Origin: a virus
Lineage: Duplodnaviria > Caudoviricetes
DNA length: 60,119 nucleotides
Reading direction: 5' to 3' (one strand)
IMG/VR virus record: IMGVR_UViG_3300025132_000038
Span: 1 to 60,119 of that record
Shown here: positions 1 to 60,119 of the stretch, piece by piece
Position numbering within the stretch: position 1 is the first letter of the stretch
How the letters are laid out: every line of letters begins with the position of its first letter
Translations under genes and position numbers: made by a program
Notes under the pieces: generated by a model
The model's input: the letters and a program-made list of their open reading frames with translations, nothing else
Databases searched by the model: none
Told to the model about the DNA's origin: nothing

Positions 1-14
1 CACACCGGAGATAG
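1..14. repeat. Terminal overlap (circular assembly junction), left copy
   Basis: CACACCGGAGATAG at 1-14 is identical to 60106-60119; an ORF reads in frame across the join. Confidence 0.9.
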
Positions 15-783
15 AGTGGGAGAATTAGCCTTATTTAAGGGATTTGAGACCGATTCTAGCTGTGGAGTTGAAGCAATTACACATATTTTGCCACTATTAC
101 CAAAAGGCCTATGGAGAAACAAAGTATTTAACATGTTTCATCAGGCCAAGCACATAATAGAGGACGAATTTAGCCCCTCTAACGCAGATTGTGGAGGTCA
201 TATAACTTTGTCAGCTTTTGGAGTAAATTCAACCGATTTATTTAATAAAGTTAGAAAGTACTCCGGTCTAATAATGTCTCTATATAGACTGAGGTTGATA
301 AACCCCTTTGTTAAGTACAATATGACAATGAGAGACACTAGAAGTAGTGGAACGTGGGTCAACGGCCAGCACACTCATAGTGGGTCAAGAGATAGCTACA
401 CACATCAAAAATATTGTTTTTGTAAAATAGGAGATAATGGAACAATAGAGTTTCGAGTACCTCCACGAGTTACCGGAGTTAAGCAATTAATGAAACGTTA
501 CGATTTATTTTATGAATTAATTGATTGTGCTATAAATGAAGTCTCCAACGGGTCATTTTTAAATAGAGTGAGACCTATTTTAAATAGTATGTACCCAAAT
601 CAACCGGAAAAGGTGGAAATGATTATAAGAGATAGTAAAAAGTTTCAGAAATTTATTGACACTCATGGGGAGTACACGTGCGACTTAACAGACACTTTTA
701 TTGAGTGCAACACACCAGAACGCCACGAAAGTCGAAAAGAGTACATAAGGACTCAACAAGAACTTTCTAGGATAGCGAGTTGA
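1..783 (+). CDS. Putative amidoligase (COOH-NH2 ligase, Amidoligase_2-like), 3' part; gene starts at 59860, ~342 aa total
   Basis: Joined protein has GFEIE...ETDSSC-GVEAITH...CGGHI...TIEFR motifs of glutamine-synthetase-fold amidoligases; next gene is a GATase/GGCT. Confidence 0.75.
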   Translation, partial: HTGDRVGELALFKGFETDSSCGVEAITHILPLLPKGLWRNKVFNMFHQAKHIIEDEFSPSNADCGGHITLSAFGVNSTDLFNKVRKYSGLIMSLYRLRLINPFVKYNMTMRDTRSSGTWVNGQHTHSGSRDSYTHQKYCFCKIGDNGTIEFRVPPRVTGVKQLMKRYDLFYELIDCAINEVSNGSFLNRVRPILNSMYPNQPEKVEMIIRDSKKFQKFIDTHGEYTCDLTDTFIECNTPERHESRKEYIRTQQELSRIAS

Positions 784-805
784 CAGAGTTAAGTTGACAA
801 TAATT

Positions 806-831
806 AAAGGGGACACTAGTCCCCTTTTTTT
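806..831 (+). terminator. Intrinsic terminator after the amidoligase gene
   Basis: GGGGAC-ACTA-GTCCCC hairpin followed by T7. Confidence 0.85.
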
Positions 832-838
832 ATGTCCT

Positions 839-947
839 AATGTATCTTTAAAGAGACACCACACCAACCCACACAACACCAACCCAAACAACACCAACCC
901 ACAAAACACCAACCCACAAAACAAACAATGTATCTTTAAAGAGACAC
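839..947. repeat. 21-bp direct repeat (AATGTATCTTTAAAGAGACAC at 839-859 and 927-947) flanking 4 x 15-bp A/C-only tandem repeats (861-920)
   Basis: Read directly; tandem unit ACACCAACCCA(C/A)A(C/A)A. Confidence 0.9.
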
Positions 948-957
948 TTTCAATTAT

Positions 958-1046
958 TTGTTTTTCAGTCAGTCAAAAAACGAATTATTAGAAGACCGAT
1001 TTATTTTTTTTGTGTTTCAGCTAGTCAAAACACGAATTTTTGAAGA
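958..1046. repeat. Imperfect ~38-bp direct repeat (958-995 and 1010-1046)
   Basis: TTGTTTTTCAGTCAGTCAAAAAACGAATTATTAGAAGA vs TTGTGTTTCAGCTAGTCAAAACACGAATTTTTGAAGA. Confidence 0.7.
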
Positions 1047-1344
1047 AATTTTTAAGCTAACGGAGACCTTCATAGACCACGCCACCTCTGTTAAATGCAA
1101 AAATAAAGAGGAAACCTGCACATCCCCCACATGCTGACGACCACCGGCACACTTACGCAAGCCATTTGCGTAAACGAAAAAAATACACCGGCCTAAGAAA
1201 AATAAATTTGGTAGTTACATATATATATATTATCTTAGCAAAGAATTTGAATTATTCATAGCGAAAAAAGGGAAATCGTCAAGTTGTTAGACAAATGGGG
1301 GAAACAACAAAGCGAAGTCCCTTTTTTTATTTCTCCCCTCTTTA

Positions 1345-1376
1345 TTTGGTATTGTCTAAATTTTGTCTTATATTTG
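1345..1376 (+). promoter_or_regulatory. Bacteroidota-type promoter (-33 TTTG / -7 TATATTTG)
   Basis: TTTG 1345-1348, 20-nt spacer, TATATTTG 1369-1376, upstream of ATG 1438. Confidence 0.75.
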
Positions 1377-1437
1377 TTTATTATTAACCGAGTTCTGAAC
1401 ATCAAAACATATGTTCTACTCATAAAATTTTAAACTT

Positions 1438-2574
1438 ATGTGTGTTATAATAGTTAAACAACAAAAAGAGAAAAAAGTATCCAAAGAGATATTAAAAACA
1501 TCAAGCAGAATTAACCCTCACGGATTGGGGGTTGTATGGTTAGATACATTTGAAGTATCTTATCACAAATCAAAAGAGTATAAAATTCTTGACACAACTA
1601 GACCTTATATTGCTCATTTTCGTTATGCAACAATAGGTAAAGTAAATAGAGCTAATACTCATCCTTTTATATGTGGCGATAATTCTGATGAATTATTAAT
1701 GATGAATGGTAGTATATATGGATTAGGAAATTCTAAAACGTGTGATACTAAAGTTCTTGCACAGAATTTAGGTAAGACTTCACGTCATACGTGGAAAAAA
1801 CAACTATCCGAGTATGATTGTAGATTCACTACAATTAATACTAGAACACGTACCTTTCAAATGTATAATAGAGAATTGTGGACAAAGAAAAACGGAGTTT
1901 GGTTTAGTAAAGACAATGTTATACAAGACAATTTGGTTGCAGTGTATGGAACATTAAAGAAAAATTACTCAAACTATAATCACTATTTACGTAGTTCTAA
2001 ATATGTAGGTAGTGGAGAAACACAAGACCGATACCCTTTATTAATAGAAAGCCTGCCGTTTGTGGTAAACAAAAAAGGAGTAGGTCATAATGTAGTTGTG
2101 GATGTGTTTAAAGTTTCTAACACCAAATTAGCAGACCTAGATAAACTAGAGGGACATCCACGTTGGTACAAAAGAGAAATCATACCTATTAAATTAAAAA
2201 GTGGTAAGGTTGTTAATTGTTGGGTATATTTCAACGATAAAGCTATAAACAAAAACACCACGTTTCACAAAACATATACTCAGTCGTATTTAGGTTATAC
2301 ATCAAATTGGAGAAATAATTGGTTAAGGTTTGATAATGACACGGCCATTGACACGTTCCGTGAGGATGAAATTTTACGAGAGGATGAGGTTGTGGAAACA
2401 AAACCCTTTTGTGTAGGTTGCTACAACGATTTAAAGTTTGACGGCTTTTCTAACTATCATTGTAGTAGTTGCGATAGTTGGTTTACTGAATCTGAAATAT
2501 TGCAAGACCACTTTGTTGAGAGGTCAGTGGATAGAATTATGGAGGGGAGTATGGATAATGAAGACACCATTTAG
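1438..2574 (+). CDS. Class II glutamine amidotransferase fused to a gamma-glutamylcyclotransferase (GGCT/AIG2-like) domain and a C-terminal Zn ribbon
   Basis: N-terminal MC, NPHGLG, HFRYATIG, NTHPF, MNG; then VYGTLK...LDKLEGHP.WY; CVGC...CSSC. Confidence 0.85.
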   Translation: MCVIIVKQQKEKKVSKEILKTSSRINPHGLGVVWLDTFEVSYHKSKEYKILDTTRPYIAHFRYATIGKVNRANTHPFICGDNSDELLMMNGSIYGLGNSKTCDTKVLAQNLGKTSRHTWKKQLSEYDCRFTTINTRTRTFQMYNRELWTKKNGVWFSKDNVIQDNLVAVYGTLKKNYSNYNHYLRSSKYVGSGETQDRYPLLIESLPFVVNKKGVGHNVVVDVFKVSNTKLADLDKLEGHPRWYKREIIPIKLKSGKVVNCWVYFNDKAINKNTTFHKTYTQSYLGYTSNWRNNWLRFDNDTAIDTFREDEILREDEVVETKPFCVGCYNDLKFDGFSNYHCSSCDSWFTESEILQDHFVERSVDRIMEGSMDNEDTI

Positions 2575-2734
2575 TATGAGGTTTGAATGTAAGTATTGTT
2601 ATCGCAATATGACTCATTATGTACTTATGCAACTTGAAGGTAAGTTGACTAAAACAGAAGTGGAGAACATGTGCGATTGCAAAAAGAAAAAAAAGGATAT
2701 AAGTAAATTAAAATATAACGGAAATAAAAATTAA
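2558..2734 (+). CDS. Small Cys-rich hypothetical protein (likely start 2558, MKTPF)
   Basis: ATG overlapping the end of the upstream gene; CKYC and CDC. Confidence 0.5.
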   Translation: MKTPFSMRFECKYCYRNMTHYVLMQLEGKLTKTEVENMCDCKKKKKDISKLKYNGNKN

Positions 2735-2739
2735 AAATT

Positions 2740-2886
2740 ATGAATAATTATAAAACCTATTTAATAGATATGATAATGGCCTTAGAGGGAAACACCAGTA
2801 TTGAGTATCACGTGAGTTTACTAACCTACTCTATAAACGAGTTGGTAGAAATTAAAGACGAGAAGTTTAACCAAAAATTAAAATAA
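2740..2886 (+). CDS. Small hypothetical protein, 48 aa (not in ORF track)
   Basis: AAAAATTATG start context; MNNYKTYLIDMIMALEG... Confidence 0.55.
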   Translation: MNNYKTYLIDMIMALEGNTSIEYHVSLLTYSINELVEIKDEKFNQKLK

Positions 2887-2907
2887 AATTAATAAAAACA
2901 ATAAGTT

Positions 2908-3219
2908 ATGAACACAAACACATTAAATAAACATTTAGAAAATAAATCAACACAAGAAGTAACTAAAATGATTACAGAGATATTAGACATCATTGATAAA
3001 TATGATAAGGAATATAATTTAGAACACGAAAGTTTTTATCTATTACAAATAAATAAAAAGGAAAGATATAGTAAAGAGAAAATAGTTTATCAAGATAAAT
3101 TATTTAAAATAAGGGACATAAGAGATATGTTAAGAAATATGTTTAAAGATAGATATTTTAATAGAATACTTAAAAGAAGAACACAAGACTTGTTAAATAA
3201 AGTTGAATTATTAGATTAA
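2908..3219 (+). CDS. Hypothetical protein
   Basis: 103-aa ORF in the early gene array with A-rich leader. Confidence 0.7.
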   Translation: MNTNTLNKHLENKSTQEVTKMITEILDIIDKYDKEYNLEHESFYLLQINKKERYSKEKIVYQDKLFKIRDIRDMLRNMFKDRYFNRILKRRTQDLLNKVELLD

Positions 3220-3225
3220 AAAATT

Positions 3226-3384
3226 ATGAAAAATAAAGTAAATCAAGTAAATAAAGAAATAGCAATAGAATGTTTAAAGTCTATGTTAGATTGGAGTGAT
3301 AGAATAGGCACGGAAGAAAGACAAGAGATAGAGTTTGTATTGGATATGCTAACGAGAAAAGAAAATTTAATAAAAAATAAATAA
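3226..3384 (+). CDS. Small hypothetical protein, 52 aa (not in ORF track)
   Basis: AAAAAATTATG start; fills the gap between neighbours. Confidence 0.55.
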   Translation: MKNKVNQVNKEIAIECLKSMLDWSDRIGTEERQEIEFVLDMLTRKENLIKNK

Positions 3385-3391
3385 TAAAATT

Positions 3392-3757
3392 ATGGAAAAA
3401 GAAACAAGATATTATATATGGGATAATGACTTACATCAAAGGTGGGGACAAATTGATTACATTATAAGGAATGATAAAGTTTATTATCTTGAGACGGGCG
3501 AGTATGTTGACTTGACAATGTTGTTACAAGATTGGGCTTTAAGTAAACCTGAGGAAGAATGGGGGGAGTGGTATAATGATGATGAAGGGAATTACTTAGG
3601 AGAAGACTATAAGTTTGAGGACTATATAAAGAGTTTGTCTAATAAAGACATAATACATGAATTGTTTGCGTGTAGTTATGAGGTTAGACAAATTATAGAT
3701 ATTGAACTTGATACAGATTCAATATGGAAATTAAAAAATTTAATTAAACCAAAATAA
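3392..3757 (+). CDS. Hypothetical acidic protein
   Basis: 121-aa ORF preceded by AATAAAATTATG. Confidence 0.75.
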   Translation: MEKETRYYIWDNDLHQRWGQIDYIIRNDKVYYLETGEYVDLTMLLQDWALSKPEEEWGEWYNDDEGNYLGEDYKFEDYIKSLSNKDIIHELFACSYEVRQIIDIELDTDSIWKLKNLIKPK

Positions 3758-3765
3758 ATAAAATT

Positions 3766-3894
3766 ATGGAAAAGAGAAATTTAATCTTATATGTTTTAAA
3801 AGAAGACATAAAACAACAATTAGAAGAATTTGAATTAGGTGGTATTGATGTATGGGAATTAATTAAAAGAATAGAAACAATAGTAAATAAATAA
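3766..3894 (+). CDS. Small hypothetical protein, 42 aa (not in ORF track)
   Basis: AAATAAATAAAATTATGGAAAAG junction motif. Confidence 0.55.
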   Translation: MEKRNLILYVLKEDIKQQLEEFELGGIDVWELIKRIETIVNK

Positions 3895-3898
3895 AATT

Positions 3899-4069
3899 AT
3901 GGAAAAGAAAATTGACAATTATATAGAGTGGTATAGAGTAGATTGCTCTGACCCTCACGGAGAATTAAAATGGTTAATAGATTTACTATTAAATAGTGAA
4001 CATACAGAAGATATGGAACAAGTATTAAATGATACTTACGAATTATATAAATCAAATTATACTCAATAA
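3899..4069 (+). CDS. Small hypothetical protein, 56 aa (not in ORF track)
   Basis: Same junction motif; MEKKIDNYIEWYRVDC... Confidence 0.55.
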   Translation: MEKKIDNYIEWYRVDCSDPHGELKWLIDLLLNSEHTEDMEQVLNDTYELYKSNYTQ

Positions 4070-4073
4070 AATT

Positions 4074-4400
4074 ATGAAAACAAGAAACGATTTAGAATAC
4101 GCAAATTCTCAACCAAATGAGAACGAATTAGAAAAAGAAAGATTAGTAACAATATCAAATAGAAGTGTATATCATAAATACGCAGAGGTAACTATACCTA
4201 TACCCAAACGTATCAAAAAAGAGGATGTGGCCGATTGGTTATTTGAAAATGAAAACTTATACACAGATGATTTAGACCAACGATTACATGAATCAAAGTA
4301 TGAGTTTGGGTTTGGATTGGGGGAAGGCATGGATGAAAAAGATGAAGAAAGTGAAACGAGGTACGATATAGAGGGAGAAAAATATGGGGGACACCTATAA
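4074..4400 (+). CDS. Hypothetical acidic protein (likely start 4074, MKTRND)
   Basis: AATAAAATTATG context; ends YGGHL immediately before the ribozyme. Confidence 0.7.
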   Translation: MKTRNDLEYANSQPNENELEKERLVTISNRSVYHKYAEVTIPIPKRIKKEDVADWLFENENLYTDDLDQRLHESKYEFGFGLGEGMDEKDEESETRYDIEGEKYGGHL

Positions 4401-4460
4401 GTCTCCGTCTACGAGTTATTTCTCGTACTGATGAGTTCACGTAGAACGAAACGGAAACTT
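4399..4460 (+). ncRNA. Type III hammerhead ribozyme
   Basis: GUC cleavage triplet 4407-4409; stem I UACGAG/CUCGUA; core CUGAUGA 4428-4434; stem II GUUC/GAAC; GAAA 4448-4451; stem III AAGUCUCCG/CGGAAACUU with one mismatch. Confidence 0.9.
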
Positions 4461-4476
4461 TAAAAAATTAAATAAA

Positions 4477-4707
4477 ATGAAAGAATTAAAAAAAATGATT
4501 AAGATTGCTTTTAAAAGTGCTTACGATAGATTAAAATTATTAGTGTTATTAGTTATGACTCTAGGTTCATTAGGAGGAGGGATATATTGCGTAGCTATTA
4601 TGCTAGACAAATGTGGTTGGAACATACCTTTGTTTTTATTAGGTTGCGTTGGTATTTGGTTTGGGATTGGGATGATAGATATGTTTAGAGACACTTTTAA
4701 CAGATAA
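4477..4707 (+). CDS. Small membrane protein (2 TM)
   Basis: Two hydrophobic segments. Confidence 0.7.
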   Translation: MKELKKMIKIAFKSAYDRLKLLVLLVMTLGSLGGGIYCVAIMLDKCGWNIPLFLLGCVGIWFGIGMIDMFRDTFNR

Positions 4708-4744
4708 ATAGAAATTTAAGTTTAATTAAAAAAAATATAAAATT

Positions 4745-5134
4745 ATGGGAAGGTATTATTCAGGCGACATAGACGGAAAATTTTGGTTCGCTATTCAAAG
4801 TTCAAATTGTGCTGATAGATTTGGTTCAACGGGTCAAACCCCAAACTATTTAGATTATTGGTTTGATGAGAGTCATTTAGAGAATATTAATAATGAGTTA
4901 TTAGAAATAGAAAAAAATTTAGGAGAAAACCTTAAATTATTAAACGAGTTCTTTAACCTTAATAATGGGTATAATAATCAAATGATAACCGAGTTCTACA
5001 AAGAAAAGGGCAAAACGATAGGAGAAGGAGATATTAAACATTTATTAGAGGAGTATGCAGACTTGTCCTTAGGCAAAGAGATAAGGGATTGCGTTAAAGA
5101 AAACGGAGAATGTAACTTTACGGCAGAGTTGTAA
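4745..5134 (+). CDS. Conserved-looking phage hypothetical protein
   Basis: MGRYYSGDIDGKFWFAIQSS N-terminus; followed by a terminator. Confidence 0.75.
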   Translation: MGRYYSGDIDGKFWFAIQSSNCADRFGSTGQTPNYLDYWFDESHLENINNELLEIEKNLGENLKLLNEFFNLNNGYNNQMITEFYKEKGKTIGEGDIKHLLEEYADLSLGKEIRDCVKENGECNFTAEL

Positions 5135-5157
5135 TATTTCTTTAAGGATACTCACAG

Positions 5158-5187
5158 AAAAAGGGGGACGTGTTGTCCCCTTTTTTT
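5158..5187 (+). terminator. Intrinsic (possibly bidirectional) terminator
   Basis: A5-GGGGGAC-GTGTT-GTCCCC-T7. Confidence 0.8.
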
Positions 5188-5267
5188 ATGCTCAAAAATA
5201 AACACACAATCACTTGGTAATCATCTAGTTTTACACTATCTTTATACTTAAATTAAATACAATTCAA

Positions 5268-5615
5268 ATGAAAGAGAAAATTAAATTAACTATTAATAGA
5301 CTACAAAAAACAAAAAACCCTTCTACTTTTTATTTAGAAAGATTGCACGATTTACTCAGTAATACAACGAAAGAAAAGTGGGTAAATTCCGGTCAGTATC
5401 ACAACGCGAGAACGTTTGCCAGAAACAACCCTGAGTTTAATATACCTAAAGAAGTAAATCAAGTTATGTTTTATGCAGGGGAGTATGTAGTTTGTTTATA
5501 CGGAGAGACGTTTAAATGGAATGAATGTAGTTTTAGTTCCTTAAAGGATATTGAAAATTGTATTTGGGAAACCGAAAACTTAAAATTAAAAGAAAATGAA
5601 AAAAGAGATATTTAA
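5268..5615 (+). CDS. Hypothetical protein
   Basis: 115-aa ORF. Confidence 0.7.
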   Translation: MKEKIKLTINRLQKTKNPSTFYLERLHDLLSNTTKEKWVNSGQYHNARTFARNNPEFNIPKEVNQVMFYAGEYVVCLYGETFKWNECSFSSLKDIENCIWETENLKLKENEKRDI

Positions 5616-5895
5616 TCAATACGTAAAAGAAGTTGCTCAGGCTTTTGAAGTGGACGCATCCGACATGTTTACTAAAACCAAAGAAAGAACCAAAGTTGAT
5701 GCGAGACACATGTTATATTATTTATGTAAAAATAGGCCTATGCGAATAACTTATATTCAAAAATACATGGAAGGACGGGGTTATAAAATTAATCACTCAT
5801 CCATTATACATGGAATCTCTCAAATTGAAGGAAAAATAAATGAGGATAAAGATTACTTAAGTCTTATTAAGAAAATAGAACAATGTATAGTTTAG
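5596..5895 (+). CDS. DnaA C-terminal-like helix-turn-helix DNA-binding protein
   Basis: ARHMLYYLCK...I..YM...NHSSIIHG resembles DnaA domain IV (RDHTTV.H). Confidence 0.7.
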   Translation: MKKEIFNQYVKEVAQAFEVDASDMFTKTKERTKVDARHMLYYLCKNRPMRITYIQKYMEGRGYKINHSSIIHGISQIEGKINEDKDYLSLIKKIEQCIV

Positions 5896-6290
5896 AACAA
5901 GTGTTTAATGAGGCTTTGGTTGATAGAGAAAGTGCTTTATTAAATAGCAGGCTATATCAAGCTAGATTGTTACGTGGAATCAAAATAGTAAGAGACAACG
6001 AAACTTTAGAGGTTGAGATATTTAATACTACAATAGGTGGGGATTTTTATAAAGAAATAACCCCAGAACAATATAAACTTTTTTTAGAAAATGGTTGGAA
6101 AATTGGAGTTTATGTTATATGTTTGTCTAACTATCGTAGAAAGCTTGTTAGGATTGAGGAACGAATAAAAGAGGAGTTAAATAGTAGAAAAAATGCTAAA
6201 AGTATAAAAACTTCTAAACATAGAAGATTAACTATACTAAAAAATTTTAAAGAAGTGTCAAACAAATTAAAAGAATTTCAAGATGAGTAA
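5883..6290 (+). CDS. Hypothetical protein
   Basis: 135-aa ORF, translationally coupled to neighbours. Confidence 0.75.
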   Translation: MYSLEQVFNEALVDRESALLNSRLYQARLLRGIKIVRDNETLEVEIFNTTIGGDFYKEITPEQYKLFLENGWKIGVYVICLSNYRRKLVRIEERIKEELNSRKNAKSIKTSKHRRLTILKNFKEVSNKLKEFQDE

Positions 6291-6885
6291 ATCAAAAAAT
6301 TATTACAAAGAATTATCAGAACTACCTATTAAAAGATTGGTAGAAAAAAAAGGTGGGTTAGATTATTTATCGTGGTCTAATGCTTGGGATATGTTAAAAA
6401 AAGAACACCCGAAAGCACAAAGAAAGGTATATGAATCAGAGCATACGGGACTAAACTTTTTTACGGACGGAAAAAGTGCTTATGTAAAAGTGGGGATTAG
6501 TGTAAACGATATTGAGCATGTTGACTACCTGCCGGTTATGGACTTTAGAAACAAATCAATACCCGTAGATAAAGTTACATCAACGGATGTTAATAAGGCT
6601 ATTCAACGAGCAACAGCAAAGGCTATTGCTATGCACGGGTTAGGGTTAACCTTATGGACGGGAGAAGATATACCTTCAGAACAAAATGAATCTAATGTTA
6701 TGACTCATATAAGTTTGGATATTGGAAGTGAAAGTTGGGGAAAGGCTTTAACTTATGTGGTCGCTAATAAACATTTAGGGGTAAATAAACTTATAGCTAT
6801 GCTATCTAAAAAATATACTATTACAGATATTGTTAAAAAAGAGATAGAGAAAACTATTAAAATGAACACCCCTCAACCAAAATAA
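6283..6885 (+). CDS. Single-strand annealing protein, Sak3/DUF1071-like
   Basis: LDYLSWSNAW, LPVMDFRNK, NKAIQRATAKAIAMHGLGL.LW.GED. Confidence 0.85.
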   Translation: MSKSKNYYKELSELPIKRLVEKKGGLDYLSWSNAWDMLKKEHPKAQRKVYESEHTGLNFFTDGKSAYVKVGISVNDIEHVDYLPVMDFRNKSIPVDKVTSTDVNKAIQRATAKAIAMHGLGLTLWTGEDIPSEQNESNVMTHISLDIGSESWGKALTYVVANKHLGVNKLIAMLSKKYTITDIVKKEIEKTIKMNTPQPK

Positions 6886-7013
6886 TGGAGAATACATTAA
6901 CAATATTATTTATTCTAGGATTAACATTTGTGGTGGGTGTGGTTATGGGTATATATATAACCACTCAAATTGGAGATTGGATAAATAATCAAATAAATAA
7001 AAAAAATGATTGA
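6885..7013 (+). CDS. Small single-TM protein, 42 aa (not in ORF track)
   Basis: TAATG coupling; hydrophobic ILFILGLTFVVGVVMGIYI. Confidence 0.55.
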   Translation: MENTLTILFILGLTFVVGVVMGIYITTQIGDWINNQINKKND

Positions 7014-7134
7014 TTTAGAAATAGAACCATATGAAGATATGGATGAAAAAGAATTGTGTGCCCATTGTGGAGATGTTTATACAGACAAAAACTTTTGCTC
7101 TCAAGGGTGTGCTACGGCTTTTTTTAATGACTAA
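7006..7134 (+). CDS. Small Zn-finger protein, 42 aa (not in ORF track)
   Basis: CAHCG...FCSQGC. Confidence 0.6.
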   Translation: MIDLEIEPYEDMDEKELCAHCGDVYTDKNFCSQGCATAFFND

Positions 7135-7234
7135 ATAATTAAGGGGGGTTTTTAGGGTTGTTAAAAATGTCATGTCCACAACCTAGCCATAATGGTACTT
7201 TGTGTTTTACCCCCCTTATTTTAAATTAATAATT

Positions 7235-7390
7235 ATGAATAAAAATAGAGACCCAAAACATATATATCAGGAAGATTTCTCAATAGGTATAGAATATCAT
7301 TATGATAACACTTATAAAAAAATTTACGATATACAGAAACTTAAAAGAAAAATTAAAATAATTATAGAAACCTTAGAAAATAAAAAATAA
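7235..7390 (+). CDS. Small hypothetical protein (likely start MNKNRD)
   Basis: AATTATG start context; coupled to the exonuclease start. Confidence 0.5.
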   Translation: MNKNRDPKHIYQEDFSIGIEYHYDNTYKKIYDIQKLKRKIKIIIETLENKK

Positions 7391-8118
7391 TGTCAAAAGA
7401 AATTTTAGAACTATTAAAAGAAGATGAGCAGTATTATAAAGGGGTGGGAAAAAATTATCTATCTAACTCCGATATTGGTACGTTATTAAAAAACCCAAGA
7501 GAATTTGGAATAGAAAGACCCGATAACGTGAATTTTATGAAAGGAAGATTGTTTCATCAGTTGATTTTAGAACCCAACAAAGCAAAGGATATGTTTTGTA
7601 TTGATGTTAATTCACGTAACACAAAAGCATACAAAGAATATAGTAATGGAAAGGTTGTTTTGTTAAAAAAAGAGGTAGATGAAATAAAAAACCTCACTAA
7701 AGTTATGTTAGGTAATGTAGACTTCTTTGATATGATAAGAGAAAAAAACAATCAATATGAAGTGCCTATGATAAAAGAAATAAAAGGAGTAATGTGGAAA
7801 GGGAAAGCAGATATTGTAAACGAGCATATATTAGTAGATTTAAAAACTACAAGTGATATATCAAAATTTAAATGGTCAGCAAGAGATTACAACTATGATA
7901 GTCAAGCATATATATATGAACAACTTTTTGGTAAACCTTTGTTCTTTTTGGTGGTAGATAAACAAACACAATCCTTGGGAATGTTTGAACCAACGCCAGA
8001 GTTTTTAGAAAGGGGAGAAAGAAAAGTAGAAAAAGCAATAGGAGTATACAATCAATTCTTTAGTGATAAAGCTGAGGAGGATATTGACACCTATTACATT
8101 AATGAACAATTAAATTAA
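7390..8118 (+). CDS. PD-(D/E)XK exonuclease, RecE/ExoVIII-like (partner of the SSAP)
   Basis: LSNSDI, GRLFH..ILEP, KGKAD...VDLKTT, Y..QA.IY. Confidence 0.85.
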   Translation: MSKEILELLKEDEQYYKGVGKNYLSNSDIGTLLKNPREFGIERPDNVNFMKGRLFHQLILEPNKAKDMFCIDVNSRNTKAYKEYSNGKVVLLKKEVDEIKNLTKVMLGNVDFFDMIREKNNQYEVPMIKEIKGVMWKGKADIVNEHILVDLKTTSDISKFKWSARDYNYDSQAYIYEQLFGKPLFFLVVDKQTQSLGMFEPTPEFLERGERKVEKAIGVYNQFFSDKAEEDIDTYYINEQLN

Positions 8119-8141
8119 TTATTAACTAAATTTTATTAAAC

Positions 8142-8414
8142 ATGTCAGAAAAAGAAAAAATTTTCGCAGATGGATTTTCATTTAAAAAAAGAGAAAATCA
8201 ACCCGACTTTGTTGTGGGGAGAATGTCAATCAAAGTAGAAGACGCATTAGCGTTTTTAAAAGAACGTTCGAATAATGGGTGGGTAAACCTAAATATTAAC
8301 CAAGCCCGTAGTGGTAATTACTATTGCGAACTTGATACATGGAAACCCACACAAAATAATAACACAACTACAACCCCTCCGGTAGAGGAGGTTAAAGAAG
8401 ACTTACCCTTCTAA
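8142..8414 (+). CDS. Putative ssDNA-binding protein
   Basis: Small beta-rich body with acidic EDLPF C-terminal tail; located in the recombination/replication cluster. Confidence 0.6.
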   Translation: MSEKEKIFADGFSFKKRENQPDFVVGRMSIKVEDALAFLKERSNNGWVNLNINQARSGNYYCELDTWKPTQNNNTTTTPPVEEVKEDLPF

Positions 8415-8429
8415 ATGTGATGTGTGAAT

Positions 8430-8464
8430 GGGGGGGAGGTTTGTCATATTCCTCCCCTTTTTTT
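8430..8464 (+). terminator. Intrinsic terminator
   Basis: GGGGAGG...CCTCCCC followed by T7. Confidence 0.75.
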
Positions 8465-8624
8465 GTGTCGAAATGTCAATAAACCCATTGGTAAATATAT
8501 ATTTATAGAATTTTATTTTATATTTTATTTTATTTTACTTAAATTGAACTTAAAATCGACATAATCGACACTAACATTGATAATCAGCTACTTACATAAA
8601 AAAAAACGACACTAAAATCGACAC
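8465..8624. promoter_or_regulatory. Origin-like module A: AT-rich tract, CGACAC repeats and an IHF-consensus site
   Basis: Inverted GTGTCGA at 8465; AT-rich 8490-8555; CGACA(T/C) x4; AATCAG-CTAC-TTA matches WATCAR-N4-TTR; directly upstream of the primase-helicase. Confidence 0.6.
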
Positions 8625-8627
8625 ATC

Positions 8628-11045
8628 ATGACACAAAATATCACTATTTTTAAAAATATTAGAGAAACAGCTACTCCGTTTTACCGAGAAACATCCGTTG
8701 TATTAGAAAGAATACAAGAGGGGGCATCTAAAGAGCTTGTAAAAAAAATAAGACTAGAAAAAGATAAAGGAACTAGGAATGAGCTTAAAAAAGAACTACC
8801 GGCTATTTGCTTTTCTGGAAAATTTAACAAAAGAAATGACGATTCAATAGTAGAACATAGTGGGATAATATGTTTAGATTTTGACGGATATAAAAAACAA
8901 AAAGATTTACTTTCCGATAAAGAACAGATAAGTAAAAATAAACATGTGTATTCTGTTTTTATTAGTCCTTCTGGTAACGGATTGAAAGTTTTAATTAAGA
9001 TACCCCAAGATGCAGATAATCACGTTCATTATTTTAACTCCTTAGAAAAACACTTTGAATCCCCATACTTTGATAAGACTTGCAAAAACCTTAGTAGAGT
9101 GTGTTACGAAAGTTATGACCCTTTAATATATGTAAATGAAAATTCATCTATTTGGGATGTTATAGAAGATATAGAATATACGGAAGTTAATGTTCATAGA
9201 GACCCTCCTACTATACCTATAACAGATGAAAATAAAATTGTAGAGATACTTATTAAGTGGTGGCAAAAAAAATATCCAATGATAGAGGGGCAAAGAAATC
9301 AAAATGTATATGTCTTAGCTATGGCCTTTAACGATTATGGTATTAATAAATCTTTAGCGTCTTATGTACTTAATAATTATGCAACCCAAGATTTTAATTT
9401 ATCCGAGATACAAAGAACTATTGATAGTGCTTATTCACACTCTCAAAATTTTGGAACTAAGTATTACGAGGATGAGGAAAGATTAAATACTATAAAATCT
9501 AAATTAAGAAGGGGGGTTACTAAAAAAGAAATAAGAAGTCAGTTAGAGGAAACAAGTTTAGATGACAAAACTATTGATGCTGTATTAAATAAGGTAGAAG
9601 AAGAAAATAAATTAAAGCAGTTTTGGACTAAAAACGACAAAGGTGTTATAAAGATTGTTCATATATTATTTAAACACTTTTTAGAAGACAATGGGTTTTA
9701 CAAGTATTGCCCCGAAGGTAGTAAAAACTACGTCTTTGTTAGGGTTACTAATAATCTAATAGACCATACATCAGAAAAAGAAATAAAAGATTTTATTTTA
9801 GACCACCTTATTCAACTAGACGACAGCTCTATATATAATTATTTTGCCGACCAGACGCGTTTATTTAGAGAGGAATTTTTAACCCTATTATCTACTATAG
9901 ATATTTATTTTATAGCAGACACTAAAGATTATGCTTATTTATATTATAAAAATTGTGCCGTACAAATAAGTAAGAATGAGATAAAAACAATAGACTATTT
10001 AGATTTGGGTGGGTACGTTTGGAAAGACCATATAATTAATAGAAACTTTAATCTATGTAGTTCAGATGATTGTGATTATAAAAAATTTGTTTTTAACGTT
10101 TGTGGAGAAGACCCTGAAAGAACGTTGTCTATGGAAAGTACGATAGGTTATATGTTACACGGACATAAAAATTTATCTTATTGCCCGGCTATTATATTAA
10201 ATGATGAGGTTATATCAGACAACCCAGAGGGTGGTACGGGTAAGGGAATCTTTATGAACGCGTTAGCACAAATGAAAAAGGTGGTAACAATAGACGGAAA
10301 GTCTTTTGCGTTTGAAAGGTCTTTTGCTTATCAGTTAGTATCAGCAGATACACAGATATTAGTATTTGATGATGTTAAAAAACATTTTGATTTTGAAAGA
10401 TTGTTTAGCGTGGTTACAGAAGGTTTGACGTTGGAAAAGAAAAATAAGGACGCAATTAAAATACCTTTTAGTAAGTCTCCTAAAATAGCTATAACAACTA
10501 ATTATGCCATAAAAGGGGCCGGTAATTCATTTGCTAGAAGGAAGTGGGAGTTAGAGTTACATCAACATTATAATAAATCTTTTTCACCCTTAGATGATTT
10601 TGGAAAACTTTTATTTGGAGATTGGGGGGACGAGGAATGGTGTCAGTTTGATAACTACATGATTAGTTGTTTACAAAACTATTTAACAGCCGGTTTACAT
10701 AAAAGTAAATTTGTTAACCTTAAGGTTAGGCAGTTATCAGCAGAAACCTCTCATGATTTTATAGAATGGTGTGGATTAATAAAAGGGTCTCAACCCAATC
10801 CTAAACTAGTTGTTGATTTAAAAAACTATAAACATCAATTATATTTAGAGTTTATTGAAGAATATCCCGACTATGGCCCTAAAGCAAAAATGACTATATC
10901 GCGTACTCGTTTTTATAAATGGTTAGTATCTTATGCTTTGTTCCAAGAGGGTATACAACCAGAGGAAGGAAGGGATTCAGCCGGTAGGTGGATAAGGATA
11001 CGAAGTAAAAAAGAATTAGAGGTTCAAACAAATATAGATTTTTAG
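8628..11045 (+). CDS. Primase-helicase (BT4734/VirE N-terminal-like primase, PriCT, P-loop helicase)
   Basis: LPAICFSG, HSGIICLDFD, FISPSGNGLK, GQRN; Walker A GGTGKG, Walker B LVFDD, ITTN. Confidence 0.85.
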   Translation: MTQNITIFKNIRETATPFYRETSVVLERIQEGASKELVKKIRLEKDKGTRNELKKELPAICFSGKFNKRNDDSIVEHSGIICLDFDGYKKQKDLLSDKEQISKNKHVYSVFISPSGNGLKVLIKIPQDADNHVHYFNSLEKHFESPYFDKTCKNLSRVCYESYDPLIYVNENSSIWDVIEDIEYTEVNVHRDPPTIPITDENKIVEILIKWWQKKYPMIEGQRNQNVYVLAMAFNDYGINKSLASYVLNNYATQDFNLSEIQRTIDSAYSHSQNFGTKYYEDEERLNTIKSKLRRGVTKKEIRSQLEETSLDDKTIDAVLNKVEEENKLKQFWTKNDKGVIKIVHILFKHFLEDNGFYKYCPEGSKNYVFVRVTNNLIDHTSEKEIKDFILDHLIQLDDSSIYNYFADQTRLFREEFLTLLSTIDIYFIADTKDYAYLYYKNCAVQISKNEIKTIDYLDLGGYVWKDHIINRNFNLCSSDDCDYKKFVFNVCGEDPERTLSMESTIGYMLHGHKNLSYCPAIILNDEVISDNPEGGTGKGIFMNALAQMKKVVTIDGKSFAFERSFAYQLVSADTQILVFDDVKKHFDFERLFSVVTEGLTLEKKNKDAIKIPFSKSPKIAITTNYAIKGAGNSFARRKWELELHQHYNKSFSPLDDFGKLLFGDWGDEEWCQFDNYMISCLQNYLTAGLHKSKFVNLKVRQLSAETSHDFIEWCGLIKGSQPNPKLVVDLKNYKHQLYLEFIEEYPDYGPKAKMTISRTRFYKWLVSYALFQEGIQPEEGRDSAGRWIRIRSKKELEVQTNIDF

Positions 11046-11046
11046 A

Positions 11047-11292
11047 ATGAATTGGAGTTTACACAGAGCAATGCTCAACTCTTATTATGTAATCATTAGA
11101 GGGTATGACCCCTACCTAATGATGTCAAAAGGAGGGGGTTTTTTTGCTCACGACCCCACTAGTGATTTAGAAAAAGAAGACGTGGAGGGTGTGTTAACAT
11201 ACTTTGAGGAGATTGAAGATTATATAAAGTGCCAAGAGATAAATAGTTTTATAAAAACACAATGGAATTTAGGGAATATCAAAAAGAAATAA
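11047..11292 (+). CDS. Hypothetical protein
   Basis: 81-aa ORF; YFEEIEDYIKC is a UVR-like motif. Confidence 0.65.
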   Translation: MNWSLHRAMLNSYYVIIRGYDPYLMMSKGGGFFAHDPTSDLEKEDVEGVLTYFEEIEDYIKCQEINSFIKTQWNLGNIKKK

Positions 11293-12491
11293 TAGACAAA
11301 AGCGTAGGAGTATTGCTAAAGTACAACTTTGTTTATCTAGCTATGGAGGTTAGAACGGGAAAGACATTAACAAGTTTGGGAATAGCTCAAAGTATGTTTA
11401 TGAACAACGTATTATTTATAACAAAAAAGAAAGCTATTAGCTCTATAGAAAGCGATTATAAATTACTCTCACCTAAATATAAGCTTATTGTCATCAACTA
11501 TGAATCACTTCACAAGATACCTAATTTAAAATGGGATATGGTTATTTGTGACGAGTCTCATAGTATGGGGGCGTTTCCTAAACCTAATAAAAGAGCAAAA
11601 GCCGTAAAAGATATTATACTCAAAACCCGTGCCAAAGTCATATTATTATCAGGAACTCCTACCCCAGAATCATACAGCCAAATATATCACCAAGTATATG
11701 GTATAACAAAAAACCCATTTTATGAGTGTGTAAACTTTTATAAGTTTGCCCATAAGTACGTTAAAATAAAAGAGAAAAAAATAAATGGTTTGTTTATTAG
11801 AGATTATTCGCATGGGCTAGAGTCTATACTTGAAAAAATGAAACCATACACTATAAACTTTTCCCAAAAAGAGGCAGGGTTTAAAACAACGATTAAAGAA
11901 AATGTTTTACATGTACCCATGAAAGAAGTAACTTATGATGTAGCAAGTAAATTGAAGAAAAATAGGGTAGTAGAAGGAGAGGAAGAAGTTATATTAGCAG
12001 ACACGCCTGTTAAATTAATGATGAAACTACATCAGTTGTATTCAGGAACAATAAAATTTGAAAGCGGAAATAAAATGGTGTTAGATTATAGTAAAGCTCA
12101 GTTTATAAAACAAAGGTTTGTTAACCAAAAAATAGCTATATTTTATAAGTTTACAGCCGAGTTGGAGGCTTTGAAAAGTGTTTTTGAGGACAATTTAACC
12201 ACGGAACTGAGTGTCTTTAAAGATACACCTAAAAGTATCGCCTTACAAATCGTGAGTGGCAGGGAAGGAATATCTTTAAAAGAGGCTAAGCATATAATAT
12301 ATTATAATATTGACTTTAGTGCTACGAGTTATTGGCAAAGTAGAGATAGAATGACAACCCAGAATAGATTAAAAAATAGTATATATTGGATTTTCTCCGA
12401 AGGGGGTATAGAAGATGATATATATAAAGCAGTAACGAAGAAGAAAGACTATACCGTCCGCCACTTCAAAAAGGATTTATTATCTTTGTAA
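11262..12491 (+). CDS. SF2 (SNF2-like) helicase
   Basis: REYQ, VRTGKT, DESH, LSGTP, GREGISL, QSRDR. Confidence 0.9.
   Translation: MEFREYQKEIIDKSVGVLLKYNFVYLAMEVRTGKTLTSLGIAQSMFMNNVLFITKKKAISSIESDYKLLSPKYKLIVINYESLHKIPNLKWDMVICDESHSMGAFPKPNKRAKAVKDIILKTRAKVILLSGTPTPESYSQIYHQVYGITKNPFYECVNFYKFAHKYVKIKEKKINGLFIRDYSHGLESILEKMKPYTINFSQKEAGFKTTIKENVLHVPMKEVTYDVASKLKKNRVVEGEEEVILADTPVKLMMKLHQLYSGTIKFESGNKMVLDYSKAQFIKQRFVNQKIAIFYKFTAELEALKSVFEDNLTTELSVFKDTPKSIALQIVSGREGISLKEAKHIIYYNIDFSATSYWQSRDRMTTQNRLKNSIYWIFSEGGIEDDIYKAVTKKKDYTVRHFKKDLLSL
12481..12488 (+). promoter_or_regulatory. Possible Bacteroidota -7 element
   Basis: TATCTTTG 5 nt before ATG 12494. Confidence 0.45.
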
Positions 12492-12493
12492 CA

Positions 12494-12733
12494 ATGAGTG
12501 AACAAAAAATTCAATTTAAAAAAATCAAAGAACTAGAACAAAAGGGGTATTATGTAATCAAGCTTACTACTACCAATAAAAATGGAATACCCGACCTTAT
12601 TGCTATACCTAAGGATAGTAATGTGTTGTTTGTGGAGGTTAAAAAACCCGAAGGGAAACTTTCAAAGTTACAAGAGTATAGAATTAAAGAACTAGAAAGA
12701 CATGGAATTAGAACCGAAATATATAGAGGATAA
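12494..12733 (+). CDS. VRR-NUC domain nuclease
   Basis: SE..IQ, GIPDL, FVEVK, LSKLQ. Confidence 0.9.
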   Translation: MSEQKIQFKKIKELEQKGYYVIKLTTTNKNGIPDLIAIPKDSNVLFVEVKKPEGKLSKLQEYRIKELERHGIRTEIYRG

Positions 12734-13019
12734 AGATATAAAGTGTAGGTTTGACGACTACTTTATAGACGAGCTTATCATGTTACCTTATGAGGCGGCT
12801 ATAGGAATTATGGACGCGGTAAAAATAAACTCTAACCTTTTACCAGAAAAAAATAATTGGTCACAATTAGTGGGGGGTGTTATTAAAGGAAAGACGCCTT
12901 TTTTTTACGAACTAGAATATATTAAACCAACGGGTGAAGACCCTATCTATTTAGATATATTAGAAATAAATTGCGACGATTATTTAGATTACATTAACTT
13001 AAATCAATATTTAAAATGA
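12702..13019 (+). CDS. Hypothetical acidic protein
   Basis: 105-aa ORF, coupled to neighbours. Confidence 0.7.
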   Translation: MELEPKYIEDKDIKCRFDDYFIDELIMLPYEAAIGIMDAVKINSNLLPEKNNWSQLVGGVIKGKTPFFYELEYIKPTGEDPIYLDILEINCDDYLDYINLNQYLK

Positions 13020-13456
13020 AATTAACAGCAGATGCAAAAAATGCAAAAGACATGATAGAAAGAAGGTTTAACCTTAAACTATACACTAAGTGCCGAACAG
13101 CCCCTTATATTAAAGCGAGGTGTATGTTTTCTAAACTATTATTTAAACGGGGTTATGGTTGTTATGCTATAAGTAAAATGTTGCAAATGAATCACGCAAC
13201 CATATTAAACTACTTTAATAACTTTAAATGGTTTTATAAAACTGACTCAGAATTTGCCGAGAGTTATGAACAATTTTATGAACAAATGAGAAATTCCTCT
13301 ATAGTTTATACACAAATGAACGAGTATGAGTTAAAAAAAGAACTACTTTTATTACAAACTGAAAATAAAAACCTATATTTACGCAACCGAAAACTTGAAA
13401 ACAAGGTGAAACGACTAGAAGAAAGTAAAGTTATATACATAGAAAGTCGAATGTAA
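13016..13456 (+). CDS. Second DnaA-C-like HTH protein with C-terminal coiled coil
   Basis: ARCMF...GYGCYAISKML..NHATILNY; heptad tail. Confidence 0.6.
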   Translation: MKLTADAKNAKDMIERRFNLKLYTKCRTAPYIKARCMFSKLLFKRGYGCYAISKMLQMNHATILNYFNNFKWFYKTDSEFAESYEQFYEQMRNSSIVYTQMNEYELKKELLLLQTENKNLYLRNRKLENKVKRLEESKVIYIESRM

Positions 13457-13466
13457 TAAAAATATA

Positions 13467-13661
13467 ATGAGTAAAAAACCTAATGCGGTAGAAAGAAATA
13501 GGCTTACCTACATTAATCACTTAATGGAGGAAGTTAATTCTGCCACGTCTCAGGTTTACGAACACTTTGTAGATAAAGAATATACCCAGGCCAAACAAGC
13601 TACTTATACTTTAATAAAAAGACTTAAAGACGTAATTCAATCCTTAGAAGATGAAGTTTAA
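13467..13661 (+). CDS. Small hypothetical protein
   Basis: 64-aa helical ORF. Confidence 0.65.
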   Translation: MSKKPNAVERNRLTYINHLMEEVNSATSQVYEHFVDKEYTQAKQATYTLIKRLKDVIQSLEDEV

Positions 13662-14370
13662 TTCCGATTTTCGTCCCCGTTTAAAGGGGAATAAAAAAAG
13701 AGCGTTTGAGTATTTTACAAAAAACGAAAGAAGAATCTTGGTAATAGGGGATATTCACGCCCCTTTTGTTTTAGATGGATACCTAGAGTTTTGTCAAGAA
13801 ACTTATGCTAAACATAATTGTAATCAAGTAATTTTCATAGGAGACATTTTGGATAACCATTATAGTTCTTTTCATCAGACAGACCCAAACGGTCTTGGTG
13901 GGGGACAAGAGCTTGAGCACGCTATAACAATAGTGCAAGAATGGTATCAAGCGTTTCCCGTTGCTGATGTTCTAATCGGAAATCATGACCGCATAATAAT
14001 GAGGAAGGCCGTAGATTCTGACGTTCCTAAACAATGGATAAAAAGTTACAACGAAGTTTTAGGTGTTGATTGGAATTGGACTGAAAGAATAGTTTATGAT
14101 GGTGTTCAATTCGTTCATGGAGAAGGGGGGACGGCACGTACAAAAGCAAAGAACGATATGATGTCCACTGTGCAGGGCCATATACATACCCAATGTTACA
14201 CCGAGTGGCTAGTTGGTAGAAACTTCCGAGTCTTTGGGATGCAAGTGGGATGTGGGATTGACGCTAAGTCTTACGCCGCAGCTTACGCTAAACATTTCAA
14301 AAGACAAGCTATTGGTTGTGGAGTTATCTTAGGTGGGCACACTGCTATAAATTGTTTAATGGAATTATGA
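13651..14370 (+). CDS. Calcineurin-like metallophosphoesterase
   Basis: GDIH, GDILD, GNHD, VHG, GHIH. Confidence 0.9.
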   Translation: MKFNSDFRPRLKGNKKRAFEYFTKNERRILVIGDIHAPFVLDGYLEFCQETYAKHNCNQVIFIGDILDNHYSSFHQTDPNGLGGGQELEHAITIVQEWYQAFPVADVLIGNHDRIIMRKAVDSDVPKQWIKSYNEVLGVDWNWTERIVYDGVQFVHGEGGTARTKAKNDMMSTVQGHIHTQCYTEWLVGRNFRVFGMQVGCGIDAKSYAAAYAKHFKRQAIGCGVILGGHTAINCLMEL

Positions 14371-14780
14371 GGTTTGAGACAAAAGAAGATTTAGTGAGAG
14401 AAACTAAAGCTATAGAGAGGTTTGTTAGGTTATTTAAAGGAAGTTATAAAAAACTTGGCCCGAATGATATAGATTTTCGTGTGTTTGATAAAGAGAAAAA
14501 AATAATTGCCTATGTTGAAGTAAAGGGAAAAAGTAGTTGGTTGAAAGACGGCTTTCCTTTATATGTGGCGGCAAGAAAACTTGTTAAGCTTTGTGACAAA
14601 AGATTAAACCCTGTAGTTATGTGGGCGTGTAATGATGGTATTATTTACGCCAAAGTTCCTGAGTTAATTGGAGAAATGAGATGGGGTGGTAGAAAGGATT
14701 TAAGGGACGATGCTATAAATGACCAAGAGCTTATGGTGTATTTCGAAAACCAAAAGTGTTTTAAATATTTAAAATATTAA
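14367..14780 (+). CDS. PD-(D/E)XK nuclease-like protein (likely start 14367)
   Basis: ATGA overlap with the upstream stop; IDF...YVEVKG. Confidence 0.7.
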   Translation: MRFETKEDLVRETKAIERFVRLFKGSYKKLGPNDIDFRVFDKEKKIIAYVEVKGKSSWLKDGFPLYVAARKLVKLCDKRLNPVVMWACNDGIIYAKVPELIGEMRWGGRKDLRDDAINDQELMVYFENQKCFKYLKY

Positions 14781-17700
14781 TTACTTCTTCCTATTATCAA
14801 TCCTTCTTTGATGCCCTGGAGACCTCTTTCTAGTAGTATTTTTTTTCTTCGATTTTTTATTTTTTCGTACTGAATTAGGTCGGTAAGATGGACTAACACC
14901 TATCACGTCATAGAAAGCTTCTTCACTAATATCCCCCTGCTCAATTAGCGTCTTGATAGGAGCATCTATACCTACCCCATCACCCTCTACACTTAATTCA
15001 AAGAATGGGTCAAATTGGAAACCTACATAAAGCTCGGCTAAACTTTCTATTGTTTTAGCTCCTTTTTGTAAAGTAGATAAATCTTCATCCGCCAAGTACC
15101 TAACCATTTCTGTTGTAACTCTATTAAAAGGATTTACCCCTTCTTCAATTTGTCGCGGGTTTTCTCCCGCCATTTTTAATATTGCGTATTCTAACGAACC
15201 ACCTATGAATGGTACTTGGGTAATAAGGTTCATTCCATACATTGACCTTTTCATTTGTTTTAATACATCTTCTTTATCCTCATCTTCCCCTTTAAAATAT
15301 TTAAACATATTTGCCATTGCAATAAATAAAACGTTAGCCACACCTAAATTTAAAACCACCGCTCTTATAGCATCTGAATCCACACTTCCTTTAGATGTTG
15401 CTCTCATTATGTTAGTCATACCCATATACACTTTATTCATTTGTAAAAACAGAGTACTGCCAAACATGGTAAAGAATCTATTTTTAAAATCAGTGCTCAT
15501 TTGGAGGGGAATTTTTTCTGTTCTTCCCCTTGTTTGTTGCGTAAGTTCGTAACTTTCAAAATTTTCTAAAGCCACGTCAGGGTCTACTCCTGCCCTAATA
15601 TCTGCATTATAATTAGCCATATAACCCATCACCCCCATAACATCTCCTAATACTGTAGGTGAGCTCATGGCGAATTTAAAAGCTCTCAGGAAATTACCCA
15701 TCCTTGTTTCTTTTTGACTCACAGTTCGGTCTGTTGGACTACCAGAAACTAAACCATATAAATCCCCCTCTAAACCTTTTTTAACCCTGTCTCTAAATAC
15801 CGGACTTAATTTATAAGCTTTTTGTAGTTGTTTAGGTAGTGTAAGCATTACATAACCCACATCAGCCATAAAGGCTAGTAGTTCTACCGGGGTAGCAGCA
15901 ACGTCTTTAATTTTAGTTAGACGGCTTTGTTGGTCTTTAGGCGCTCTACTTCTCATAAATTTATAATCTTCAAACGCATTAATAAAAGAAGAAGCTTGCT
16001 TAGGAATTTGCATTAACCTAAAAGCTAAAGCATAAGAGGTAAATTTAGTCATAATCTTTTCAATAAACCCTTGTTGAGAATCATTAAGAGAGTCAGGGTT
16101 AACAGCAAAGTTTATTGCTCTTTTTACTGCACGGTCTAAACCAGAGGCCTCTAACAATACTTTTACCGAAGGTGTGTTAACAATCGCTGTTAAATTTTTA
16201 ACACCTAAAGCGTAAGCCTTATAATGTTCCATGCTATCTATATGATTAGTTAGTGTATCTAAAAAGCCCGGGTCTAAATTAACATCACCCGTAACATCCG
16301 CTCTTTCTTTTAACGCAGAGTGTGTTTCATCACTAAATATACTGCCAAAATTCCCCTCTATTAATAATTTTTCTGTAGCTTTCTGCCTACTAATTGTTTG
16401 TGTTGGAAAGTAGTTTTCTACATAATCTAAGTTAACATCATTAGATTCTTTATAAACTTCGTTAATTGTTGGAAAGTATTCATTGCTTAAGTATTCAACC
16501 ACTTTGTCTGCAAACTCTATAGGTTGAGGTCCTAATATTTTTTTAATCTCGTCTATTTTCTCAGGCGTAAAGCCTTGCTTTTCTAGTTTTGCTCTTTGCG
16601 TCTCGTTCTTACTTAAAGAATATATACGTAATAATTGGTCTCCACTATATCTTTCTGTTTTACCTTTTATTTTTAAATCAACTAGACCAATGTAAAGTTG
16701 TTTTCGTATTTGTTTATAACCTTTAGTTACACCTGGAATAGAATTCGCTATTTCATTAAACTTTTTATTTACCTTTTCAATACCCAACATTTGATTTCGG
16801 TGCATCCTTCTTAAGGGTTTATATATATTGTTGTTAAAAAAGTTTTTGTTCTGTAACCCCCTGTCTAGAAGTTGAGTCAATGTTCCTAAGTGAGATAAGT
16901 GTTCTTTAAAAAATGAACGTATACCTATTATACTATCAAACTTTAAATTTTTAACGTAAGATTTTAAACCCTTTAACAGCTTACCTTTTTTAAACATAGC
17001 CCTAATACTTAACTTATCTTGACGTAGTTGATTTTTATTTTTAGGAATTTTGTTCCCATCTTTGTCCGTAGTAAATAATTCAGGATATGTTTCCTCGATT
17101 TGTTTGGTTGCTTGTTCACTTAATTTCTCCTGCTTAGCCGCTCTTTCTAATCGTTTTAATTGTAATCTTCCAATAGACTCTGCTCTAGCTTCTTCTAGTA
17201 TTTTTAATTTAGCTTGTACTTCTTCCATACTTGCGGTCATAACATCCCCCACAGTATCAAAAGCTTTTAGTTTATTAAGCATAGATTGCTCATTATCAGT
17301 AAGGGCTTCAGGGTTATTAAGAGCTTTTGTTATTAATTCCGCTTCGGTTATTTGAAGTTGTTTTAATATATTCTCAGCGCTTATGTCTTCTTTTAATTTT
17401 TGAATCTCCGCGTTTCGGGTGTCATCATTTTGAATTAAAGCTACCTTTAAAACTTTTTTTACTTCTTTAAAAAACTCACGCCCCAGCGCATCTAAACCTT
17501 TAGTAACTTTCCTACCACCCTTGGTTACAGTAGCGGCAGCTTTTTTTCTTACTAATTTTTCAATCTTTTGAATTAGCTCGTTTTTTATTTTTGTTTTTTG
17601 TTTATCTATAATTTTTACAACCTCCTCTGTTTTAGCTATGTAATTTTCAGCGGTGAGGTCAGTAATTCTTTTTAATAAAGAGTTGATTTGAGTTTGAGAA

Positions 17701-20700
17701 TAAGAGCTTGATTTCGGAAGGGTTCTTCTTATAATACCTCTTAATTGGTTTTGCAAGTTCTTTATATCCTTAACTGCTAGTTTTTTATTCTTTATAGTGT
17801 TTCTAATGTCACTTATTTCTTTTTGAATAGTTGGGTTTGTTCTTATTTCTAAACTCCTATCTAAAGCCACTTGCATAGCCATTTGGGTGTCCACATTTTG
17901 TTTTTGGAACAACTCACTCTCTTTTAATAATCTTTGAGCTTCTGCCCTAACATCAGAATAAGTTTTAACTCGTCTTGCTCTTTTTTTACCCTCAGGTGTA
18001 CTGTAAGCATAATCATTTAGTTTCTTTTTAATTTTACTAAACAACCTTAAACCTTCAATGGCACCCCCTTCTATGTTAGTAAACTCCGTTGGTAGTGTAA
18101 CATTTTCATCCATCTTTATTCTCATAGCCTCATTTATATCTGTAGCTTTAAATCCTCTTGATTGTAAAACACTTTTAATAGATGCGTCTGATATACCTTG
18201 TTGCCTTCCTTTGTTTACTATATCAATAATGGAATCTGTAGAACTAAACATTACCTCAGGATTCTTTAATTGTATAAGCTGCTTGTCGGTAAGTTTTATT
18301 TCTTTACCAGAAAATATATCGGCTAGTGCTGTTCCTAAAAACTTATCAAGCGTCATGTTTTCAATTTCACTTGTAGTTAAATCTTTAGACATTTTAAACT
18401 GCGTTTTAATGTACGTCCACATTCCCTGCAGCCAATTTTTAAATTTAGAAAGTAAACTAGCATCTGCTATATCCACCCCTTTATTTGCTATCATAATAGC
18501 CATAGTTTCATTAACAGCCTTAGTTGCGTCACCATTAAACTTTTTTAATTGTCTTTTATAAAGCGCTGTTTGCTGAACTAATTCTGCCCCTTTTCTATAA
18601 ATTTGCTGACCCTTTTCCGTTGTTTGTAAATAATTAGTCCAGACATGACCAAACTCATGAATTGATGTATCAAAAAGTTGAGATTGAGTATTGTGAACTT
18701 CAGGGTTTATCCATATATCCCCATCTACAGTTACACCATAATACACCTGCCCATCTTTAGTGTATTGCCTTACATCATCTCTACTAATTACATTATTAAA
18801 AGCTTCTTGGGTAGAGCTTATATTAACACTTGGGAATGACTTATTCATAAATGCCAAGAGTTGTGTATTATTATTAATAGGGTCTCCCTCTGTTACTAAA
18901 CCACTTATAATTCGGGATATTTCAGATGGAGTAAGAGCACCATAAGTCGCAAAAGCTTGATTTAAAGCATCCACCAACATTTTCTCATCTCTAAAACTAA
19001 ACTGAGTTTCACCCATAACCTTTCTTCCTCTTGAGATAGTACTTTCTTTTTTAGCAACAGTAGGTTTTCTTCTACTTGCTTTACCTTTTTCTTCTAAAGC
19101 GGACCATGCTCTTTCAGCTTTCTTAGAAGTATAATTTTTATCTGACTTCAACGGTTGATTATAAGTTTCTTGAACATAATCATTGGCGCTTTCATAAAGT
19201 TGTTGACCCAACCCTAAGCCTTGTAAGGCGGGGTGTATTTCAGAAATAGTAACTGTTCCATTTTCCTTACCCATTTGAGCACCCTCTCTACCTGCTATCA
19301 TTTCTAACCTTCCTAATAACTGACCGTCTGCGTGCAAAAACACCCTCGCTTTATTGGCAGGTACTTGAAAAAAAGACCTTTGTTCTGGAGTTAAATTCTT
19401 TCCATCTATCACCGCGTAACTTACCTCAACGTCTCCATTTTTTATTCGAGTTATTAATTGCTCATCTATTTCAAACATACCCTTACCTTGGTCTCTAGTA
19501 TCCACATTAACTGTAGAAATACTTTCTGTAAACATCATGCCTCTTGCTCCCCTTCCTCCACCATCTACTATCTTGTTAACCAAATTAACAAAAGCGTTTG
19601 TTATACCACCTTCCACGGGAGCTCGTTTAATTTTGTTTTGTTGATTTTTAGATGCGCTTTTGAAATTTACAAAATCTATATCATTATCTATCTTCCCCTC
19701 GGTTTTAAAGTCTACTTTACTTTTAGTGTCCTCTTTTAAAGTAGCCTCTAAATCTATTGCACCCTGCATATCTGATTCAATTTCCGCTATACGCTCCGTA
19801 TTCTCTTTAAAAAGTTGCTGCTGAAAGGGTGTTAGTTTTCTATTATTCATATTTTTAGAAGCAACCTCAGCTAACAACCCATCTAATCTTTGTTGGTCTA
19901 GGTCGTTATTAGTATATTTTATCTTATCATTACGTGTGGCTTTGATAGGAGTAGGTATACTAGGTATCTCGGTTTCTACCCCAATCGTTTCCTCTTGGAC
20001 CGGAGTAGTTTGGCTTTTAGTGGTAGTTTCTTGTTGGGTGTCTCCTTTTCCCACTGTTGCGCCATCTGCGGTTTGTTTTTCCACATCCAGGCTCTTTGTT
20101 TTTGACTCTTGAATGGCATTTATTTTATCATTTAAAAGGGTTAATACTTTATCATCATTTCTTACATTTATATCTAACTCCTCTACTTCTACACTACTTA
20201 GTCTAGCTAATCTTCTCATAAAGGATTTTTTACTATACTTTTTTCCATCTATAGTATAGGAAGATTTTTTCATACCAGGGGCTTTCACGTCGATTAAAGC
20301 ATCCACATTTATTCCACCTTCAACTATTTCACCTGTACGGACCATTTCAGAAAGCTCGGCGTCTATCTCACTAATAGTTTTAGAGTTTATTTGTTTTAGG
20401 TTTGGAGTTCTACTTAAATCTTTTTTAGCACTTAACAGCTCCATCGCTCTAGCTATTTTTTTGTTAGAAGCATTTTTACCTAAAAGTTCTTTAGCGTTTC
20501 TACGGTTTCCTACGTTTTCTTGAATTTGTTGATTTTGTTCATCACTAATCTTATTTAGATTATTCATGTTAGTTGACCATTGAGATATTCTTGAGTCACT
20601 AACATTTTCATTAGCCATATAATTAAAATCTAATAAGTTGTTCGCAATATCAGTATTACTGTTATTAACTTTGTCCATAAACATATTTACGGCCATATGA

Positions 20701-23387
20701 GAAGTGTTGTTACCCAAACCTCCCCATGATTCTAATAATATTTCTTTACTATTTATTTCTTGTCCTGCTGTTACTTGAGCTAAATACTCACCAAAACCTT
20801 CTGCTCCCGGGTCAAAAATTATTCTTTCTCCGGTCATAGCTAACATTTTTGTTGGCGTACTAGCTGTTTTACCCACTTTAAACACCCTTCCTGCTAATCC
20901 TGCAGAGAAAAAGTCTACTAGTGCTATTGGAATACCTCTTTTTAGACCCATTTCTCTACCTTGTGCCCACACTTCTTCGTCTGCAAAAGCTTTGGCAACG
21001 TCATCAGGGTTTGTTAAATCATATCCCGCCTCACCCATAGATTCCATTATTGAGTTGGTGTATTCTAAAACAAAACCACTTAAAGCAAATCCTGTTCTAA
21101 AACCCCAAAGTCCTCCGGTTATTGCTGCGGCAGGAACAGTTACAGCTTCTTCAGGCGTTCCGGCTTGAGGCCCCATTTGTCCCGCTGCTAAAGCGAGACC
21201 CGCCCCTGTACCCGCTCCTACAGCGGTAGTGGTAGGAATAATCACCAAACCATATGGGAGCATTTGGGTAAGACTCTCACTCATTAAGCCTAAACCATTA
21301 ACTAATAACAAATCAACCCTCATACCGCTTTCTCCTAATAAATATTTTTTAGATTCACCCCACCCTTCGGCACGCTGAAATCTATACATAAGTTTGGATT
21401 GACGGGGGTCTACATTAGATAAATATTCAGCGACCCTTGCTTGTAATTCTTTATCATTAGGGTCTTTCATTCCCAACTCCATTTGTATTATAAGTTTACC
21501 CGCCTGTCCTCTATTCCACGCGTTCTTTAAAGCTATCGTCCAACCTTTCATCCCTTCTACATATTCCTGTGTTATATTTTTATCATTCTTTCTATCATAA
21601 AAAGTTTTAGAGTTTTGATATTTATATGCAGCAAATTGTTGAGTTAATTCACCCACATCTCTTGAGGCAATAAGTTCTTGTTTAAGTTTTTGTTCTTTTT
21701 CGGTTTTAGGAACAACATATTCTAAGTCAGTCAAAGGAACGCCAAAGTTTTTTAATGACATAACATTCATTTCGTCTACGTATTGAAGTGCTTGTTCATT
21801 TAGTTTTGCTGCCTCTTTCGCTTTATACTCAAAGTTACGATGCAGTTTTAAATCTAACTCATCTCTTAAATCTTCGGCCTCATCACTCATGGCCGACTGC
21901 TGAAGAATACTATATTGTTCTTCTAATGCTTCTAGCTTTTCTTCCCAATCAGAGTATAAACTATTCTTACCGTCCGTTCCTATCCTAACATATTCAGGGA
22001 ATTTTATAGCTAAATCAGTAGGTATATTTCTAGTATTTTTACCATATTTAGGCATATACTCCTCTATAAAAGCTATGTCCTCTTTTACCTTTTCATAATT
22101 CTCAAACATTTCTTGTTCTGCAAAATAATCTTTACCATGTTCTCGGTAGAATTCTTGACCAAAGATTTCAGGGGAGCTAACGTTTTTCCAGGCCCCGTTT
22201 GCAAATTTTTCCGCTTCTTCCTCTGTGTCAAAGTAATAAACCTCTCCTCTTGTTCTAGCAAACTCTAAAGCATCTTCCCACTCGTCTGAACCAAACTCAG
22301 TCCACCTTTCAGGCCATGCACTCTGTATATCAGGATTAGTAGGGAAAAGGGTAGGAAAAGCCACAAATTTACCATCTTCTTCAGCATACGACATTAGGTG
22401 GGTTGATACACTCCCATCTCCGTTGTGCCTTCCTATCTCTCTACTTTGTTGTGCTTGAATGGATTGAGAGATAAAATCTGAAGGTCTCTCTGTTCTAGTT
22501 TCGGGTGACGTGGAATGTTTAATAATAAAGTCTTGTAACTTTTTACTTAGAGCAGGGTCACTATCATCTACCTCAATCTCAATAGAATGTAAACCATCTA
22601 ACGTCCTTACGTGTACTTTATCGCCCCACCCCATAGTTGAAAAACTAAAACCGTATTTTGAAAATTTTTCAGTTAAGTAATTAACGACATCATCTTCTTT
22701 TTGTTTGGTTAATTCAGGGTCTATAGTAACTATATCCTCTTGAAATTCTATATTATTATTTATTAAATCATTATAAGCGTTTTGTCGTTGTAGTTTTTCA
22801 GCCTCTACACGTTGTTGTTTTTGTAGCTCTATTTTATCCGCCTGCTCTCTTTTTGCTCTTTCTTCAGGTGTATTCCATTTTTCAGCCGCTTCTAGTTTTT
22901 TTTGTTGTTTTTCTTGCTGTTCTTGAAAATCATCAAAACGTTTTACAGGCATATTTAGTGCATCCGTCCCTCTCTGAGTCGCGTCCATGGGTGCGGCATC
23001 AGGGTTTATATTGTCCTGTGATTGATTTTTAACATCCTCAAAAGTAAAGTTAGGGTTCGAGTTCGAGTCTTTGTTTTGTAGTGCTTTTAGTTTATCTACA
23101 AATTCAGACTGACTAATCGGCTGAAATTCCGATGAACCATCTTCCGAAGGAGAATCCGTAACGCTGACGTCTGGGTTTTTTTTTTCAGGTAAGGTTTCAA
23201 CACCCATTAACTTAGCAAAGTCTTCCATTTCCTTAGTGTACCCATTATCTTTAGCGTTTTCAAACATAGTTCTTAACGCATCAAAATCTTCTCCCATTAA
23301 CTTTAGAAAATCAGACTTACTCTTACGGTAACCTTCATCTATGGCTACCTTATACATTATATCTACTGCTTCTTCATTCATAGGCAT
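14781..23387 (-). CDS. Giant virion/ejection polyvalent protein with GNAT-like and zincin (HExxH) domains
   Basis: 2868 aa at the end of the ejection module; LQGLGLGQQLY...SD...AW..L (GNAT); IWINP...HEFGHVW; hydrophobic Gly/Ala segments. Confidence 0.75.
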   Translation of the reverse strand: MPMNEEAVDIMYKVAIDEGYRKSKSDFLKLMGEDFDALRTMFENAKDNGYTKEMEDFAKLMGVETLPEKKNPDVSVTDSPSEDGSSEFQPISQSEFVDKLKALQNKDSNSNPNFTFEDVKNQSQDNINPDAAPMDATQRGTDALNMPVKRFDDFQEQQEKQQKKLEAAEKWNTPEERAKREQADKIELQKQQRVEAEKLQRQNAYNDLINNNIEFQEDIVTIDPELTKQKEDDVVNYLTEKFSKYGFSFSTMGWGDKVHVRTLDGLHSIEIEVDDSDPALSKKLQDFIIKHSTSPETRTERPSDFISQSIQAQQSREIGRHNGDGSVSTHLMSYAEEDGKFVAFPTLFPTNPDIQSAWPERWTEFGSDEWEDALEFARTRGEVYYFDTEEEAEKFANGAWKNVSSPEIFGQEFYREHGKDYFAEQEMFENYEKVKEDIAFIEEYMPKYGKNTRNIPTDLAIKFPEYVRIGTDGKNSLYSDWEEKLEALEEQYSILQQSAMSDEAEDLRDELDLKLHRNFEYKAKEAAKLNEQALQYVDEMNVMSLKNFGVPLTDLEYVVPKTEKEQKLKQELIASRDVGELTQQFAAYKYQNSKTFYDRKNDKNITQEYVEGMKGWTIALKNAWNRGQAGKLIIQMELGMKDPNDKELQARVAEYLSNVDPRQSKLMYRFQRAEGWGESKKYLLGESGMRVDLLLVNGLGLMSESLTQMLPYGLVIIPTTTAVGAGTGAGLALAAGQMGPQAGTPEEAVTVPAAAITGGLWGFRTGFALSGFVLEYTNSIMESMGEAGYDLTNPDDVAKAFADEEVWAQGREMGLKRGIPIALVDFFSAGLAGRVFKVGKTASTPTKMLAMTGERIIFDPGAEGFGEYLAQVTAGQEINSKEILLESWGGLGNNTSHMAVNMFMDKVNNSNTDIANNLLDFNYMANENVSDSRISQWSTNMNNLNKISDEQNQQIQENVGNRRNAKELLGKNASNKKIARAMELLSAKKDLSRTPNLKQINSKTISEIDAELSEMVRTGEIVEGGINVDALIDVKAPGMKKSSYTIDGKKYSKKSFMRRLARLSSVEVEELDINVRNDDKVLTLLNDKINAIQESKTKSLDVEKQTADGATVGKGDTQQETTTKSQTTPVQEETIGVETEIPSIPTPIKATRNDKIKYTNNDLDQQRLDGLLAEVASKNMNNRKLTPFQQQLFKENTERIAEIESDMQGAIDLEATLKEDTKSKVDFKTEGKIDNDIDFVNFKSASKNQQNKIKRAPVEGGITNAFVNLVNKIVDGGGRGARGMMFTESISTVNVDTRDQGKGMFEIDEQLITRIKNGDVEVSYAVIDGKNLTPEQRSFFQVPANKARVFLHADGQLLGRLEMIAGREGAQMGKENGTVTISEIHPALQGLGLGQQLYESANDYVQETYNQPLKSDKNYTSKKAERAWSALEEKGKASRRKPTVAKKESTISRGRKVMGETQFSFRDEKMLVDALNQAFATYGALTPSEISRIISGLVTEGDPINNNTQLLAFMNKSFPSVNISSTQEAFNNVISRDDVRQYTKDGQVYYGVTVDGDIWINPEVHNTQSQLFDTSIHEFGHVWTNYLQTTEKGQQIYRKGAELVQQTALYKRQLKKFNGDATKAVNETMAIMIANKGVDIADASLLSKFKNWLQGMWTYIKTQFKMSKDLTTSEIENMTLDKFLGTALADIFSGKEIKLTDKQLIQLKNPEVMFSSTDSIIDIVNKGRQQGISDASIKSVLQSRGFKATDINEAMRIKMDENVTLPTEFTNIEGGAIEGLRLFSKIKKKLNDYAYSTPEGKKRARRVKTYSDVRAEAQRLLKESELFQKQNVDTQMAMQVALDRSLEIRTNPTIQKEISDIRNTIKNKKLAVKDIKNLQNQLRGIIRRTLPKSSSYSQTQINSLLKRITDLTAENYIAKTEEVVKIIDKQKTKIKNELIQKIEKLVRKKAAATVTKGGRKVTKGLDALGREFFKEVKKVLKVALIQNDDTRNAEIQKLKEDISAENILKQLQITEAELITKALNNPEALTDNEQSMLNKLKAFDTVGDVMTASMEEVQAKLKILEEARAESIGRLQLKRLERAAKQEKLSEQATKQIEETYPELFTTDKDGNKIPKNKNQLRQDKLSIRAMFKKGKLLKGLKSYVKNLKFDSIIGIRSFFKEHLSHLGTLTQLLDRGLQNKNFFNNNIYKPLRRMHRNQMLGIEKVNKKFNEIANSIPGVTKGYKQIRKQLYIGLVDLKIKGKTERYSGDQLLRIYSLSKNETQRAKLEKQGFTPEKIDEIKKILGPQPIEFADKVVEYLSNEYFPTINEVYKESNDVNLDYVENYFPTQTISRQKATEKLLIEGNFGSIFSDETHSALKERADVTGDVNLDPGFLDTLTNHIDSMEHYKAYALGVKNLTAIVNTPSVKVLLEASGLDRAVKRAINFAVNPDSLNDSQQGFIEKIMTKFTSYALAFRLMQIPKQASSFINAFEDYKFMRSRAPKDQQSRLTKIKDVAATPVELLAFMADVGYVMLTLPKQLQKAYKLSPVFRDRVKKGLEGDLYGLVSGSPTDRTVSQKETRMGNFLRAFKFAMSSPTVLGDVMGVMGYMANYNADIRAGVDPDVALENFESYELTQQTRGRTEKIPLQMSTDFKNRFFTMFGSTLFLQMNKVYMGMTNIMRATSKGSVDSDAIRAVVLNLGVANVLFIAMANMFKYFKGEDEDKEDVLKQMKRSMYGMNLITQVPFIGGSLEYAILKMAGENPRQIEEGVNPFNRVTTEMVRYLADEDLSTLQKGAKTIESLAELYVGFQFDPFFELSVEGDGVGIDAPIKTLIEQGDISEEAFYDVIGVSPSYRPNSVRKNKKSKKKNTTRKRSPGHQRRIDNRKK

Positions 23388-23390
23388 AAA

Positions 23391-25556
23391 TTAAAAGTCT
23401 GACATACTATCTCCTGTTCCTGGATTACTTGAGTTACTTTTACTTGGTCTAAAACTATCAGGTTGTACTACTCCGTCACCACCGCTCCACTGTGCAGGGT
23501 CATCAATAATACCTAAGTGCATATAGAAATCTGCGTTATTAAGAGCATCAAAATCATAGGTGTAACCACTTGACCCACCTGCATAATCTTCAATTAACTG
23601 CTTATAATCAATAGGTCTAATCTTTTTTCCGGTTTCACCTGCTCTATATATATCTTTAACTATTTGGTTGTATACAGCCACCATTTTCTCTCCCGTCTCG
23701 GCATCGTTAGCATAAGAAGGTATAGTAAGAGGTGCTGTCATTAATTCAGGATAGAATATAGTAATAGAAGCTCCTTTATCATACTGTCCGGATTCTCCAT
23801 CTATAGTAATATACTGACCATCTTTGTTTTGGTAAGTTATTACGGAAGTATTTGGTTGTAGATACGAACCATTAGTTAACTGTCCCGGTAATAATGAAAG
23901 AATTTTGTCAGCTTGAGTTTCCATTGCAACAGCGTGGTTTCTTCCTTTCCACCCACTTAAAGATGTTTTTTCACCTTTTTTCCATACTATTTCTACATCA
24001 GAAGGTTTATATACTTCCCCATCTTCTCCATCACCCGTAACAACATCATACGCTTCTACCGCCTCTTTATAATCTACATCAAACTCACCCACACCCGTAC
24101 CTTTTACCATGTCATCGGTTATACCTGTATTAGAAAGAGCTTTTTGTAAATCTTGTAATTCCATACCCGGGCCGCTTACGTGAGGAATAAGAGCTTCTAG
24201 GAAATTGGTAGGGTCCTGACCTCTTGGTATCTCTACTGTTGTAGTACCCGTTATCCTACCATCCTTATCTCTTATCGCCTTTTCAATATAAACTGTGTCG
24301 TTCGTTCCTACAAACGCACTCACTATATTCGGGTTAAGACCGGATAAACTAGCTAGAGTTGCATTAACGTCCTCATCATTACCTGTCCATATTTTAGATA
24401 CATTAGTTATAAAGTCTTTTGCTGATGTATCAGTATCCCCTCGGTCTGTTTTCCATTTTTGTTCTTGTCCTGCAGGTTTTTCTATATGGTCTAACTGTCC
24501 CTCTATTTGAGTCATAAACATGTCGTAAGCCGCTTTCTCTTGTAGCTTTCCGTTTTCAGTAGACAAATCAGGAACTAGTAAACCGCTGTTTGGTCTTTCA
24601 GGGTCGTTAATCATTAGAATTGCATTAGGGTCATTAGCCGCAATCTCAGGGTCTTGTTCAAATCTATAAGGTTCTCCTGTGTGTGGATTTATTTTTAAAT
24701 AATCCATTAACATACTGCCTATGTCTACAGGATTAGTCATTCTACTATTTATCCAATTCTTAATAGCATCATCAAACATAGGGTTTTGCCTTGCGTCTTC
24801 AATTGTAACTCCAGGGTTACTCCCTGAGAACTCTGTCCATAGAGTAGATAATTGATTTTCTATTTGGTCTAAATTACCTTCTAAATCGTACTTATTTATT
24901 TTTTGTTTAACTCTGTTTCGTAATTGTTGAACCTCAGCAAAGTCGTTTTGATTTTTACTTATACCTCCTGTATAATCACCATTCGCATCCACTTCTCTTT
25001 TACCTAAAGTAACTCTAAAATTAGTAGGGTTAATAAATAAAGCGTGATTTTCTAATTTACCCAAAGCTTCAGCTTGCATCATTTGCCATTGCTCTTGAGC
25101 GGCAGAGCAATCAATTCCTGTGTCCCCACCACAATTTTGCATACGCTCCATAGCTATATCATACTCTTTATTCCAATCATCCATAATGTCAAACGTTTGA
25201 GTTGTTCCATCTTTTAAGTTTTGAACAGCCACGGTATAGTCTTTTAATGATATATTACCCGTTTTAAGTTCTCTATCAAGCATTAACATTGCTTGTTGAG
25301 CGTTAGAAGCATATTCTAGTAAAGCGTCATTTCTACCTTTATGATTCCCCAAAGGGGCGTTGTTTAAGGTAGTTGCAATTTCTTTGGAATTTTTTTCTAT
25401 TTCATCTCTCTTGGCTTGCTTTTCAGCATCAACAGCCTCCATTGTTTCAGTTAATTGGGTGCTTATAGCACTCCAATCTAAAGTCTCTAAAGCCTTACCT
25501 CTTGCGTAACCCGTAGGAACGCCTCCTGTTGATACGTCAATTTTTCTTACAGCCAT
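23391..25556 (-). CDS. Putative internal virion/ejection protein
   Basis: 721 aa, helical N-terminus (LDWSAIS..L); position in the module. Confidence 0.6.
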   Translation of the reverse strand: MAVRKIDVSTGGVPTGYARGKALETLDWSAISTQLTETMEAVDAEKQAKRDEIEKNSKEIATTLNNAPLGNHKGRNDALLEYASNAQQAMLMLDRELKTGNISLKDYTVAVQNLKDGTTQTFDIMDDWNKEYDIAMERMQNCGGDTGIDCSAAQEQWQMMQAEALGKLENHALFINPTNFRVTLGKREVDANGDYTGGISKNQNDFAEVQQLRNRVKQKINKYDLEGNLDQIENQLSTLWTEFSGSNPGVTIEDARQNPMFDDAIKNWINSRMTNPVDIGSMLMDYLKINPHTGEPYRFEQDPEIAANDPNAILMINDPERPNSGLLVPDLSTENGKLQEKAAYDMFMTQIEGQLDHIEKPAGQEQKWKTDRGDTDTSAKDFITNVSKIWTGNDEDVNATLASLSGLNPNIVSAFVGTNDTVYIEKAIRDKDGRITGTTTVEIPRGQDPTNFLEALIPHVSGPGMELQDLQKALSNTGITDDMVKGTGVGEFDVDYKEAVEAYDVVTGDGEDGEVYKPSDVEIVWKKGEKTSLSGWKGRNHAVAMETQADKILSLLPGQLTNGSYLQPNTSVITYQNKDGQYITIDGESGQYDKGASITIFYPELMTAPLTIPSYANDAETGEKMVAVYNQIVKDIYRAGETGKKIRPIDYKQLIEDYAGGSSGYTYDFDALNNADFYMHLGIIDDPAQWSGGDGVVQPDSFRPSKSNSSNPGTGDSMSDF

Positions 25557-25559
25557 AGT

Positions 25560-26336
25560 TTAATAATTTAAAGGTGAGTTATAATTTGCATAAGGACTGT
25601 AGTTTCCAAATGAGGTTGCAGGATTGTTAGATAACTGCGTGTTTTGGTTCATCGACGGAGTTGTAAGGTTGTTTTGTAAATTTAATCCTTGAAAATTATA
25701 ATTATTACTTGCATTAGGAGGGTTATTTCCCATATAGTTTCCTTGAAAATTTAAAGCACTCAAATCTGTACCCGCCCCTTGTTCTTTATTGAATAAAGGC
25801 GTGAACTCAGTAGCCGCCATACCACCTAGTTGTATAGTACTCTGTATCCCTTGATTTATCATTTTAGCACGAGTAGCTTGAGCATCTGCCGCCCTCTCTA
25901 CATTTCCTTGATATTGACCTAAATCTAATTGTACTTTAGCATCTCTTAAAGCTGCTTCTTCTTCAACGCTAGCTTTTTCTAAATCTTGCATAGCACCAAT
26001 TTGAGCAGATTGAATCTTTTCTTCTTGTGCTTGAGAGGCTTGCAGAACTTTTCCTGCCGTAGCGGCACCCCCTCTCTCATCACCTTCTACTCCCGCTTGC
26101 AGTTGTGCAGCAGATTGTATTTGGTTTTGCTCTCTTGCTTTTGCGTAAGGTTCCATGGACAAACTTAATTGGTCCATGTAATTGGTTTCAAGTTTACCAC
26201 GTGCGTCTTTCATAAATTTAGCCGCATCTCGCTCCGCTTTTGCTTGTATTTTTTTCTGCTTATTAGCTTGAATAAAACTACTTCCCGCACTTACAGCCGC
26301 TCCCGCCGCCATTACTATTGTTGTTGCTGCTGCCAT
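25560..26336 (-). CDS. Putative ejection/pilot protein
   Basis: Hydrophobic Ala/Gly N-terminus then Q/A coiled coil, typical of podovirus ejection proteins. Confidence 0.65.
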   Translation of the reverse strand: MAAATTIVMAAGAAVSAGSSFIQANKQKKIQAKAERDAAKFMKDARGKLETNYMDQLSLSMEPYAKAREQNQIQSAAQLQAGVEGDERGGAATAGKVLQASQAQEEKIQSAQIGAMQDLEKASVEEEAALRDAKVQLDLGQYQGNVERAADAQATRAKMINQGIQSTIQLGGMAATEFTPLFNKEQGAGTDLSALNFQGNYMGNNPPNASNNYNFQGLNLQNNLTTPSMNQNTQLSNNPATSFGNYSPYANYNSPLNY

Positions 26337-26337
26337 A

Positions 26338-26751
26338 TTACAAATTTATTTTTATCATTTCTTGAGTATATTGGTCTCCTGCTTTATACCCTAACCTCTC
26401 ATAGGTTTTTATTAAATTTTTATGTCTTAGGAGGGCGTAATTATATTTATTATCTTGTTTTTTACAAATCTCTCCTAGAGTTAAAATTAAAAGCTCTAAA
26501 GCTTCTTGTCTAAGCATAGGGTTGATGTATTCTTTATTAGAGATTATCCAATCTACCCATCCTACCTTTGAGTTAGTATTATACACAAAGCCTGCACATA
26601 CAGGAACTTTACCATGCCATACCATCAAACCTCCCGTGCCATCTTCAGGTAAAAAATCTCTCTGAGGAGGGGTCCATTCCCATTGTTTCCACCACGGGAC
26701 TAAAATATTATCATAGTCTTCGTGTCGTATTGGTGTTAAATTAAATTCCAT
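26338..26751 (-). CDS. GNAT-fold protein
   Basis: PVCAGFVY...WVDWIISN...LIKTYERLGY; sits between tail and ejection genes as in podoviruses. Confidence 0.65.
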   Translation of the reverse strand: MEFNLTPIRHEDYDNILVPWWKQWEWTPPQRDFLPEDGTGGLMVWHGKVPVCAGFVYNTNSKVGWVDWIISNKEYINPMLRQEALELLILTLGEICKKQDNKYNYALLRHKNLIKTYERLGYKAGDQYTQEMIKINL

Positions 26752-26758
26752 TTCAATA

Positions 26759-26766
26759 CAAAGATA
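26759..26766 (-). promoter_or_regulatory. Bacteroidota -7 element TATCTTTG
   Basis: 7 nt upstream of ATG 26751. Confidence 0.55.
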
Positions 26767-26790
26767 GTAAAAAATAAAGATTAGTTTTTA

Positions 26791-27687
26791 TTATGGGTTA
26801 CTTTTCATAACCTCAGAACCAACGGAATATAACTCTATAGCACTTGGTGAGACTACACTTAGTGTTATATCTGCATAATCTCCTAATAAACCATAGTTTT
26901 CCGCTTGTTGTCTTTTTATAAGAGTAAGTAGTTGATTGCCCCCTCCATCACCGGGAGGAAATACCCCGGGGTTAATATCCACCTCTACCATAGGTCTTCC
27001 TACATAAAGGGATGGAGTAACGGTATCAGTATTTATACCAATAGCCGTGCAACTTCCTATCCACCAACTTAAACCCAAGTCACCTGCCACTAGAGTTGAA
27101 TCTATCATAAAATCTCCCACTGCTAACATAGGAGGTATTTTAAACCCTAGTGGAAAGTTTATTCTATAAACAGTACCTCCTACCGCTTCTACTTCAGCGG
27201 AATCAAATTGACCCACCCCAATCACACTCCTTTGCTCATGCACTGTAGGCCCTGTTAATAAAGCTAAAGGTTGCTTAGTTATATCCGCTTGACTTACTTC
27301 AGGGTTTATAATATAACTAAACATATGTCCTTCTTTAGCTGTATAAGCATCATTTGCAGGGGCATTAACAAAATTAGTAGTATGACCTGTAACTTGGAGA
27401 TTAGAGACAATAGTTGTTCCCCAACCTGCCCCAGGTGTCCCTACTAAAACTATACTTTTAAACACTTTTGTTTCAAGAGACGATTCATTTAAACACGTTT
27501 TAACACTACTAGCATATTGGTCACCATAAAAATTAGAACGCGAATCGTTAACATTATGTCTCCATATATCCCCTTTATTAAAGGTGTATAGATAATTATT
27601 ACTACCTTGTATCCATTCAGGAATATAGCTATAAAAAGATGGCCATCCCTGAACTCCTGTGCTATATGTTAATGTGTATTGTGCCAT
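26791..27687 (-). CDS. Tail protein resembling the C-terminal part of crAss-like tail stabilisation (muzzle) proteins
   Basis: TLTYS...GWPSFYSY.PEW...LYTF..G.IW.HN...NFYG; KVFKSI; KEG..F. Confidence 0.65.
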   Translation of the reverse strand: MAQYTLTYSTGVQGWPSFYSYIPEWIQGSNNYLYTFNKGDIWRHNVNDSRSNFYGDQYASSVKTCLNESSLETKVFKSIVLVGTPGAGWGTTIVSNLQVTGHTTNFVNAPANDAYTAKEGHMFSYIINPEVSQADITKQPLALLTGPTVHEQRSVIGVGQFDSAEVEAVGGTVYRINFPLGFKIPPMLAVGDFMIDSTLVAGDLGLSWWIGSCTAIGINTDTVTPSLYVGRPMVEVDINPGVFPPGDGGGNQLLTLIKRQQAENYGLLGDYADITLSVVSPSAIELYSVGSEVMKSNP

Positions 27688-27690
27688 ATT

Positions 27691-29037
27691 TTAATTATTA
27701 CAAACTATTATATTAGTTATTATTCCATTATCATCAATCTGTATTAAAGCAGAGGTGTCCTGAGGTGCCTGCCCCCAATTTACAAGCCCATTATTTAACT
27801 TAAGAGTTATGTTCGCATTAGGCCCTCCTGTTACTAAATTTACTTTATACCATTCATACTTAGTAGCACCACCCTCATTCCATCTCACATCCCCCACCGC
27901 AGGGTATTGTTGTTTATAAGCAAAAGAATTTACAGCTAACACTCCATTCCCAAATAAAGCATTTTGTTGGTTAGTATTAAGACTTGGAGTATTCAACACA
28001 TTCCCAAGTGCATTGTTATATAAACTAATTTGATAAAGTATATTAGGGTATACTCCAGGTGTCCCATCCGTGCACGCAGGCACAATGGCAGGGTCATTAG
28101 TAGCTAAAATCAAATCACTCATTTCAAAAGGAGTTGGAACTTGAGGGCAAATAAATACAAAATTAAAACCTGTTCCACCTGCTACAACAGGTTCACCTGC
28201 AAACACTACGTCCACAACTTGGTTATACAAAGTAGTTTTTGGTATAGGTATAAAAAACCCTCCCACAGGCTCCCAGCAAGTTGGAACTATAGTGTTAGCT
28301 TGACAAGCACCATATTTATCTACACCTAAAAGACCCATTTGGGTAACAGTAGATAAATTAACCCCACTTGCACCACTATAACCCGTTAACTCAACAGTCA
28401 TATTACCTGTTGGTGACCCTAGTGGAGGAAATGAGTTTGTAGTATCATCCCAATCGTAAACATCAAAAGGAGAAGAAGTAACAGGGGTCCCCACAGGGTA
28501 TGTAGCACAATCCCATTGACCCGTACCACAACCCGTAACTCCCGTTACACCGGGGTAACTAGAGTTATAATAGGTTCCATTACCCACATATACTATGTGA
28601 TTTTCTAAAATATTAGCCACACTAGGATTATTATTGGAAGCGTATCCATATACTTGACTTGAGCCTTCAGCTATTATTGTACCTGAACCTGAAGGGAATC
28701 TTGCTACTATACCATCAGGTACAGAGAAAGGGTCTATCCCTACTAAAGCAACCCCTCGCGTGCTCCCTAAACCCACGCTTAATCTAAACATGTCTAACGA
28801 AGAACCCTCTTGGGGTGCTGTAATACCACATGCTACACTAGGAGGTGCACAGGTTGGGCAATCTAATACCGGACCTAACACACATTCAGTTCCATTATTG
28901 CTTAAATAACGTTGATTAACACCATTAGAGTAATATCCGTTAGGTGCACATATAGTTAAAGCGCTATCAATCCATACACCCGATGCTCCTATAAAAGTTT
29001 CAGCATTTAAATAATAAGGTCCAAATTGTACTGCCAT
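27691..29037 (-). CDS. Putative tail/receptor-binding structural protein
   Basis: Cys/Gly/Pro-rich beta protein; APNGYYS, CPTC, SVPDG, IDDNGIIT..C. Confidence 0.6.
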   Translation of the reverse strand: MAVQFGPYYLNAETFIGASGVWIDSALTICAPNGYYSNGVNQRYLSNNGTECVLGPVLDCPTCAPPSVACGITAPQEGSSLDMFRLSVGLGSTRGVALVGIDPFSVPDGIVARFPSGSGTIIAEGSSQVYGYASNNNPSVANILENHIVYVGNGTYYNSSYPGVTGVTGCGTGQWDCATYPVGTPVTSSPFDVYDWDDTTNSFPPLGSPTGNMTVELTGYSGASGVNLSTVTQMGLLGVDKYGACQANTIVPTCWEPVGGFFIPIPKTTLYNQVVDVVFAGEPVVAGGTGFNFVFICPQVPTPFEMSDLILATNDPAIVPACTDGTPGVYPNILYQISLYNNALGNVLNTPSLNTNQQNALFGNGVLAVNSFAYKQQYPAVGDVRWNEGGATKYEWYKVNLVTGGPNANITLKLNNGLVNWGQAPQDTSALIQIDDNGIITNIIVCNN

Positions 29038-29064
29038 AATATTTTTATTTAATTATTTTTTATA

Positions 29065-32000
29065 TTATCCATTAATTACTACATCATCTGTGTTACAATT
29101 ACACTCATCTACCGTTATATCTACAAACGGTTCATATCCCGCTTGAACCATAGGCGTAGGTGGTGATGCCGTTCCTAACACGCATATACTGTAAAACAAT
29201 CCGGGTTGTAAACTCAAAGTTACTAAAATATTACTCATGTCATAATAAGTTACTGATATTAAAGCTCCACCACCATCTTGAGTAGCTGAGGTCGTTAGAG
29301 TATATAAGGTATTAACCCCCGCATTACAAGCACACTCACAACATAGTTCCTCAACCACCGATGGGTCTTCTCCTGCAGTAGGAATGTGACATAAATTCAT
29401 TTCCTTTACCACCCTGTAATCATATATTAAAACTAATTCATCTGCCCAACCCGGTACACCTATCGGTGCAGGCATAGCGGCTGTGATACTATTAGTAAGA
29501 GCACTCGCTGTTGTTTGTGGTACATTTAAAGCCGGAAAAGTAGCGGTAGCTAGTATGCTGTTTATATCAGCTAAAGTACTACAACCCCACAATAGTGCGG
29601 AAGTTATTCTATTATATCCCAACTTATGATAGGTTGGGTTAAAAACAAAATCATCCGTTGCAAATACCTGTGTAGATTTAACAGAAAAAATCCCTGTGTC
29701 CGTAGGAAAAGGCCCTTGTCCCTGAAAACCACTTTCGACATCACATAAAGAAACTGAAAAACTTCCATTAGGAGCAATTATACTATTTACCATGTTTTGT
29801 AACGCATCGGGAGTTGTACTGTTATCCGGAAATACGGGAGAGGTATAACCCCCTTCTACATATTGAATTTGGTCATGAACTCTTTGAGGAGATGGTAAAC
29901 TATATTGGGGTGAGTTTAATACTATCCTTCTAATCTTTAAAGGTGTTGGAACAACGCAAAAAGCCACGAAAGTTACAGTTAATTCTGTAGCCGACTGTAA
30001 GGTTACTGTGGCTGTGTTTGGATTTTGACTCCCTTTAGTAAACTGAAGAAAATTAGTTCCCGCAGCACCCACGGTAACCCCATCATACTCCACTGTTATA
30101 AGGTCCATAATTTCTACGGTTTCAATAGTAGCTGTACCAACGACATCACCAAAGTCTACACAAAAAGTAACGACATTTGTGTTAAATTGATACGTATATG
30201 TAGTATCACAATTAATACACGGCACATCTGATGGTAATAATATGTCTGAAGTATTTAAAACATATTCATTCATATAAGGGTCGTACCCTCCAAGTTTTAT
30301 ATCATTAGGTTCAGCAAGAAACATGTCCCTAAACCAACTTCTCATCCCATACTCTGAGATAACCTCTAATGATTCTGTACTATGACTACCCCCTGTTAGT
30401 TTTATTACTGCACCTCTTTTTGCATCTGTAAAATATTTCTCATGACCATATTCTGCGTAACTCTCAGGGTTTCTACTTATACCATATTCTTCTAACCTTG
30501 CTATTTGAGTCCCTAATACTGTAGGAGTAGCAGTTACCGCACCACCTCCCGTAGAATCAGAAAGTAAGTTTTTACCTGATAACACATAAGATATTTTATC
30601 TTCTTGTAAAACTAAAATATCACTTTTTCTTCCTACTAATTTTTCCACCGGCCCGAAAGAATCTTCTAAAGGTTTAAAGTTTAGAAGACCTAAATTAAAT
30701 TCGTTTAATTTATTAACGTTACTAAAGTCATTATAGACACCACTATAAGTTAAATCAGCATATCTATGAGCTCTCCCATAATCTTGTGAGGCTGTAGCCG
30801 TTACTCTATTACCTAAATTAAAAGAATCTCCTTTCACAGAGTCTCTAATAGTATAACTTTCACAACCATTACCAAACGCGTAACAGTTAAAATTACTTAA
30901 CAGTACTTGAGCAGAAACACCTGCTGCAATATCTTGGTTTACATCACCCGGAGAAGTTCCTGATTTGTGATTACCATTAGCCCCTATATCATAATTATCT
31001 GCACCTTCATACCATAAATCAGGAAACCCTTGTGCAGGCATTGTTTCAAATATCAATAAGTTAACCGCTCTAAAAATAGTAATTTCCCCTTCTACTCTTG
31101 ACCAACATTTATTACAATTACCACATGAGTTTGAACCTCTTATTAAAAATTTTATTAAATTACCACCATCTCTCGCCCATTGCCATGCGTTTACACATGT
31201 TTGACCAAATCCGTTTAAAGCCATGAAGTTGTTAGCCTCAGGGTATATGTAAGTATTTGACACATCACACTGAGAGTCGTTTCCTATAAATTGATACCCT
31301 GTGTTTTGCTCAATAATATCTCCTATATTTTCTGAATCAAACCAATCTATTACATCAGCATAAGTATTACCTACAATAAAATCATTAGGTTCATAATCGT
31401 ATTGTCTACGCTCACAACCTGAACCTCCTCCTCCCCATTTACCGGGTCTGTAAAATTTTATTTTCATACGTACCCTAGAGCCTGCAGGTAACTCCATAGG
31501 TGCACCCCACGTCGCCGTTGCATCATCCCATTCATTAAATGCACCATGTCCAAGCTTTAATACAGGCCAATTATCATTACCTGTTTTAGTTTTTGATTGC
31601 CAACCCGTAGTGGTTATAGCATCAGGGGGAACGTTTAAATCCATTCCACTTGCTTTAATTTTCATATAAACCCCACTTGGAGCATCTATTGAAGGGCCTC
31701 CAGGGTTGGCGGGGTCTAAAGGAACAACTATAAATCCTCTATCTTGCGCTTTCTTTTCTAATACTGTAATGTATTTACAACTATTAAGTGGTCCTGCCAT
31801 ATCTGACTTAACAATAAGACGACTTCCGTCTTCTACTTTTCTTGCATTTTCTCCGTCTAATAATATAAAAGCATCCGCTGACCCGGGTTCTATAAAAACA
31901 ATATTTGCAAAAATTGTCTCATAAGTAGTCTCTGAAGGTTTAATAACAAACTTATAGCTTTGCGCCCACCATGGAGCTACTTGGGTAGGGGGAATGGTAA

Positions 32001-34026
32001 TTCTTATTCTATTTTGAACATCACTTTTACTACATCCAATATGTACCGCATTATTTAAACTTGTAAAGGCTGTAGTAGCTCTTTTAAAAGCATCCATGTA
32101 TACAATACCCGCTTCATAACCCCTGTTACTATGTAAACTTGGAGGGGCGGAAGAAGTAGTAAACCCTGCTCTAGTATTAATCATATTAACACCCGGGTTT
32201 GGTAAAGTAAAATCACCTATTTGAAAGTAAAGATAATATGCTATACTATCGTTATTAGTATCGTTAGGTAATTGAGAATATCTAATTCCGGGAAAAACAA
32301 AAGAGATTGTGTTACCTGCTGATAATACCTGAATCCCTTCTTGAACGCCACCCACGTTTACACCATAATCAGTTTTATATAAACCCATAGTATTTACAAA
32401 AGGAGCGACGGGAGCGTTATAAGGAGATAAGGTGGTGTTAAAACCTAGGGGCATAGCACTATTAAATCGGTCAGTAAATGTTTCTCCCGTAGCACAGGTG
32501 GCCATGGGTTGCGCTCCCGCTGACCCTACTGCTGCTAAAAAATTAGGATTTACAGCCAAATCAGCTACTCCGGCAAAATCTTGAGGTAAAGTGTACTCCC
32601 ATTCTACCGTCCATTGAGTGGGAGGGGGGACGGCTGTAAAAAGAGTAGGAGCAGGGTTTGTAGCCACAGTCCCACCCTGTATTGAAAGTGCGTAGTTATA
32701 AAACTCAACGGTAAAGTTAATTGTAGACCCTGAAGTTAAATTAGTCGCTATACTACTTAAATCTACTGTAAAAACCGACTCGGGAACAGTTGCAGGACTC
32801 ACCCCCACATTATAGGTATTAGTTACCCTACCCACTGCGGCATCTAAATCCACCTCTCCAATTTGAGTATGAACAGTAGTAGCCTCATACTCTATCTTAG
32901 TAGGTATGCCGTCTGCCCCTTCTGCACTTTTTAAATCATAATTTTCTATATAATTTCCATAAACCAATCTGTTGCCCATTAAAGTTTGAGCTTGTGCAAA
33001 TCTTGGCACGTTGTCATAAAGTCTTAATATTTCTGAATCAGGTAATACGGTAAGTATTTGACTTGTGTTAAATTGTCTACTAATAAAAACGTTATCACCA
33101 TAATTACCCTCTTTAGTTATTCTCTCCATCACCTTTATTATACCATTATCATTGTCTTTCCATAATAACTCTATCCCTTTTACTAACGGACCGCCTGTTG
33201 AAAAGGTTACCGTTGCGACATTATTTTTATTTATCATCCCCTCATTTAAAAAACTTTGAGGGCTAAACGCAAATATTTTAGGTAAAAAAGCCGGAGCACT
33301 AAACTGAGAGGTTGCTGAAAATTCTCCATCTTCATACCTATATCTATAAGCAAATGAAACAAACCTTTCCTCTAAGAAATTAAACTCCTCTGACCCTGCT
33401 GTTAAAGAAACCTGAGGAGAGTTAGTAGGTGGTTTTTTAATAACTCTAATTTCTTCAGCAGAAAAATTATCACTACTCATAATAACGCCGGCAGAAATAG
33501 TGGGAGCACTATAGCCTCGGGTAACATTTATTACTCTAGGAGGATTTAAATTATCTGTCCAAAACAATAAATCATCTACTAAATTACATCCTGTTATTAA
33601 ATGTCTTTCATTAAAATTTAAAGTACTTTGCCCTGACACACCTTCTTGCACACTAATTAGGTGATATGAAACTTGACCTGTATTAGAATTGTAAGAAACT
33701 ACTAAATCTAAAATAGTAGTAAGCAGGGGAGACCCTACTCCTTGTCCTGTCCACGCAGGGTCATGCACAAACCAATAGATAGTTTCTGAAGCATCATCTG
33801 AAATAGCCCCAATACATCGTGCTGAATCGGATAAAACTGTACCATTAAAACTTAGTATAGTTATTTTAGAATTACCTTTGGTTAACTCAATAGCGCCTAT
33901 CTCAGATGCTTCTGTAGAGCCTAATCTTAAATTTTGAGCATCTATATATTCTCCTGGTGGAAGTAAACGTTCGTCTACCACCTTATTCATTTTTCCTGCC
34001 GCAAAGGTTCTTTTTATTTGTACCAT
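29065..34026 (-). CDS. Tail stabilisation (muzzle) protein, N-terminal portion with insertions
   Basis: GKMNK..DERL.P.GEY.DA.N, LFWTD..N.PR, FAYRY, GNRLVYGNY, LQEDK, YGIS.NPES, YFTD.KRG.V, GGYDPY..EY. Confidence 0.8.
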   Translation of the reverse strand: MVQIKRTFAAGKMNKVVDERLLPPGEYIDAQNLRLGSTEASEIGAIELTKGNSKITILSFNGTVLSDSARCIGAISDDASETIYWFVHDPAWTGQGVGSPLLTTILDLVVSYNSNTGQVSYHLISVQEGVSGQSTLNFNERHLITGCNLVDDLLFWTDNLNPPRVINVTRGYSAPTISAGVIMSSDNFSAEEIRVIKKPPTNSPQVSLTAGSEEFNFLEERFVSFAYRYRYEDGEFSATSQFSAPAFLPKIFAFSPQSFLNEGMINKNNVATVTFSTGGPLVKGIELLWKDNDNGIIKVMERITKEGNYGDNVFISRQFNTSQILTVLPDSEILRLYDNVPRFAQAQTLMGNRLVYGNYIENYDLKSAEGADGIPTKIEYEATTVHTQIGEVDLDAAVGRVTNTYNVGVSPATVPESVFTVDLSSIATNLTSGSTINFTVEFYNYALSIQGGTVATNPAPTLFTAVPPPTQWTVEWEYTLPQDFAGVADLAVNPNFLAAVGSAGAQPMATCATGETFTDRFNSAMPLGFNTTLSPYNAPVAPFVNTMGLYKTDYGVNVGGVQEGIQVLSAGNTISFVFPGIRYSQLPNDTNNDSIAYYLYFQIGDFTLPNPGVNMINTRAGFTTSSAPPSLHSNRGYEAGIVYMDAFKRATTAFTSLNNAVHIGCSKSDVQNRIRITIPPTQVAPWWAQSYKFVIKPSETTYETIFANIVFIEPGSADAFILLDGENARKVEDGSRLIVKSDMAGPLNSCKYITVLEKKAQDRGFIVVPLDPANPGGPSIDAPSGVYMKIKASGMDLNVPPDAITTTGWQSKTKTGNDNWPVLKLGHGAFNEWDDATATWGAPMELPAGSRVRMKIKFYRPGKWGGGGSGCERRQYDYEPNDFIVGNTYADVIDWFDSENIGDIIEQNTGYQFIGNDSQCDVSNTYIYPEANNFMALNGFGQTCVNAWQWARDGGNLIKFLIRGSNSCGNCNKCWSRVEGEITIFRAVNLLIFETMPAQGFPDLWYEGADNYDIGANGNHKSGTSPGDVNQDIAAGVSAQVLLSNFNCYAFGNGCESYTIRDSVKGDSFNLGNRVTATASQDYGRAHRYADLTYSGVYNDFSNVNKLNEFNLGLLNFKPLEDSFGPVEKLVGRKSDILVLQEDKISYVLSGKNLLSDSTGGGAVTATPTVLGTQIARLEEYGISRNPESYAEYGHEKYFTDAKRGAVIKLTGGSHSTESLEVISEYGMRSWFRDMFLAEPNDIKLGGYDPYMNEYVLNTSDILLPSDVPCINCDTTYTYQFNTNVVTFCVDFGDVVGTATIETVEIMDLITVEYDGVTVGAAGTNFLQFTKGSQNPNTATVTLQSATELTVTFVAFCVVPTPLKIRRIVLNSPQYSLPSPQRVHDQIQYVEGGYTSPVFPDNSTTPDALQNMVNSIIAPNGSFSVSLCDVESGFQGQGPFPTDTGIFSVKSTQVFATDDFVFNPTYHKLGYNRITSALLWGCSTLADINSILATATFPALNVPQTTASALTNSITAAMPAPIGVPGWADELVLIYDYRVVKEMNLCHIPTAGEDPSVVEELCCECACNAGVNTLYTLTTSATQDGGGALISVTYYDMSNILVTLSLQPGLFYSICVLGTASPPTPMVQAGYEPFVDITVDECNCNTDDVVING

Positions 34027-34949
34027 TACTTAATCCATTTATCCCTTCCTCTTAAGTTCATTAAGAGTCTTCCAGGATGTATATTACTTAATCTTATTTT
34101 CGCATTTCGTAACAAAGAACTTTTATTTTTTTTAGCTCTTGATACTATGTATTCTTGCACCCCAAATTTACTAGATAAAATAGCATAATTAATGTACGCA
34201 TATATATAATCTTCAAATAATTTATTAACTGAAATGTTTGCATCTACACCACCTTCCATTCCATCAGAAACGTATTCTAAAACACATTGTTGGTTTATCA
34301 TAGTAGAGTCAAAATTAATAACTCCAGATTTTTTATCAATTCTAAAAGTAGGATTTCTATTTGCTGTTTCGGTATTTAAACCAAAGCGTGAACCAATAGT
34401 ATAATCAAAATACCAATTCCCCTCCCAATAGTATCCTTCTTGCCCATTAAAAGGACTGTTAGAATTAAGGTAAATACTTTTTTTTGTTCCTGCAATTCTA
34501 TCTAAATCTAAAGGAGAGAATTGAGGACTCAATATATTACCGTCTTGGTCATACAACCAATTTCCATTATTATCTTTTAAATATGCTAAAGCCGTATTCG
34601 CTTGTATATTTTCCGTTAAAGGCATTAGGCTCCCATTTTTATATAAAGATACTCTAACCCAATTAACATAATCAGGAGGAAGTATCATAAGTGCTTGCGC
34701 ATTAATCTCTACCTGAAGTATTTTTATTTCTCTAAAAGCATCATAATTTAACTCTTGTATTCCACGCTTTGCGTGAAACAACACCTTATATCTTTCTTCG
34801 TTTGAAACAAGAGTATCGTTATCATTATAAATTAACATAAAATTATTAACAACATCATAAAGACTAACATACTGATAAGACCCCCAATTTAAATCTGTGG
34901 GAACAGTTCCGTTGTTTTCATAATATTGTAAGTTCGATATATATGTCAT
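34026..34949 (-). CDS. Virion structural protein (head-tail connector/ring-like)
   Basis: HAKRGIQELNYD, LPPDYVNWVR, LEYVSDG; position in the module. Confidence 0.7.
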   Translation of the reverse strand: MTYISNLQYYENNGTVPTDLNWGSYQYVSLYDVVNNFMLIYNDNDTLVSNEERYKVLFHAKRGIQELNYDAFREIKILQVEINAQALMILPPDYVNWVRVSLYKNGSLMPLTENIQANTALAYLKDNNGNWLYDQDGNILSPQFSPLDLDRIAGTKKSIYLNSNSPFNGQEGYYWEGNWYFDYTIGSRFGLNTETANRNPTFRIDKKSGVINFDSTMINQQCVLEYVSDGMEGGVDANISVNKLFEDYIYAYINYAILSSKFGVQEYIVSRAKKNKSSLLRNAKIRLSNIHPGRLLMNLRGRDKWIK

Positions 34950-34951
34950 AA

Positions 34952-36031
34952 TTATTTACCTTTATGTTCAGAGGATTCAGCACCCTCTAAAGATTGTCCG
35001 TATTGTACTGCGTTAACTTCTCTTATAGTTAAACCTCCATATTGTAATATTCTAGCCACTAAATCTTGAAAATTATCTTGAGGTAATTCAAAATCTTGAT
35101 AATCAGGTTGAGATTGATTAAATATAGGTCTTCCCCCTGTTGACCCTGAATAAGTCCAATTTGGGGTTTTAGGATACCTAATGTATTGACAAAAAACCAT
35201 ACCTGTTTCATTAATAATTTCCATAGGATATATTTCCGCAGTTTGATTACCCGTGTCTTTATTTCCTCTTAAAACATAAGCGGGCCACTGTGTGCTTGGC
35301 GCGGTTAAATTAGAAGTGCTAAGATTAAATATTCTTTTTTGACTAACTTTTTCTATCTCTATCAACCCTTTTTTAGAAAATATTTTAAAAGAAGGAAAAT
35401 CTGTCCCCACTTTCCAAATAAACTGTGTTGTGCTATAAAAAGCGGTTAGAGGATTTTGTTCAATAGACATTATTTGGGAAACAGGATATTCCGTCACCCC
35501 TGCATCTGCTGCGTTAGTCGTTAAAAGATTCACCACATAATCACCAACCTGGGGTGTAGGTAAATTTGGCCCCCAACCAAAAACTCCTCCATAATAATTT
35601 CCTTTGTTAGGAAAATCAGCGGGTAAAGTAGTACCGAAAGAACCATTTATATTATACGTCATGGTAGGTAAATAAAACAATTTATTTATAAGATAATAAT
35701 CATAAGGTAAGCTATATAAATTATTTACCGCGGCACTGTTGGCATTTTCTGTCCAATTTGCATTAAGGGGTTGAAGACTTTGATTAGTTAAACCTACCGT
35801 ATTAGAAAATATAGCAATAGTTTCTTCAATTCCTTTTGCAATATCAGGATACCCCGTATCGGAACGCCTGCCCGCACGTTTAGTTATTTGTAAATTATAG
35901 TCCATAAACAAATCCTCAAAAATATCTAACTGCGCTTGATATGCAAACAAGTTAAACTCTTGAGGAGTCATATATCCATAATTATTTTTGTTTAGCAACG
36001 CTAAACACATTTGGTACACTTCGTTTATCAT
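34952..36031 (-). CDS. Virion structural protein (tail tubular/ring-like)
   Basis: NKNNYGY.TP.EFN.FA..AQ, LP.DYY, YIRYP..P.W, DFELP. Confidence 0.7.
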   Translation of the reverse strand: MINEVYQMCLALLNKNNYGYMTPQEFNLFAYQAQLDIFEDLFMDYNLQITKRAGRRSDTGYPDIAKGIEETIAIFSNTVGLTNQSLQPLNANWTENANSAAVNNLYSLPYDYYLINKLFYLPTMTYNINGSFGTTLPADFPNKGNYYGGVFGWGPNLPTPQVGDYVVNLLTTNAADAGVTEYPVSQIMSIEQNPLTAFYSTTQFIWKVGTDFPSFKIFSKKGLIEIEKVSQKRIFNLSTSNLTAPSTQWPAYVLRGNKDTGNQTAEIYPMEIINETGMVFCQYIRYPKTPNWTYSGSTGGRPIFNQSQPDYQDFELPQDNFQDLVARILQYGGLTIREVNAVQYGQSLEGAESSEHKGK

Positions 36032-36036
36032 AACTA

Positions 36037-36044
36037 CAAAGATA
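36037..36044 (-). promoter_or_regulatory. Bacteroidota -7 element TATCTTTG
   Basis: 5 nt upstream of ATG 36031. Confidence 0.55.
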
Positions 36045-36070
36045 CTAAAAAAAAAGTGGTAAGGTTGTTT

Positions 36071-36424
36071 TTAGAAAGCCTTCACTAATACAGCCGAAAC
36101 ATATATAGGTGGCGGTGGTACAGGAGGATTTAGTAAAGTAACGGGAATTTCTACATCGTAGGTCACGGTTGCCGAGGAGTTACTTGACCTTGCAAGATTT
36201 ATAGCTCTTTTAAACCCATTTATTACTCTATGAGCAGGGTCAGCGCCATGTAGAAGCTCTATCTGTGTTCTTCCGTTGTACCATATTGTCAATTTAGTAG
36301 CAGAATTTCTTTCAACCCATAGCAAACCATCTACAGGGATAGACTCTAACTGATTAGGGTTTATAGCATGAGTAGCTGTATCCCAATAATAAAAAGAAAT
36401 AGTTTTTATGTTTGATGAAACCAT
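36071..36424 (-). CDS. Putative virion protein (paralog of 37282-37614)
   Basis: Shared pattern T.I.Y...H...I..A. Confidence 0.65.
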   Translation of the reverse strand: MVSSNIKTISFYYWDTATHAINPNQLESIPVDGLLWVERNSATKLTIWYNGRTQIELLHGADPAHRVINGFKRAINLARSSNSSATVTYDVEIPVTLLNPPVPPPPIYVSAVLVKAF

Positions 36425-36428
36425 AATG

Positions 36429-36436
36429 CAAAGATA
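36429..36436 (-). promoter_or_regulatory. Bacteroidota -7 element TATCTTTG
   Basis: Immediately after a terminator, 4 nt before ATG 36424. Confidence 0.5.
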
Positions 36437-36463
36437 ATAAAAAAAGGGGACTAGTGTCCCCTT
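36437..36463 (-). terminator. Intrinsic terminator identical to the one at 807-833
   Basis: Minus strand reads AAGGGGACACTAGTCCCCTTTTTTTAT. Confidence 0.85.
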
Positions 36464-36485
36464 CTTTACCTAAGTAGCGATTTAC

Positions 36486-37277
36486 TTAACTCCATGTAAA
36501 AGTTCCTCCCCACTGAACTCCTTGAGTTCCTGATGAAGGATTTACAGGCATCTGCACTGAAACATCCGACCATCTACTTCTCCAAGCAGATAGTGCTACT
36601 TCACTAAATTTAGTAAAATAAGCATCGTCCGTTACCGCATCACCCATAGCAATAGCCAATTTTTGACTTGTTGCACCTCTTTTGTAATGAATAGTTACCT
36701 CACCGTCAGCATCGTTACCTCTAATTTCAGTTACTTTATCTAAGCAAACTTGGTATTGACCGTGTTCACTATTATCTGATAAAATAAAAAAATCGTCACC
36801 TACAATAATTCCTGCAGGATGGTCAATCAAAAGTTCTGTATTGCTAACTACTTTTGTGATAGTGTAATTAAGGTTTGTAGTTGTGTTACAAACTGTGTTA
36901 CCTATTGTAACGTTTGCTCCAAAACCTGCTGCCGATAAATCACACTTAAAAGCATTTGCTGCCGCAATAATACTGTAAGCCGTTCCTGAAGCGGAAAGAC
37001 CTCCTGTACCTGTTGCAGGAACAGCCGAGCCTTGAATACTTAAAACTGTATCACTATCTACTGCTGTTACTATAGCATACGTACGAACTGTATAACTTCC
37101 CGCTGCAGTTGTAATAACTGCATAGTCACCCACATTCACTGTAGTAAGAAAATTTTGTCCTGCTTCGGTTAATTTACCCGCAGTCGCCGCACTTGTTGTA
37201 CCTGAGTCCGCTACAGCCGCATTTGTTGCAGTTGAACCTGGATACAATTTTTGTGGCACATTTATATACTTTGCCAT
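36486..37277 (-). CDS. Putative virion decoration/structural protein
   Basis: T/A/G-rich; two internal VGD...(I/V)T.V.S.T.L repeats. Confidence 0.7.
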   Translation of the reverse strand: MAKYINVPQKLYPGSTATNAAVADSGTTSAATAGKLTEAGQNFLTTVNVGDYAVITTAAGSYTVRTYAIVTAVDSDTVLSIQGSAVPATGTGGLSASGTAYSIIAAANAFKCDLSAAGFGANVTIGNTVCNTTTNLNYTITKVVSNTELLIDHPAGIIVGDDFFILSDNSEHGQYQVCLDKVTEIRGNDADGEVTIHYKRGATSQKLAIAMGDAVTDDAYFTKFSEVALSAWRSRWSDVSVQMPVNPSSGTQGVQWGGTFTWS

Positions 37278-37281
37278 AATA

Positions 37282-37614
37282 CTATGCTATTGCAATCGCA
37301 CTAATAGCCACCGCTCCTAAAGGAGTTGTACCTCCCGCAGGGTCTGCGCTAGTAGAAGGTGGTACGAAAGTAAATGCGACATCCGTCCATGGTGTAGTTA
37401 ATGATTCTGCAATTTGTGATTGTAATGAATCACGAAAAAAGTTTGCTAACACTGTTGTACCCACATCCGTGTGAGTAAAGGTAGCTGTGTTCCCACTATT
37501 GTAAGTAATAACTGTAGTTGTTCCATTGGAAACTGTAACCGCAATAACATCACTAGAACTTACATAGAAAGGATTCGTTTGTCCCGTTATAGGGACTGCT
37601 AAAAATTTGTCCAT
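37282..37614 (-). CDS. Putative virion structural protein
   Basis: T/S/A-rich 110 aa downstream of the capsid gene. Confidence 0.7.
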   Translation of the reverse strand: MDKFLAVPITGQTNPFYVSSSDVIAVTVSNGTTTVITYNSGNTATFTHTDVGTTVLANFFRDSLQSQIAESLTTPWTDVAFTFVPPSTSADPAGGTTPLGAVAISAIAIA

Positions 37615-37638
37615 TTGGTAAAAAAATTAAATGGTTAT

Positions 37639-37664
37639 GCGAGAATATTCTCGCTACAAAGATA
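37639..37664 (-). promoter_or_regulatory. -7 element TATCTTTG (37657-37664) followed by a perfect 16-bp palindrome GCGAGAATATTCTCGC (37639-37654)
   Basis: Read directly. Confidence 0.55.
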
Positions 37665-37666
37665 CA

Positions 37667-38407
37667 CTAATTTTTTAACGACTTTTCTAACAATTTAAAC
37701 GCTTGCTCTCCTTCTTCACTTTGTAAATATGAGCTTACAATATAAACTTCATCTTCACCCGCAGGAATAACCACCATTCTTTTTTTATTAGACTTAGTGT
37801 TAAAGTAAATATCTTTACCTTTTTTTACTATTATCCCATTATCAAAAAACGATTGTACTTGAGCAGTAAACTTTAATTGAGGGTCAGAAATAATATTTAA
37901 AAATTCAGCAGGTTCATTTCTTGCAAAAACTAAAACGTCTCTACGAATTTCTGCTGTAGATTTTTTAGAAACATTTCCAAATAAAACCCTACCCACTTCA
38001 ACTAATTGTTCTACGGATAAAGAACGAGCTTCAACTAAAGCGTCTACTTCTTGATTAAGAACTTCAACTATTTCTTCTGCGTCTTTTTCATTATCAATAA
38101 CCTCAAACATTTTTCCATTTAAAGGGTGTTTTTCTAAAAACTGTTGTAGTATTTGATTATTCTTTCTAACCTGTAATAAGCCGTCCTCAAAAATAATAGC
38201 TTCTAAAATAACGTTCTCATCTTGTTCGTCAACATAAATACTTTTTTGATTAGTAGAATACCTTAGTTCTCTATTAACTCCTGTTTCTTCATCAAAATGT
38301 AATATGGGAAATCTTTTGGTATGTCTTGTAGGTAACATGTAAGAAAGTGGTGTTGAGTCACCTAGTAACCTATAAGCTTTGTTTGTAAATTTTGCTGTTT
38401 TTTTCAT
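37667..38407 (-). CDS. Conserved hypothetical protein following the major capsid gene
   Basis: RELRY..NQKSI..DEQ, IIFEDG.L.V, LQ.FL..HP. Confidence 0.75.
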   Translation of the reverse strand: MKKTAKFTNKAYRLLGDSTPLSYMLPTRHTKRFPILHFDEETGVNRELRYSTNQKSIYVDEQDENVILEAIIFEDGLLQVRKNNQILQQFLEKHPLNGKMFEVIDNEKDAEEIVEVLNQEVDALVEARSLSVEQLVEVGRVLFGNVSKKSTAEIRRDVLVFARNEPAEFLNIISDPQLKFTAQVQSFFDNGIIVKKGKDIYFNTKSNKKRMVVIPAGEDEVYIVSSYLQSEEGEQAFKLLEKSLKN

Positions 38408-38449
38408 TTCAATTTAATTTAATATAATTTATAATTTAAAAAATAATAA

Positions 38450-38473
38450 GAGTGTCTCCTTAAAGAGACACTC
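38450..38473. promoter_or_regulatory. GAGTGTCTC-CTTAAA-GAGACACTC palindrome after the capsid gene (terminator or operator)
   Basis: 9-bp inverted repeat; same motif as 839, 927 and 58873. Confidence 0.6.
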
Positions 38474-38490
38474 CTATCATCACTCATCAA

Positions 38491-39945
38491 CTATGCGTTG
38501 AATATCACAAAGTTATTTGCACCTAAAGTACAAACACATCTTTCTGATAAGAAGTTCACTTGCATCTCATCAACTGATGAAGTTCGTGCACCTCCTGCTG
38601 AACCTGTTATCCATGTTTTATATCTTCGGTCTTCAGTTTGTGAAGCTCTATATCTAACATGTAAGAAAGGTCTTTTAGCGTTTTTACCAAGAATTTGGTC
38701 ATAAACAGTTGTAGAACCCGCAGGTACTAATAAACCATTTACAGAACCACTTCCTGCTACAGACGATAAACCTCCTCTCATTGTAGGGTCATTTAGGTAT
38801 TTCCAATCAGACTTGTAAAAGTCATATCCTCTACGGAATCCTGTGAATCCTAGATTTAATGCCATTTCTTCGTCATTATCGAATAAACCATAAGAAGTAC
38901 CTCCAGCACCGTAAGAATTTTGTGCTGCTAACATGTCATCAATATCGAAACCGAAATCTCTGTTAACAAATACAACATTCTCCTCGATAGAACCTTGCTT
39001 ATCTAATCTTGAGATAACAGTATCCCAATCAGCTAAAGCTACAGGGTTACCTCCTGCCCAAACGTTTCCTCTTGTATTAACTACATAGAAGATACCTTCA
39101 GAACCTTTGTTACCTACTTGTTCAAAACCTGCACCACCTGTCAAGCCGATTACACCTGAACCTACTTCAGCAGGAACAGCTTCAATCATTGCTGTTTCTA
39201 GGTAATCATCAAAACGTAATCTTGTTTCATGTTCTGATTTTAGATACCATAAGTATCCTGCAGCACCATCTTCAGTAGTAACTTCTACCCATCCGATTTG
39301 TGCCATATCTGAACCTGTAACAGTATACGTGTCTTTAATGATGATTGGTGAATTGTTAAAGAACTCATCGTTAGCTTCTAACGAACCTATCATTCCTGAA
39401 GTTCCTTTTCTAAATTCTGAACCATAAATAAACATTGTAAACGTATCTGCACCTGCTGCAGTCATACCTGCTGCTTCATAGAAGTAAGCAACGAATGTGT
39501 CTGCTGCACCTGCATTTAGAGTCACCTCAGTAATAATACCTTTATTAGATGAACCACCGTTATTATTTTGCATAAAAACAGTTTGACCAACTCTTAATGA
39601 TATATCTGCTGCTGCAGGACTCATAGTGTCATTTACAATAAATGTAGCATTATCTGCTGCTGCTAACGCACCACCACCATTAATAGCTACATTTGTATAC
39701 TTAGTGTGTAACCTTCCTTGTTCAGCCCAAGTAACTTGGTCAGACATTGAAGGCATTTCTGCTCCTACCATTCTTAAGAATGAAGAAACAGTTCTATTAC
39801 CATAACGCTCAAATTCCTTTTCGTAGGTATCAGGCAAATATTGCTGTAACCACGTGAAATCAGCGTTGGTAAGATAATTATAGGGTGCAGCAACTTGCTC
39901 TGAAGCAGGTTGTAACTGATACCCTGGACTTGCTAATAAACTCAT
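38491..39945 (-). CDS. Major capsid protein
   Basis: QQYLP..YE.E.ERYGNR, W.EQGRLH, GSEF.KG, YLWYLK, LGF.GFRRG, FLSER...LGANNF; follows portal and scaffold. Confidence 0.85.
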   Translation of the reverse strand: MSLLASPGYQLQPASEQVAAPYNYLTNADFTWLQQYLPDTYEKEFERYGNRTVSSFLRMVGAEMPSMSDQVTWAEQGRLHTKYTNVAINGGGALAAADNATFIVNDTMSPAAADISLRVGQTVFMQNNNGGSSNKGIITEVTLNAGAADTFVAYFYEAAGMTAAGADTFTMFIYGSEFRKGTSGMIGSLEANDEFFNNSPIIIKDTYTVTGSDMAQIGWVEVTTEDGAAGYLWYLKSEHETRLRFDDYLETAMIEAVPAEVGSGVIGLTGGAGFEQVGNKGSEGIFYVVNTRGNVWAGGNPVALADWDTVISRLDKQGSIEENVVFVNRDFGFDIDDMLAAQNSYGAGGTSYGLFDNDEEMALNLGFTGFRRGYDFYKSDWKYLNDPTMRGGLSSVAGSGSVNGLLVPAGSTTVYDQILGKNAKRPFLHVRYRASQTEDRRYKTWITGSAGGARTSSVDEMQVNFLSERCVCTLGANNFVIFNA

Positions 39946-39967
39946 AATCTAAATTTTTTAAATATTT

Positions 39968-41101
39968 TTAACTCTTTTTAAAACTCTTTATTCTTAAACC
40001 TCTACCACTATTTTGTGATAAAGATTTAATTTTCATCCCTCCTTTACTTGTTACTTCAGGTGTGTTTCGCGTAGTCATTTTAATATTTTTAGTCTTACGC
40101 ATCACGTCTTCAGCAGCAACCGATTTACCTTGCTCATAAAAGAACTCAGCAAACTTTTGAGGGTTCATGGCCGCAGATAATGCCATGTGGTAATTAGAAG
40201 CATTTTTAATCATCCCGTTTTCATCTAAATGTTTAGATAAAAAATTATTGGGTGTTAATTGTTGTTTCTTTACCTCATCTGCACTACCAGGCGAATAAAC
40301 TAGTTTTTGTTCCCCAATTTTGAACTCAAAACCTTTGAACTCAGGGTTAAAAACTTCATCCGTCTTTTTAATAAAAAACTCACGCTTTTTATTAGTGACT
40401 TCTTCAGCCGTCTTTGCATCTGCCATATATTGCTTATAGTTTTTTAAAATTTCTTTATCCTCATCAGAAACACCTTCTCCCCTTGACTCAAGTGGGCGGC
40501 TATAATCTTCTTTTTGAGAATTGAAGAATTTTTTTGCCTTAGCAATATTTTTTTTCTTCTCTAACTTTTTTCTCCTTATGACATCCGGTTCATCAACCTC
40601 TTTGTCATAAACAAAATCTTTCATCATATAACTTACATCTTCCTCATCCAACCCTTCTTCAGTAGCCATATAATACTGTTTAAGTAGAGTGTCTTCAGGG
40701 AGTTCGTCAAAGTTTTGGTTTAACTTAACGTAATCTTCAAAACCTCTCCCTGTATCTTTTTTATATTTTAAATAAGCTGAAACGTCTTCAGGTAAAGGGT
40801 CTTGTTCTTCCCTTTCCTGAAATAACTCATCAACTGATTTTATTTCTTTATTGTATCTTTCATTTATATGTGAAAGAATATCATTTTCAGTAAACTCCTT
40901 CTTAACTTCTTCCTGAACTTTCTGTGTAGCAGGAGTATCTTGTGCAGGAGTTGCGGGTGGTGTTACCACTTCTTCTTTTGCAACTGCTTCCTGTTGTTGT
41001 TTACTTTCGTGTTTTTCCAAAAGTTCTTTTTCAATTTCTTGATTAGATTTTGGTTCTGCGAGTTTCACCTCTCTTACTTTCATGTTTTTATTTAATTCCA
41101 T
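39968..41101 (-). CDS. Capsid scaffolding protein (putative)
   Basis: Acidic N-terminus, helical, FFYEQGK; between portal and capsid. Confidence 0.7.
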   Translation of the reverse strand: MELNKNMKVREVKLAEPKSNQEIEKELLEKHESKQQQEAVAKEEVVTPPATPAQDTPATQKVQEEVKKEFTENDILSHINERYNKEIKSVDELFQEREEQDPLPEDVSAYLKYKKDTGRGFEDYVKLNQNFDELPEDTLLKQYYMATEEGLDEEDVSYMMKDFVYDKEVDEPDVIRRKKLEKKKNIAKAKKFFNSQKEDYSRPLESRGEGVSDEDKEILKNYKQYMADAKTAEEVTNKKREFFIKKTDEVFNPEFKGFEFKIGEQKLVYSPGSADEVKKQQLTPNNFLSKHLDENGMIKNASNYHMALSAAMNPQKFAEFFYEQGKSVAAEDVMRKTKNIKMTTRNTPEVTSKGGMKIKSLSQNSGRGLRIKSFKKS

Positions 41102-41117
41102 TAGATATAATTTTATA

Positions 41118-41125
41118 CAAAGTTA
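41118..41125 (-). promoter_or_regulatory. Bacteroidota -7 element TAACTTTG
   Basis: Upstream of the scaffold/capsid operon. Confidence 0.55.
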
Positions 41126-41152
41126 ATAATTTTTTTAATAGTAATTTAGACA

Positions 41153-43597
41153 TTATCTAGGCCCAAATTGAGCTAGGTCAAAACCGTCTAAAGTATCTTC
41201 ATTTGATTCAAATTTTTGTGGGGGTAAATTGTTTTTCTTTTGATTTATTAATCTAGCTTGCTGATTATTTTGTTGAGTAATTCTATCAGATTTAGCTTTT
41301 TCTCTTTGAGTCTCTCTACTTTGTAAAGCGTTTTCACTTATGTTTCTTAATTGCATATTATAATCAAACTCCTCTCTCATTAATTGTGATTTCAATTTCG
41401 CTTCACCTTGCATTTTTTGTAACTCATACTGAATCTCTGCTTGCTTTAATTGCAATTTAGATTGTATATCTGCTTGTTGTTTTTGCATAGCTAGTTGAGC
41501 AGCCATTTCTTGAGACTTTAATTGTTGTTGAGCTTGCATAGCTTGTTTTTGCATTATCATTTTTTCCTCCCTATCTTGCTTTTGAACTCTTTTAACTTTT
41601 AAAAGTTGATTAGCTAGCTTCAAGTTTTTTATTTCTCTTATATCAATAGCATCTTCTAAATTAATATCTTGTTTAGATAAAGCCATTTGTATATTAGCCT
41701 CTAGTTGAGCTTTTTGTTCTTCATCTGGGGACAGCTCTATAAAAATACCAAAGTCGTATATATATAAATCTTTTATATCATTTAAAATAGAAACATTATA
41801 CTTTCCTATTTTATTAATAAAAGAATCTTTAAAATCGGAATACTCTAATATATCAGCAATTCTATAAGTCAACCCTTCCGCAAGCCTTCTATATAAAAAT
41901 AAACTACCATCTAAAATATGTCTAGTAGCCGTATTAGAATTAAGAGCAGCTAACTTTTGAACTCCCACTAAAGAATTAGGGTCAGGGGTTGAACCATCTC
42001 TAGCCTCATTAAGTCCTGTTACAGCCCTAATCATTCCTAAATAATGATTATAATTAGCAACTAACATTTGAACCTTTCCTGAACCTGAACTTGTACTTAA
42101 AGGTGTAATAGGCGTTTTCCCATGATTATAGTCACCATCTTGGGTAAAACTTCTCCCTATAACACTCCCTGTTTGGAAGTATAACCGCAAAGCATCTTCA
42201 GGGTTATACTCATTACCTGTTCCTAAATCAATCTCATTTAAGCCGTCTGCATCTATATAAACGCCATCAGGAACAGTTCGTGCGATAACTTGTTGTAATT
42301 TCAAGTGGGTCATTTGTATCAAATCAGCAAAAGGTATCATACGTCTAACTAAAGACTCAATTACACCTTTATACATTCTTGGTGCAACCGCTACGTAATT
42401 TGGTAAAGCGTGTTGATTAGCCGATTTAGGTCTAACCATATTGTGAGCTAATTCCCATTTTAATAAAATATTAGTTCCCATTACCATTACTCCATTATAC
42501 CACACATCTATTGTTTTTTCAACTTTCTCAAAATTACCTTCTTCCATCATTTCTGTTGGAGGATTGAATTGGTCATCCTTTTCAATCATTCTAGTATTCC
42601 CATTGTCGTATTTTTTTTTCTTATAAACTATTTTCTTAGTAGTTTTATAATTAAAATACATTACAGTAGCTGTGTCTTTATAAAAAATATCATTTTCATA
42701 AAACTGTGCAACGTTATAATAGTTATACCAACTCTGACTATATTGAGTAATTTCCTCTAAATCTTCATTAGTTAAACTTTGGTTTATTTTCAAAAGCTCA
42801 GTGATTGGTAAAGTTTTTATTTCCCCCCAATAAAAACAATCTTTAAAATGAGGGTCTTCAGTATAACTGTATACCACATTAGCAGGGTCAACATAACTTA
42901 TTTTAACTCCTGCTCCCTCTAAAAACTCATGTTTCGCAATAGCAATACCTATAGTAGTTAAATCATAATCATATCTTTTTCGTAAATCCTGATACTGATT
43001 TTCCGCAAACATAGTGTCAATAGCTTCTTCTTCTGCAATCTCAATAGCGGGTTTATATTTAAGTTGCATAAATAATTGTAATTCTTCATCTGTCTCAGGA
43101 AGTTCTTCAGGTTCTATACTAAATGGGTCAACCTTTCCTCTTTGTTTAATTTCTTCTAAAATTGGTTTGGCTGCCATTTGCCCTTCAATCATATTTTGAT
43201 ATTTACTTCTTTTTGATTGAGATATAGCATCTTGAGCATACGCCTTTACTTTAAATAACCTATCCGACATTCCATTAACAACTATATCTACAAACTTAGG
43301 TAAGATGGGCACAGGTGTCCAATCTAGGTTTAGGTGAGATAAGTCTCCATCTACTGCAAGCTCATTTTTATATTTAGCTATAGATTGTTCTCCTCTAGCA
43401 TATAATCTTAATCGGTGAAAATCTCTCCACTGACTATAATATCTACAATTAGTTGAGTCTTTACGAAACCATTCGTATTGAATAGCTTGACCTATTTGAA
43501 GTCCATACTCGTCCGTTGCTTTTTTTTCGTCTGAAACAAATTGTGTAGGGAAGGCCGCTTGCTTTATATTTATAGTTACAGGTTTGTTATTCTTCAT
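41153..43597 (-). CDS. Portal protein
   Basis: RLYARGEQ, LDW.PVPILPKFVDIVVNG, TGLNEARDG, Q-rich coiled C-terminus; follows terminase. Confidence 0.85.
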   Translation of the reverse strand: MKNNKPVTINIKQAAFPTQFVSDEKKATDEYGLQIGQAIQYEWFRKDSTNCRYYSQWRDFHRLRLYARGEQSIAKYKNELAVDGDLSHLNLDWTPVPILPKFVDIVVNGMSDRLFKVKAYAQDAISQSKRSKYQNMIEGQMAAKPILEEIKQRGKVDPFSIEPEELPETDEELQLFMQLKYKPAIEIAEEEAIDTMFAENQYQDLRKRYDYDLTTIGIAIAKHEFLEGAGVKISYVDPANVVYSYTEDPHFKDCFYWGEIKTLPITELLKINQSLTNEDLEEITQYSQSWYNYYNVAQFYENDIFYKDTATVMYFNYKTTKKIVYKKKKYDNGNTRMIEKDDQFNPPTEMMEEGNFEKVEKTIDVWYNGVMVMGTNILLKWELAHNMVRPKSANQHALPNYVAVAPRMYKGVIESLVRRMIPFADLIQMTHLKLQQVIARTVPDGVYIDADGLNEIDLGTGNEYNPEDALRLYFQTGSVIGRSFTQDGDYNHGKTPITPLSTSSGSGKVQMLVANYNHYLGMIRAVTGLNEARDGSTPDPNSLVGVQKLAALNSNTATRHILDGSLFLYRRLAEGLTYRIADILEYSDFKDSFINKIGKYNVSILNDIKDLYIYDFGIFIELSPDEEQKAQLEANIQMALSKQDINLEDAIDIREIKNLKLANQLLKVKRVQKQDREEKMIMQKQAMQAQQQLKSQEMAAQLAMQKQQADIQSKLQLKQAEIQYELQKMQGEAKLKSQLMREEFDYNMQLRNISENALQSRETQREKAKSDRITQQNNQQARLINQKKNNLPPQKFESNEDTLDGFDLAQFGPR

Positions 43598-45840
43598 TGC
43601 ATTATTTCACTTGTTAGTCCCTGGTTATTATACCTTGCAAAGTTAACACTTATTTTTGATTGTTTTTGATTTGGAGTATAAAGATGCTTTTGACTAGCCA
43701 TTATAGCAAGCCCTGAACTAATAGTAGCGTCATACGCAGTTCTATTGTTAATATCAAACTTAGCCCAATCTTCTAAAGTTTTACTAAAATACATACTTCC
43801 CATTATATCGCTATCTCTATAAGTTCCTTGTAAATCTAAACCCACATGTTTTTCTATATAAGATTCTACTGCAGCCGCATGAGCTTGTTTAACATCCTCG
43901 GAACTATTAGGAATACCTCCTAACTCTTTTTCTGTTTTAGAAAGTTTCAGGAGTTTTTTATCCGGCCTGTTTATAGAAAAAGCCCTATAACCTCTATTTT
44001 TTAAATGATAAAGTAATCTAGGTTTATTATTCTCCACTAAGATAGGCATACCATAAAACACACAAGCCATTAACACTTCCTCAAAAAATATTTCTGCAGT
44101 TTGTGGTCTTGCTATATATTCTAAAAAAAATTCATTACTCGGAACTTCATCCATGTTAAACTTAGTTAAACCATGTAAAGCGCCATTAGACCCTTTCCCA
44201 CCCACTGTTCCTGATATATCATAAGAGTCACAACCAAAACAACCCAAGTGTTCGTTTCCGGGATATTTGCCCCCTCTACTTTCTATTACGTTATTTTGTA
44301 GTTTTTTTGGAAGTAACCAACTAACTAAAAACCTACCCCTAGAATCCGGACTCCATATTACTTTACTATCTTTAACACCATTAGCCCAACTAAAACTTCC
44401 CCTAGTTAAATGTCGACCTTGAATTAATGAATCGTTATAATCTATTTGTTGGTAAATTTTTGTTAAATTAAATAAAGAAGATTTACTCTCATCTCTAAAA
44501 GCGTGTGACTCTGTTCTGGGAAATTGTCTATAAAACTCATTTAAGGCATCTGCATCCTGCTTTAAAGAATCTACTTCCGCCTTCCAATAATCTACTGCTC
44601 CTTTAGTAATGTACTCACCATCTACACCCATTAACTTCTCCTTAGGAGTATTAAAAACCGGCATACCATACCTATCTATAAAACCCTCCATGTTCCACTC
44701 CATCGGAATAAATAAAGAATACATGCCACTTTTTGTTTGACCATTTTCATTTCTAGTCATCACATTAGAGTCTTCAAATAATTTTTTAAAATTTCCACCC
44801 CCTTTCGCTAAAGCATTAGAAGTAGAACCCATTAAACATTTACCAATAATTCTACTCCCTAATCGTAAACAAGTTTTAGTTACCCTCCAATTATTTAATA
44901 TATTATTAGGTTTTATCCATTTACCACTTTCATCATGTACTAACAATAATAATTTTTCCCCATCATAAGAGTTGTCATCTGTATTTTTCCAATCTATCGT
45001 AGTATCTAATCCATATAACTCATCATTAGCAACGTCATACATGTTTTTTTTAGTAATTTTTGACGCAGGTATTCTAAAAGCTAACTCTGTCTTAGGTTTG
45101 TCCATTCCATCTTGTATGGGTTTAAAAAAGAAAGGAAGTCTACTTGATATGGGAACTACCTTGTCGGTAAACATTTTTTTTGCATCCGAACCTGTTTTAG
45201 ATAATATACCTACTCTTGAGTCTTTTGCTAATGTTCCTACATTTACACACTCCGAAGACCCCATATAAGAAAACCCTGAACGTCTTATTTTTAAATAAGT
45301 CATTCCAAAACTTCTTTTGTCAGCACGACAAGCTTCCCAAAATAAAAAAAATATTCTATTAGCCTCTCGGTAGTCAGGGTACCCCACATCAATATTAGTC
45401 CATTGTAAATACATATAGTGAGAACCTGTTATATAAGTAGGTTGACCTTTATTCATAAACCAATGTCCATCTTCTCTTTTATCAAACTCCTGCTCTATAT
45501 AATCTACCCAATGACTTTTAAATTCTTTGGGAGCATCATTCCATTGAAATATAGAGTTAATCTTAGACAAAGATTTAGGCAACTCTTTTCTTTCCCAATA
45601 CTGTTCTTTTTTATCCTCACTCCGCATGTAACATTCTTTGGGAGCTAGAGGTAATCCTATTATAAGGCCTGAAATATTTATTATTTCACCAATCCTTCCG
45701 GTTTTAGAAATGTTTACAAAATTATATTTTTCATTATATCCATACAACCATGTTCCTCCTCGATTTTTATTAGACAAAACTCGTTGAGGAATATAGTTAT
45801 CTAAAACCTTATATAAATTATTTTGAACGTCTTTCTGCAA
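43594..45840 (-). CDS. terL: Terminase large subunit
   Basis: KIRRSGFSY ATPase motif, VHDESGKW Walker B, GCDSYD nuclease, ENN, YDATISSG. Confidence 0.9.
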   Translation of the reverse strand: MQKDVQNNLYKVLDNYIPQRVLSNKNRGGTWLYGYNEKYNFVNISKTGRIGEIINISGLIIGLPLAPKECYMRSEDKKEQYWERKELPKSLSKINSIFQWNDAPKEFKSHWVDYIEQEFDKREDGHWFMNKGQPTYITGSHYMYLQWTNIDVGYPDYREANRIFFLFWEACRADKRSFGMTYLKIRRSGFSYMGSSECVNVGTLAKDSRVGILSKTGSDAKKMFTDKVVPISSRLPFFFKPIQDGMDKPKTELAFRIPASKITKKNMYDVANDELYGLDTTIDWKNTDDNSYDGEKLLLLVHDESGKWIKPNNILNNWRVTKTCLRLGSRIIGKCLMGSTSNALAKGGGNFKKLFEDSNVMTRNENGQTKSGMYSLFIPMEWNMEGFIDRYGMPVFNTPKEKLMGVDGEYITKGAVDYWKAEVDSLKQDADALNEFYRQFPRTESHAFRDESKSSLFNLTKIYQQIDYNDSLIQGRHLTRGSFSWANGVKDSKVIWSPDSRGRFLVSWLLPKKLQNNVIESRGGKYPGNEHLGCFGCDSYDISGTVGGKGSNGALHGLTKFNMDEVPSNEFFLEYIARPQTAEIFFEEVLMACVFYGMPILVENNKPRLLYHLKNRGYRAFSINRPDKKLLKLSKTEKELGGIPNSSEDVKQAHAAAVESYIEKHVGLDLQGTYRDSDIMGSMYFSKTLEDWAKFDINNRTAYDATISSGLAIMASQKHLYTPNQKQSKISVNFARYNNQGLTSEIMQ

Positions 45841-46096
45841 AACCTTGTTTAGTATCTATTTGTTTAACGTTATCTAACTCTCTTAAACTTTCTTCCTCGC
45901 CATCTATTCGGTTTAAAATTTCAAACGCATCAAAGATTGCAAGTTTTTTAGTAGCGGCCGCATTTTTTAATCTATCTGCTGCCAACTCGTCTTCGGGGTC
46001 AGGTTTAATTATTTCTTCTTTTGCAACTTTTATTAATTGCCTAACTGCTTTTCTTCCGGCTTCTATAATTTGTTTTTTTAATTCTTTTGAATCCAT
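45818..46096 (-). CDS. Putative terminase small subunit
   Basis: Helical 92 aa overlapping the terL start; ADRLKNAAATKKLAIFDAFEIL. Confidence 0.55.
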   Translation of the reverse strand: MDSKELKKQIIEAGRKAVRQLIKVAKEEIIKPDPEDELAADRLKNAAATKKLAIFDAFEILNRIDGEEESLRELDNVKQIDTKQGFAERRSK

Positions 46097-46114
46097 CTAT
46101 TTTTTCAATAAAAT

Positions 46115-46612
46115 TTATTTCTTATAATACACACCATCTCTACCCATTGATTTTAAAAACATTACCTGAACCAATCTTGACTCCTCTCCTTTACCAAAAT
46201 TATCATATAAAGTTCTAGAGTGTTTATGGTAAGAATCAAATGCTACCAACCTATTGTATTTCATTCGAACATCACAACTTTTCGTTTCATCTTCATTATA
46301 AAAAGTTGTACCTGCATTTTCAGGAAACGTTTTATTTAAGTATAACAAAATAGTTTTATCACCCATCATTTCATCCGAATGGATATAATTTGGTTCTTCT
46401 TGTTGAAAAGGGGATTGTCTCACAAAATTATATTTAACTTGGTAATCAGGAAATAACATTAAAACAATTTTCTCTAACTCATCATTGTTTCTCACCTGTA
46501 TTCCTTTAAACACATTATCACCATCTTCTACGTCTACAAAACCTCCTTTTAATATATTTTTTACATATTGAGAAGGTTTTTTTATTATATCATCTAAAAT
46601 AATTAGTTTCAT
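46115..46612 (-). CDS. 2OG-Fe(II) oxygenase
   Basis: IHSD, LLYLN, GT.FY, YNRLV.FD...HS, R..QV.F. Confidence 0.8.
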   Translation of the reverse strand: MKLIILDDIIKKPSQYVKNILKGGFVDVEDGDNVFKGIQVRNNDELEKIVLMLFPDYQVKYNFVRQSPFQQEEPNYIHSDEMMGDKTILLYLNKTFPENAGTTFYNEDETKSCDVRMKYNRLVAFDSYHKHSRTLYDNFGKGEESRLVQVMFLKSMGRDGVYYKK

Positions 46613-47172
46613 AATTTAATAGTTATTTGATGGTCAAACATTCTATACAACTTTTTATCCTCTACTCTAAACTCATATTCGCTATCAGGAACAAAAGAAA
46701 CTTTATCACCTGGGCGTAAACCTTGAGATTTTAAATACTTATTTACGTAAACCATTTCCCCCATTAAAGGTTCATTATTAGTGTTTTTAAAAATAACACT
46801 TTCTGTTTTAGGAATAGGTTTAACAAAACAATACCTACCGTAGGTTTTCCATTCATCATTTTGTTTGTATAAAAAAAACTGCTCCATATCAACTAAAAAA
46901 CAGTTATCTTTTAAAAAGCTTTTACCACTTTTCTGTCTACCTCTCATATCATAATAATACTTAAAAACGTTGTGGTGAACCAGTAGTATATCTCCCTTTT
47001 TAATATCTCCCTTATAATTTAACGGAACTTCAATTACTTCGGCTTCTCGATTAGAAAAACTAACATCCTCTTGTGAGGTGCTAATAATAATATCCTTACC
47101 TCCAATATTTTTAGAATTATTATACCTTCTGTTTTTTACAGGAGATACTATAAATTGTGTAGGGGACTTCAT
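46609..47172 (-). CDS. GroES-like fold protein (two GroES-like repeats)
   Basis: FIVSP...A.VI.VP...IKKGD.LLVHHNVF; second FVKP...G....GL.PGDKV.F. Confidence 0.55.
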   Translation of the reverse strand: MKSPTQFIVSPVKNRRYNNSKNIGGKDIIISTSQEDVSFSNREAEVIEVPLNYKGDIKKGDILLVHHNVFKYYYDMRGRQKSGKSFLKDNCFLVDMEQFFLYKQNDEWKTYGRYCFVKPIPKTESVIFKNTNNEPLMGEMVYVNKYLKSQGLRPGDKVSFVPDSEYEFRVEDKKLYRMFDHQITIKL

Positions 47173-47396
47173 TATATATTTATATTATATTCTAAAGCGA
47201 CAGGTACAGTGCTATTAAACTCCTTCCATTTTAAAATTACATCCCCCTCTCTAATATAAATCTTTATAGATTGAGATTCCTCATCTTGTTTAATAAGTTC
47301 TATAGTGTAATTTCCACCTAAGACAGATTGTCCCACTATGTAGTGCATAGCTCCCGACTTGTAATCAGGGCCTACAGATATTTTTCTGATTTTCAT
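47172..47396 (-). CDS. Conserved small hypothetical protein
   Basis: IRKISVG.DYK..AMHY.VGQ, WKEFN...EY. Confidence 0.7.
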   Translation of the reverse strand: MKIRKISVGPDYKSGAMHYIVGQSVLGGNYTIELIKQDEESQSIKIYIREGDVILKWKEFNSTVPVALEYNINI

Positions 47397-47407
47397 TTTA
47401 TTTTATT

Positions 47408-47686
47408 TTATACCCAAGCAGAAAGCTGCACCCTTCTCCATGAGTCAGGACCATAGCATACATATAAATAACCACTAGTTATCATAAAAGTTCCCATTAC
47501 TCCCGGAGAAGTAGGAGTAGCCGGAGCTAGAAGACCATTTGAACCATTAAAAAACAAATAAAGCGTTAACTCTGATATTTTTATATTTTTGGTTGCATTA
47601 GAATTAGTAGAATCACTAGTTAAAAATGTGTCTTGACTACTTATATCTGAATAACTAATTGTGGAGTATGTACTAATTTTTGCCAT
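47408..47686 (-). CDS. Short tail-fibre-like structural protein
   Basis: MAKISTY...D.FL.SD...TKN head motif; P.TPTSPG..G...YLYVC...W.R..L..W tip motif. Confidence 0.55.
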   Translation of the reverse strand: MAKISTYSTISYSDISSQDTFLTSDSTNSNATKNIKISELTLYLFFNGSNGLLAPATPTSPGVMGTFMITSGYLYVCYGPDSWRRVQLSAWV

Positions 47687-47703
47687 TTCTACTTATTTTT
47701 TAA

Positions 47704-48024
47704 TTATTTTGCTTTAAATTGCGCCTCTCTTTGTTTTTTTACTTCCTCTATATCTTTATCAGATAAGAAGTCATTCTTTTGTTTTTGAGTAATTTTTCCT
47801 GTTTCTAAACTAATAGAAGCGTCTTTACCATATTTAGTAATTAACACTCTTTCTTTATCTATTAACTTAGTTTTAATTATACCAAGTACTTTTTTTACTT
47901 GCTCTTGTTCTAACACGTTGTCTGCTAATTTTATTTTTGCAGAGTTCATATCTTGAATTACTTGCTTAATCTCATTTAACTCATCTGTAGTTAAATAATC
48001 TTCTACTTTTTCTTTTTTTGACAT
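47704..48024 (-). CDS. Coiled-coil protein (possible fibre chaperone)
   Basis: L..EL..I...KYG...ISL.TG.I. Confidence 0.55.
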   Translation of the reverse strand: MSKKEKVEDYLTTDELNEIKQVIQDMNSAKIKLADNVLEQEQVKKVLGIIKTKLIDKERVLITKYGKDASISLETGKITQKQKNDFLSDKDIEEVKKQREAQFKAK

Positions 48025-48048
48025 TTGATTAAATTTTTAATTATTACA

Positions 48049-48056
48049 CAAAGATA
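48049..48056 (-). promoter_or_regulatory. Bacteroidota -7 element TATCTTTG
   Basis: Intergenic, upstream of 48024. Confidence 0.55.
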
Positions 48057-48065
48057 AGTATTTTT

Positions 48066-48449
48066 TTACTTACCTTTTCCTTTTACCTTTTCGATGGACC
48101 TTCCTCCGAAGTAGCTCCCCACGATTGTTATCAAAACTAATTGTAATAAATCCGTCCATTTTTCTTCGACATGAAAGTCTAAGGTTCCTGCATCAATGAA
48201 AATTAACAACATAGTGCAGGCTAACATAAATATAAGAGTCATTGGCCTTACATTTTTACTTAACCAACTATCTGATTGCATGTCGGCGGTCCAACGAGCA
48301 GTTACATTTTTTTGCAAATCACTTTCAGAATCAAGAAGCATTTTCTTCATTTCATTCTTTAGCTTCATTTTTTCTTCTTTGGTTGTAACAACCTCATCTA
48401 TAATATTACCTGCATCACCAAGTATTTTACTTAACGCTTTTTTAATCAT
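48066..48449 (-). CDS. Holin (3TM/GTA-type holin-like)
   Basis: RW.ADM.SDSWLSKNVRP, two TM segments, YFGGRS.EK. Confidence 0.8.
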   Translation of the reverse strand: MIKKALSKILGDAGNIIDEVVTTKEEKMKLKNEMKKMLLDSESDLQKNVTARWTADMQSDSWLSKNVRPMTLIFMLACTMLLIFIDAGTLDFHVEEKWTDLLQLVLITIVGSYFGGRSIEKVKGKGK

Positions 48450-48925
48450 ACTTTTTTATATTTAGTTTTTCCACCTGAACCCTTATAAGCCTCTAACAAC
48501 TGACACCTATTACCCTTTGGGTTATAAGAAATGTGTATCCAAGCGTAATCAAATTCATTTATCATTTGGTCAAAAGGAATGTCATTCTCTAACACAAAAT
48601 CCCATATTATCTTATTATCTACTATTCCTTTATTGTTCCTGTATTTTAAATCAGCAGCTTGACCTTTACAATGCTGACTTGTAGGAACGTAAATACCATC
48701 TTTTATTTTATGTGCACCTCCTAGTGCTTTATTTAACTCCTCTGACCTAAATCCTGAGTTTACCCCTAACATCCCTATACCATCGCGTATGGGTTGTAAA
48801 GTGAACTCACACAATGCTTTCATCTGCTCTATATGATGAAACTCTGGGGAATTATCAATCCCATGTCTTTTTGCAACGTTACTTTTTAAAAACTCAGAGA
48901 GAGTAAAATTTTTTGATAACCTCAT
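48446..48925 (-). CDS. Endolysin, peptidase M15 family
   Basis: LSKNFTLSEF, SGFRS..LN, SQH..GQAAD, WIHISY. Confidence 0.9.
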   Translation of the reverse strand: MRLSKNFTLSEFLKSNVAKRHGIDNSPEFHHIEQMKALCEFTLQPIRDGIGMLGVNSGFRSEELNKALGGAHKIKDGIYVPTSQHCKGQAADLKYRNNKGIVDNKIIWDFVLENDIPFDQMINEFDYAWIHISYNPKGNRCQLLEAYKGSGGKTKYKKV

Positions 48926-48927
48926 TA

Positions 48928-49290
48928 TTACATAAATTTCTTTAATACTAATTCTTCAACTTGCTTTTTAGCTTCCTTAATACACAACTGAAAAGTTAAA
49001 TCAGCTTCATATTTATGCACCACTTCCTTATTATAAAAAACAATAACAGTTGGTACGGAAAGTATTTTATACTCAGCAACCATATTAGGGCAATTCTCTA
49101 TGTCAATAATGTAAGTTTTTACATCCTTAAACTTAGATAAATCTACCATATTTTCTTTGTTCCAATCCGCATAAAACTCAATAACAACAATGTCTTCTTT
49201 TAAAACCGCATCTAAATCTGATTCTTGTAATGTCATTTGACCAAATGACACCATACTGATAAATAAAAAGAAGTAGAATAAATTTTTCAT
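48928..49290 (-). CDS. Secreted thioredoxin-fold protein lacking CxxC
   Basis: Signal peptide; VVIEFYADWN in place of WCxxC; YKILSVPTVIVF cis-Pro motif. Confidence 0.7.
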   Translation of the reverse strand: MKNLFYFFLFISMVSFGQMTLQESDLDAVLKEDIVVIEFYADWNKENMVDLSKFKDVKTYIIDIENCPNMVAEYKILSVPTVIVFYNKEVVHKYEADLTFQLCIKEAKKQVEELVLKKFM

Positions 49291-49577
49291 TATTTTTGTA
49301 TTACCTCATACAAACGTTCATCCATAGTGTCTAACTTCTTTTCTATAGCATCTAATGATTCTTTGTTAGATAAAACCGTTTGTCTTATTAATTCATTTTT
49401 CATATTTATTTCTCCCGCACTAGGATAGCCGTCAAATTTTTCAACCTTAACTTCTATCGCATTTACCTGACCAACTAAGTTATAATAAGTTCCCACTAAT
49501 CCCACTACCATTAAAATGAAACTTATTAAGAACTTTAAATCAGTACTTACTTTTGTGTTATTACTTATTTTAGCCAT
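49290..49577 (-). CDS. Single-TM coiled-coil membrane protein
   Basis: FLISFILMVVGLVGTYY then heptad repeats. Confidence 0.65.
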   Translation of the reverse strand: MAKISNNTKVSTDLKFLISFILMVVGLVGTYYNLVGQVNAIEVKVEKFDGYPSAGEINMKNELIRQTVLSNKESLDAIEKKLDTMDERLYEVIQK

Positions 49578-50143
49578 TTTACTTTACCATTTTGGATATA
49601 AATACTTTCAGGCTTTCTTATAACCTGACCCTTTAAATTGTAAATTAAATTAGTGTTTTCAGAATTTTTAATTATTTCTATGATTTCTGTATCACAAGGC
49701 ATACCTGTGTCACAATCAACATATTCTTCTATATATATCCACTCTGTTTCTGTTATATACAAAGTGTCTAAAATATCTTCATAAATATAAAGTGTATCTA
49801 TTTCTTCTATTACTTGTATTTCAATAATAGTATCTGTTAAATTAATATACTCTATTACATCAATATATAACGTATCACAACCAACCTCGTCTAACAAACA
49901 ATCAAATGTAGAAGTAGGAATTTGACCATCTTGCTCATCACTTGCATCTACACAATCGTCCCATCCATCTGCTATCCATGTTGTTTGCACACATCCATTA
50001 GGAGAATATTGAGTCCAATTAGACTCATCATCACCACAATAAAAACCTTGTGCCTCCGCACACTCTAAACACGCATCATTATATTCTTGTGAATACACTA
50101 ATCCGCTAAACAAAGTAAATAATAGTAATATGTATTTTTTCAT
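49565..50143 (-). CDS. Secreted acidic protein with an LDL-receptor class A-like motif and a T9SS-CTD-like tail
   Basis: Signal peptide; CV...WIADGWDDCVDASDE; DTLY repeats; IYNLKGQ...IYIQNGKV. Confidence 0.65.
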   Translation of the reverse strand: MKKYILLLFTLFSGLVYSQEYNDACLECAEAQGFYCGDDESNWTQYSPNGCVQTTWIADGWDDCVDASDEQDGQIPTSTFDCLLDEVGCDTLYIDVIEYINLTDTIIEIQVIEEIDTLYIYEDILDTLYITETEWIYIEEYVDCDTGMPCDTEIIEIIKNSENTNLIYNLKGQVIRKPESIYIQNGKVKWLK

Positions 50144-50145
50144 AC

Positions 50146-51162
50146 TTAGAAGAATAAATAGTTAAACCCAAACTTTAATTCATATACAGGCTTCATCCAA
50201 TACCTCTGGTGAGTTCCTTCTACAAAGATTCCTAAATGCTTGGTAATACGTGAACCAAACACCACTCCTGCATCCCATTCTGCCCAATCACTGTTCTCAA
50301 CTCCATATTCAAAAGAATAATCATCAAGCCCATAATGCAAAGGTAGTAAATTATACCATACATGAATCCATAGTTTTGGTGACCATTTATAGTATGAAAC
50401 ACCTAAAACAGCACTAATTTCATTTTGAGTGCCTAACTTTTCTAATTCTTGCTCATTAAAAGATGCAACTGCACCTCCAAAATAATGTTTATAAAACTCA
50501 TCATTTGATGTCGCTAACAACTCATCCCCACTAAACCAATTCCAATCTCCATTTACAAATTCTCTACTATATCCAAAATCAGCCGCTAATTCTACAAAGG
50601 TACTTTCCCCTGGAGTCCAAAAATCCTCAATAGGGTTAACCCCATACACAGGGTGATTCCTAGCAATAATTCCTGCCGTAAAATCCCATGCACCTACCTG
50701 AACACGAAACCTAGTATCGAAGGAGGTGTATTCTAAATTTACTCTTTGATTGTCTTTGTATTGTAATTTAGTAACCGTTTTATTACCGAGATAACGTAAC
50801 CAAAAATTTGCATTATTAAATGTTTCACCGCGATTACGTATAAAAGAATAATTAAGGAGATACTCCCACCCGTTAGCATTACCAACAGTAACATTGTCTG
50901 AAACAGTTCTTTCAGTACCGTAGTACCATGTTTTAACTTTATATTCATAATCAAATCTTGCTATTTTTCGGATTCCGAAAGTTAAATTATAATCATAGGG
51001 GTTGATTTCAGTAACATCTTCATAACCCCTATCTATAGCTATGTAATTCTCCCTTTCCACCATAGACGTTCCCATAGTAAAAGAAGTATATACTGTAGAA
51101 TACTTAAAGAACTGACCAAAGGAAAGTAAAGGAAGTAATAATAATATAAATAATTTCTTCAT
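50146..51162 (-). CDS. Putative outer-membrane beta-barrel protein
   Basis: Signal peptide; alternating aromatic beta strands; C-terminal KFGFNYLFF beta-signal-like end. Confidence 0.65.
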   Translation of the reverse strand: MKKLFILLLLPLLSFGQFFKYSTVYTSFTMGTSMVERENYIAIDRGYEDVTEINPYDYNLTFGIRKIARFDYEYKVKTWYYGTERTVSDNVTVGNANGWEYLLNYSFIRNRGETFNNANFWLRYLGNKTVTKLQYKDNQRVNLEYTSFDTRFRVQVGAWDFTAGIIARNHPVYGVNPIEDFWTPGESTFVELAADFGYSREFVNGDWNWFSGDELLATSNDEFYKHYFGGAVASFNEQELEKLGTQNEISAVLGVSYYKWSPKLWIHVWYNLLPLHYGLDDYSFEYGVENSDWAEWDAGVVFGSRITKHLGIFVEGTHQRYWMKPVYELKFGFNYLFF

Positions 51163-51287
51163 CTTCCTTGTCCTCTATATTGTTTCACATAATTAGTAGC
51201 TCCCTTGGAAAACGTAGACTTGCTCTTGCAGTGCCTTTTGTGTTTTGTTTTTTTGTTTGGTTGAAATCGAAATGCGTTTTTTGCCAT
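51159..51287 (-). CDS. Small basic protein, 42 aa, ending YRGQGR (not in ORF track)
   Basis: MAKNAFRFQPNKKTKHKRHCKSKS...KQYRGQGR; ATGA overlap with the downstream gene. Confidence 0.65.
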   Translation of the reverse strand: MAKNAFRFQPNKKTKHKRHCKSKSTFSKGATNYVKQYRGQGR

Positions 51288-51343
51288 GACCTATCACATA
51301 TTTTATGTTAACATTTTTTATAGTACTTGAAATCGTCCACATA

Positions 51344-51910
51344 TTAATTGTAAGCTACATATAACCGAGCTCCATTATTAGGAGGGGTAGAGCTCCCCGT
51401 TGCCGAGCTAAACACTTTAACTACTTGAACCGGAACAAGAGGTTGAGCACAATCATAATTTTGTCCGTAATTACCTACAGCTCTTATCCTACCCGTTTCA
51501 GAAGCATTATCTTCTTCATTACAAGCTCCTAAAATAAAAATATCATTCTTATGACCCGGGCCGCTCAAAAGTACTACACCGGGGTCTGGAATATTTTGAT
51601 AAATAATAACAGGCTTCCCTGCAGCAGCACTTATATTGCTTGTAAGCGTAAGTTCATTTGATTTCACTTTCGTTATAATACTTCTATTCCCTACCGCAGC
51701 ACCATCAACTCCAACCATACAAACATCACCTACTTTAATACCTAACTCCTTAAAGTTAAGAGTAGCGGTTGTTACGGTTTTTAGTATCGCGTCATAAGCG
51801 CTTGGCTGAAATGTCGTCACATAATTTCTTGGAGACGGATTAAAAGCATTGTTAAAATTGTCCCCTGAAATATCAAAGGTTGCTTTTGGATAAAACTGTT
51901 GATTCGGCAT
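51344..51910 (-). CDS. Putative virion structural protein
   Basis: NF...GIKVGD...IITKV.S..LTL domain; PVQV.KV C-terminal motif. Confidence 0.6.
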   Translation of the reverse strand: MPNQQFYPKATFDISGDNFNNAFNPSPRNYVTTFQPSAYDAILKTVTTATLNFKELGIKVGDVCMVGVDGAAVGNRSIITKVKSNELTLTSNISAAAGKPVIIYQNIPDPGVVLLSGPGHKNDIFILGACNEEDNASETGRIRAVGNYGQNYDCAQPLVPVQVVKVFSSATGSSTPPNNGARLYVAYN

Positions 51911-51924
51911 AACTTTTTTTTTAT

Positions 51925-52158
51925 TTATTTATTATAAGGGAAAATTCTGTTTAGGGAATCCTTTCGTTTACCACATCCACAATCTTTTCCTGTTGCTTTT
52001 GCTACCGCATCTACAGCTTTTTTAATACCTGTAGCTTTGGTAAATTTTTCTATTGTATCTCCCAACCCACGACTTTTCTTGTTTGATGGAACATATACAT
52101 TCTTTTTGTCATCATACCCCCTTGGTGAATGACCCATTAGTTGACTGCGGGTAGCCAT
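51925..52158 (-). CDS. Conserved small phage protein with CGC motif
   Basis: SRGLGDTIEK.TKATGIKK.V...DCGC.KRK..LN..FPY. Confidence 0.75.
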   Translation of the reverse strand: MATRSQLMGHSPRGYDDKKNVYVPSNKKSRGLGDTIEKFTKATGIKKAVDAVAKATGKDCGCGKRKDSLNRIFPYNK

Positions 52159-52161
52159 AAT

Positions 52162-52344
52162 TTAACAATTACAGTTTTTGCAGTCTTTAGCCATTTTAAA
52201 TCCTAGATTTAAAATTACCATTTTTAAACATTTTTTAGAAACATCTCCTTTTATTTCTAAAAGAGTTATTCCTCCTATTCTCCATTCTATAGCAATCTTA
52301 TCCCATTGTCTAGCATTGCTCGAAAAATAATTTATAAACTTCAT
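52162..52344 (-). CDS. Small hypothetical protein
   Basis: 60 aa; QWDK..I..R.GGIT. Confidence 0.65.
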   Translation of the reverse strand: MKFINYFSSNARQWDKIAIEWRIGGITLLEIKGDVSKKCLKMVILNLGFKMAKDCKNCNC

Positions 52345-52360
52345 ATTATATTACTTTTAG

Positions 52361-52855
52361 TTATTTTTTCATTCTCCATTTTTTCAAACCCTTTCTGTGA
52401 GTTTTAGGAACACCTGTGTGTTTTTTCTTTTTCACTCTATGTCCTTTATGAACATCAACTTGTTTTTCTGTTTGAAGATGCTTCCTGTTGTATTTAACAA
52501 CGTTTTTTTGTTTAGCATTTCCAATTTTTCTTTTCTGTTTAACTACCCTTCTTTTTCCTATAGCCCCTTCTTGTCTTCTGCTTACCTCAACTTTTTTCTC
52601 CCCACCTTTTGTTTTAACAACTTTTCTTTTACGTCCTGTTATAGGATTTTTATATCTTCTAGTAATAGTTGTTCTTCCCAGAACATCGGTTTTTTTAGTT
52701 TGTTTGTATACAGGTTTAACAGCTTTTTTAACAGCTTTCTTAACGGCTTGACCCGCTTTTTTTACTCCGGCACGCGCTTTTCTAATCGCGTTACCAACCT
52801 TACTACCTCCCGGCTTTCTTCTAAAGGATATTTTTCGTGTTCCGTATTTAGGCAT
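52361..52855 (-). CDS. Highly basic histone-H1/protamine-like protein
   Basis: About 37% K+R by hand count; AVKK repeats. Confidence 0.7.
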   Translation of the reverse strand: MPKYGTRKISFRRKPGGSKVGNAIRKARAGVKKAGQAVKKAVKKAVKPVYKQTKKTDVLGRTTITRRYKNPITGRKRKVVKTKGGEKKVEVSRRQEGAIGKRRVVKQKRKIGNAKQKNVVKYNRKHLQTEKQVDVHKGHRVKKKKHTGVPKTHRKGLKKWRMKK

Positions 52856-52863
52856 AATTTTAA

Positions 52864-53064
52864 TTATTTAGTACTACATCCAAAATTTTTGGCATAATTC
52901 GCCATCTTAACTACACTAGAGGAATACTTTTTAGTATTCTTCATTACAGCGCTAGCGGCAGAACAGGCATCTTTAAACCCGTTCCGTTTAGCCCAATCTG
53001 TAAATTTCCCCTCATTCTTTTCTTTAATTTGAGGAAATTTCTTTGTCCTTCCTTTAGTCGCCAT
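52864..53064 (-). CDS. Small basic protein
   Basis: GKFT.WAK..G...A...K.ANYAKN. Confidence 0.7.
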   Translation of the reverse strand: MATKGRTKKFPQIKEKNEGKFTDWAKRNGFKDACSAASAVMKNTKKYSSSVVKMANYAKNFGCSTK

Positions 53065-53318
53065 TATGATTTTCTCATTATTCCCGTTCTATTACTACCT
53101 GTTTGAGTTTTAAACCCATGGTGTAATTTAGCTTTTACGCTTTTAGGATAGTGCTTATCTTCTTTCATTGAATGATTTCCCTCATAAGGATGTCCATATC
53201 TTGATTTAGACATTCCTTTAGACTCATTTCTTCTTGATTTGTAAGATTGTGAGTGAGGGCCTTTATGCTTCATACCTAAAGACTCATCCAATCTGTCGTT
53301 ATAACCTTGTTTTTTCAT
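53064..53318 (-). CDS. Small basic protein
   Basis: MKKQGYNDRLDESLG...QS.KSRR.ESKG. Confidence 0.7.
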   Translation of the reverse strand: MKKQGYNDRLDESLGMKHKGPHSQSYKSRRNESKGMSKSRYGHPYEGNHSMKEDKHYPKSVKAKLHHGFKTQTGSNRTGIMRKS

Positions 53319-53341
53319 TTGTTAATTTTTAAAAATTATTA

Positions 53342-53515
53342 CTAGTATCCTGTACTTTTCATTGTTTTCTCCATGCCGTAGCCTGGGTTATTCTTTACTG
53401 AACCGTGATTCATTTTTGCAAACTCATGTGCTTGCGCTTTTCCTATGGCTGTATATGGAAAAACTTTTGTTTTCATTTTTCCTGTATCACCGCATTTATA
53501 TTTTACTGTTGGCAT
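53342..53515 (-). CDS. Small basic protein, 57 aa (not in ORF track)
   Basis: MPTVKYKC...KVFPYTAIGKAQA...; preceded by TATCTTTG at 53532-53539. Confidence 0.65.
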   Translation of the reverse strand: MPTVKYKCGDTGKMKTKVFPYTAIGKAQAHEFAKMNHGSVKNNPGYGMEKTMKSTGY

Positions 53516-53551
53516 ATTATATATTTATTTACAAAGATAATAAATTATTTA

Positions 53552-53980
53552 CTACGCTTTGTTATTATTCTTTTTCTTATCTTTCTTGTTTAAATTCTTA
53601 ACAGTATCTCTTACTGTTCTAATAGCCTTACCAAACTTACCTTTTTTAAGGCTAGAAATAGCTTCCTTACCACCACTATATATTTTATAAGCGTTAGTCT
53701 CTTTACCTTTTTTAGCTTTATCATGAATTTTTTTAATAGTTTTTCCAACTTTAGTCTTTTTGTACTTATCCACTTTTGCTTTTATTTTATCAGCAGCTTG
53801 CTCTACTCCCGTTTTACCGGTTGTCTCTTTTATATACTTTCTTGTGGCCTTTCTATTAGTTCTAGCCGTTTTCCTGTCTTCTTTAGACATTAGGTATTTA
53901 CCTTTTTTAGCCTTTCTTTCGGACCTTTTTTCAAATCGTGCTTCTTTTTTAGCACGCATTTTATCTCCAAATTTACTCAT
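53552..53980 (-). CDS. Highly basic K/R-rich protein
   Basis: 142 aa, K/R-dominated. Confidence 0.7.
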   Translation of the reverse strand: MSKFGDKMRAKKEARFEKRSERKAKKGKYLMSKEDRKTARTNRKATRKYIKETTGKTGVEQAADKIKAKVDKYKKTKVGKTIKKIHDKAKKGKETNAYKIYSGGKEAISSLKKGKFGKAIRTVRDTVKNLNKKDKKKNNNKA

Positions 53981-53992
53981 AACTTATATTTT

Positions 53993-54325
53993 TTACTTTA
54001 TTGTTGGTGAAGTGTTTAATTTTATCTGCGCTAACAACCTCTGCTTCTCTTGTCTATTCATAGGTTTTTTCCAATTCTTCATTCCTGGTAAAGTTTCATC
54101 TTTTATTTTTCTTTTTACCACTTTCTCTTTTCTTTTGTCCCACGTCCCTTTCTTTTCCATTCTAGCTTTCCGCTTAAGATTACGATTACGTTTCTTATCA
54201 CTAATATCGTAATACTCTAACCTTTTTGTAACCCTAGCTGTTTTTTTAGATTTTTTCTTTTGTTCGTTTAAAATCTTTTTAGTATTAGCTTGTTTTCTTT
54301 CCTTTACTTTGTTTACTATAGCCAT
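53993..54325 (-). CDS. Highly basic K/R-rich protein
   Basis: 110 aa; K.ARV.KR.E and DISD.K shared with 58083-58475. Confidence 0.7.
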   Translation of the reverse strand: MAIVNKVKERKQANTKKILNEQKKKSKKTARVTKRLEYYDISDKKRNRNLKRKARMEKKGTWDKRKEKVVKRKIKDETLPGMKNWKKPMNRQEKQRLLAQIKLNTSPTIK

Positions 54326-54344
54326 AGTTGTTGTTGTTTTTTAT

Positions 54345-54659
54345 TTACCTACCCATTTTTTTATCCGCCCACTTTTTATTTCTCTTATCTAGTTTGTCGT
54401 ATTTTTTAATATCCCTATCCATCTTCTTAAGAAACCTTCTCTCTGACCTAGGTAAAGATTGTAGTTCTTTTCTCTCTGTTTTTCTAGCTGTTCTTTTTTG
54501 AAGTTTATCTAACTTTTTATTACCTCTTTTAACAGACATTTTGCCGGACTCAATTTTTCCTATTATTTTTTGTCCTTTTTTCTCTTGACGAGCTTCCATT
54601 TTTTTTATCTCTGAGGTGTTGTCCCTTTTTCTTTTTAACAACTTTTTTAATATAGACAT
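54345..54659 (-). CDS. Highly basic K/R-rich protein
   Basis: 104 aa; MDRDIKKY shared with 58083-58475. Confidence 0.7.
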   Translation of the reverse strand: MSILKKLLKRKRDNTSEIKKMEARQEKKGQKIIGKIESGKMSVKRGNKKLDKLQKRTARKTERKELQSLPRSERRFLKKMDRDIKKYDKLDKRNKKWADKKMGR

Positions 54660-54681
54660 AGTAGTTTATTTTCTTTTTTTG

Positions 54682-54704
54682 TAATTTTGTACCATACAAA
54701 GTTA
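54682..54704. promoter_or_regulatory. Face-to-face -7 elements: TAATTTTG (+, 54682-54689) and TAACTTTG (-, 54697-54704)
   Basis: Lie between the divergently oriented genes starting at 54659 (-) and 54720 (+). Confidence 0.5.
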
Positions 54705-54719
54705 ATAAAATAAAATTTA

Positions 54720-55154
54720 ATGAATTTAAATTACTTAAAGTATTGGAGGGTTATAAGATATTTCGTAAAATCAAAATATAATCTTACTCAAGCTGACCTG
54801 GACATTCTTATTTTTTTGTTTGATGAAGGTTATTTTTCTAAAGATAAATTTAAGGAATTTGATGAGTTACTTAGTTGGAATGTAAATAGATTTGATAATT
54901 TACTACGCGATGGGTGGATAGAGGTTTTTAGAAAGTATGATGGTAAAAGAAAAGGGTTATACACCCTTTCATACAAAACAAATCGCTTAATTACCTCTAT
55001 ATATAATAAATTAAGTGGGGAAGAAATACCTACTAGTCCTTCAGCTAACCCTATATTTAAAAGAAAAGTGTCTTATACTGACAAAGTATATCGTAATATG
55101 ATAATAGAAATGAACCGATTTATAAAACAACAACGACATTCATTTGACGAATAA
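54720..55154 (+). CDS. Winged-helix (MarR-like) DNA-binding protein, the only + strand gene in the late region
   Basis: LTQADLDIL.FL...F...L..DGWI.V......Y.LS.K pattern. Confidence 0.65.
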   Translation: MNLNYLKYWRVIRYFVKSKYNLTQADLDILIFLFDEGYFSKDKFKEFDELLSWNVNRFDNLLRDGWIEVFRKYDGKRKGLYTLSYKTNRLITSIYNKLSGEEIPTSPSANPIFKRKVSYTDKVYRNMIIEMNRFIKQQRHSFDE

Positions 55155-55377
55155 TAGCTACTACTTCATTATTAAGTAACATAGTATGTCCTGACTGTTG
55201 GTCATAATATATCTCGTCTCCCTTTTTTATTATCTCCACATCTGTTCCCACATTTAATACTTTACCTTTTCTGTATCGAAGATTAGATGTTTCTTCTCCT
55301 GATAAAAGAAGTCCTGACTTTGTAGTTACTTCTTCATCTATGGGTTTTATTATAATATATGTTCCTATTGCTTGCAT
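55120..55377 (-). CDS. groES: Co-chaperonin GroES (Cpn10)
   Basis: IIIKP..E..TKSGLLL...GKV..VG..V..IK.GD.I.Y. Confidence 0.9.
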   Translation of the reverse strand: MQAIGTYIIIKPIDEEVTTKSGLLLSGEETSNLRYRKGKVLNVGTDVEIIKKGDEIYYDQQSGHTMLLNNEVVAIIRQMNVVVVL

Positions 55378-56987
55378 GTTGTATCGTATGAACGTGCCAT
55401 TGTAATAATAGCGTTAGTACTTAGTATTGTATTGGCAACTGATATAGCGTTACTTAAAGCGCTTACAGTAACTTTGGTAGGGTCTATTACCCCTAAATCA
55501 ATCATGTTTCCTTTTTTTTCAGTAACTACATTGTATCCTTCGCCTTTTTCAAGGTTAGATGATAAATAAACATCATTTATATTTAAGCCTGCATTTTCAA
55601 GAATTTGTTTTAATGGAGATAATAAAGATTCTAATAAAATTGCGTAAGCAATTTTTTCGGCATCAGATTTTCCACTTTTTAATTCTGAAGAAATATTCAT
55701 CAAAGCTACCCCACTACCTGGAAGTATCCCGTCTGACAAAGCAGAACGAACCGCACATACAGCATCATCTACTCTATCATATAACTCTTTTTGTTCTAAA
55801 TCAGTATTACCACCTACATATATAACTCCTACTCCGCCTGTCAATGAGGCTATACGAGATAATATAAACTCTCTATCAGCTTTTGTTTTAGCTCTTTTAT
55901 GTGCATCTTTTAATTCCCCTACTCTTACATTTAATAATTCTTGATGTTCCTCATCTTTTGGTGAACAAAGGACGACAGTGGAGTCTCTCCCAACTATCAC
56001 CTTGGACGCTCTCCCTAAATCGGAGAAGTTTATAATACTCAAATCGTCCCCTGTTTTCTCAGAAAAATACGTTGCACCTACTGACATTGCTATGTCTTGC
56101 ATAAGCTCATGTGTTTTCCAACCAAATGACGGCGGTGGTATAATACACACCTTCAATCCTCTTTTCATAACATTAGCCGCTAATGTTTGTATAACATTTT
56201 GTGAACAAGGAGCTATAATAAGAAGTTTTTTGCTTTCTTGAATAATGGGTTTTAGAATATTCTCTATGTTTAATACGTTATTTATTTCAGCATCAGATAC
56301 TAAAATGTTAACATTTTCTAATATACACTCATCTTTCTTTTGATTATTAACAAATAGATTACTTGAATAACCTCTTTCTATTTTTATTCCTTCAGTTGTT
56401 TCTGAATACGTCTCCGAGTTTTGTGACTTCTCCACAGTCACTATTCCGTTTTCTCCAACCGTATTATATGTATCTGAAATAATACTACCAACAAACTCAT
56501 CATTGTTAGCTGAAATAGTGGCAACATTATTTAAAGTACTCTTTTCCACTTTTACACTATCTTTTTTTAACCTTTCAATAATATCAATAGTATAACTAGA
56601 TAAAGCACGTATAACTTCAGTTACACTTACATTAGGGTTTTTACTTAATAGTCTTGTGGTGTTCTTTACTATAGATTCAGTTAAAACAATAGCTGTGGTA
56701 GTTCCATCACCTGCTAAAGTAGCTGTTCTTTCCGCAGCTTGTTTCATTATTCTAACTGCTAAATTTTCAACAGGGTCAAGAAGCTCAACCGATTTAGCAA
56801 CCGTAACTCCATCTTTAGTTACTGTTATACTAGCGGTATGTTCTGGTGATTCAATAAGAACTGTGTTACCTCGGGGACCGAGAGTACTTTTTACTGCGTT
56901 AGCAATTTTAGTAATTCCTTTGATTAACTTTACTCTACCTTCTGTACCGAAGTCGAGCTCCTTGGGGATATATCCTGTATTATTCAT
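55365..56987 (-). CDS. groEL: Chaperonin GroEL (Cpn60)
   Basis: TLGPRG, TKDGVTVAK, AGDGTTTA, ATISAN, GI.PG.G, GVIDP.KV. Confidence 0.95.
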   Translation of the reverse strand: MNNTGYIPKELDFGTEGRVKLIKGITKIANAVKSTLGPRGNTVLIESPEHTASITVTKDGVTVAKSVELLDPVENLAVRIMKQAAERTATLAGDGTTTAIVLTESIVKNTTRLLSKNPNVSVTEVIRALSSYTIDIIERLKKDSVKVEKSTLNNVATISANNDEFVGSIISDTYNTVGENGIVTVEKSQNSETYSETTEGIKIERGYSSNLFVNNQKKDECILENVNILVSDAEINNVLNIENILKPIIQESKKLLIIAPCSQNVIQTLAANVMKRGLKVCIIPPPSFGWKTHELMQDIAMSVGATYFSEKTGDDLSIINFSDLGRASKVIVGRDSTVVLCSPKDEEHQELLNVRVGELKDAHKRAKTKADREFILSRIASLTGGVGVIYVGGNTDLEQKELYDRVDDAVCAVRSALSDGILPGSGVALMNISSELKSGKSDAEKIAYAILLESLLSPLKQILENAGLNINDVYLSSNLEKGEGYNVVTEKKGNMIDLGVIDPTKVTVSALSNAISVANTILSTNAIITMARSYDTTCKQ

Positions 56988-57015
56988 TTAATTTAAATTT
57001 AAGTTTAATTTATTG

Positions 57016-57023
57016 CAAATATA
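57016..57023 (-). promoter_or_regulatory. Bacteroidota -7 element TATATTTG upstream of groEL
   Basis: Consensus match 28 nt before the ATG. Confidence 0.55.
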
Positions 57024-57055
57024 GGAATTATTTTCTTATACCACTAACTTTAGTT

Positions 57056-57209
57056 ATGTCAAATTTTTTTAATATTATTTATATATATATATTCTCCCTA
57101 TTATAAAAAAAAAGACTCACTATAAAAGCTTTAGTTTTTTGACATTTTCGACACTAGTTCTGATTATCAGTTAGTTAAGTACTTTAAATCGACACTAAAA
57201 CCGACACTA
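57056..57209. promoter_or_regulatory. Origin-like module B: AT-rich tract, CGACAC repeats and an IHF-consensus site
   Basis: 57140-57207 aligns without gaps to 8557-8624; TATCAG-TTAG-TTA matches WATCAR-N4-TTR. Confidence 0.6.
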
Positions 57210-57343
57210 TAATGTCAATTATCGTCATTTTCTTAACACTGAGTTAATATTAGAAGTGTTATCTTTACAGTATGAGAATAGATATAGCTCCATATTTATA
57301 TATATTAATAATGATAGTGTGCTTCTTACTTTCAATTTAGGCC

Positions 57344-57370
57344 AAAAGAAAAGGGAGCATATAGCTCCCT
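57344..57370 (-). terminator. Intrinsic terminator
   Basis: AGGGAGC-TATAT-GCTCCCT then TTTCTTTT on the minus strand. Confidence 0.75.
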
Positions 57371-57398
57371 AATCCGTGTCAAACAAAGGGGTAATGTT

Positions 57399-57659
57399 TT
57401 ATATGTCACTATACTTTAATCTGTCATTCCACATTTTGTTAGTTTTTTTAGCAAATTTTGATTGCATACTATCTTTCTTTTTGTCTGTAGGCTTTGTAAC
57501 CGTTCTTTTACCTCTAAACTTAGTTACTGTTTTTTTAAGCGTACCATCTTTGTTAAATTTCTGCTTAATCTTCACATTGTTTCGCGAGTTACTTCTTTTT
57601 ACTTTTGTTTTAATTTTCCTTCCTTTTCTTTTTATAAATGTTGCTTCTCCTTTTGCCAT
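57399..57659 (-). CDS. Highly basic K/R-rich protein
   Basis: 86 aa; K.K.K beta-like repeats. Confidence 0.65.
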   Translation of the reverse strand: MAKGEATFIKRKGRKIKTKVKRSNSRNNVKIKQKFNKDGTLKKTVTKFRGKRTVTKPTDKKKDSMQSKFAKKTNKMWNDRLKYSDI

Positions 57660-57678
57660 TGTTTTATAGTTTTATAGT

Positions 57679-58068
57679 TTATATTTCAAATATCCAATAT
57701 TCGCAGTTTTTATTACCTGCACCAGCATGATATAAAAATATATCTTGTTGTCCTGCCCATGGTAACCATCCAAATTCTCCTGTTAATAATTGAAGAAATC
57801 TTGTTCCCGCTGTTCCCGCACTACCTGCATATATAGTAGTATCTGATGTGTTATTAATATATATGTATGAAGGCTTAGGCGTTGTGCTGTCAAATATTTT
57901 ATTGTCTGTATGTAGTATTGTAACCTCAGCTACACCACTTTTAACATCCGTTCCTACAGTTGTTGCTAATGATTTGTTTAAAGATAAACCAATGCTTATA
58001 GGGCCTGTCGGAGTTGGGCCACCTGAAGGGTTAGATACAAGTTCTATTCTAGGAGTTATTGTAGCCAT
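57679..58068 (-). CDS. Putative small beta-sandwich virion protein
   Basis: YIYINN...L..GEF.WLPW...EYWIF. Confidence 0.65.
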   Translation of the reverse strand: MATITPRIELVSNPSGGPTPTGPISIGLSLNKSLATTVGTDVKSGVAEVTILHTDNKIFDSTTPKPSYIYINNTSDTTIYAGSAGTAGTRFLQLLTGEFGWLPWAGQQDIFLYHAGAGNKNCEYWIFEI

Positions 58069-58082
58069 ATCTTATTATTGTT

Positions 58083-58475
58083 TTATTTTATACTTCTTTT
58101 ATAACCTCTATTAGAACGTCTTAATCTCGACTTGTGAGCTCTATTTGCTTGTCTAGTAGCTTTATTTGCTTGTCTTGTTCTTTGATTAGTCGCTCTTTTT
58201 CTTTGTCTCGCAGCTTTATTAGACTCTCTAGTAGCTTTATTAGCAGCTCTTTTATCTTGTCTTGCGTACTTCTTAATATCTCTATCCATTATACGCAACA
58301 TTTTTCTGTCACTAATATCTCCTTTCTTTCTTGTTTTATTAGAAGCTGCTTTTCTTTCACTTCTAGCTGTAAGTTTTTCTACTCTTTTCTTAACCCTTGC
58401 CACCTTTCTAGGAGACTTAGCTGTGGTAAGCTTTTTAGTATTTCTCTTTATTCTTTTTTCTAATCTAGCTGCCAT
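58083..58475 (-). CDS. Protamine-like highly basic protein
   Basis: About 39% K+R by hand count; ANKATR repeats. Confidence 0.7.
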   Translation of the reverse strand: MAARLEKRIKRNTKKLTTAKSPRKVARVKKRVEKLTARSERKAASNKTRKKGDISDRKMLRIMDRDIKKYARQDKRAANKATRESNKAARQRKRATNQRTRQANKATRQANRAHKSRLRRSNRGYKRSIK

Positions 58476-58481
58476 ATCTTT

Positions 58482-58685
58482 TTATTTAAACATTTTTTTT
58501 AATGAAGCCATCATTGCCTCTTTCATTTCTTTTTGTTGTTCCGCTAACTCAATTCCGGCAGCAATATCTCTTACTGTATGTGAGCTTTTCATAGCTCGTC
58601 TAGCTTTAGCTGCGGTAACAAGACCCATTTCAGAGTCAGGCCTGTCATTTACTAATCGGCCATTTTTTATTCTTAATCCATCCAT
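58482..58685 (-). CDS. Hypothetical protein, first gene of the late strand (likely start 58685, MDGL)
   Basis: TATCTTTG at 58708-58715 lies inside the longer ORF call, favouring the downstream ATG. Confidence 0.65.
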   Translation of the reverse strand: MDGLRIKNGRLVNDRPDSEMGLVTAAKARRAMKSSHTVRDIAAGIELAEQQKEMKEAMMASLKKMFK

Positions 58686-58872
58686 GGTGTTATATATAAG
58701 GTTTAAGCAAAGATACAAAATTTTATTAGACATATGTAGTATTTAGGTCCCCCCCCATCCCACGTTTGGCCTACCCATATAGAAACTGATATTTTTTTAC
58801 AGAGGGGGGTCTGTTTTTTTTTTCGCTAGTCCCAATTTTTTTGAGATTTTCGAGAGCCTTTGTACCTCCGTT

Positions 58873-58969
58873 AATGTCTCCTTAAAGAGACACCGGCCAC
58901 GTTCCACCCTCTCCCCTCCCCCCTTTCCTCTCCTCTCCTCTCTCCCTTCCTCTCCTCCTCCCTTCCTTT
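58873..58969. repeat. TTAAAGAGACAC palindrome (58873-58893) followed by a 63-nt pure pyrimidine tract (58907-58969)
   Basis: Read directly; lies in the divergent intergenic region. Confidence 0.85.
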
Positions 58970-59061
58970 ATATAATAAAGCTTTAACACTTAAAGAGGGG
59001 GAAGGCCACCACTCCACGCGTTCAAATTTTAGTAAATAAATCATAGGGAATACGATTAATT

Positions 59062-59074
59062 TAATTAGTTGATT
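59062..59074 (-). promoter_or_regulatory. IHF-consensus site
   Basis: Minus strand AATCAA-CTAA-TTA. Confidence 0.35.
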
Positions 59075-59219
59075 AACAGATATAAACAATTCAGAGTTTA
59101 TAAAATGTCAAAATTTGTTTTTTATTTAGTGCAATTCCCTTGTTTTATACAAGAATTAAACGTATATTAAACTATTATTAATCAGAGGGGGAGTATAACC
59201 CCTCATAAATTTAAAAAAT

Positions 59220-59834
59220 ATGAGAAATTTATTAGAGCTAGAGACTTCAATTCTAGAAACAAACGAAACGTTAAGAAATGGCCTTAAGGTCAACGAAATT
59301 AACGAATTTCAAAACTTAATTTTTGAGAGTGGAGTTAGTAAATTCCAGTCCTCAGTTAAGATGTCAAAAATAGTCAGCAAATCTATGGAATATTTCAAGT
59401 CGCAAGAATGTCAAGAGATGTTCTCTGAGGAGGGTATTTCTTGGACAAAAGAGGAGTTTTTTATGAAACTTTACGGATGGAGAAGGGCCTACGGATACAA
59501 AATGCTAAAATTGGCCACCATTCATAGTGCCAAAATTAGAAGTTTCGTTGTTAAAATGCAGGCCCTCAGAGATAGTGGAGAAGATACTAAAGAGTCAAGT
59601 ATTTCAGTAGAAAATTGTTTAAAGTTTGTGCGAAGTGGTGGAGAAGATACCAATAACGAATCGACCACACCAAACCCGACCACCTTACAGATGACTTGTT
59701 TAATTGAGGGGGTCAAGAAAAAAGTAGTTGTTAAATTGAACGGACAAATTAAGTGCAACTTAACAGATTCAGAAATAGAGTTACAAATTGAAGTACTAAA
59801 GCAAATCATTTTAAATAATCAGGCTACGGCTTAA
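59220..59834 (+). CDS. First early gene; hypothetical, possible HTH
   Basis: 204 aa; FF..LYGW.R.Y.YKM..LA helix-turn-helix-like segment. Confidence 0.75.
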   Translation: MRNLLELETSILETNETLRNGLKVNEINEFQNLIFESGVSKFQSSVKMSKIVSKSMEYFKSQECQEMFSEEGISWTKEEFFMKLYGWRRAYGYKMLKLATIHSAKIRSFVVKMQALRDSGEDTKESSISVENCLKFVRSGGEDTNNESTTPNPTTLQMTCLIEGVKKKVVVKLNGQIKCNLTDSEIELQIEVLKQIILNNQATA

Positions 59835-59859
59835 TAATAATCAATAAAAATTAAAAATT

Positions 59860-60119
59860 ATGAATAATTCAACAGGTATAACATACCAAACAACAGGTTT
59901 AAGGAACAGAGGAATATTAATGAATTACCACCGAAGTCCTTTACCAAATTTTATAAATAAAACACCTTTCAGTGTTGATTTAAGGGGTTTAAAGCCAACA
60001 GAAAAAAGGAGGTTAATAAGTTTCGATAATTCAGACAATACTTATTTTTCGCGTTATTGCGTAGGCTTTGAAATTGAAAAAACCTACTTCACAAACAGAG
60101 AGACTCACACCGGAGATAG
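59860..60119 (+). CDS. Putative amidoligase, 5' part (continues at position 1)
   Basis: ATG 59860 with AAAAATTATG context; no stop before the end; ends ...VGFEIEKTYFTNRETHTGD in frame with 1-783. Confidence 0.75.
   Translation, partial: MNNSTGITYQTTGLRNRGILMNYHRSPLPNFINKTPFSVDLRGLKPTEKRRLISFDNSDNTYFSRYCVGFEIEKTYFTNRETHTGD
60106..60119. repeat. Terminal overlap, right copy
   Basis: Identical to 1-14. Confidence 0.9.

Follow-up and report, generated by a model that had tools for sequence, protein, structure and literature searches.

The 60,119-nt window analyzed here, which is the whole of the virus record IMGVR_UViG_3300025132_000038 (estimated to be 99% complete), carries between two co-oriented early genes, and on their coding strand, a sequence at 4402-4457 (plus strand; Rfam match limits) whose identity as a complete and genuine type III hammerhead ribozyme (HH3) is well supported by covariance models and by comparison with relatives. 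The reading that best fits the locus, and that we consider probable, is that the ribozyme cuts the early polycistronic mRNA independently of the host and so would give the cassette of two genes starting at 4477 and 4745 a 5′ end of its own.

The hammerhead and its statistical support

A preliminary description of this locus, made from the letters alone, had proposed a hammerhead with every core nucleotide in place, and both the sequence and the Rfam alignment bear this out. The predicted cut falls between C4409 and U4410, directly after the cleavage triplet G4407-U4408-C4409, so that position 17 is C4409 (an H, not a G), and U4408 pairs with A4451 to form the A15.1-U16.1 pair. Stem III, read directly on the plus strand, has 5 bp (4404-4408/4451-4455) and is extended across an A-C mismatch by four further pairs (4399-4402/4457-4460). 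Stem-loop I (4410-4427) consists of 6 bp (4410-4415/4422-4427) capped by the loop UUAUUU, according to the sequence, the Rfam alignment, and the fold alike, and is followed by the core strand CUGAUGA at 4428-4434. Stem-loop II (4435-4447), seen in both the sequence and the fold, has the 4-bp stem GUUC/GAAC (4435-4438/4444-4447) and the loop ACGUA, with G4435-C4447 closing the stem as the G10.1-C11.1 pair; the core GAAA at 4448-4451 then leads into the 3′ strand of stem III, which runs to 4455. All of the conserved core positions (C3 U4 G5 A6 N7 G8 A9 and G12 A13 A14) are present, and helices I and II are capped by loops while helix III is open. Loop I begins with U and loop II ends with A, as the preliminary description had also pointed out, and the remaining loop bases are atypical.

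The upstream gene (4029-4400, plus strand, ORF call) encodes a 123-aa product of no family and ends with a TAA stop codon at 4398-4400. As first described, the cut lies 9 nt past this stop codon and 67 nt before the ATG at 4477. Directly 5′ of stem III, at 4383-4399 on the plus strand, the fold shows a small 6-bp hairpin (UAUGGG/CCUAUA) that is weak (−5.9 kcal/mol), overlaps the stop codon, and can form alongside the hammerhead; it probably corresponds to the hairpin that precedes HH3 in the class of phage hammerheads described below. Between the ribozyme and the ATG lies an A/U-rich, 21-nt leader (4456-4476, plus strand) that is predicted to be unstructured and has no Shine-Dalgarno sequence. 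The downstream ORF (4477-4707, plus strand), identified by the ORF call and its homologues, encodes a 76-aa protein of no family with two hydrophobic stretches at about residues 19-43 and 46-70, in agreement with the two transmembrane segments originally proposed. The second ORF of the cassette (4745-5134, plus strand; 129 aa) belongs to phrog_33624, a PHROGs family of unknown function, and searches of Pfam and PHROGs assigned a function to neither the 123-aa upstream product nor the 76-aa product.

Comparison with the Rfam Hammerhead_3 model (RF00008, clan CL00010), suggested in the preliminary description, gave a divided answer. The window copy matches the model over its full length (model positions 1-54) with 41.6 bits, and the E value is 4.8e-8 in a 261-base search, 1.1e-5 when all 4227 families are searched against the whole window, and 2.6e-9 with the family alone; the score nonetheless falls short of the gathering score of 48.5 bits. 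A default Rfam scan of the window consequently lists nothing, and the match appears only in E-value mode. We regard the gathering threshold as a reflection of Rfam's own seed set; the E value and the class model described next support membership. The copy shares with RF00008 the full core, the G10.1-C11.1 pair, and the arrangement in which stems I and II are closed but stem III is open, and differs from the consensus in having a shorter stem II loop and a longer loop I, as well as in being encoded in the operon of a double-stranded DNA phage rather than in a circular RNA replicon.

Further lines of evidence point the same way. A descriptor requiring the core and stems of at least 4/4/4 bp picked out a single site in the window and had no hit in 300 dinucleotide shuffles; relaxed to stems of at least 3/3/3 bp, it gave 9 in 300 shuffles. 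A covariance model (R2) built from 105 hammerheads of other phages, with the window excluded, scored the window copy at 61.3 bits (E about 1e-15), although the search pattern that retrieved its members derived from the core and stem II of the window, which makes likeness in those parts a result of how they were chosen; it gave no second match in the window at E ≤ 1. Together with the orthologous ribozyme of a relative (L316, see below), these results uphold the original type III identification. The isolated 62-mer folds as a hammerhead at −16.2 kcal/mol, an ordinary stability for its composition (z −1.3; 22 of 200 shuffles were equally good), and the earlier statement that all three stems form therefore holds for this isolated sequence and fails for the minimum-energy fold once 30 nt of upstream context is included. 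Megablast and blastn searches of the region against a collection of named phages gave no relevant match, returning six short A/T-rich stretches.

A class of phage hammerheads with a shared layout

The window copy belongs to a large class of hammerheads in ~60-kb Flavobacteriia podophages related to it. A search of viral contigs with a class pattern of 20 specified bases, which covers the core and the stem II of the window and leaves everything else free, gave 102 matching stretches. Among 105 pattern matches including the window, 83 are complete type III hammerheads, 17 are complete and type I-like, and the remaining 5 fit neither descriptor. Further copies with other versions of stem II were present in the same loci, bringing the descriptor hits to 129, with 106 distinct sequences. 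When these 106 type III sequences were aligned, GAAAC and six of the seven columns of CUGAUGA were invariant, the other column (N7) being U in 99 of 106, and 13 of the 16 helix pairs had changed on both sides in a compensatory manner. Paired cells amounted to 93%, compared with 68% in shuffles and 36-46% with the partners slid, a percentage that is partly so by construction because a descriptor that requires pairing chose the sequences to be aligned.

At the first position of loop I, 103 of the 106 sequences have U, and at the final position of loop II, 104 have A; the two sequences that depart at both positions swap them jointly to A and U, in agreement with the conserved loop-loop pair of natural hammerheads described by de la Pena et al. 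2017 (PMC6155905). The window's own loops, UUAUUU and ACGUA, are a minority form found in 1 of the 106, so that rapid cutting at the Mg2+ levels of the cell cannot be taken for granted in this copy.

The surroundings of the class members are stereotyped, with a layout of hairpin, HH3, A-rich leader of ~20 nt, and ATG. In 112 non-redundant pairs of ribozyme and ORF, the distance from cut to start codon has a median of 67 nt (interquartile range, 65-73), which is exactly the distance in the window, where the cut falls in the interval 60-75 nt before the start codon and on the strand of the flanking genes. The distance from stop codon to cut has a class median of 38 nt (interquartile range, 31-45), compared with 9 nt in the window. 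A hairpin of at least 5 bp ends within 8 nt of stem III in 97 of 112 class members, with the form GTGTC...GACAC common to 39 members, and the 32 nt upstream fold with a class median of −12.0 kcal/mol versus −3.7 kcal/mol for shuffles, the window's hairpin (−5.9 kcal/mol) being weaker than is usual for the class. The ORFs that follow are small (median, 77.5 aa) and diverse, forming 69 clusters for 112 pairs. The terminase is 73-78% identical to the window's in 28 of the 50 hammerhead-bearing records tested, and much of the class therefore falls within the window's own clade. The Rfam gathering threshold misses the whole class, and these ribozymes will go unseen in routine annotation of such phages.

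The early operon and the same locus in relatives

The virus is a ~60-kb podophage of Flavobacteriia-type hosts. Its large terminase (TerL) shares 75.6% identity with the one in an uncultured podovirus record, 46% with those of Elemovirus (Flavobacterium) phages, and 33-37% with the Cellulophaga and Tenacibaculum phage enzymes. Plus-strand genes up to 14780 are early or replication genes, with a Sak-like annealing protein, an exonuclease, a primase/helicase, and a helicase, and the portal, terminase, and virion proteins are encoded on the minus strand. The start regions of the window's genes are A/U-rich and without Shine-Dalgarno sequences, which we take to fit Bacteroidota hosts.

A pattern search identified a promoter-like element of the TTTG ... 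TAnnTTTG type at 1345-1376 on the plus strand, whose 19-mer core (1358-1376) recurs in relatives. This core occurs once in the window (0.19 expected), downstream of a terminator and a long noncoding stretch and 61 nt ahead of the ORF that opens the early operon; the loose pattern TTTG-N17-23-TAnnTTTG shows no enrichment, with 4 copies in the window where 4.67 are expected. The element matches the Bacteroidota promoter form (TTTG, then TAnnTTTG), and on the strength of that consensus it is likely the early promoter, marking the start of the early operon. The same pattern search detected no second element of this kind ahead of the ribozyme. At the other end, an intrinsic terminator-like hairpin (GGGGAC/GUCCCC, then seven T), read directly at 5163-5187 on the plus strand, ends the 4477/4745 cassette. 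Terminator prediction listed a hairpin at this same place on the minus strand.

The boundaries of the ribozyme segment are sharp when the locus is compared with its relatives. In comparison with relatives carrying the upstream gene, DNA homology ends exactly at 4400, and with those carrying the downstream genes it resumes at 4480. In the former, the stop codon is followed by an A/T-rich spacer of ~20-35 nt, or by none, and then by varied genes. For the downstream gene, the homologues of the 76-aa protein that we examined came from nine metagenome loci and the IMG/VR relatives L002-L004, and three kinds of element were found in front of them.

Two loci, L316 and L319, in which the 76-aa protein is 82% identical, have an orthologous HH3 directly before the ATG, scoring 65.4 and 68.9 bits with R2 and 42.5 and 43.3 bits with the Rfam model, respectively. 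The changes in these ribozymes are confined to one A-U to G-U substitution in stem I and to loop bases, leaving the core intact; in L316, the stem I change is A4411 to G, which keeps the pair as a G-U wobble. L316 also shares the window's upstream sequence, whereas L319 has a different upstream gene. Two more distant loci, L323 and L324 (44% identical), carry instead a type I hammerhead of canonical form, its stems measuring 6, 4, and 9-10 bp, that would cut 32 nt before the ATG; its identification rests on the descriptor and on a minimum-energy fold equal to the hammerhead fold, and Rfam did not report it at E ≤ 0.1. In L317, L318, L320-L322, and L002-L004, the gene is preceded by a conserved promoter-like spacer, TTTGGAnTTGTTCAAATTTTGTCTTATATTTG, located 27 nt before the ATG, the 19-base core of which is the same 19-mer as that at 1358-1376 of the window; some of the metagenome and IMG/VR loci with this spacer may represent the same phages in two collections. 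The closest relatives of the window (TerL, 90-93% identical) are among those with the promoter-like element in place of HH3. One gene family thus has in front of it an HH3 in some genomes, a type I hammerhead in others, and a likely promoter in still others, each a device for creating an RNA 5′ end shortly before the start region. This constitutes a natural comparison across relatives, in which the effect of the cut on the downstream gene is directly testable.

A descriptor scan of 106 loci found via the two flanking proteins gave a homologous hammerhead in L070 only, where the ribozyme and its leader (78% identical over 63 nt) sit at a different genomic place; the leader 4456-4476 is conserved together with the ribozyme in L316, L319, and L070. 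A descriptor match in L015, from the same scan, was spurious. RF00008 run over 50 flanking-protein records gave 4 weak matches, none above the cutoff, and two of these (G040 and G048) have a poor stem I.

Across whole genomes, the distribution is patchy. Neither model found a hammerhead in the three closest genomes (TerL, 90-93%), and G031 (TerL, 82%) has two. Five near-complete genomes with TerL identities of ~75% had none at E ≤ 0.01 or a weak match only (G035, 17.9 bits), and G034 (89% complete; TerL, 75%) has a type I hammerhead that reaches the Rfam threshold (34.3 versus 34 bits). In a sample of 80 loci gathered by TerL, most of them short fragments, 13 came from contigs long enough to judge, and 1 of these 13 carried hammerheads (four copies). 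Genomes matched by the class pattern contain 1-5 copies, clustered within a few kilobases on one strand, a count biased by the fact that these genomes were chosen because the pattern matched. The hammerhead is clearly dispensable in the clade.

Proposed role, alternatives, and precedents

In the reading that we favor, transcription of the operon would start at the promoter-like element near 1376 and stop at the terminator (5163-5187), and the nascent hammerhead, once made, would fold and cut itself after C4409. The upstream fragment, with the genes from 1438 to 4400, would then end in a 2′,3′-cyclic phosphate a few bases past the small hairpin, and the downstream fragment, from 4410 to about 5187 (~780 nt), would begin with a 5′-OH followed by the compact ribozyme body, the 21-nt unstructured leader, the ATG of the 76-aa membrane protein, and the 129-aa gene. 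Such a cut would supply the two-gene cassette with a defined 5′ end and an insulated start region, for which neither a host nuclease nor a promoter would be needed. The sequences themselves show the motif and its significance, its place in the class, its conserved location, and its exchange for other 5′-end-forming elements in relatives, and from there we infer cleavage in vivo and an effect on stability or translation; the self-processing role, as first proposed, is partly supported by its fit to the operon anatomy (the promoter-like element and the terminator) and by the interchange of elements in relatives.

Two well-known systems help to place this proposal. In broadly similar fashion, RNase III cleaves the polycistronic early mRNA of T7 in intergenic regions, and the ends so created bear hairpins; whereas the T7 sites need a host enzyme and double-stranded structure, the RNA of the window is predicted to cut itself and to leave 5′-OH and cyclic phosphate ends. 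RiboJ, a synthetic type III hammerhead insulator that was built from a plant satellite ribozyme for use downstream of promoters, is placed before a start region and provides a constant 5′ end whatever lies upstream. The window element, unlike RiboJ, is natural and lies within an operon.

Hammerheads have been reported in phages before. Perreault et al. 2011 (PMC3088659) describe hammerheads that are arranged in tandem in phage-related polycistronic RNAs and undergo cleavage both in vitro and in Escherichia coli, as well as an RNA 5′ end in the haloviruses HF1 and HF2 that maps to within 3 nt of a hammerhead cut located 13 nt before the start codon; the proposed mRNA cutting agrees with both observations. 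The reviews PMC6155905 and PMC6765202 still call the role of hammerheads in phages an open question, and these sources together agree with the remark in the preliminary description that hammerheads occur in some phages with unclear function. The bacterial and phage hammerheads described in PMC3088659 and PMC6155905, which may already include some of the present sequences, are, like the present one, intergenic, co-oriented with genes, and near phage genes, and they often lie several close together, flanking small nonconserved ORFs, as in the present class. They differ in host group, and the present class has the stereotyped arrangement of hairpin, HH3, and leader with 67 nt from cut to start.

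Cultured phages also carry members of the class. Each of the Elemovirus records tested (5 of 5) has one hammerhead by the class model, at 46.4 bits, and four other named phages tested with the same model had none. In Flavobacterium phage vB_FspP_elemo, the hammerhead lies at 19043-19098 of NC_062743.1 on the minus strand and is unannotated in the record. It resembles the window's in matching the same class model and in lying about 20 nt from an ATG, and differs in using GUA and CUGAAGA and in forming the leader of gp61, the first gene of its operon, in a divergent intergenic region rather than between cistrons. Elemovirus phages (on Flavobacterium sp. BAL314) are thus cultured relatives with a hammerhead of the same class, though at 46% TerL identity they are not close to the window.

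The minimum-energy fold in context counts against the favored reading, as do the dispensability of the element, its unusual loops, and its score below the Rfam gathering threshold, and it raises the question of whether the cut is conditional. In a 111-nt context, the predicted minimum-energy structure (−30.1 kcal/mol, versus −21.9 kcal/mol for the enforced hammerhead fold) contains a competitor hairpin at 4370-4410 on the plus strand, in which 4370-4378 pairs with 4402-4410, so that the cleavage site is hidden along with the 5′ strand of stem III, and stem II is rearranged as well. Since the 5′ arm of this hairpin lies in the last codons of the upstream ORF, ribosomes could relieve it: the competitor might block stem III until ribosomes translating that ORF melt it, in which case the cut, and with it the freeing of the downstream message, would depend on translation of the upstream gene. 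At 8.3 kcal/mol, the penalty for the hammerhead in the window is the largest among 115 class members (median, 1.4 kcal/mol), the unusually short distance from stop codon to cut puts the 5′ strand of the ribozyme within reach of a terminating ribosome, and L316 has the same upstream sequence. The energies, however, come from a nearest-neighbor model that ignores tertiary contacts and cotranscriptional kinetics, and the folding model is a weak guide because the hammerhead is the predicted in-context fold in only 19 of the 115 members. Moreover, the competitor is not conserved, since in L319 the same ribozyme follows an upstream sequence unlike the window's, and in most class members the hairpin and the ribozyme are kept apart. 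We consider such a switch unlikely.

An active ribozyme could also act in the opposite direction and lower expression, either by exposing the upstream fragment to 3′ exonucleases or by marking the 5′-OH downstream RNA for decay, so that the cut would time or limit early gene expression. In Bacillus, the glmS ribozyme product is reportedly degraded by RNase J1, which offers a parallel. The end chemistry is the same under either reading, and the weakness of the window's upstream hairpin relative to the class means that the upstream fragment would be poorly protected. Against this, the promoter-like element at the same place in relatives suggests that independent expression of the cassette has to be raised rather than lowered, and the combination of a strong upstream hairpin, present in 97 of 112 class members, and a fixed unstructured leader looks as though both products are stabilized; we judge lowered expression to be distinctly improbable.

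The patchy distribution, with no hammerhead in the closest relatives and clustered copies in others, would also fit a mainly selfish or recombination-linked module, a conserved patch of ~55 nt that spreads between intergenic sites or promotes cassette exchange, its self-cleavage being merely tolerated. The exact break of homology at 4400 and its resumption at 4480, the copy with its leader elsewhere in L070, and the great diversity of the downstream ORFs all fit such a module. Purely selfish DNA would not need an intact core, compensatory stem changes, or a fixed distance to the start codon, though, and the occurrence of type I and type III hammerheads at one locus points to selection on activity rather than on sequence, so that we hold this explanation to be very doubtful. 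That the motif is a chance match or an inactive, functionless relic is extremely improbable, for although it scores below the Rfam gathering threshold, folds with ordinary stability as a 62-mer, and has atypical loops, the Rfam E value, the empty shuffles, and the score with the independent class model all argue otherwise, as do the orthologues in L316 and L319 with their intact cores and structure-neutral changes only.

Self-processing of the early mRNA remains our preferred reading, and parts of its setting are familiar. Hammerheads close to phage genes go back in the literature to about 2010-2011, their occurrence in phage intergenic regions, in tandem and beside small nonconserved ORFs, is in print, and the locus leaves knowledge of the hammerhead ribozyme itself unchanged. 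A search of the literature by title found no relevant report of hammerheads in Flavobacteriia phages. The class layout and the exchange of hammerhead and promoter-like element may be new, or they may be partly catalogued in the supplementary lists of PMC3088659. A bolder and decidedly tentative proposal is that, in this clade, hammerheads of two topologies and promoters serve as interchangeable 5′-end cassettes before a start region without a Shine-Dalgarno sequence, with the cut in the window also gated by translation through the competitor hairpin. If this is true, the long-sought role of phage hammerheads would be that of a “promoter substitute” and start-region insulator for hosts with Shine-Dalgarno-independent initiation.

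Operon start and other features of the window

Downstream of a terminator (806-827) lies a long stretch without coding, 830-1340, which could mark an end of the genome or serve as an origin or regulatory region. Within it, two copies of the 20-base direct repeat ATGTATCTTTAAAGAGACAC (840-859 and 928-947) enclose CA-rich short repeats (CACCAACCCACA...). The operon start of the window (1345-1376) and the spacer that stands in for the hammerhead in related contigs (about 2705-2735 in locus L002; also L317-L322) have in common a conserved promoter-like element, TTTGG.ATTGT..AAATTTTGTCTTATATTTG.

A 2868-aa ORF on the minus strand (14781-23387) gave no match in PHROG or Pfam; its size and its place beside the virion genes are reminiscent of the ejected giant proteins of podophages. 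A phage-encoded GroEL-like chaperonin is also found on the minus strand (55365-56987; phrog_5725, E=3.9e-130). At 12340-12375, within the helicase ORF 11262-12491, a model of CRISPR repeats matches weakly (25.9 bits, E=0.76), probably by chance.

A hairpin ahead of phage hammerheads

Among the 112 non-redundant ribozyme-ORF pairs of the class, 39 hammerheads are preceded by a near-identical hairpin, GTGTCTTCAAAGACAC (L112-L213; for example, at about 13315-13335 in L112), which occurs in many different genomes and in several copies per genome. Because its sequence is conserved beyond what a hairpin requires, this conservation suggests a protein or nuclease site.

Hammerheads in relatives and in cultured phages

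A type I hammerhead that passes the Rfam gathering score (34.3 versus 34) sits in the early region of record G034, which belongs to the clade and whose terminase identity is 75% (locus L110, 1487-1535, minus strand). Canonical type I hammerheads in two further loci (L323, 221-267; L324, 1422-1468) lie 32 nt upstream of the ATG of a homologue that shares 44% identity with the 76-aa gene of the window, and had no Rfam match at E<=0.1.

Cultured Flavobacterium phages carry an unannotated type III hammerhead (GUA, CUGAAGA) within the gp61 leader, in NC_062743.1 (19043-19098, minus strand; L234/L235) and four more Elemovirus records. The Elemovirus gp61-leader hammerhead is a tractable system for tests of function.

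Follow-up and report, generated by a model that had tools for sequence, protein, structure and literature searches.

Spanins carry out the outer-membrane step of lysis in phages of Proteobacteria, and the known spanins are highly diverse. In two-component spanins such as lambda Rz/Rz1, the lysis cassette encodes an inner-membrane coiled-coil protein with N-in/C-out topology and, adjacent to it, an exported partner that is a small lipoprotein. Unimolecular spanins of the T1 gp11 type are single proteins that bear a lipoprotein signal at the N-terminus and a TM segment at the C-terminus, and Bacteroidetes phages "exclusively use" this type according to a 2025 survey (PMC12596118). The cationic peptide gp28 of phiKT ("disruptin") is reported to substitute for a spanin, and spanin-less phages are described as having other outer-membrane disruptors (bioRxiv 10.1101/515445). 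How Bacteroidota phages breach the outer membrane is poorly known, and the genomes of flavobacterial phages often reveal no lysis gene beyond an endolysin and, in some cases, a holin (PMC8776804).

Phages also encode Sec-exported barrels for the host outer membrane, such as lambda Lom, the OMPs of huge phages, and PF24653. [quoted passage not shown] The predicted barrel described here is encoded in a 60-kb genome and, unlike the known phage barrels, has fixed partners, a TM coiled-coil protein (TMCC) and a thioredoxin-like protein (TRX), and occurs in lysis cassettes.

Organization of the cassette

The window, that is, the whole stretch of DNA analyzed, comprises 60,119 nt of a viral record (IMGVR_UViG_3300025132_000038). 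The initial annotation, made from the sequence alone, had proposed six tightly coupled genes forming an undescribed envelope system fused to the lysis genes. All six open reading frames (ORFs) were found on the minus strand, in the order of a predicted barrel gene (50146-51162, 338 aa), an LDL-A-like acidic protein gene (49565-50143, 192 aa), the TMCC gene (49290-49577, 95 aa), the TRX gene (48928-49290, 120 aa), an M15 endolysin gene (48446-48925, 159 aa), and a holin gene (48066-48449, 127 aa). The successive junctions measure +2, -13, -1, +2, and -4 nt, in agreement with tight coupling. Sec-type signals in three of the products were likewise recovered by sequence and alignment reading as a hydrophobic stretch that follows a basic N-terminus and ends in G/S-Q; in the family alignments, this signal-like part is variable and the mature start is conserved. 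A full-text literature search yielded no description of such a system.

The endolysin matched Peptidase_M15_3 (PF08291; E 3.1e-11, 43.8 bits versus a cut-off of 23.2) and phrog_894 (E 1.7e-33), and it has no signal sequence. The holin matched phrog_3427 (E 9.5e-30) and GTA_holin_3TM (PF11351; 25.1 bits versus a cut-off of 24.8), so that both lysis assignments stand above the profile cut-offs. The cassette is best read as belonging to a virulent marine flavobacterial podophage, of which it forms the lysis region. As had been noted initially, no integrase was recognized: a PHROG scan of 42 larger ORFs (E<=1e-4) gave none, and none of the 16 ORFs surrounding the cassette matched one (PHROGs).

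No plausible lipoprotein o-spanin was found by crude lipobox scans of the window, in line with the earlier reading. A regular expression detected no lipobox-type ORF in 45800-52400. Across the whole window it matched four ORFs of 31 to 58 aa, which were judged spurious: three start with TTG opposite the structural-gene strand, and one lies on the minus strand inside a plus-strand replication module. The cassette shares host phylum and lysis-region position with unimolecular spanins, but none of its proteins pairs a lipoprotein signal at the N-terminus with a TM segment at the C-terminus, and no such ORF was found in the window.

Sigma-70 and terminator scans of the region gave nothing above shuffles, and the count of Bacteroidetes -7 motifs was within the shuffle level. 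The 41-nt gap that follows the holin gene contains one -7-like site.

The barrel protein

The 338-aa protein is, on the evidence of its structural model, a secreted outer-membrane beta-barrel of about 12 strands (possibly 14). The AF2 model (pLDDT 71.6, pTM 0.66) has 12 long strands and an insert of ~70 residues at 177-243. A signal peptide, a closed antiparallel amphipathic barrel, and an aromatic C-terminal end are the generic features of outer-membrane barrels, and all three are found here. The protein terminates in FGFNYLFF, and this end, noted initially as a beta-signal-like FNYLFF, is conserved among the homologues. The best VIA-align matches were Tsx (Z 11.5), the EstA barrel (11.1), and OpcA (10.6), followed by LpxR (10.4), KdgM (10.1), NalP (10.1), NanC (9.6), and FapF (8.5); the whole model reached Z>=8 with 12 chains, and the matches listed at the top were outer-membrane barrels. 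With Foldseek, the best 15 matches listed were also outer-membrane barrels, with mitochondrial VDAC1 in one lower row. These results support the barrel fold proposed for 50146-51162.

This likeness is one of predicted fold. For Tsx, NanC/KdgM, LpxR, and autotransporter beta-domains, it corresponds to Z 9.6-11.5 over 150 to 190 residues at an rmsd of 4.3 to 5.7, and for FapF it is lower. Identity to the 12-stranded bacterial barrels is 7 to 11%, there is no common family, and the insert has no reported counterpart among them. A common 12-stranded fold shows no common function.

The barrel matched no Pfam, PHROG, or NCBIfam family, and its profile found nothing among PDB sequences at E<=10. There was no match to PorP/SprF (PF11751) in the window at E<=10 or in the Pfam scans. 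Lambda Lom, the huge-phage OMPs, and PF24653 show no sequence match to the barrel; for the cyanophage OMP-like PF24653, the Pfam search was negative at E<=0.1, and this family is among the protein language-model neighbors (score 0.94). In metagenomes, 406 homologues were found. The viral entry A0A516LKJ4 in BFVD is a further relative (31% identity, TM 0.67), and therefore at least one UniProt viral entry carries one. The family may also be listed in the supplement of the huge-phage preprint (bioRxiv 10.64898/2026.10.24.761521). In more distant loci, barrel identity is 63 to 93%, versus 25 to 50% for the other cassette genes. Many basic residues at alternating positions of the strands are conserved (R65, K66, R69, R109, R123, K132, R151, and R168).

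The LDL-A-like acidic protein

The 192-aa protein is secreted, with a mature pI of 4.05 and 9 Cys. It consists of an N-terminal Cys-rich LDL-A-like module, an acidic repeat of D/E/T/I/V/Y composition, a Cys pair, and a small C-terminal beta domain; in the family, proteins range from 148 to 310 aa and the repeat length is very variable. Ldl_recept_a (PF00057) matched it at E 0.01 and 16.4 bits, below the curated cut-off of 24.1, and matched 22 of 26 family members, again below the cut-off (best 7e-4). The PDB profile matches of the family were almost all LDL-A modules (E 0.005-1). Hence, of the LDL-A/T9SS-like label given initially, the LDL-A part is retained as a weak but consistent signal and the T9SS part is not.

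The T9SS C-terminal sorting domain PF18962 was absent from the window at E<=10 and matched 0 of 26 family members; the lead consisted of a weak language-model score of 0.75-0.78. With neither PF11751 nor PF18962, a PorP/SprF-like barrel with a CTD cargo was rejected at the sequence level. The AF2 model of the LDL-A-like protein (pLDDT 56.5, near 30 in the acidic repeat) is too uncertain for a fold search. Complex prediction of the barrel (18-338) with this protein (19-192) scored 0.00 (two runs, controls not folded), which counts neither for nor against a complex.

The gene follows the barrel gene in all 75 close loci with >=800 nt downstream, and the protein was matched in none of the 21 loci seeded with distant barrel relatives. 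It is thus a clade-specific partner of the barrel, confined to one clade.

The TMCC and TRX proteins

The TMCC protein has a short basic N-terminus, one TM segment (~16-35), and a helical/coiled-coil periplasmic part. The single N-terminal hydrophobic segment and the heptad-like C-terminal part are kept across the family, heptad-like character being judged by sequence inspection and family conservation. These features suggest a bitopic inner-membrane protein with the shape of an i-spanin. It weakly matches phrog_20984 (E 3e-4), to which no function is assigned. Since the periplasmic part has only ~55-60 residues, the protein is too short to span the periplasm alone.

In one distant clade, the TMCC protein has a cytoplasmic extension of ~100 residues in which a motif occurs twice; we take this motif to resemble the c-di-GMP-binding motif of MshEN/T2SSE_N; the long forms gave no match to Pfam T2SSE_N at E<=0.01. 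An H-NOX protein (PF07700, E 2e-45) and cNMP-binding proteins are encoded nearby in this clade.

The TRX protein matched PF00085 (E 8.3e-7, 29.4 bits versus a cut-off of 23.5), and its family profile found thioredoxins in the PDB at E 8e-12, which points to a periplasmic thioredoxin-fold protein with a signal peptide. It shares the fold and the cis-Pro loop with the thioredoxin family but has W-N-K-E-N in place of CXXC, carries a signal peptide, and is encoded by a gene paired with the TMCC gene. Other members have W-N-x-x-N or other non-Cys residues at this site, and CXXC is absent from all 60 close and 9 distant members. The protein had been called Cys-less; its mature part contains 2 Cys, and the CXXC site alone is missing. 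Such a protein would be unable to do redox chemistry. The C-terminal end is conserved, with Phe last or next to last, and at least 443 thioredoxin-like relatives were found in viral contigs.

Conservation of the triad

The conserved core is the triad of barrel, TMCC, and CXXC-less TRX, rather than all six genes. Over hundreds of related contigs, its co-occurrence is far above chance. Among 80 loci seeded with the barrel, TMCC and TRX were present in 51 of the 56 with >=4 kb downstream; the other five close loci had neither within 4-6 kb downstream. Loci seeded with single barrel-relative proteins of 29 to 37% identity contained both in 15 of 21 cases, and the remaining six end <=~820 nt past the barrel gene or have it cut. 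The TMCC gene lay immediately upstream of the TRX gene in 64 of 64 loci in one count and in 77 of the 79 loci seeded with TRX. A barrel match was present in 58 of the 61 TRX-seeded loci with >=5 kb upstream (3 of the 58 being C-terminal fragments only), and the other three had no barrel within ~7-8 kb upstream or in the downstream flank (up to 8 kb). The barrel-seeded and TRX-seeded sets share contigs and are therefore not independent. Co-conservation, expected initially for the whole cassette, was thus borne out for the triad and not for the six-gene set.

The triad is kept down to ~29% barrel identity in at least five gene orders. The order of the window, barrel-LDL-TMCC-TRX-M15-holin, also occurs on ~29-kb contigs with a different portal. 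The others are TMCC-TRX-barrel-M15-holin (L083-L086), barrel-TMCC-TRX-endolysin with an endolysin of the PG_binding_1 + Amidase_2 type (L087 and L088), barrel-TMCC-TRX-holin (L149), and barrel-lipoprotein...TMCC-TRX...holin (L100). In many loci, tail-fibre-like or structural genes separate the barrel pair from the TMCC-TRX pair, with gaps of up to ~3 kb. Most of the five orders touch lysis genes. An M15 endolysin or a phrog_3427-type holin lay directly downstream in at least 39 of the 70 TRX-seeded loci with >=1.5 kb downstream and anywhere in the locus in at least 50 of the 70, both counts being lower bounds because only these two lysis families were searched. One distant clade has a lipoprotein gene next to that of the barrel and may therefore use an ordinary outer-membrane lipoprotein as partner.

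Judged by terminase, the nearest relative in GenBank (75.6%) has no barrel, LDL-A-like, TMCC, or TRX gene; in the same slot it encodes a holin, a protein of 207 aa with an N-terminal anchor, and an M15 endolysin. No GenBank phage matched the region, the barrel, the LDL-A-like protein, the TRX protein, or a TMCC family member by blastn or tblastn. Two pattern-limited scans of bacterial and archaeal genomes found no relative, and therefore none in prophages. Within the searched data, the module is restricted to viral or metagenomic contigs.

A possible role in the outer-membrane step of lysis

We tentatively read the barrel/TMCC/TRX module as a spanin-like, barrel-anchored accessory that may act across the envelope in the outer-membrane step of lysis, a reading we consider plausible at somewhat less than an even chance. 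More speculatively, the triad might be a third kind of phage outer-membrane disruption machine, with three components anchored by a barrel, that replaces lipoprotein spanins in many uncultured marine Bacteroidota phages and receives add-ons by clade, such as the acidic LDL-A-like protein here and the lipoprotein elsewhere.

In the cassette, a conserved set of exported envelope proteins accompanies the holin and the cytoplasmic M15 endolysin. The barrel would be inserted by BAM into the outer membrane, with the TMCC protein N-in/C-out in the inner membrane. We infer that the triad would assemble late in infection into a complex bridging the two membranes, with the thioredoxin fold as adaptor, and that the intact cell wall would restrain this bridge. 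After release of the endolysin through the holin and degradation of the wall, the bridge could destabilize or fuse the outer membrane. The LDL-A-like partner, of a calcium-binding type, may bind the divalent cations that hold LPS together or dock on the barrel.

The module resembles two-component spanins in its inner-membrane coiled-coil protein, its lysis-cassette location, and its adjacent exported partner, and both would presumably act on the outer membrane once holin and endolysin have done their part. In place of the small lipoprotein, it has a soluble thioredoxin-fold protein and a putative integral beta-barrel, with no lipobox; it has three or four components rather than two, and its coiled coil is short. 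Several points count against the lysis reading. A barrel has no obvious means of driving membrane fusion in the way proposed for a lipid-anchored o-spanin, and its strong conservation stands against the diversity attributed to spanins (bioRxiv 10.1101/515445). The shortness of the TMCC protein, the ~3-kb gaps, the incomplete loci (5/56 and 3/61), and the distant-clade lipoprotein also count against it.

If the module does serve the outer-membrane step, it would represent a new class of lysis component, a marker for annotating lysis regions in marine phages, and a non-redox use of the thioredoxin fold, in a form that is conserved (406 barrel homologues and at least 443 TRX relatives) and embedded in lysis cassettes. 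Were it an exclusion or timing device instead, the module would still be an undescribed trans-envelope system, widespread in abundant viruses of the ocean.

Other explanations

The initial annotation had also offered superinfection exclusion or surface remodeling, in which the barrel and a displayed LDL-A-like protein would mask or block the receptor or injection route of competing phages, and the TMCC and TRX proteins would support barrel assembly or be unrelated. We consider this unlikely. Phages often encode outer-membrane barrels, one of which, lambda Lom, is reported to block the receptor LamB (bioRxiv 10.64898/2026.10.24.761521), and exclusion would suit the unusually strong constraint on the barrel, the conserved ~70-residue insert, which topology counting would place on the outer face, and an acidic partner with a ligand-binding-type module and a variable repeat (148-310 aa proteins), like a surface stalk. 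However, linkage to TMCC and the periplasmic TRX survives deep divergence, even where the LDL-A-like protein is missing, and in several gene orders the module is part of a lysis cassette or adjoins one. Furthermore, PADLOC gave no match apart from a weak one to the holin, and bacterial genomes, hence also prophages, yielded no homologue in the two pattern-limited scans. Because the triad repeatedly adjoins endolysin or holin genes in different gene orders, the lysis branch of the initial proposal is favored over the surface-remodeling branch.

It is rather improbable that the triad controls lysis timing as a trans-envelope sensor that feeds into the holin in the manner of an antiholin or a lysis-inhibition-like relay. 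T4 RI is a small N-terminally anchored periplasmic protein, and the 95-aa TMCC protein, which would by analogy act as RI does in T4, fits a membrane-anchored periplasmic regulator in size and topology. In some loci (L149 and L180) the TRX gene is followed directly by a holin gene, and the distant-clade extension with its two motif repeats and the neighboring H-NOX and cNMP-binding proteins would be in keeping with a sensor. Nevertheless, the window's clade lacks this extension, the long forms do not match T2SSE_N at the threshold given above, and a regulator has no obvious need for an integral outer-membrane barrel with a conservation of 65-90% identity.

Two unrelated units sharing a neighborhood, namely a barrel acting as an auxiliary uptake/efflux channel with its clade partner and a TMCC-TRX pair acting as a separate lysis or assembly factor, would suit the specific channels among the best fold matches (Tsx, KdgM, and NanC), the many conserved basic residues along the strands, and the gaps of up to ~3 kb between the pairs, but these fold matches are generic for 12-stranded barrels (Foldseek TM-scores 0.3-0.5) and the barrel and the TMCC-TRX pair remain linked across at least five rearrangements, even at ~29% barrel identity, which makes this explanation very improbable.

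A basic protein encoded beside the barrel gene

A further minus-strand gene (51159-51287), whose stop overlaps the start of the barrel gene by 4 nt, encodes a very basic protein of 42 aa (pI 11.2) with 13 K/R, no D/E, and no signal peptide. It is superficially similar to phiKT gp28, which is described as a cationic peptide, whereas the module comprises exported folded proteins. Its membership in the envelope module is uncertain; of 80 related loci searched by tblastn, 10 carry it upstream of the barrel gene.

Phage genome, host, and cassette organization

The window comprises the entire viral record (60,119 bases), with an estimated completeness of 99%. Its plus strand carries the replication module, namely a Sak-like annealing protein, an exonuclease, a primase/helicase, and a helicase, and its minus strand carries the structural and late genes, including those for the portal, the large terminase, and the virion proteins, as one long block. 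As the initial annotation had noted, integrase families were absent, both from the 42 larger ORFs scanned (E ≤ 1e-4) and from the 16 ORFs examined near the cassette. The terminase was 46% identical to those of the "elemo"-group Flavobacterium podophages and also matched phages of Cellulophaga, Tenacibaculum, and Maribacter; its nearest record was the uncultured podovirus MW202828 (75.6%). From these matches, the host was treated as a probable marine member of Flavobacteriia. All three signal peptides of the cassette have Gln as the first mature residue, as in the "Q-rule" for substrates of signal peptidase I in Bacteroidetes.

All six ORFs of the cassette were present where the initial annotation had placed them, every one on the minus strand, with successive junctions of +2, -13, -1, +2, and -4 nt. 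They encode, in order, a barrel protein, an LDL-A-like protein, a transmembrane coiled-coil protein (TMCC), a thioredoxin-like protein without CXXC (TRX), an M15 endolysin, and a holin, and three of the products start with Sec-type N-termini. The identities proposed for the lysis genes were borne out: the endolysin (48446-48925, minus strand), in which an export signal was absent, matched Peptidase_M15_3 (PF08291, E 3.1e-11) and phrog_894 (E 1.7e-33), and the holin (48066-48449, minus strand) matched phrog_3427 (E 9.5e-30) and scored barely above the Pfam GTA_holin_3TM cut-off. The window contained no lipobox ORF, in line with the earlier failure to recognize a lipoprotein o-spanin. Downstream of the holin gene lies a 41-nt gap (48025-48065) that holds TATCTTTG (48049-48056, minus strand), which fits the Bacteroidetes -7 promoter motif; this motif is no more frequent across the window than in shuffles.

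A seventh gene (51159-51287, minus strand) overlaps the start of the barrel gene by 4 nt and is translationally coupled to it. Its 42-aa product is very basic (pI 11.2), with no acidic residue and no signal, and 10 of 80 loci keep the gene upstream of the barrel. The module of a distant clade (loci L089, L097, and L100) likewise contains small basic proteins, of 48-50 aa. The 42-aa protein could be a cationic outer-membrane-active peptide like phiKT gp28, or simply belong to the many basic proteins that this phage encodes.

The 338-aa protein is a predicted outer-membrane barrel

The 338-aa protein (50146-51162, minus strand) had no match in Pfam, PHROG, NCBIfam, or PDB sequences. Its AlphaFold2 model, built on a 28-sequence alignment that included relatives at 30-43% identity, had a mean pLDDT of 71.6 and a pTM of 0.66 and showed twelve long antiparallel strands with a helix-containing insert of about 70 residues (177-243). 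Residues 68-95 were poorly modeled; since they alternate between aromatic and polar residues, the barrel may have 14 strands. In a fold search independent of Foldseek, outer-membrane barrels came out on top, led by Tsx (Z 11.5, 182 residues aligned, rmsd 4.3) and followed by the EstA barrel (11.1), OpcA (10.6), LpxR (10.4), KdgM (10.1), and NalP (10.1), with twelve chains reaching Z ≥ 8. The best 15 Foldseek matches listed were likewise outer-membrane barrels, at TM-scores of 0.3-0.5 and with only two at E ≤ 0.001. The named language-model neighbors (scores 0.94-0.95) were outer-membrane barrels as well: an autotransporter, DUF6850, the cyanophage OMP-like PF24653, and Phenol_MetA_deg. In BFVD, one real viral relative was found (31% identity, TM 0.67), together with generic phage porin-like proteins.

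Thus, the twelve modeled strands and the ranking in both fold searches uphold the barrel assignment of the initial annotation. The model makes the 338-aa protein a barrel whose likeness to Tsx, EstA, OpcA, LpxR, KdgM, and NalP lies in the overall 12-strand fold, a generic resemblance that is no proof of family membership and comes without a Pfam family match.

Barrel, TMCC, and TRX form a conserved triad

A total of 406 barrel homologues (E ≤ 1e-3) were found in a metagenome protein collection, with 63-100% identity among the 120 listed, and 100 of 101 candidate stretches in IMG/VR were barrel relatives. In the 80 barrel-seeded loci kept for comparison, the LDL-A-like gene followed the barrel gene wherever at least 800 nt lay downstream (75/75), at a spacing of 1-4 nt in 62 of 71 cases. 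A TMCC-family gene preceded the TRX gene in 64/64 loci, and both were present in 51 of the 56 loci with at least 4 kb downstream.

Searching 1.84 billion representatives with the barrel profile gave 303 matches at E ≤ 1e-3 and 42 at E ≤ 1e-30; in none of the 22 of these that were scanned, most of them full-length, did Pfam detect a family above noise, and all ten that were looked up lay on metagenomic contigs no longer than 27 kb. Two of these distant relatives seeded 21 more viral loci, three of them on contigs of 130-216 kb, with barrels 29-37% identical to that of the window. None of the 21 encoded the LDL-A-like protein, and 15 carried TMCC and TRX genes; in the remaining six, the barrel gene was cut or the locus ended within about 820 nt after it. 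Gene order varied, being TMCC-TRX-barrel-M15 endolysin-holin in L083-L086, barrel-TMCC-TRX-endolysin (PG_binding_1 + Amidase_2) in L087 and L088, and barrel-lipoprotein...TMCC-TRX...holin in L089-L103.

The TRX-seeded search returned 443 relatives among 598 stretches, and the best 80 of these 443 were analyzed. The TMCC gene adjoined TRX in 77 of 79 loci, the other two having less than 140 nt upstream. A barrel match was present in 58 of the 61 loci with at least 5 kb upstream and in none of the other three, counts that are not independent of the barrel-seeded ones because the two sets share many contigs. Three of the 58 matches were C-terminal fragments only. In three loci (L128:7503-7691, L134, and L152), the frame open upstream of TMCC-TRX covers just a C-terminal barrel piece of 62-82 aa, and the remainder of the gene seems to be broken or miscalled.

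Co-conservation thus holds for the triad of barrel, TMCC, and TRX across all three sets. Since this linkage persists in the distant and TRX-seeded loci and the LDL-A-like gene is missing from all 21 distant ones, the conserved unit is the triad, and the LDL-A-like protein is one clade's addition to it.

Partner proteins of the barrel

The 120-aa TRX (48928-49290, minus strand) scored 29.4 bits, above the thioredoxin cut-off of 23.5, and its family profile reached PDB thioredoxins at E 8e-12. It carries W-N-x-x-N in place of CXXC, which was also absent from all nine distant TRX proteins inspected. The thioredoxin assignment therefore stood, but "Cys-less" did not, as two cysteines remain in the mature protein.

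The 95-aa TMCC (49290-49577, minus strand) has a short basic N-terminus and a single hydrophobic segment, and its C-terminal part is helical. Long forms in the distant clade (L089:8964-9632, L096:8045-8644, L097:8758-9336, L100:8470-9048, and L103:8010-8639) have a cytoplasmic N-terminal extension with two copies of a Leu/Gly-rich motif. We take this motif to resemble the c-di-GMP-binding motif of MshEN/T2SSE_N, for which Pfam gave no match at E ≤ 0.01 in the long forms.

The 192-aa protein (49565-50143, minus strand) is secreted and highly acidic (mature pI 4.05; 39 D/E versus 7 K/R) and has nine cysteines. Members of its family share four parts: a conserved N-terminal Cys-rich module with the acidic cluster typical of LDL-receptor class A repeats, an acidic stretch of repeats that varies greatly in length (giving members of 148-310 aa), a conserved Cys pair, and about 40 conserved C-terminal residues. 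In the AlphaFold2 model, confidence was moderate at both ends and nil in the repeat. The window protein scored 16.4 bits with the LDL-A profile, under the cut-off of 24.1; 22 of 26 members matched below the cut-off, and nearly all PDB matches of the family profile were LDL-A modules (E 0.005-1). The LDL-A likeness first proposed is thus weak yet consistent, and the T9SS part of that description was not supported: Por_Secre_tail was matched by 0 of 26 members, PF18962 and PorP/SprF (PF11751) were absent from the window at E ≤ 10, and the sole support was a weak language-model lead (0.75-0.78).

In the distant clade with 420-436-aa barrels, the slot of the LDL-A-like gene is occupied by a lipoprotein-like gene directly after the barrel gene (L089:7786-8409, L097:7376-7969, and L100:7301-7876). 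The product (about 190-207 aa) has a hydrophobic N-terminus ending in F-S-C and no family match. Signaling or membrane proteins are also found in or beside the module in this clade: H-NOX (L089:8413-8964; PF07700, E 2e-45), a mechanosensitive-channel beta-domain protein (L091:5113-5538; E 1e-6), and a POPDC/cNMP-binding protein (L096:9091-9747; E 2e-14).

Linkage to the lysis genes

Phages of the window's clade share the order barrel-LDL-TMCC-TRX-M15-holin with a second lineage (L045, L050, L053, L054, L058, L059, and L063), which has another portal family (phrog_33693) and contigs uniformly near 29 kb (28.6-29.9 kb). This suggests that these contigs are complete genomes of small size, or else that the lineages have exchanged the module. 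Among the 70 TRX-seeded loci with at least 1.5 kb downstream, an M15 endolysin lay within 700 nt of TRX in at least 27, a phrog_3427-type holin within 1.5 kb in at least 39, and either gene anywhere in the locus in at least 50, these being lower bounds because phrog_3000/33083 and Amidase_2 endolysins near the module were left uncounted.

In MW202828, none of the four exported cassette proteins was matched (TMCC was queried via a family member), and the syntenic slot holds a holin, a 207-aa protein, and an M15 endolysin. The 207-aa protein (4506-5129 in this record) has an N-terminal anchor, a beta-rich C-terminus, and no family. It is a candidate for a different type of lysis factor acting on the outer membrane.

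Proposed function of the triad

Gene coupling, Sec-type N-termini, the predicted folds, a bitopic TMCC, and linkage beside the endolysin and holin led us to propose that the triad forms a trans-envelope complex acting on the outer membrane like spanins, a reading that we consider plausible, if somewhat short of probable. TMCC would be the inner-membrane anchor, TRX the periplasmic adaptor, and the barrel the outer-membrane anchor, and the complex would act, spanin-fashion, only after the cell wall is gone. Bacteroidota sort most of their lipoproteins to the cell surface, and a barrel rather than a lipoprotein anchor would suit such a phylum. The LDL-A-like partner might, speculatively, bind LPS-bridging divalent cations or dock on the barrel. 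Counting against spanin-like action, the coiled coil is short, the barrel has no obvious fusogenic mechanism and is unusually conserved relative to its neighbors, and unrelated genes part the two pairs in many loci. A lipoprotein is the mark of both spanin classes; the module has none and so belongs to neither class, though its action may still resemble that of a spanin.

The other function initially suggested, superinfection exclusion or surface remodeling by the barrel module, is unlikely. Phage-encoded outer-membrane barrels are common, and Lom is reported to block LamB (bioRxiv 10.64898/2026.10.24.761521), but exclusion leaves the fixed inner-membrane and periplasmic partners and the lysis context unexplained, and the lysis reading was preferred on these grounds. 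The barrel family may also be among the huge-phage OMPs cataloged in that preprint.

Control of lysis timing by the triad is more doubtful still, even with a 95-aa TMCC shaped like a membrane-anchored periplasmic regulator, a distant-clade extension whose two repeats presumably resemble a c-di-GMP-binding motif, and H-NOX and cNMP-binding proteins adjoining the module in that clade. That the barrel pair and the TMCC-TRX pair are two unrelated units would fit the channel-like fold matches but not the persistent linkage, and is improbable. A full-text literature search found no account of a barrel-based spanin equivalent or of the triad, in keeping with the initial description of an undescribed envelope system. 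The module is placed here among the lysis-cassette envelope proteins, a known kind, although there is a real possibility that it represents a new class.

Other features of the genome

A GroES-like gene (46609-47172, minus strand; phrog_13932, E 1.6e-23) lies about 8 kb from a GroEL-type chaperonin gene (55365-56987, minus strand; phrog_5725, E 4e-130), which is further upstream of the late block. The structural block ends with a giant ORF of 2,868 aa (14781-23387, minus strand) without a PHROG match. Between 51925 and 54659 on the minus strand is a row of small, extremely K/R-rich proteins with almost no family matches (e.g., 52361-52855, 53064-53318, 53552-53980, and 53993-54325), which may be DNA-condensing or internal virion proteins.

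Follow-up and report, generated by a model that had tools for sequence, protein, structure and literature searches.

Six extremely basic proteins are encoded around groEL and groES

The window, the whole stretch of 60,119 nucleotides that we analysed, is a complete podovirus-like genome of 60 kb. It belongs with the Flavobacteriia podoviruses of the Cellulophaga phi38:1 / Flavobacterium elemo group, with which it has portal, capsid, large virion proteins and Cpn10/Cpn60 in common. Its capsid protein is 64% identical to that of MW202828, 45% to those of elemo phages and 40.7% to that of phi38:1, and relatives of its GroEL are present in 405 IMG/VR stretches. The phage is a flavophage, with marine Bacteroidota as its host group. 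Lysis, terminase, portal, capsid and tail genes, with PHROG matches to virion structural proteins, occupy the same arm as the genes described here (Table 1); the portal is P22-like, and a 377-aa gene between portal and capsid has no assigned family. Genes are named by their first position.

Table 1. Genes and control elements of the basic-protein locus, in descending order of position
Positions	Strand	Feature	Remark
58708..58715	-	promoter -7 box TATCTTTG	operon 58482-58083-57679-57399; pattern scan
58482..58685	-	67-aa conserved protein, moderately basic	frame marker, not a polycation
58083..58475	-	K/R-rich, 130 aa, 39.2% K+R (24 K, 27 R), net +42	MDRDIKKY module
57679..58068	-	non-basic 129-aa protein, 5.4% K+R	between two K/R-rich genes
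57399..57659	-	K/R-rich, 86 aa, 36.0% K+R, net +25	
57352..57370	-	intrinsic-terminator-like hairpin and T run	end of first operon
55120..56987	-	groEL 55365-56987, groES 55120-55377	Pfam, PHROGs
54720..55154	+	opposite-strand regulator-like gene	upstream border of slot B
54682..54704	.	overlapping face-to-face -7 boxes	TAATTTTG (+) for 54720, TAACTTTG (-) for 54345 operon
54345..54659	-	K/R-rich, 104 aa, 39.4% K+R, net +27	
53993..54325	-	K/R-rich, 110 aa, 36.4% K+R, net +29	
53552..53980	-	K/R-rich, 142 aa, 36.6% K+R, net +37	
53532..53539	-	promoter -7 box TATCTTTG	operon starting at 53342
52864..53515	-	53342 (57 aa), 53064 (84 aa), 52864 (66 aa)	moderately basic; downstream border of slot B
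52361..52855	-	K/R-rich, 164 aa, 37.2% K+R, pI 11.9, net +55	
51159..52344	-	52162 (60 aa), 51925 (77 aa, Cys motif), 51344, 51159	small frame genes

A first-pass annotation of this DNA had described about ten extremely basic, protamine- or histone-H1-like proteins surrounding groEL-groES. All ten ORFs are present on the minus strand, and a basic-protein cluster with partial paralogy on the structural/lysis strand is real. The description "extremely basic" fits six of the ten (52361, 53552, 53993, 54345, 57399 and 58083; 86-164 aa, 36-39% K+R, net charge +25 to +55 and +215 in sum), which we call the polycations. The remaining four span 17-31% K+R (51159, 31.0%; 52864, 24.2%; 53064, 23.8%; 53342, 17.5%) and fall into small-protein families of their own. 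Three of these are widely conserved: 53342, 53064 and 52864 have counterparts in 31, 44 and 27 of 82 related loci, with dN/dS of 0.00-0.21. The six polycations are the only ORFs of at least 50 aa with K+R of at least 28% on either strand of the window. Other ORFs of at least 100 aa average 10.5% K+R in the late arm (n=24, maximum 21.7%) and 14.5% in the early arm (n=15, maximum 21.4%).

The polycations lie within a frame of conserved neighbours. Orthologues of 58482 occur in 63 of the 82 loci (dN/dS 0.02-0.06) and begin at Met17 of the listed ORF, so that this is the true start and the promoter box lies upstream of it. The non-basic 57679 has an orthologue in one relative, L005 (85% identical, dN/dS 0.14). 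At the other end, 51344 encodes a hypervariable, non-basic protein of 188 aa that does not resemble gp77, a structural protein of phi38:1, and 51159 encodes only 42 aa. GroEL and GroES match Cpn60_TCP1 (2.7e-58) and Cpn10 (2.7e-09) in Pfam. The opposite-strand gene 54720 matches phrog_17028 (1.9e-13) and, weakly and below the family cut-off, a winged-helix SarA/MarR-type model (TIGR01889, E 7.8e-4); its phi38:1 homologue is gp78 (BLASTP E 1e-10). The face-to-face promoter boxes between 54720 and the 54345 operon recur at 63 of the 78 related loci compared; shuffled sequence gives 0.25 per 78.

The first pass had noted promoters at several of the genes, and Bacteroidetes-type boxes (TAnnTTTG) lie upstream of 58482, groEL, 54345 and 53342. 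The polycation operons carry TA(A/T)CTTTG -7 boxes, as do seven boxes before structural-arm genes (48056, 43645, 41125, 37664, 36436, 36044 and 26766); this form is also the general Bacteroidetes consensus, so expression timing does not follow from it. groEL has its own box, TATATTTG (57016-57023), in common with an early gene at 1438.

The polycation genes are under selection and partly paralogous

Could these ORFs be chance frames in A-rich DNA that are never translated? The A-rich coding strand favours AAA and AAG codons, and long F/L/S-rich shadow ORFs run on the opposite strand. Against this, dN/dS, a check suggested in the first pass, was 0.12-0.23 at dS of 0.68-1.37, where synonymous change is saturating, for the three polycations that have orthologues (compared in relatives L040, L005 and L004), and length differences between orthologues preserve the reading frame. 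Individual values were 0.12-0.23 for 52361, 0.13-0.20 for 53552 (orthologues in L040, L005, L004 and partly L007) and 0.18 for 53993 (orthologue in L040 only, 80% identity). Of the 101 K/R-rich ORFs of at least 50 aa in 80 related loci, 100 lie on the groEL strand. The polycation genes are also closely spaced, with A-rich leaders that resemble the capsid gene's. As judged by sequence comparison, 52361, 53552 and 53993 are real genes under purifying selection, and as far as such comparison reaches the chance-frame reading is refuted for them; module conservation and context suggest that 54345, 57399 and 58083 are genes as well. For the set as a whole, we regard chance frames as very improbable.

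The first-pass annotation had also taken shared motifs as a sign of duplication. The motifs are there: MDRDIKKY occurs in both 54345 and 58083 with three codon differences, all synonymous, 53993 and 58083 have ARV.KR.E and DISD.K in common, and AVKK and ANKATR repeats are seen too. By composition-corrected BLASTP, 54345 and 58083 are clear paralogues (41% over 80 aa, E 1e-7) and 53993 against 54345 is marginal (E 0.004), but no other pair is significant. Besides MDRDIKKY, the modules of 54345 include MSILKKL at the N-terminus and KMEARQEKKGQKIIGKIESG; 58083 contains an internal 54-nt tandem repeat, and 57399 has partial module matches only, in L040, L005 and L004.

Polycations occupy hypervariable slots in a conserved frame

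Among relatives, the polycations are mosaics of short common modules, and the slots that their genes occupy are hypervariable within an otherwise conserved gene frame. The main slot, slot B, lies downstream of groES and holds 0-6 basic genes per relative in 71 loci. Slot B lacks a K/R-rich ORF in 29 of the 71 relatives, and 29 of 80 loci lack such ORFs altogether, so these proteins are not an essential packaging component, and the absences from slot B count against an essential form of the "virion chromatin" offered as one possibility in the first pass. Orthologous polycations are 66-85% identical, compared with 91-93% for GroEL in L005 and L004 and 90% for the partial groEL of L040. Modules are shuffled among relatives, and close relatives carry insertions at several different intergenic sites.

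Subsets of otherwise different basic ORFs have common N-terminal motifs, none of which spans all six window proteins. M[ASP]I[LV]xK[LIV] begins 6 of 102 distinct basic ORFs and 0 of 1299 non-basic ones, and MS[KR][FL]G begins 10 of 102 and 2 of 1299; such sharing could simply reflect recent duplication. In T4, the capsid-targeting sequence common to otherwise unrelated internal proteins is about 10 residues long. Variant contigs, from four DNA runs at 85% likeness, agree with the locus comparison, although weakly because they are metagenomic and fall below 95% likeness. In runs X4 and X5, 53546-54735 (three slot-B genes) is swapped for 33 other letters, and 58075-58481 (gene 58083) is skipped, with a side of 35 letters; one variant contig has 464 additional letters between 55114 and 55119.

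The polycations have no catalogued equivalent

The first-pass suggestion that this set is undescribed held up in family searches. No Pfam family matched any of the six at E<=0.01, NCBIfam gave no match, and the only PHROGs matches were two weak ones of unknown function, both to 53552 (E 0.0016 and 0.0042). A PDB sequence search (profiles of 52361 and 53552, sequence of 58083) returned no relevant protein at E<=1, and megablast of the region against GenBank phages returned nothing. The families are tiny or near-orphan. Among 5.8 billion proteins, 52361 has nine clusters of relatives (and five representatives among 1.84 billion in a profile search), 54345 matches itself and one partial sequence, and 58083 has one partial match; 58083 also had no match by tblastn against phages and no relative in a viral-contig scan. 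Among the papers searched for tailed-phage proteins that are packaged and either protamine-like or highly basic, no title or abstract opening described such a cluster.

Linker histones have a winged-helix globular domain (Pfam Linker_histone) flanked by K-rich tails; the polycations did not match this H1/H5 class, with no Pfam family and no relevant PDB sequence at the above thresholds. Protamines are short, Arg-dominated peptides, above about half Arg. In the polycations Arg makes up 7-21% of residues and Lys is the more frequent of the two in every protein but 58083, which sets them apart from protamines and protamine-like viral core proteins. "Protamine/histone-H1-like" therefore describes composition only, with no linker-histone, HU or other Pfam domain behind it. 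Nor did the polycations match HU/IHF, Sac7d-type or other catalogued nucleoid families in Pfam, PHROGs or NCBIfam. Small basic bS21 proteins are known in Bacteroidota phages, but the Ribosomal_S21 profile was not matched in either database.

AlphaFold2 predicts 53552 to be all-helical, with six helices (pLDDT 73.6, pTM 0.32), and 52361 to combine a helix with beta-hairpins (pLDDT 62). The best Foldseek match of the 52361 model in the PDB (E 0.18, TM about 0.2) is meaningless at that pLDDT. In the ESM Atlas, 53552 reached only unnamed viral clusters, at <=0.79, and 52361 gave no usable match.

Candidate functions

Genes that are real, selected, extremely basic, variable and dispensable, with a promoter type common with structural genes, would suit a lineage-specific, fast-evolving, modular set of nucleic-acid-binding proteins. 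Our preferred reading, to which we give a probability of roughly 0.4, is that the six polycations are dispensable proteins that bind DNA, are packaged along with it and are co-injected, by analogy with the T4 internal proteins. They would be produced together with virion proteins and loaded into the capsid along with the 60-kb genome, where they would neutralise part of the DNA charge; injected with the DNA, they may coat or protect it, or act on the host at entry. The condensing or coating role put forward in the first pass is thus far a plausible candidate. We infer DNA binding, packaging and injection from selection on real genes, from a composition that is extreme and unique in the genome, from structural-arm position and promoter boxes, and from common N-terminal motifs among paralogues. 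A crAss-type, N-terminal muzzle-like domain (PF25731, 29.1 bits, cut-off 27) points the same way, given cargo storage in crAss001, and hypervariability fits proteins at the host interface. On the other side, PHROGs and Pfam detected no prohead protease family among the head genes that could process a T4-type targeting sequence.

Cultured relatives add to this reading. phi38:1 encodes two small K/R-rich proteins, gp69 (28% K+R as annotated) and gp80 (34% from the first Met), which GenBank labels "structural protein" in a gene note of template-like wording; their homologues in phi40:1 and Calle_1-3 bear the same label. gp80 lies two genes after the 54720 homologue, in the same slot as the window set. 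phi38:1 has been examined by structural proteomics (PMC5335546). In phi38:1, by comparison, the chaperonin is part of the replication arm and well apart from the slot of the basic protein. Of the association with groEL-groES drawn in the first pass, adjacency in position survives and nothing further, and we reject a functional link to GroEL/ES on this ground.

Alternatively, the polycations may not be packaged and may bind nucleic acids inside the infected cell, through charge and short specific motifs; we consider this possible if doubtful. Possible targets are replicated phage DNA, which they would coat or condense ahead of packaging, the host nucleoid, which they would compact or displace, and RNA or ribosomes. 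The composition and selection data hold equally for this reading, and dispensability suits accessory host-takeover genes. Conserved non-basic motifs in 52361 (KPGGSKVGNAIRKAR, YKNPITGRKRKV, YNRKH and TGVPKTQR), together with its predicted beta-hairpins, recall extended RNA- or DNA-binding proteins, and 53552 is predicted to form long helices without a compact fold. The genes are promoter-proximal on the minus-strand arm and adjoin the divergent control region and groEL, whose "early-like" box makes middle rather than late expression possible. However, the polycation boxes match those of structural genes and not the groEL/early type, and the K/R-rich proteins in the corresponding phi38:1 slot are labelled structural.

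We think it quite unlikely that the polycations are accessory counter-defence or host-interface effectors aimed at host proteins or the envelope, with nucleic-acid binding incidental, for example cationic helices that help to disrupt the envelope during lysis or entry. Such a role would suit genes that turn over rapidly, are present in some close relatives and absent from others, and are inserted at several sites. The short conserved modules could serve as linear motifs for protein binding, and about 2-3 kb separate the last gene of the cluster from the lysis cassette downstream. The polycation genes do not adjoin holin or endolysin, though, and none of the six proteins has a transmembrane or signal segment; hydrophobic residues make up just 26-28%. 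To our knowledge, their net charge for their length also far exceeds that of lysis peptides.

Beyond co-injected packaged proteins, one may speculate, as an unlikely extension, on a facultative "phage chromatin" by which widespread marine tailed phages package DNA with a variable cocktail of their own polycations. The cocktail would adjust DNA condensation and ejection pressure and, still attached to the genome on entry into the cell, would protect it against nucleases; module shuffling would mark an arms race with host defences, and the conserved face-to-face promoter switch with its regulator gene would time production.

Comparison with known systems

In the general view, condensation of tailed-phage DNA relies on small cations and polyamines and involves only a few internal proteins. 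A family with 36-39% K+R, common but facultative in an abundant group of marine Bacteroidota phages, would be a new class of candidates for proteins that lie inside the capsid, coat DNA or are co-injected. Such a class could matter for packaging physics and for how incoming DNA is protected from restriction or CRISPR, and could help to explain how K/R-rich components might escape tryptic virion proteomics. Cultured relatives exist (phi38:1, Calle and elemo phages). If not packaged, the polycations would still be an unexplored, fast-evolving family.

Bacterial histone-H1-like proteins with lysine/alanine repeats include Chlamydia Hc1 and Pseudomonas AlgP. AVKKAVKKAVK in 52361 is a similar Lys/Ala/Val repeat, but such repeats form a short part of one window protein, and the set has no Pfam or NCBIfam match. 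Adenovirus VII and baculovirus P6.9 are described in abstracts as virus-encoded, very basic, protamine-like and genome-bound in the virion. They are Arg-rich and essential, however, and come from unrelated, non-tailed eukaryotic viruses, whereas the window set lacks any Pfam match.

crAss001, a Bacteroidota podovirus with a muzzle, as the window phage appears to have, stores about 5.5 MDa of cargo protein in capsid and tail (PMC10172136). That cargo is large (60-277 kDa) and, in the excerpted text of the same source, is not described as polycationic. To the cargo and ejection proteins of other podoviruses we propose a functional resemblance without homology. From the same broad phage group come phi38:1 gp69 and gp80, which have no detectable sequence similarity to the six window proteins, number just two and are less basic; they are small, K/R-rich and encoded before the lysis and structural genes, and are analogues by composition and position only.

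The T4 internal proteins IPI, IPII and IPIII differ from the window set in having no sequence similarity to it and a much lower charge density, and the window phage is a podovirus whose packaging of polycations is a proposal. According to two accounts, the T4 proteins sit within the DNA with lysines contacting phosphates, are highly diverse save for a short N-terminal targeting sequence, are dispensable and are injected with the DNA (PMC3012670, PMC7697877). The window polycations are likewise hypervariable and dispensable, with N-terminal motifs common to subsets of the basic ORFs.

Composition and selection of the basic proteins

The first-pass annotation had counted about ten extremely basic, protamine- or histone H1-like proteins around groEL-groES; all ten ORFs are present, but only six encode extremely basic proteins. 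These six (52361, 53552, 53993, 54345, 57399 and 58083, named by lower coordinate and all on the minus strand) specify products of 86-164 aa with 36.0-39.4% K+R, pI 10.5-12.0 and net charges of +25 to +55 each, +215 summed. They are the only ORFs of at least 50 aa on either strand of the window with at least 28% K+R, and K+R reaches a maximum of 21.7% in the remaining window ORFs of at least 100 aa. The products of 51159, 52864, 53064 and 53342 contain 17.5-31% K+R.

We found GroEL relatives in 405 IMG/VR stretches and used the best 80 of these 405 loci for comparison. Comparison with relatives indicates that the K/R-rich ORFs are genes. Orthologues of 52361, 53552 and 53993 are frame-preserving in the nearest relatives L005, L004 and L040 (GroEL identity to the window 91%, 93% and, for the partial groEL of L040, 90%), with dN/dS of 0.12-0.23 (dS 0.68-1.37), compared with 0.00-0.22 in flanking genes. 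Among these relatives the basic proteins are 66-85% identical and their neighbours mostly 76-100%, and the basic proteins therefore evolve faster, yet remain constrained. Across the best 80 of the 405 loci, the groEL strand carries 100 of the 101 ORFs of at least 50 aa with at least 30% K+R. That the six ORFs are a non-coding artefact is thus highly improbable.

The six proteins had no match in Pfam, PHROG (above noise), NCBIfam or PDB. When window proteins were compared by BLAST with the ORFs of 82 loci, the moderately basic ones turned out to belong to broadly distributed families (71 loci for 51925, 63 for 58482, 44 for 53064, 31 for 53342 and 27 for 52864); the highly basic proteins occurred in just 1-4 loci, in part only as modules. 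Among 5.8 billion clustered proteins, 52361 had nine clusters, 58083 one partial match and 54345 only itself and one partial match, and a profile of the 52361 family recovered five representatives among 1.84 billion proteins.

The basic proteins are mosaics in which short modules recur across proteins differing in length and module order. Recurring modules include the N-termini M[ASP]I[LV]xK[LIV] and MS[KR][FL]G, together with KMEARxEKKGQKIIGKIESG, SDRKMLRIMDRDIKKY and YxNPxTGRxRxV; among the distinct ORFs of the loci compared, 2-10 of the 102 basic ones contain each module, against 0-2 of the 1299 non-basic ones. Several motifs of the 52361 family are non-basic and invariant (KPGGSKVGN, NPxTGRKR, YNRKH and GVPxT), and the K/R-rich proteins are more than low-complexity sequence. 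AlphaFold models 52361 as a helix leading into beta-hairpins (pLDDT 62) and 53552 as six helices that form no compact fold (pLDDT 73.6, pTM 0.32).

The shared motifs from which duplication had been proposed do exist, including MDRDIKKY with synonymous codon differences, and 54345 forms a clear paralogous pair with 58083 (E 1e-7, composition-corrected statistics); the match of 53993 to 54345 is marginal, and no other pair is clear. Gene 58083 holds a 54-nt tandem repeat encoding ANKATRQ-type repeats, which is evidence of recent internal duplication.

Hypervariable slots in a conserved gene frame

The related loci share a conserved gene order, which runs from the 59220 homologue (other strand) through slot A, 58482, (57679), groEL and groES to the homologue of the regulator-like gene 54720 (other strand), and then through slot B, 53342, 53064, 52864, (52361), 52162, 51925, 51344, 51159 and 50146 towards lysis. 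Slot B is 15-3344 nt long in the 71 loci with both borders and holds no basic ORF in 29 of them, one in 25 and two to six in 17. Close relatives carry K/R-rich genes at no fewer than five distinct intergenic sites, including one before 58482 (L005 and L006) and one between groES and 54720 (L040). No K/R-rich ORF was found anywhere in 29 of the best 80 of 405 loci, some of which are short fragments, and metagenome contigs over the region appear to include variants without slot B or without gene 58083. These observations show that the K/R-rich genes are accessory and turn over quickly. Their products might be host-interface effectors, although we consider this quite unlikely.

The non-basic product of 51344 is ~31% identical to its L040 and L005 counterparts, where flanking genes are 75-93% identical, and unrelated ORFs of 180-290 aa take its position in other relatives. 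By this comparison the position is a second hypervariable site, possibly encoding a surface or receptor-binding protein. Downstream, 51159 is a conserved 42-aa basic ORF that shares 4 nt with the start of 50146. The products of 50146 (338 aa), 49565 (acidic, Cys-rich, 192 aa) and 48928 (thioredoxin) have hydrophobic, signal-peptide-like N-termini as judged by eye, and are accompanied by a small membrane-type protein, 49290.

Promoter arrangement

Bacteroidetes-type -7 boxes precede several genes of the region; those of 58482, 54345 and 53342 have the TA(A/T)CTTTG form, which is also found before seven more structural-arm genes. The groEL box is TATATTTG, as is that of the early gene at 1438. 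A terminator-like hairpin lies 3' of 57399. Face-to-face pairs (TAnnTTTG ... YAAAnnTA, 0-9 bases apart) lie between the 54720 homologue and the first slot-B gene in 63 of 78 related loci, versus 0.25 pairs per 78 in shuffled sequences. This arrangement suggests mutually exclusive transcription through a promoter switch.

Genome and relatives

The window (~33% G+C) is a complete IMG/VR virus record of 60,119 bases, 99% complete by CheckV. Its capsid protein is 64% identical to that of uncultured MW202828, 45% to those of Flavobacterium elemo podoviruses and 40.7% to that of Cellulophaga phage phi38:1. Window genes lack Shine-Dalgarno sequences and have A-rich leaders, which fits expectation for Bacteroidota.

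Coordinates of features in the window
Feature	Position	Strand	Details
Recombination/replication arm	59220 to end, then 1-14370	+	Sak-like annealing protein, exonuclease, primase/helicase, helicase, phosphoesterase
Structural arm	58733 down to 14781	-	groEL-groES, small-gene cluster, holin, endolysin, large terminase, P22-like portal, capsid protein, very large virion proteins
Divergent intergenic region	58740-59220		between the arms
Polypyrimidine tract	about 58905-58968		~65 nt
C8 run	58750-58757
-7 boxes, Bacteroidetes type (TAnnTTTG)			before 58482 (TATCTTTG), 54345 (TAACTTTG) and 53342 (TATCTTTG)
Face-to-face -7 boxes	54682-54704		54345 box opposes 54720 box, seven bases apart
Tandem repeat in 58083	58137-58262		2.3 copies, 76% matches
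ORF 51344	51344-51910	-	188 aa
Signal-peptide-like run	48928-51287	-	directly before lysis cassette
Second, long GroES-like protein	46609-47172	-	187 aa, phrog_13932
Gene between GroES-like and terminase genes	46115-46612
Virion protein	29065-34026	-	1653 aa
Final gene of structural arm	14781-23387	-	2868 aa

The intergenic region between the arms also carries three AGAGGGGG copies ~190 nt apart, and may be an origin, packaging site or control element. The second GroES-like protein is not matched by Pfam Cpn10; its gene lies upstream of that for the large terminase with one gene between, and in elemo phages a GroES-like gene directly adjoins the terminase gene. The final structural-arm product has no match in Pfam or PHROG. 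Over its first ~240 residues, the 1653-aa virion protein matches PF25731, the family of the Crassvirus muzzle protein (29.1 bits; cut-off 27), a hint that phages of the phi38:1/elemo group have a crAss-like tail tip. In MW202828, the CDSs annotated upstream of groEL (6759-8026) are rich in Cys, Arg and Val and resemble frames miscalled within a G+C-rich insert; the stretch read contains no highly K/R-rich ORF.

A possible virion role and comparison with known phages

In the cultured relative phi38:1 the 54720 homologue is gp78 (E 1e-10); gp80 (91 aa counted from the first Met, 34% K+R) is encoded two genes downstream of it, and gp69 (28% K+R) further upstream. GenBank labels both gp69 and gp80 'structural protein' and gives the same label to the phi40:1 and Calle_1-3 homologues of gp80; an elemo phage also has a gp80 homologue, gp48. 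According to one report (PMC5335546), phi38:1 was examined by structural proteomics. Neither protein showed homology to the six window proteins. Because groEL lies elsewhere in phi38:1, the proposed association of the basic cluster with groEL-groES is positional only.

The interpretation originally proposed for the cluster is supported in part, and a DNA-condensing or coating function is plausible. We favour, with a probability of about 0.4, a facultative set of polycationic proteins that is packaged with DNA and co-injected: the proteins would be loaded into the capsid with the genome and would enter the cell along with the injected DNA. A nucleic-acid-binding role outside the virion is a somewhat less probable alternative. 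Among the papers listed by literature searches of one library, none describes such a cluster in tailed phages in its title or the opening of its abstract.

For packaged and co-injected proteins, a functional parallel would be the T4 internal proteins, which, according to two papers (PMC3012670, PMC7697877), number about 1000-1370 subunits within the packaged DNA, make lysine-phosphate contacts and are highly diverse except for a short targeting sequence. The cargo proteins of crAss001 (PMC10172136) offer a second proposed likeness, the muzzle-like domain being common to crAss001 and the window phage. On a rough scale, neutralising 10% of roughly 120,000 phosphates would take ~330 molecules with a mean charge of +36 and a total mass of ~5 MDa, which would fall within the range reported for T4 and crAss001.
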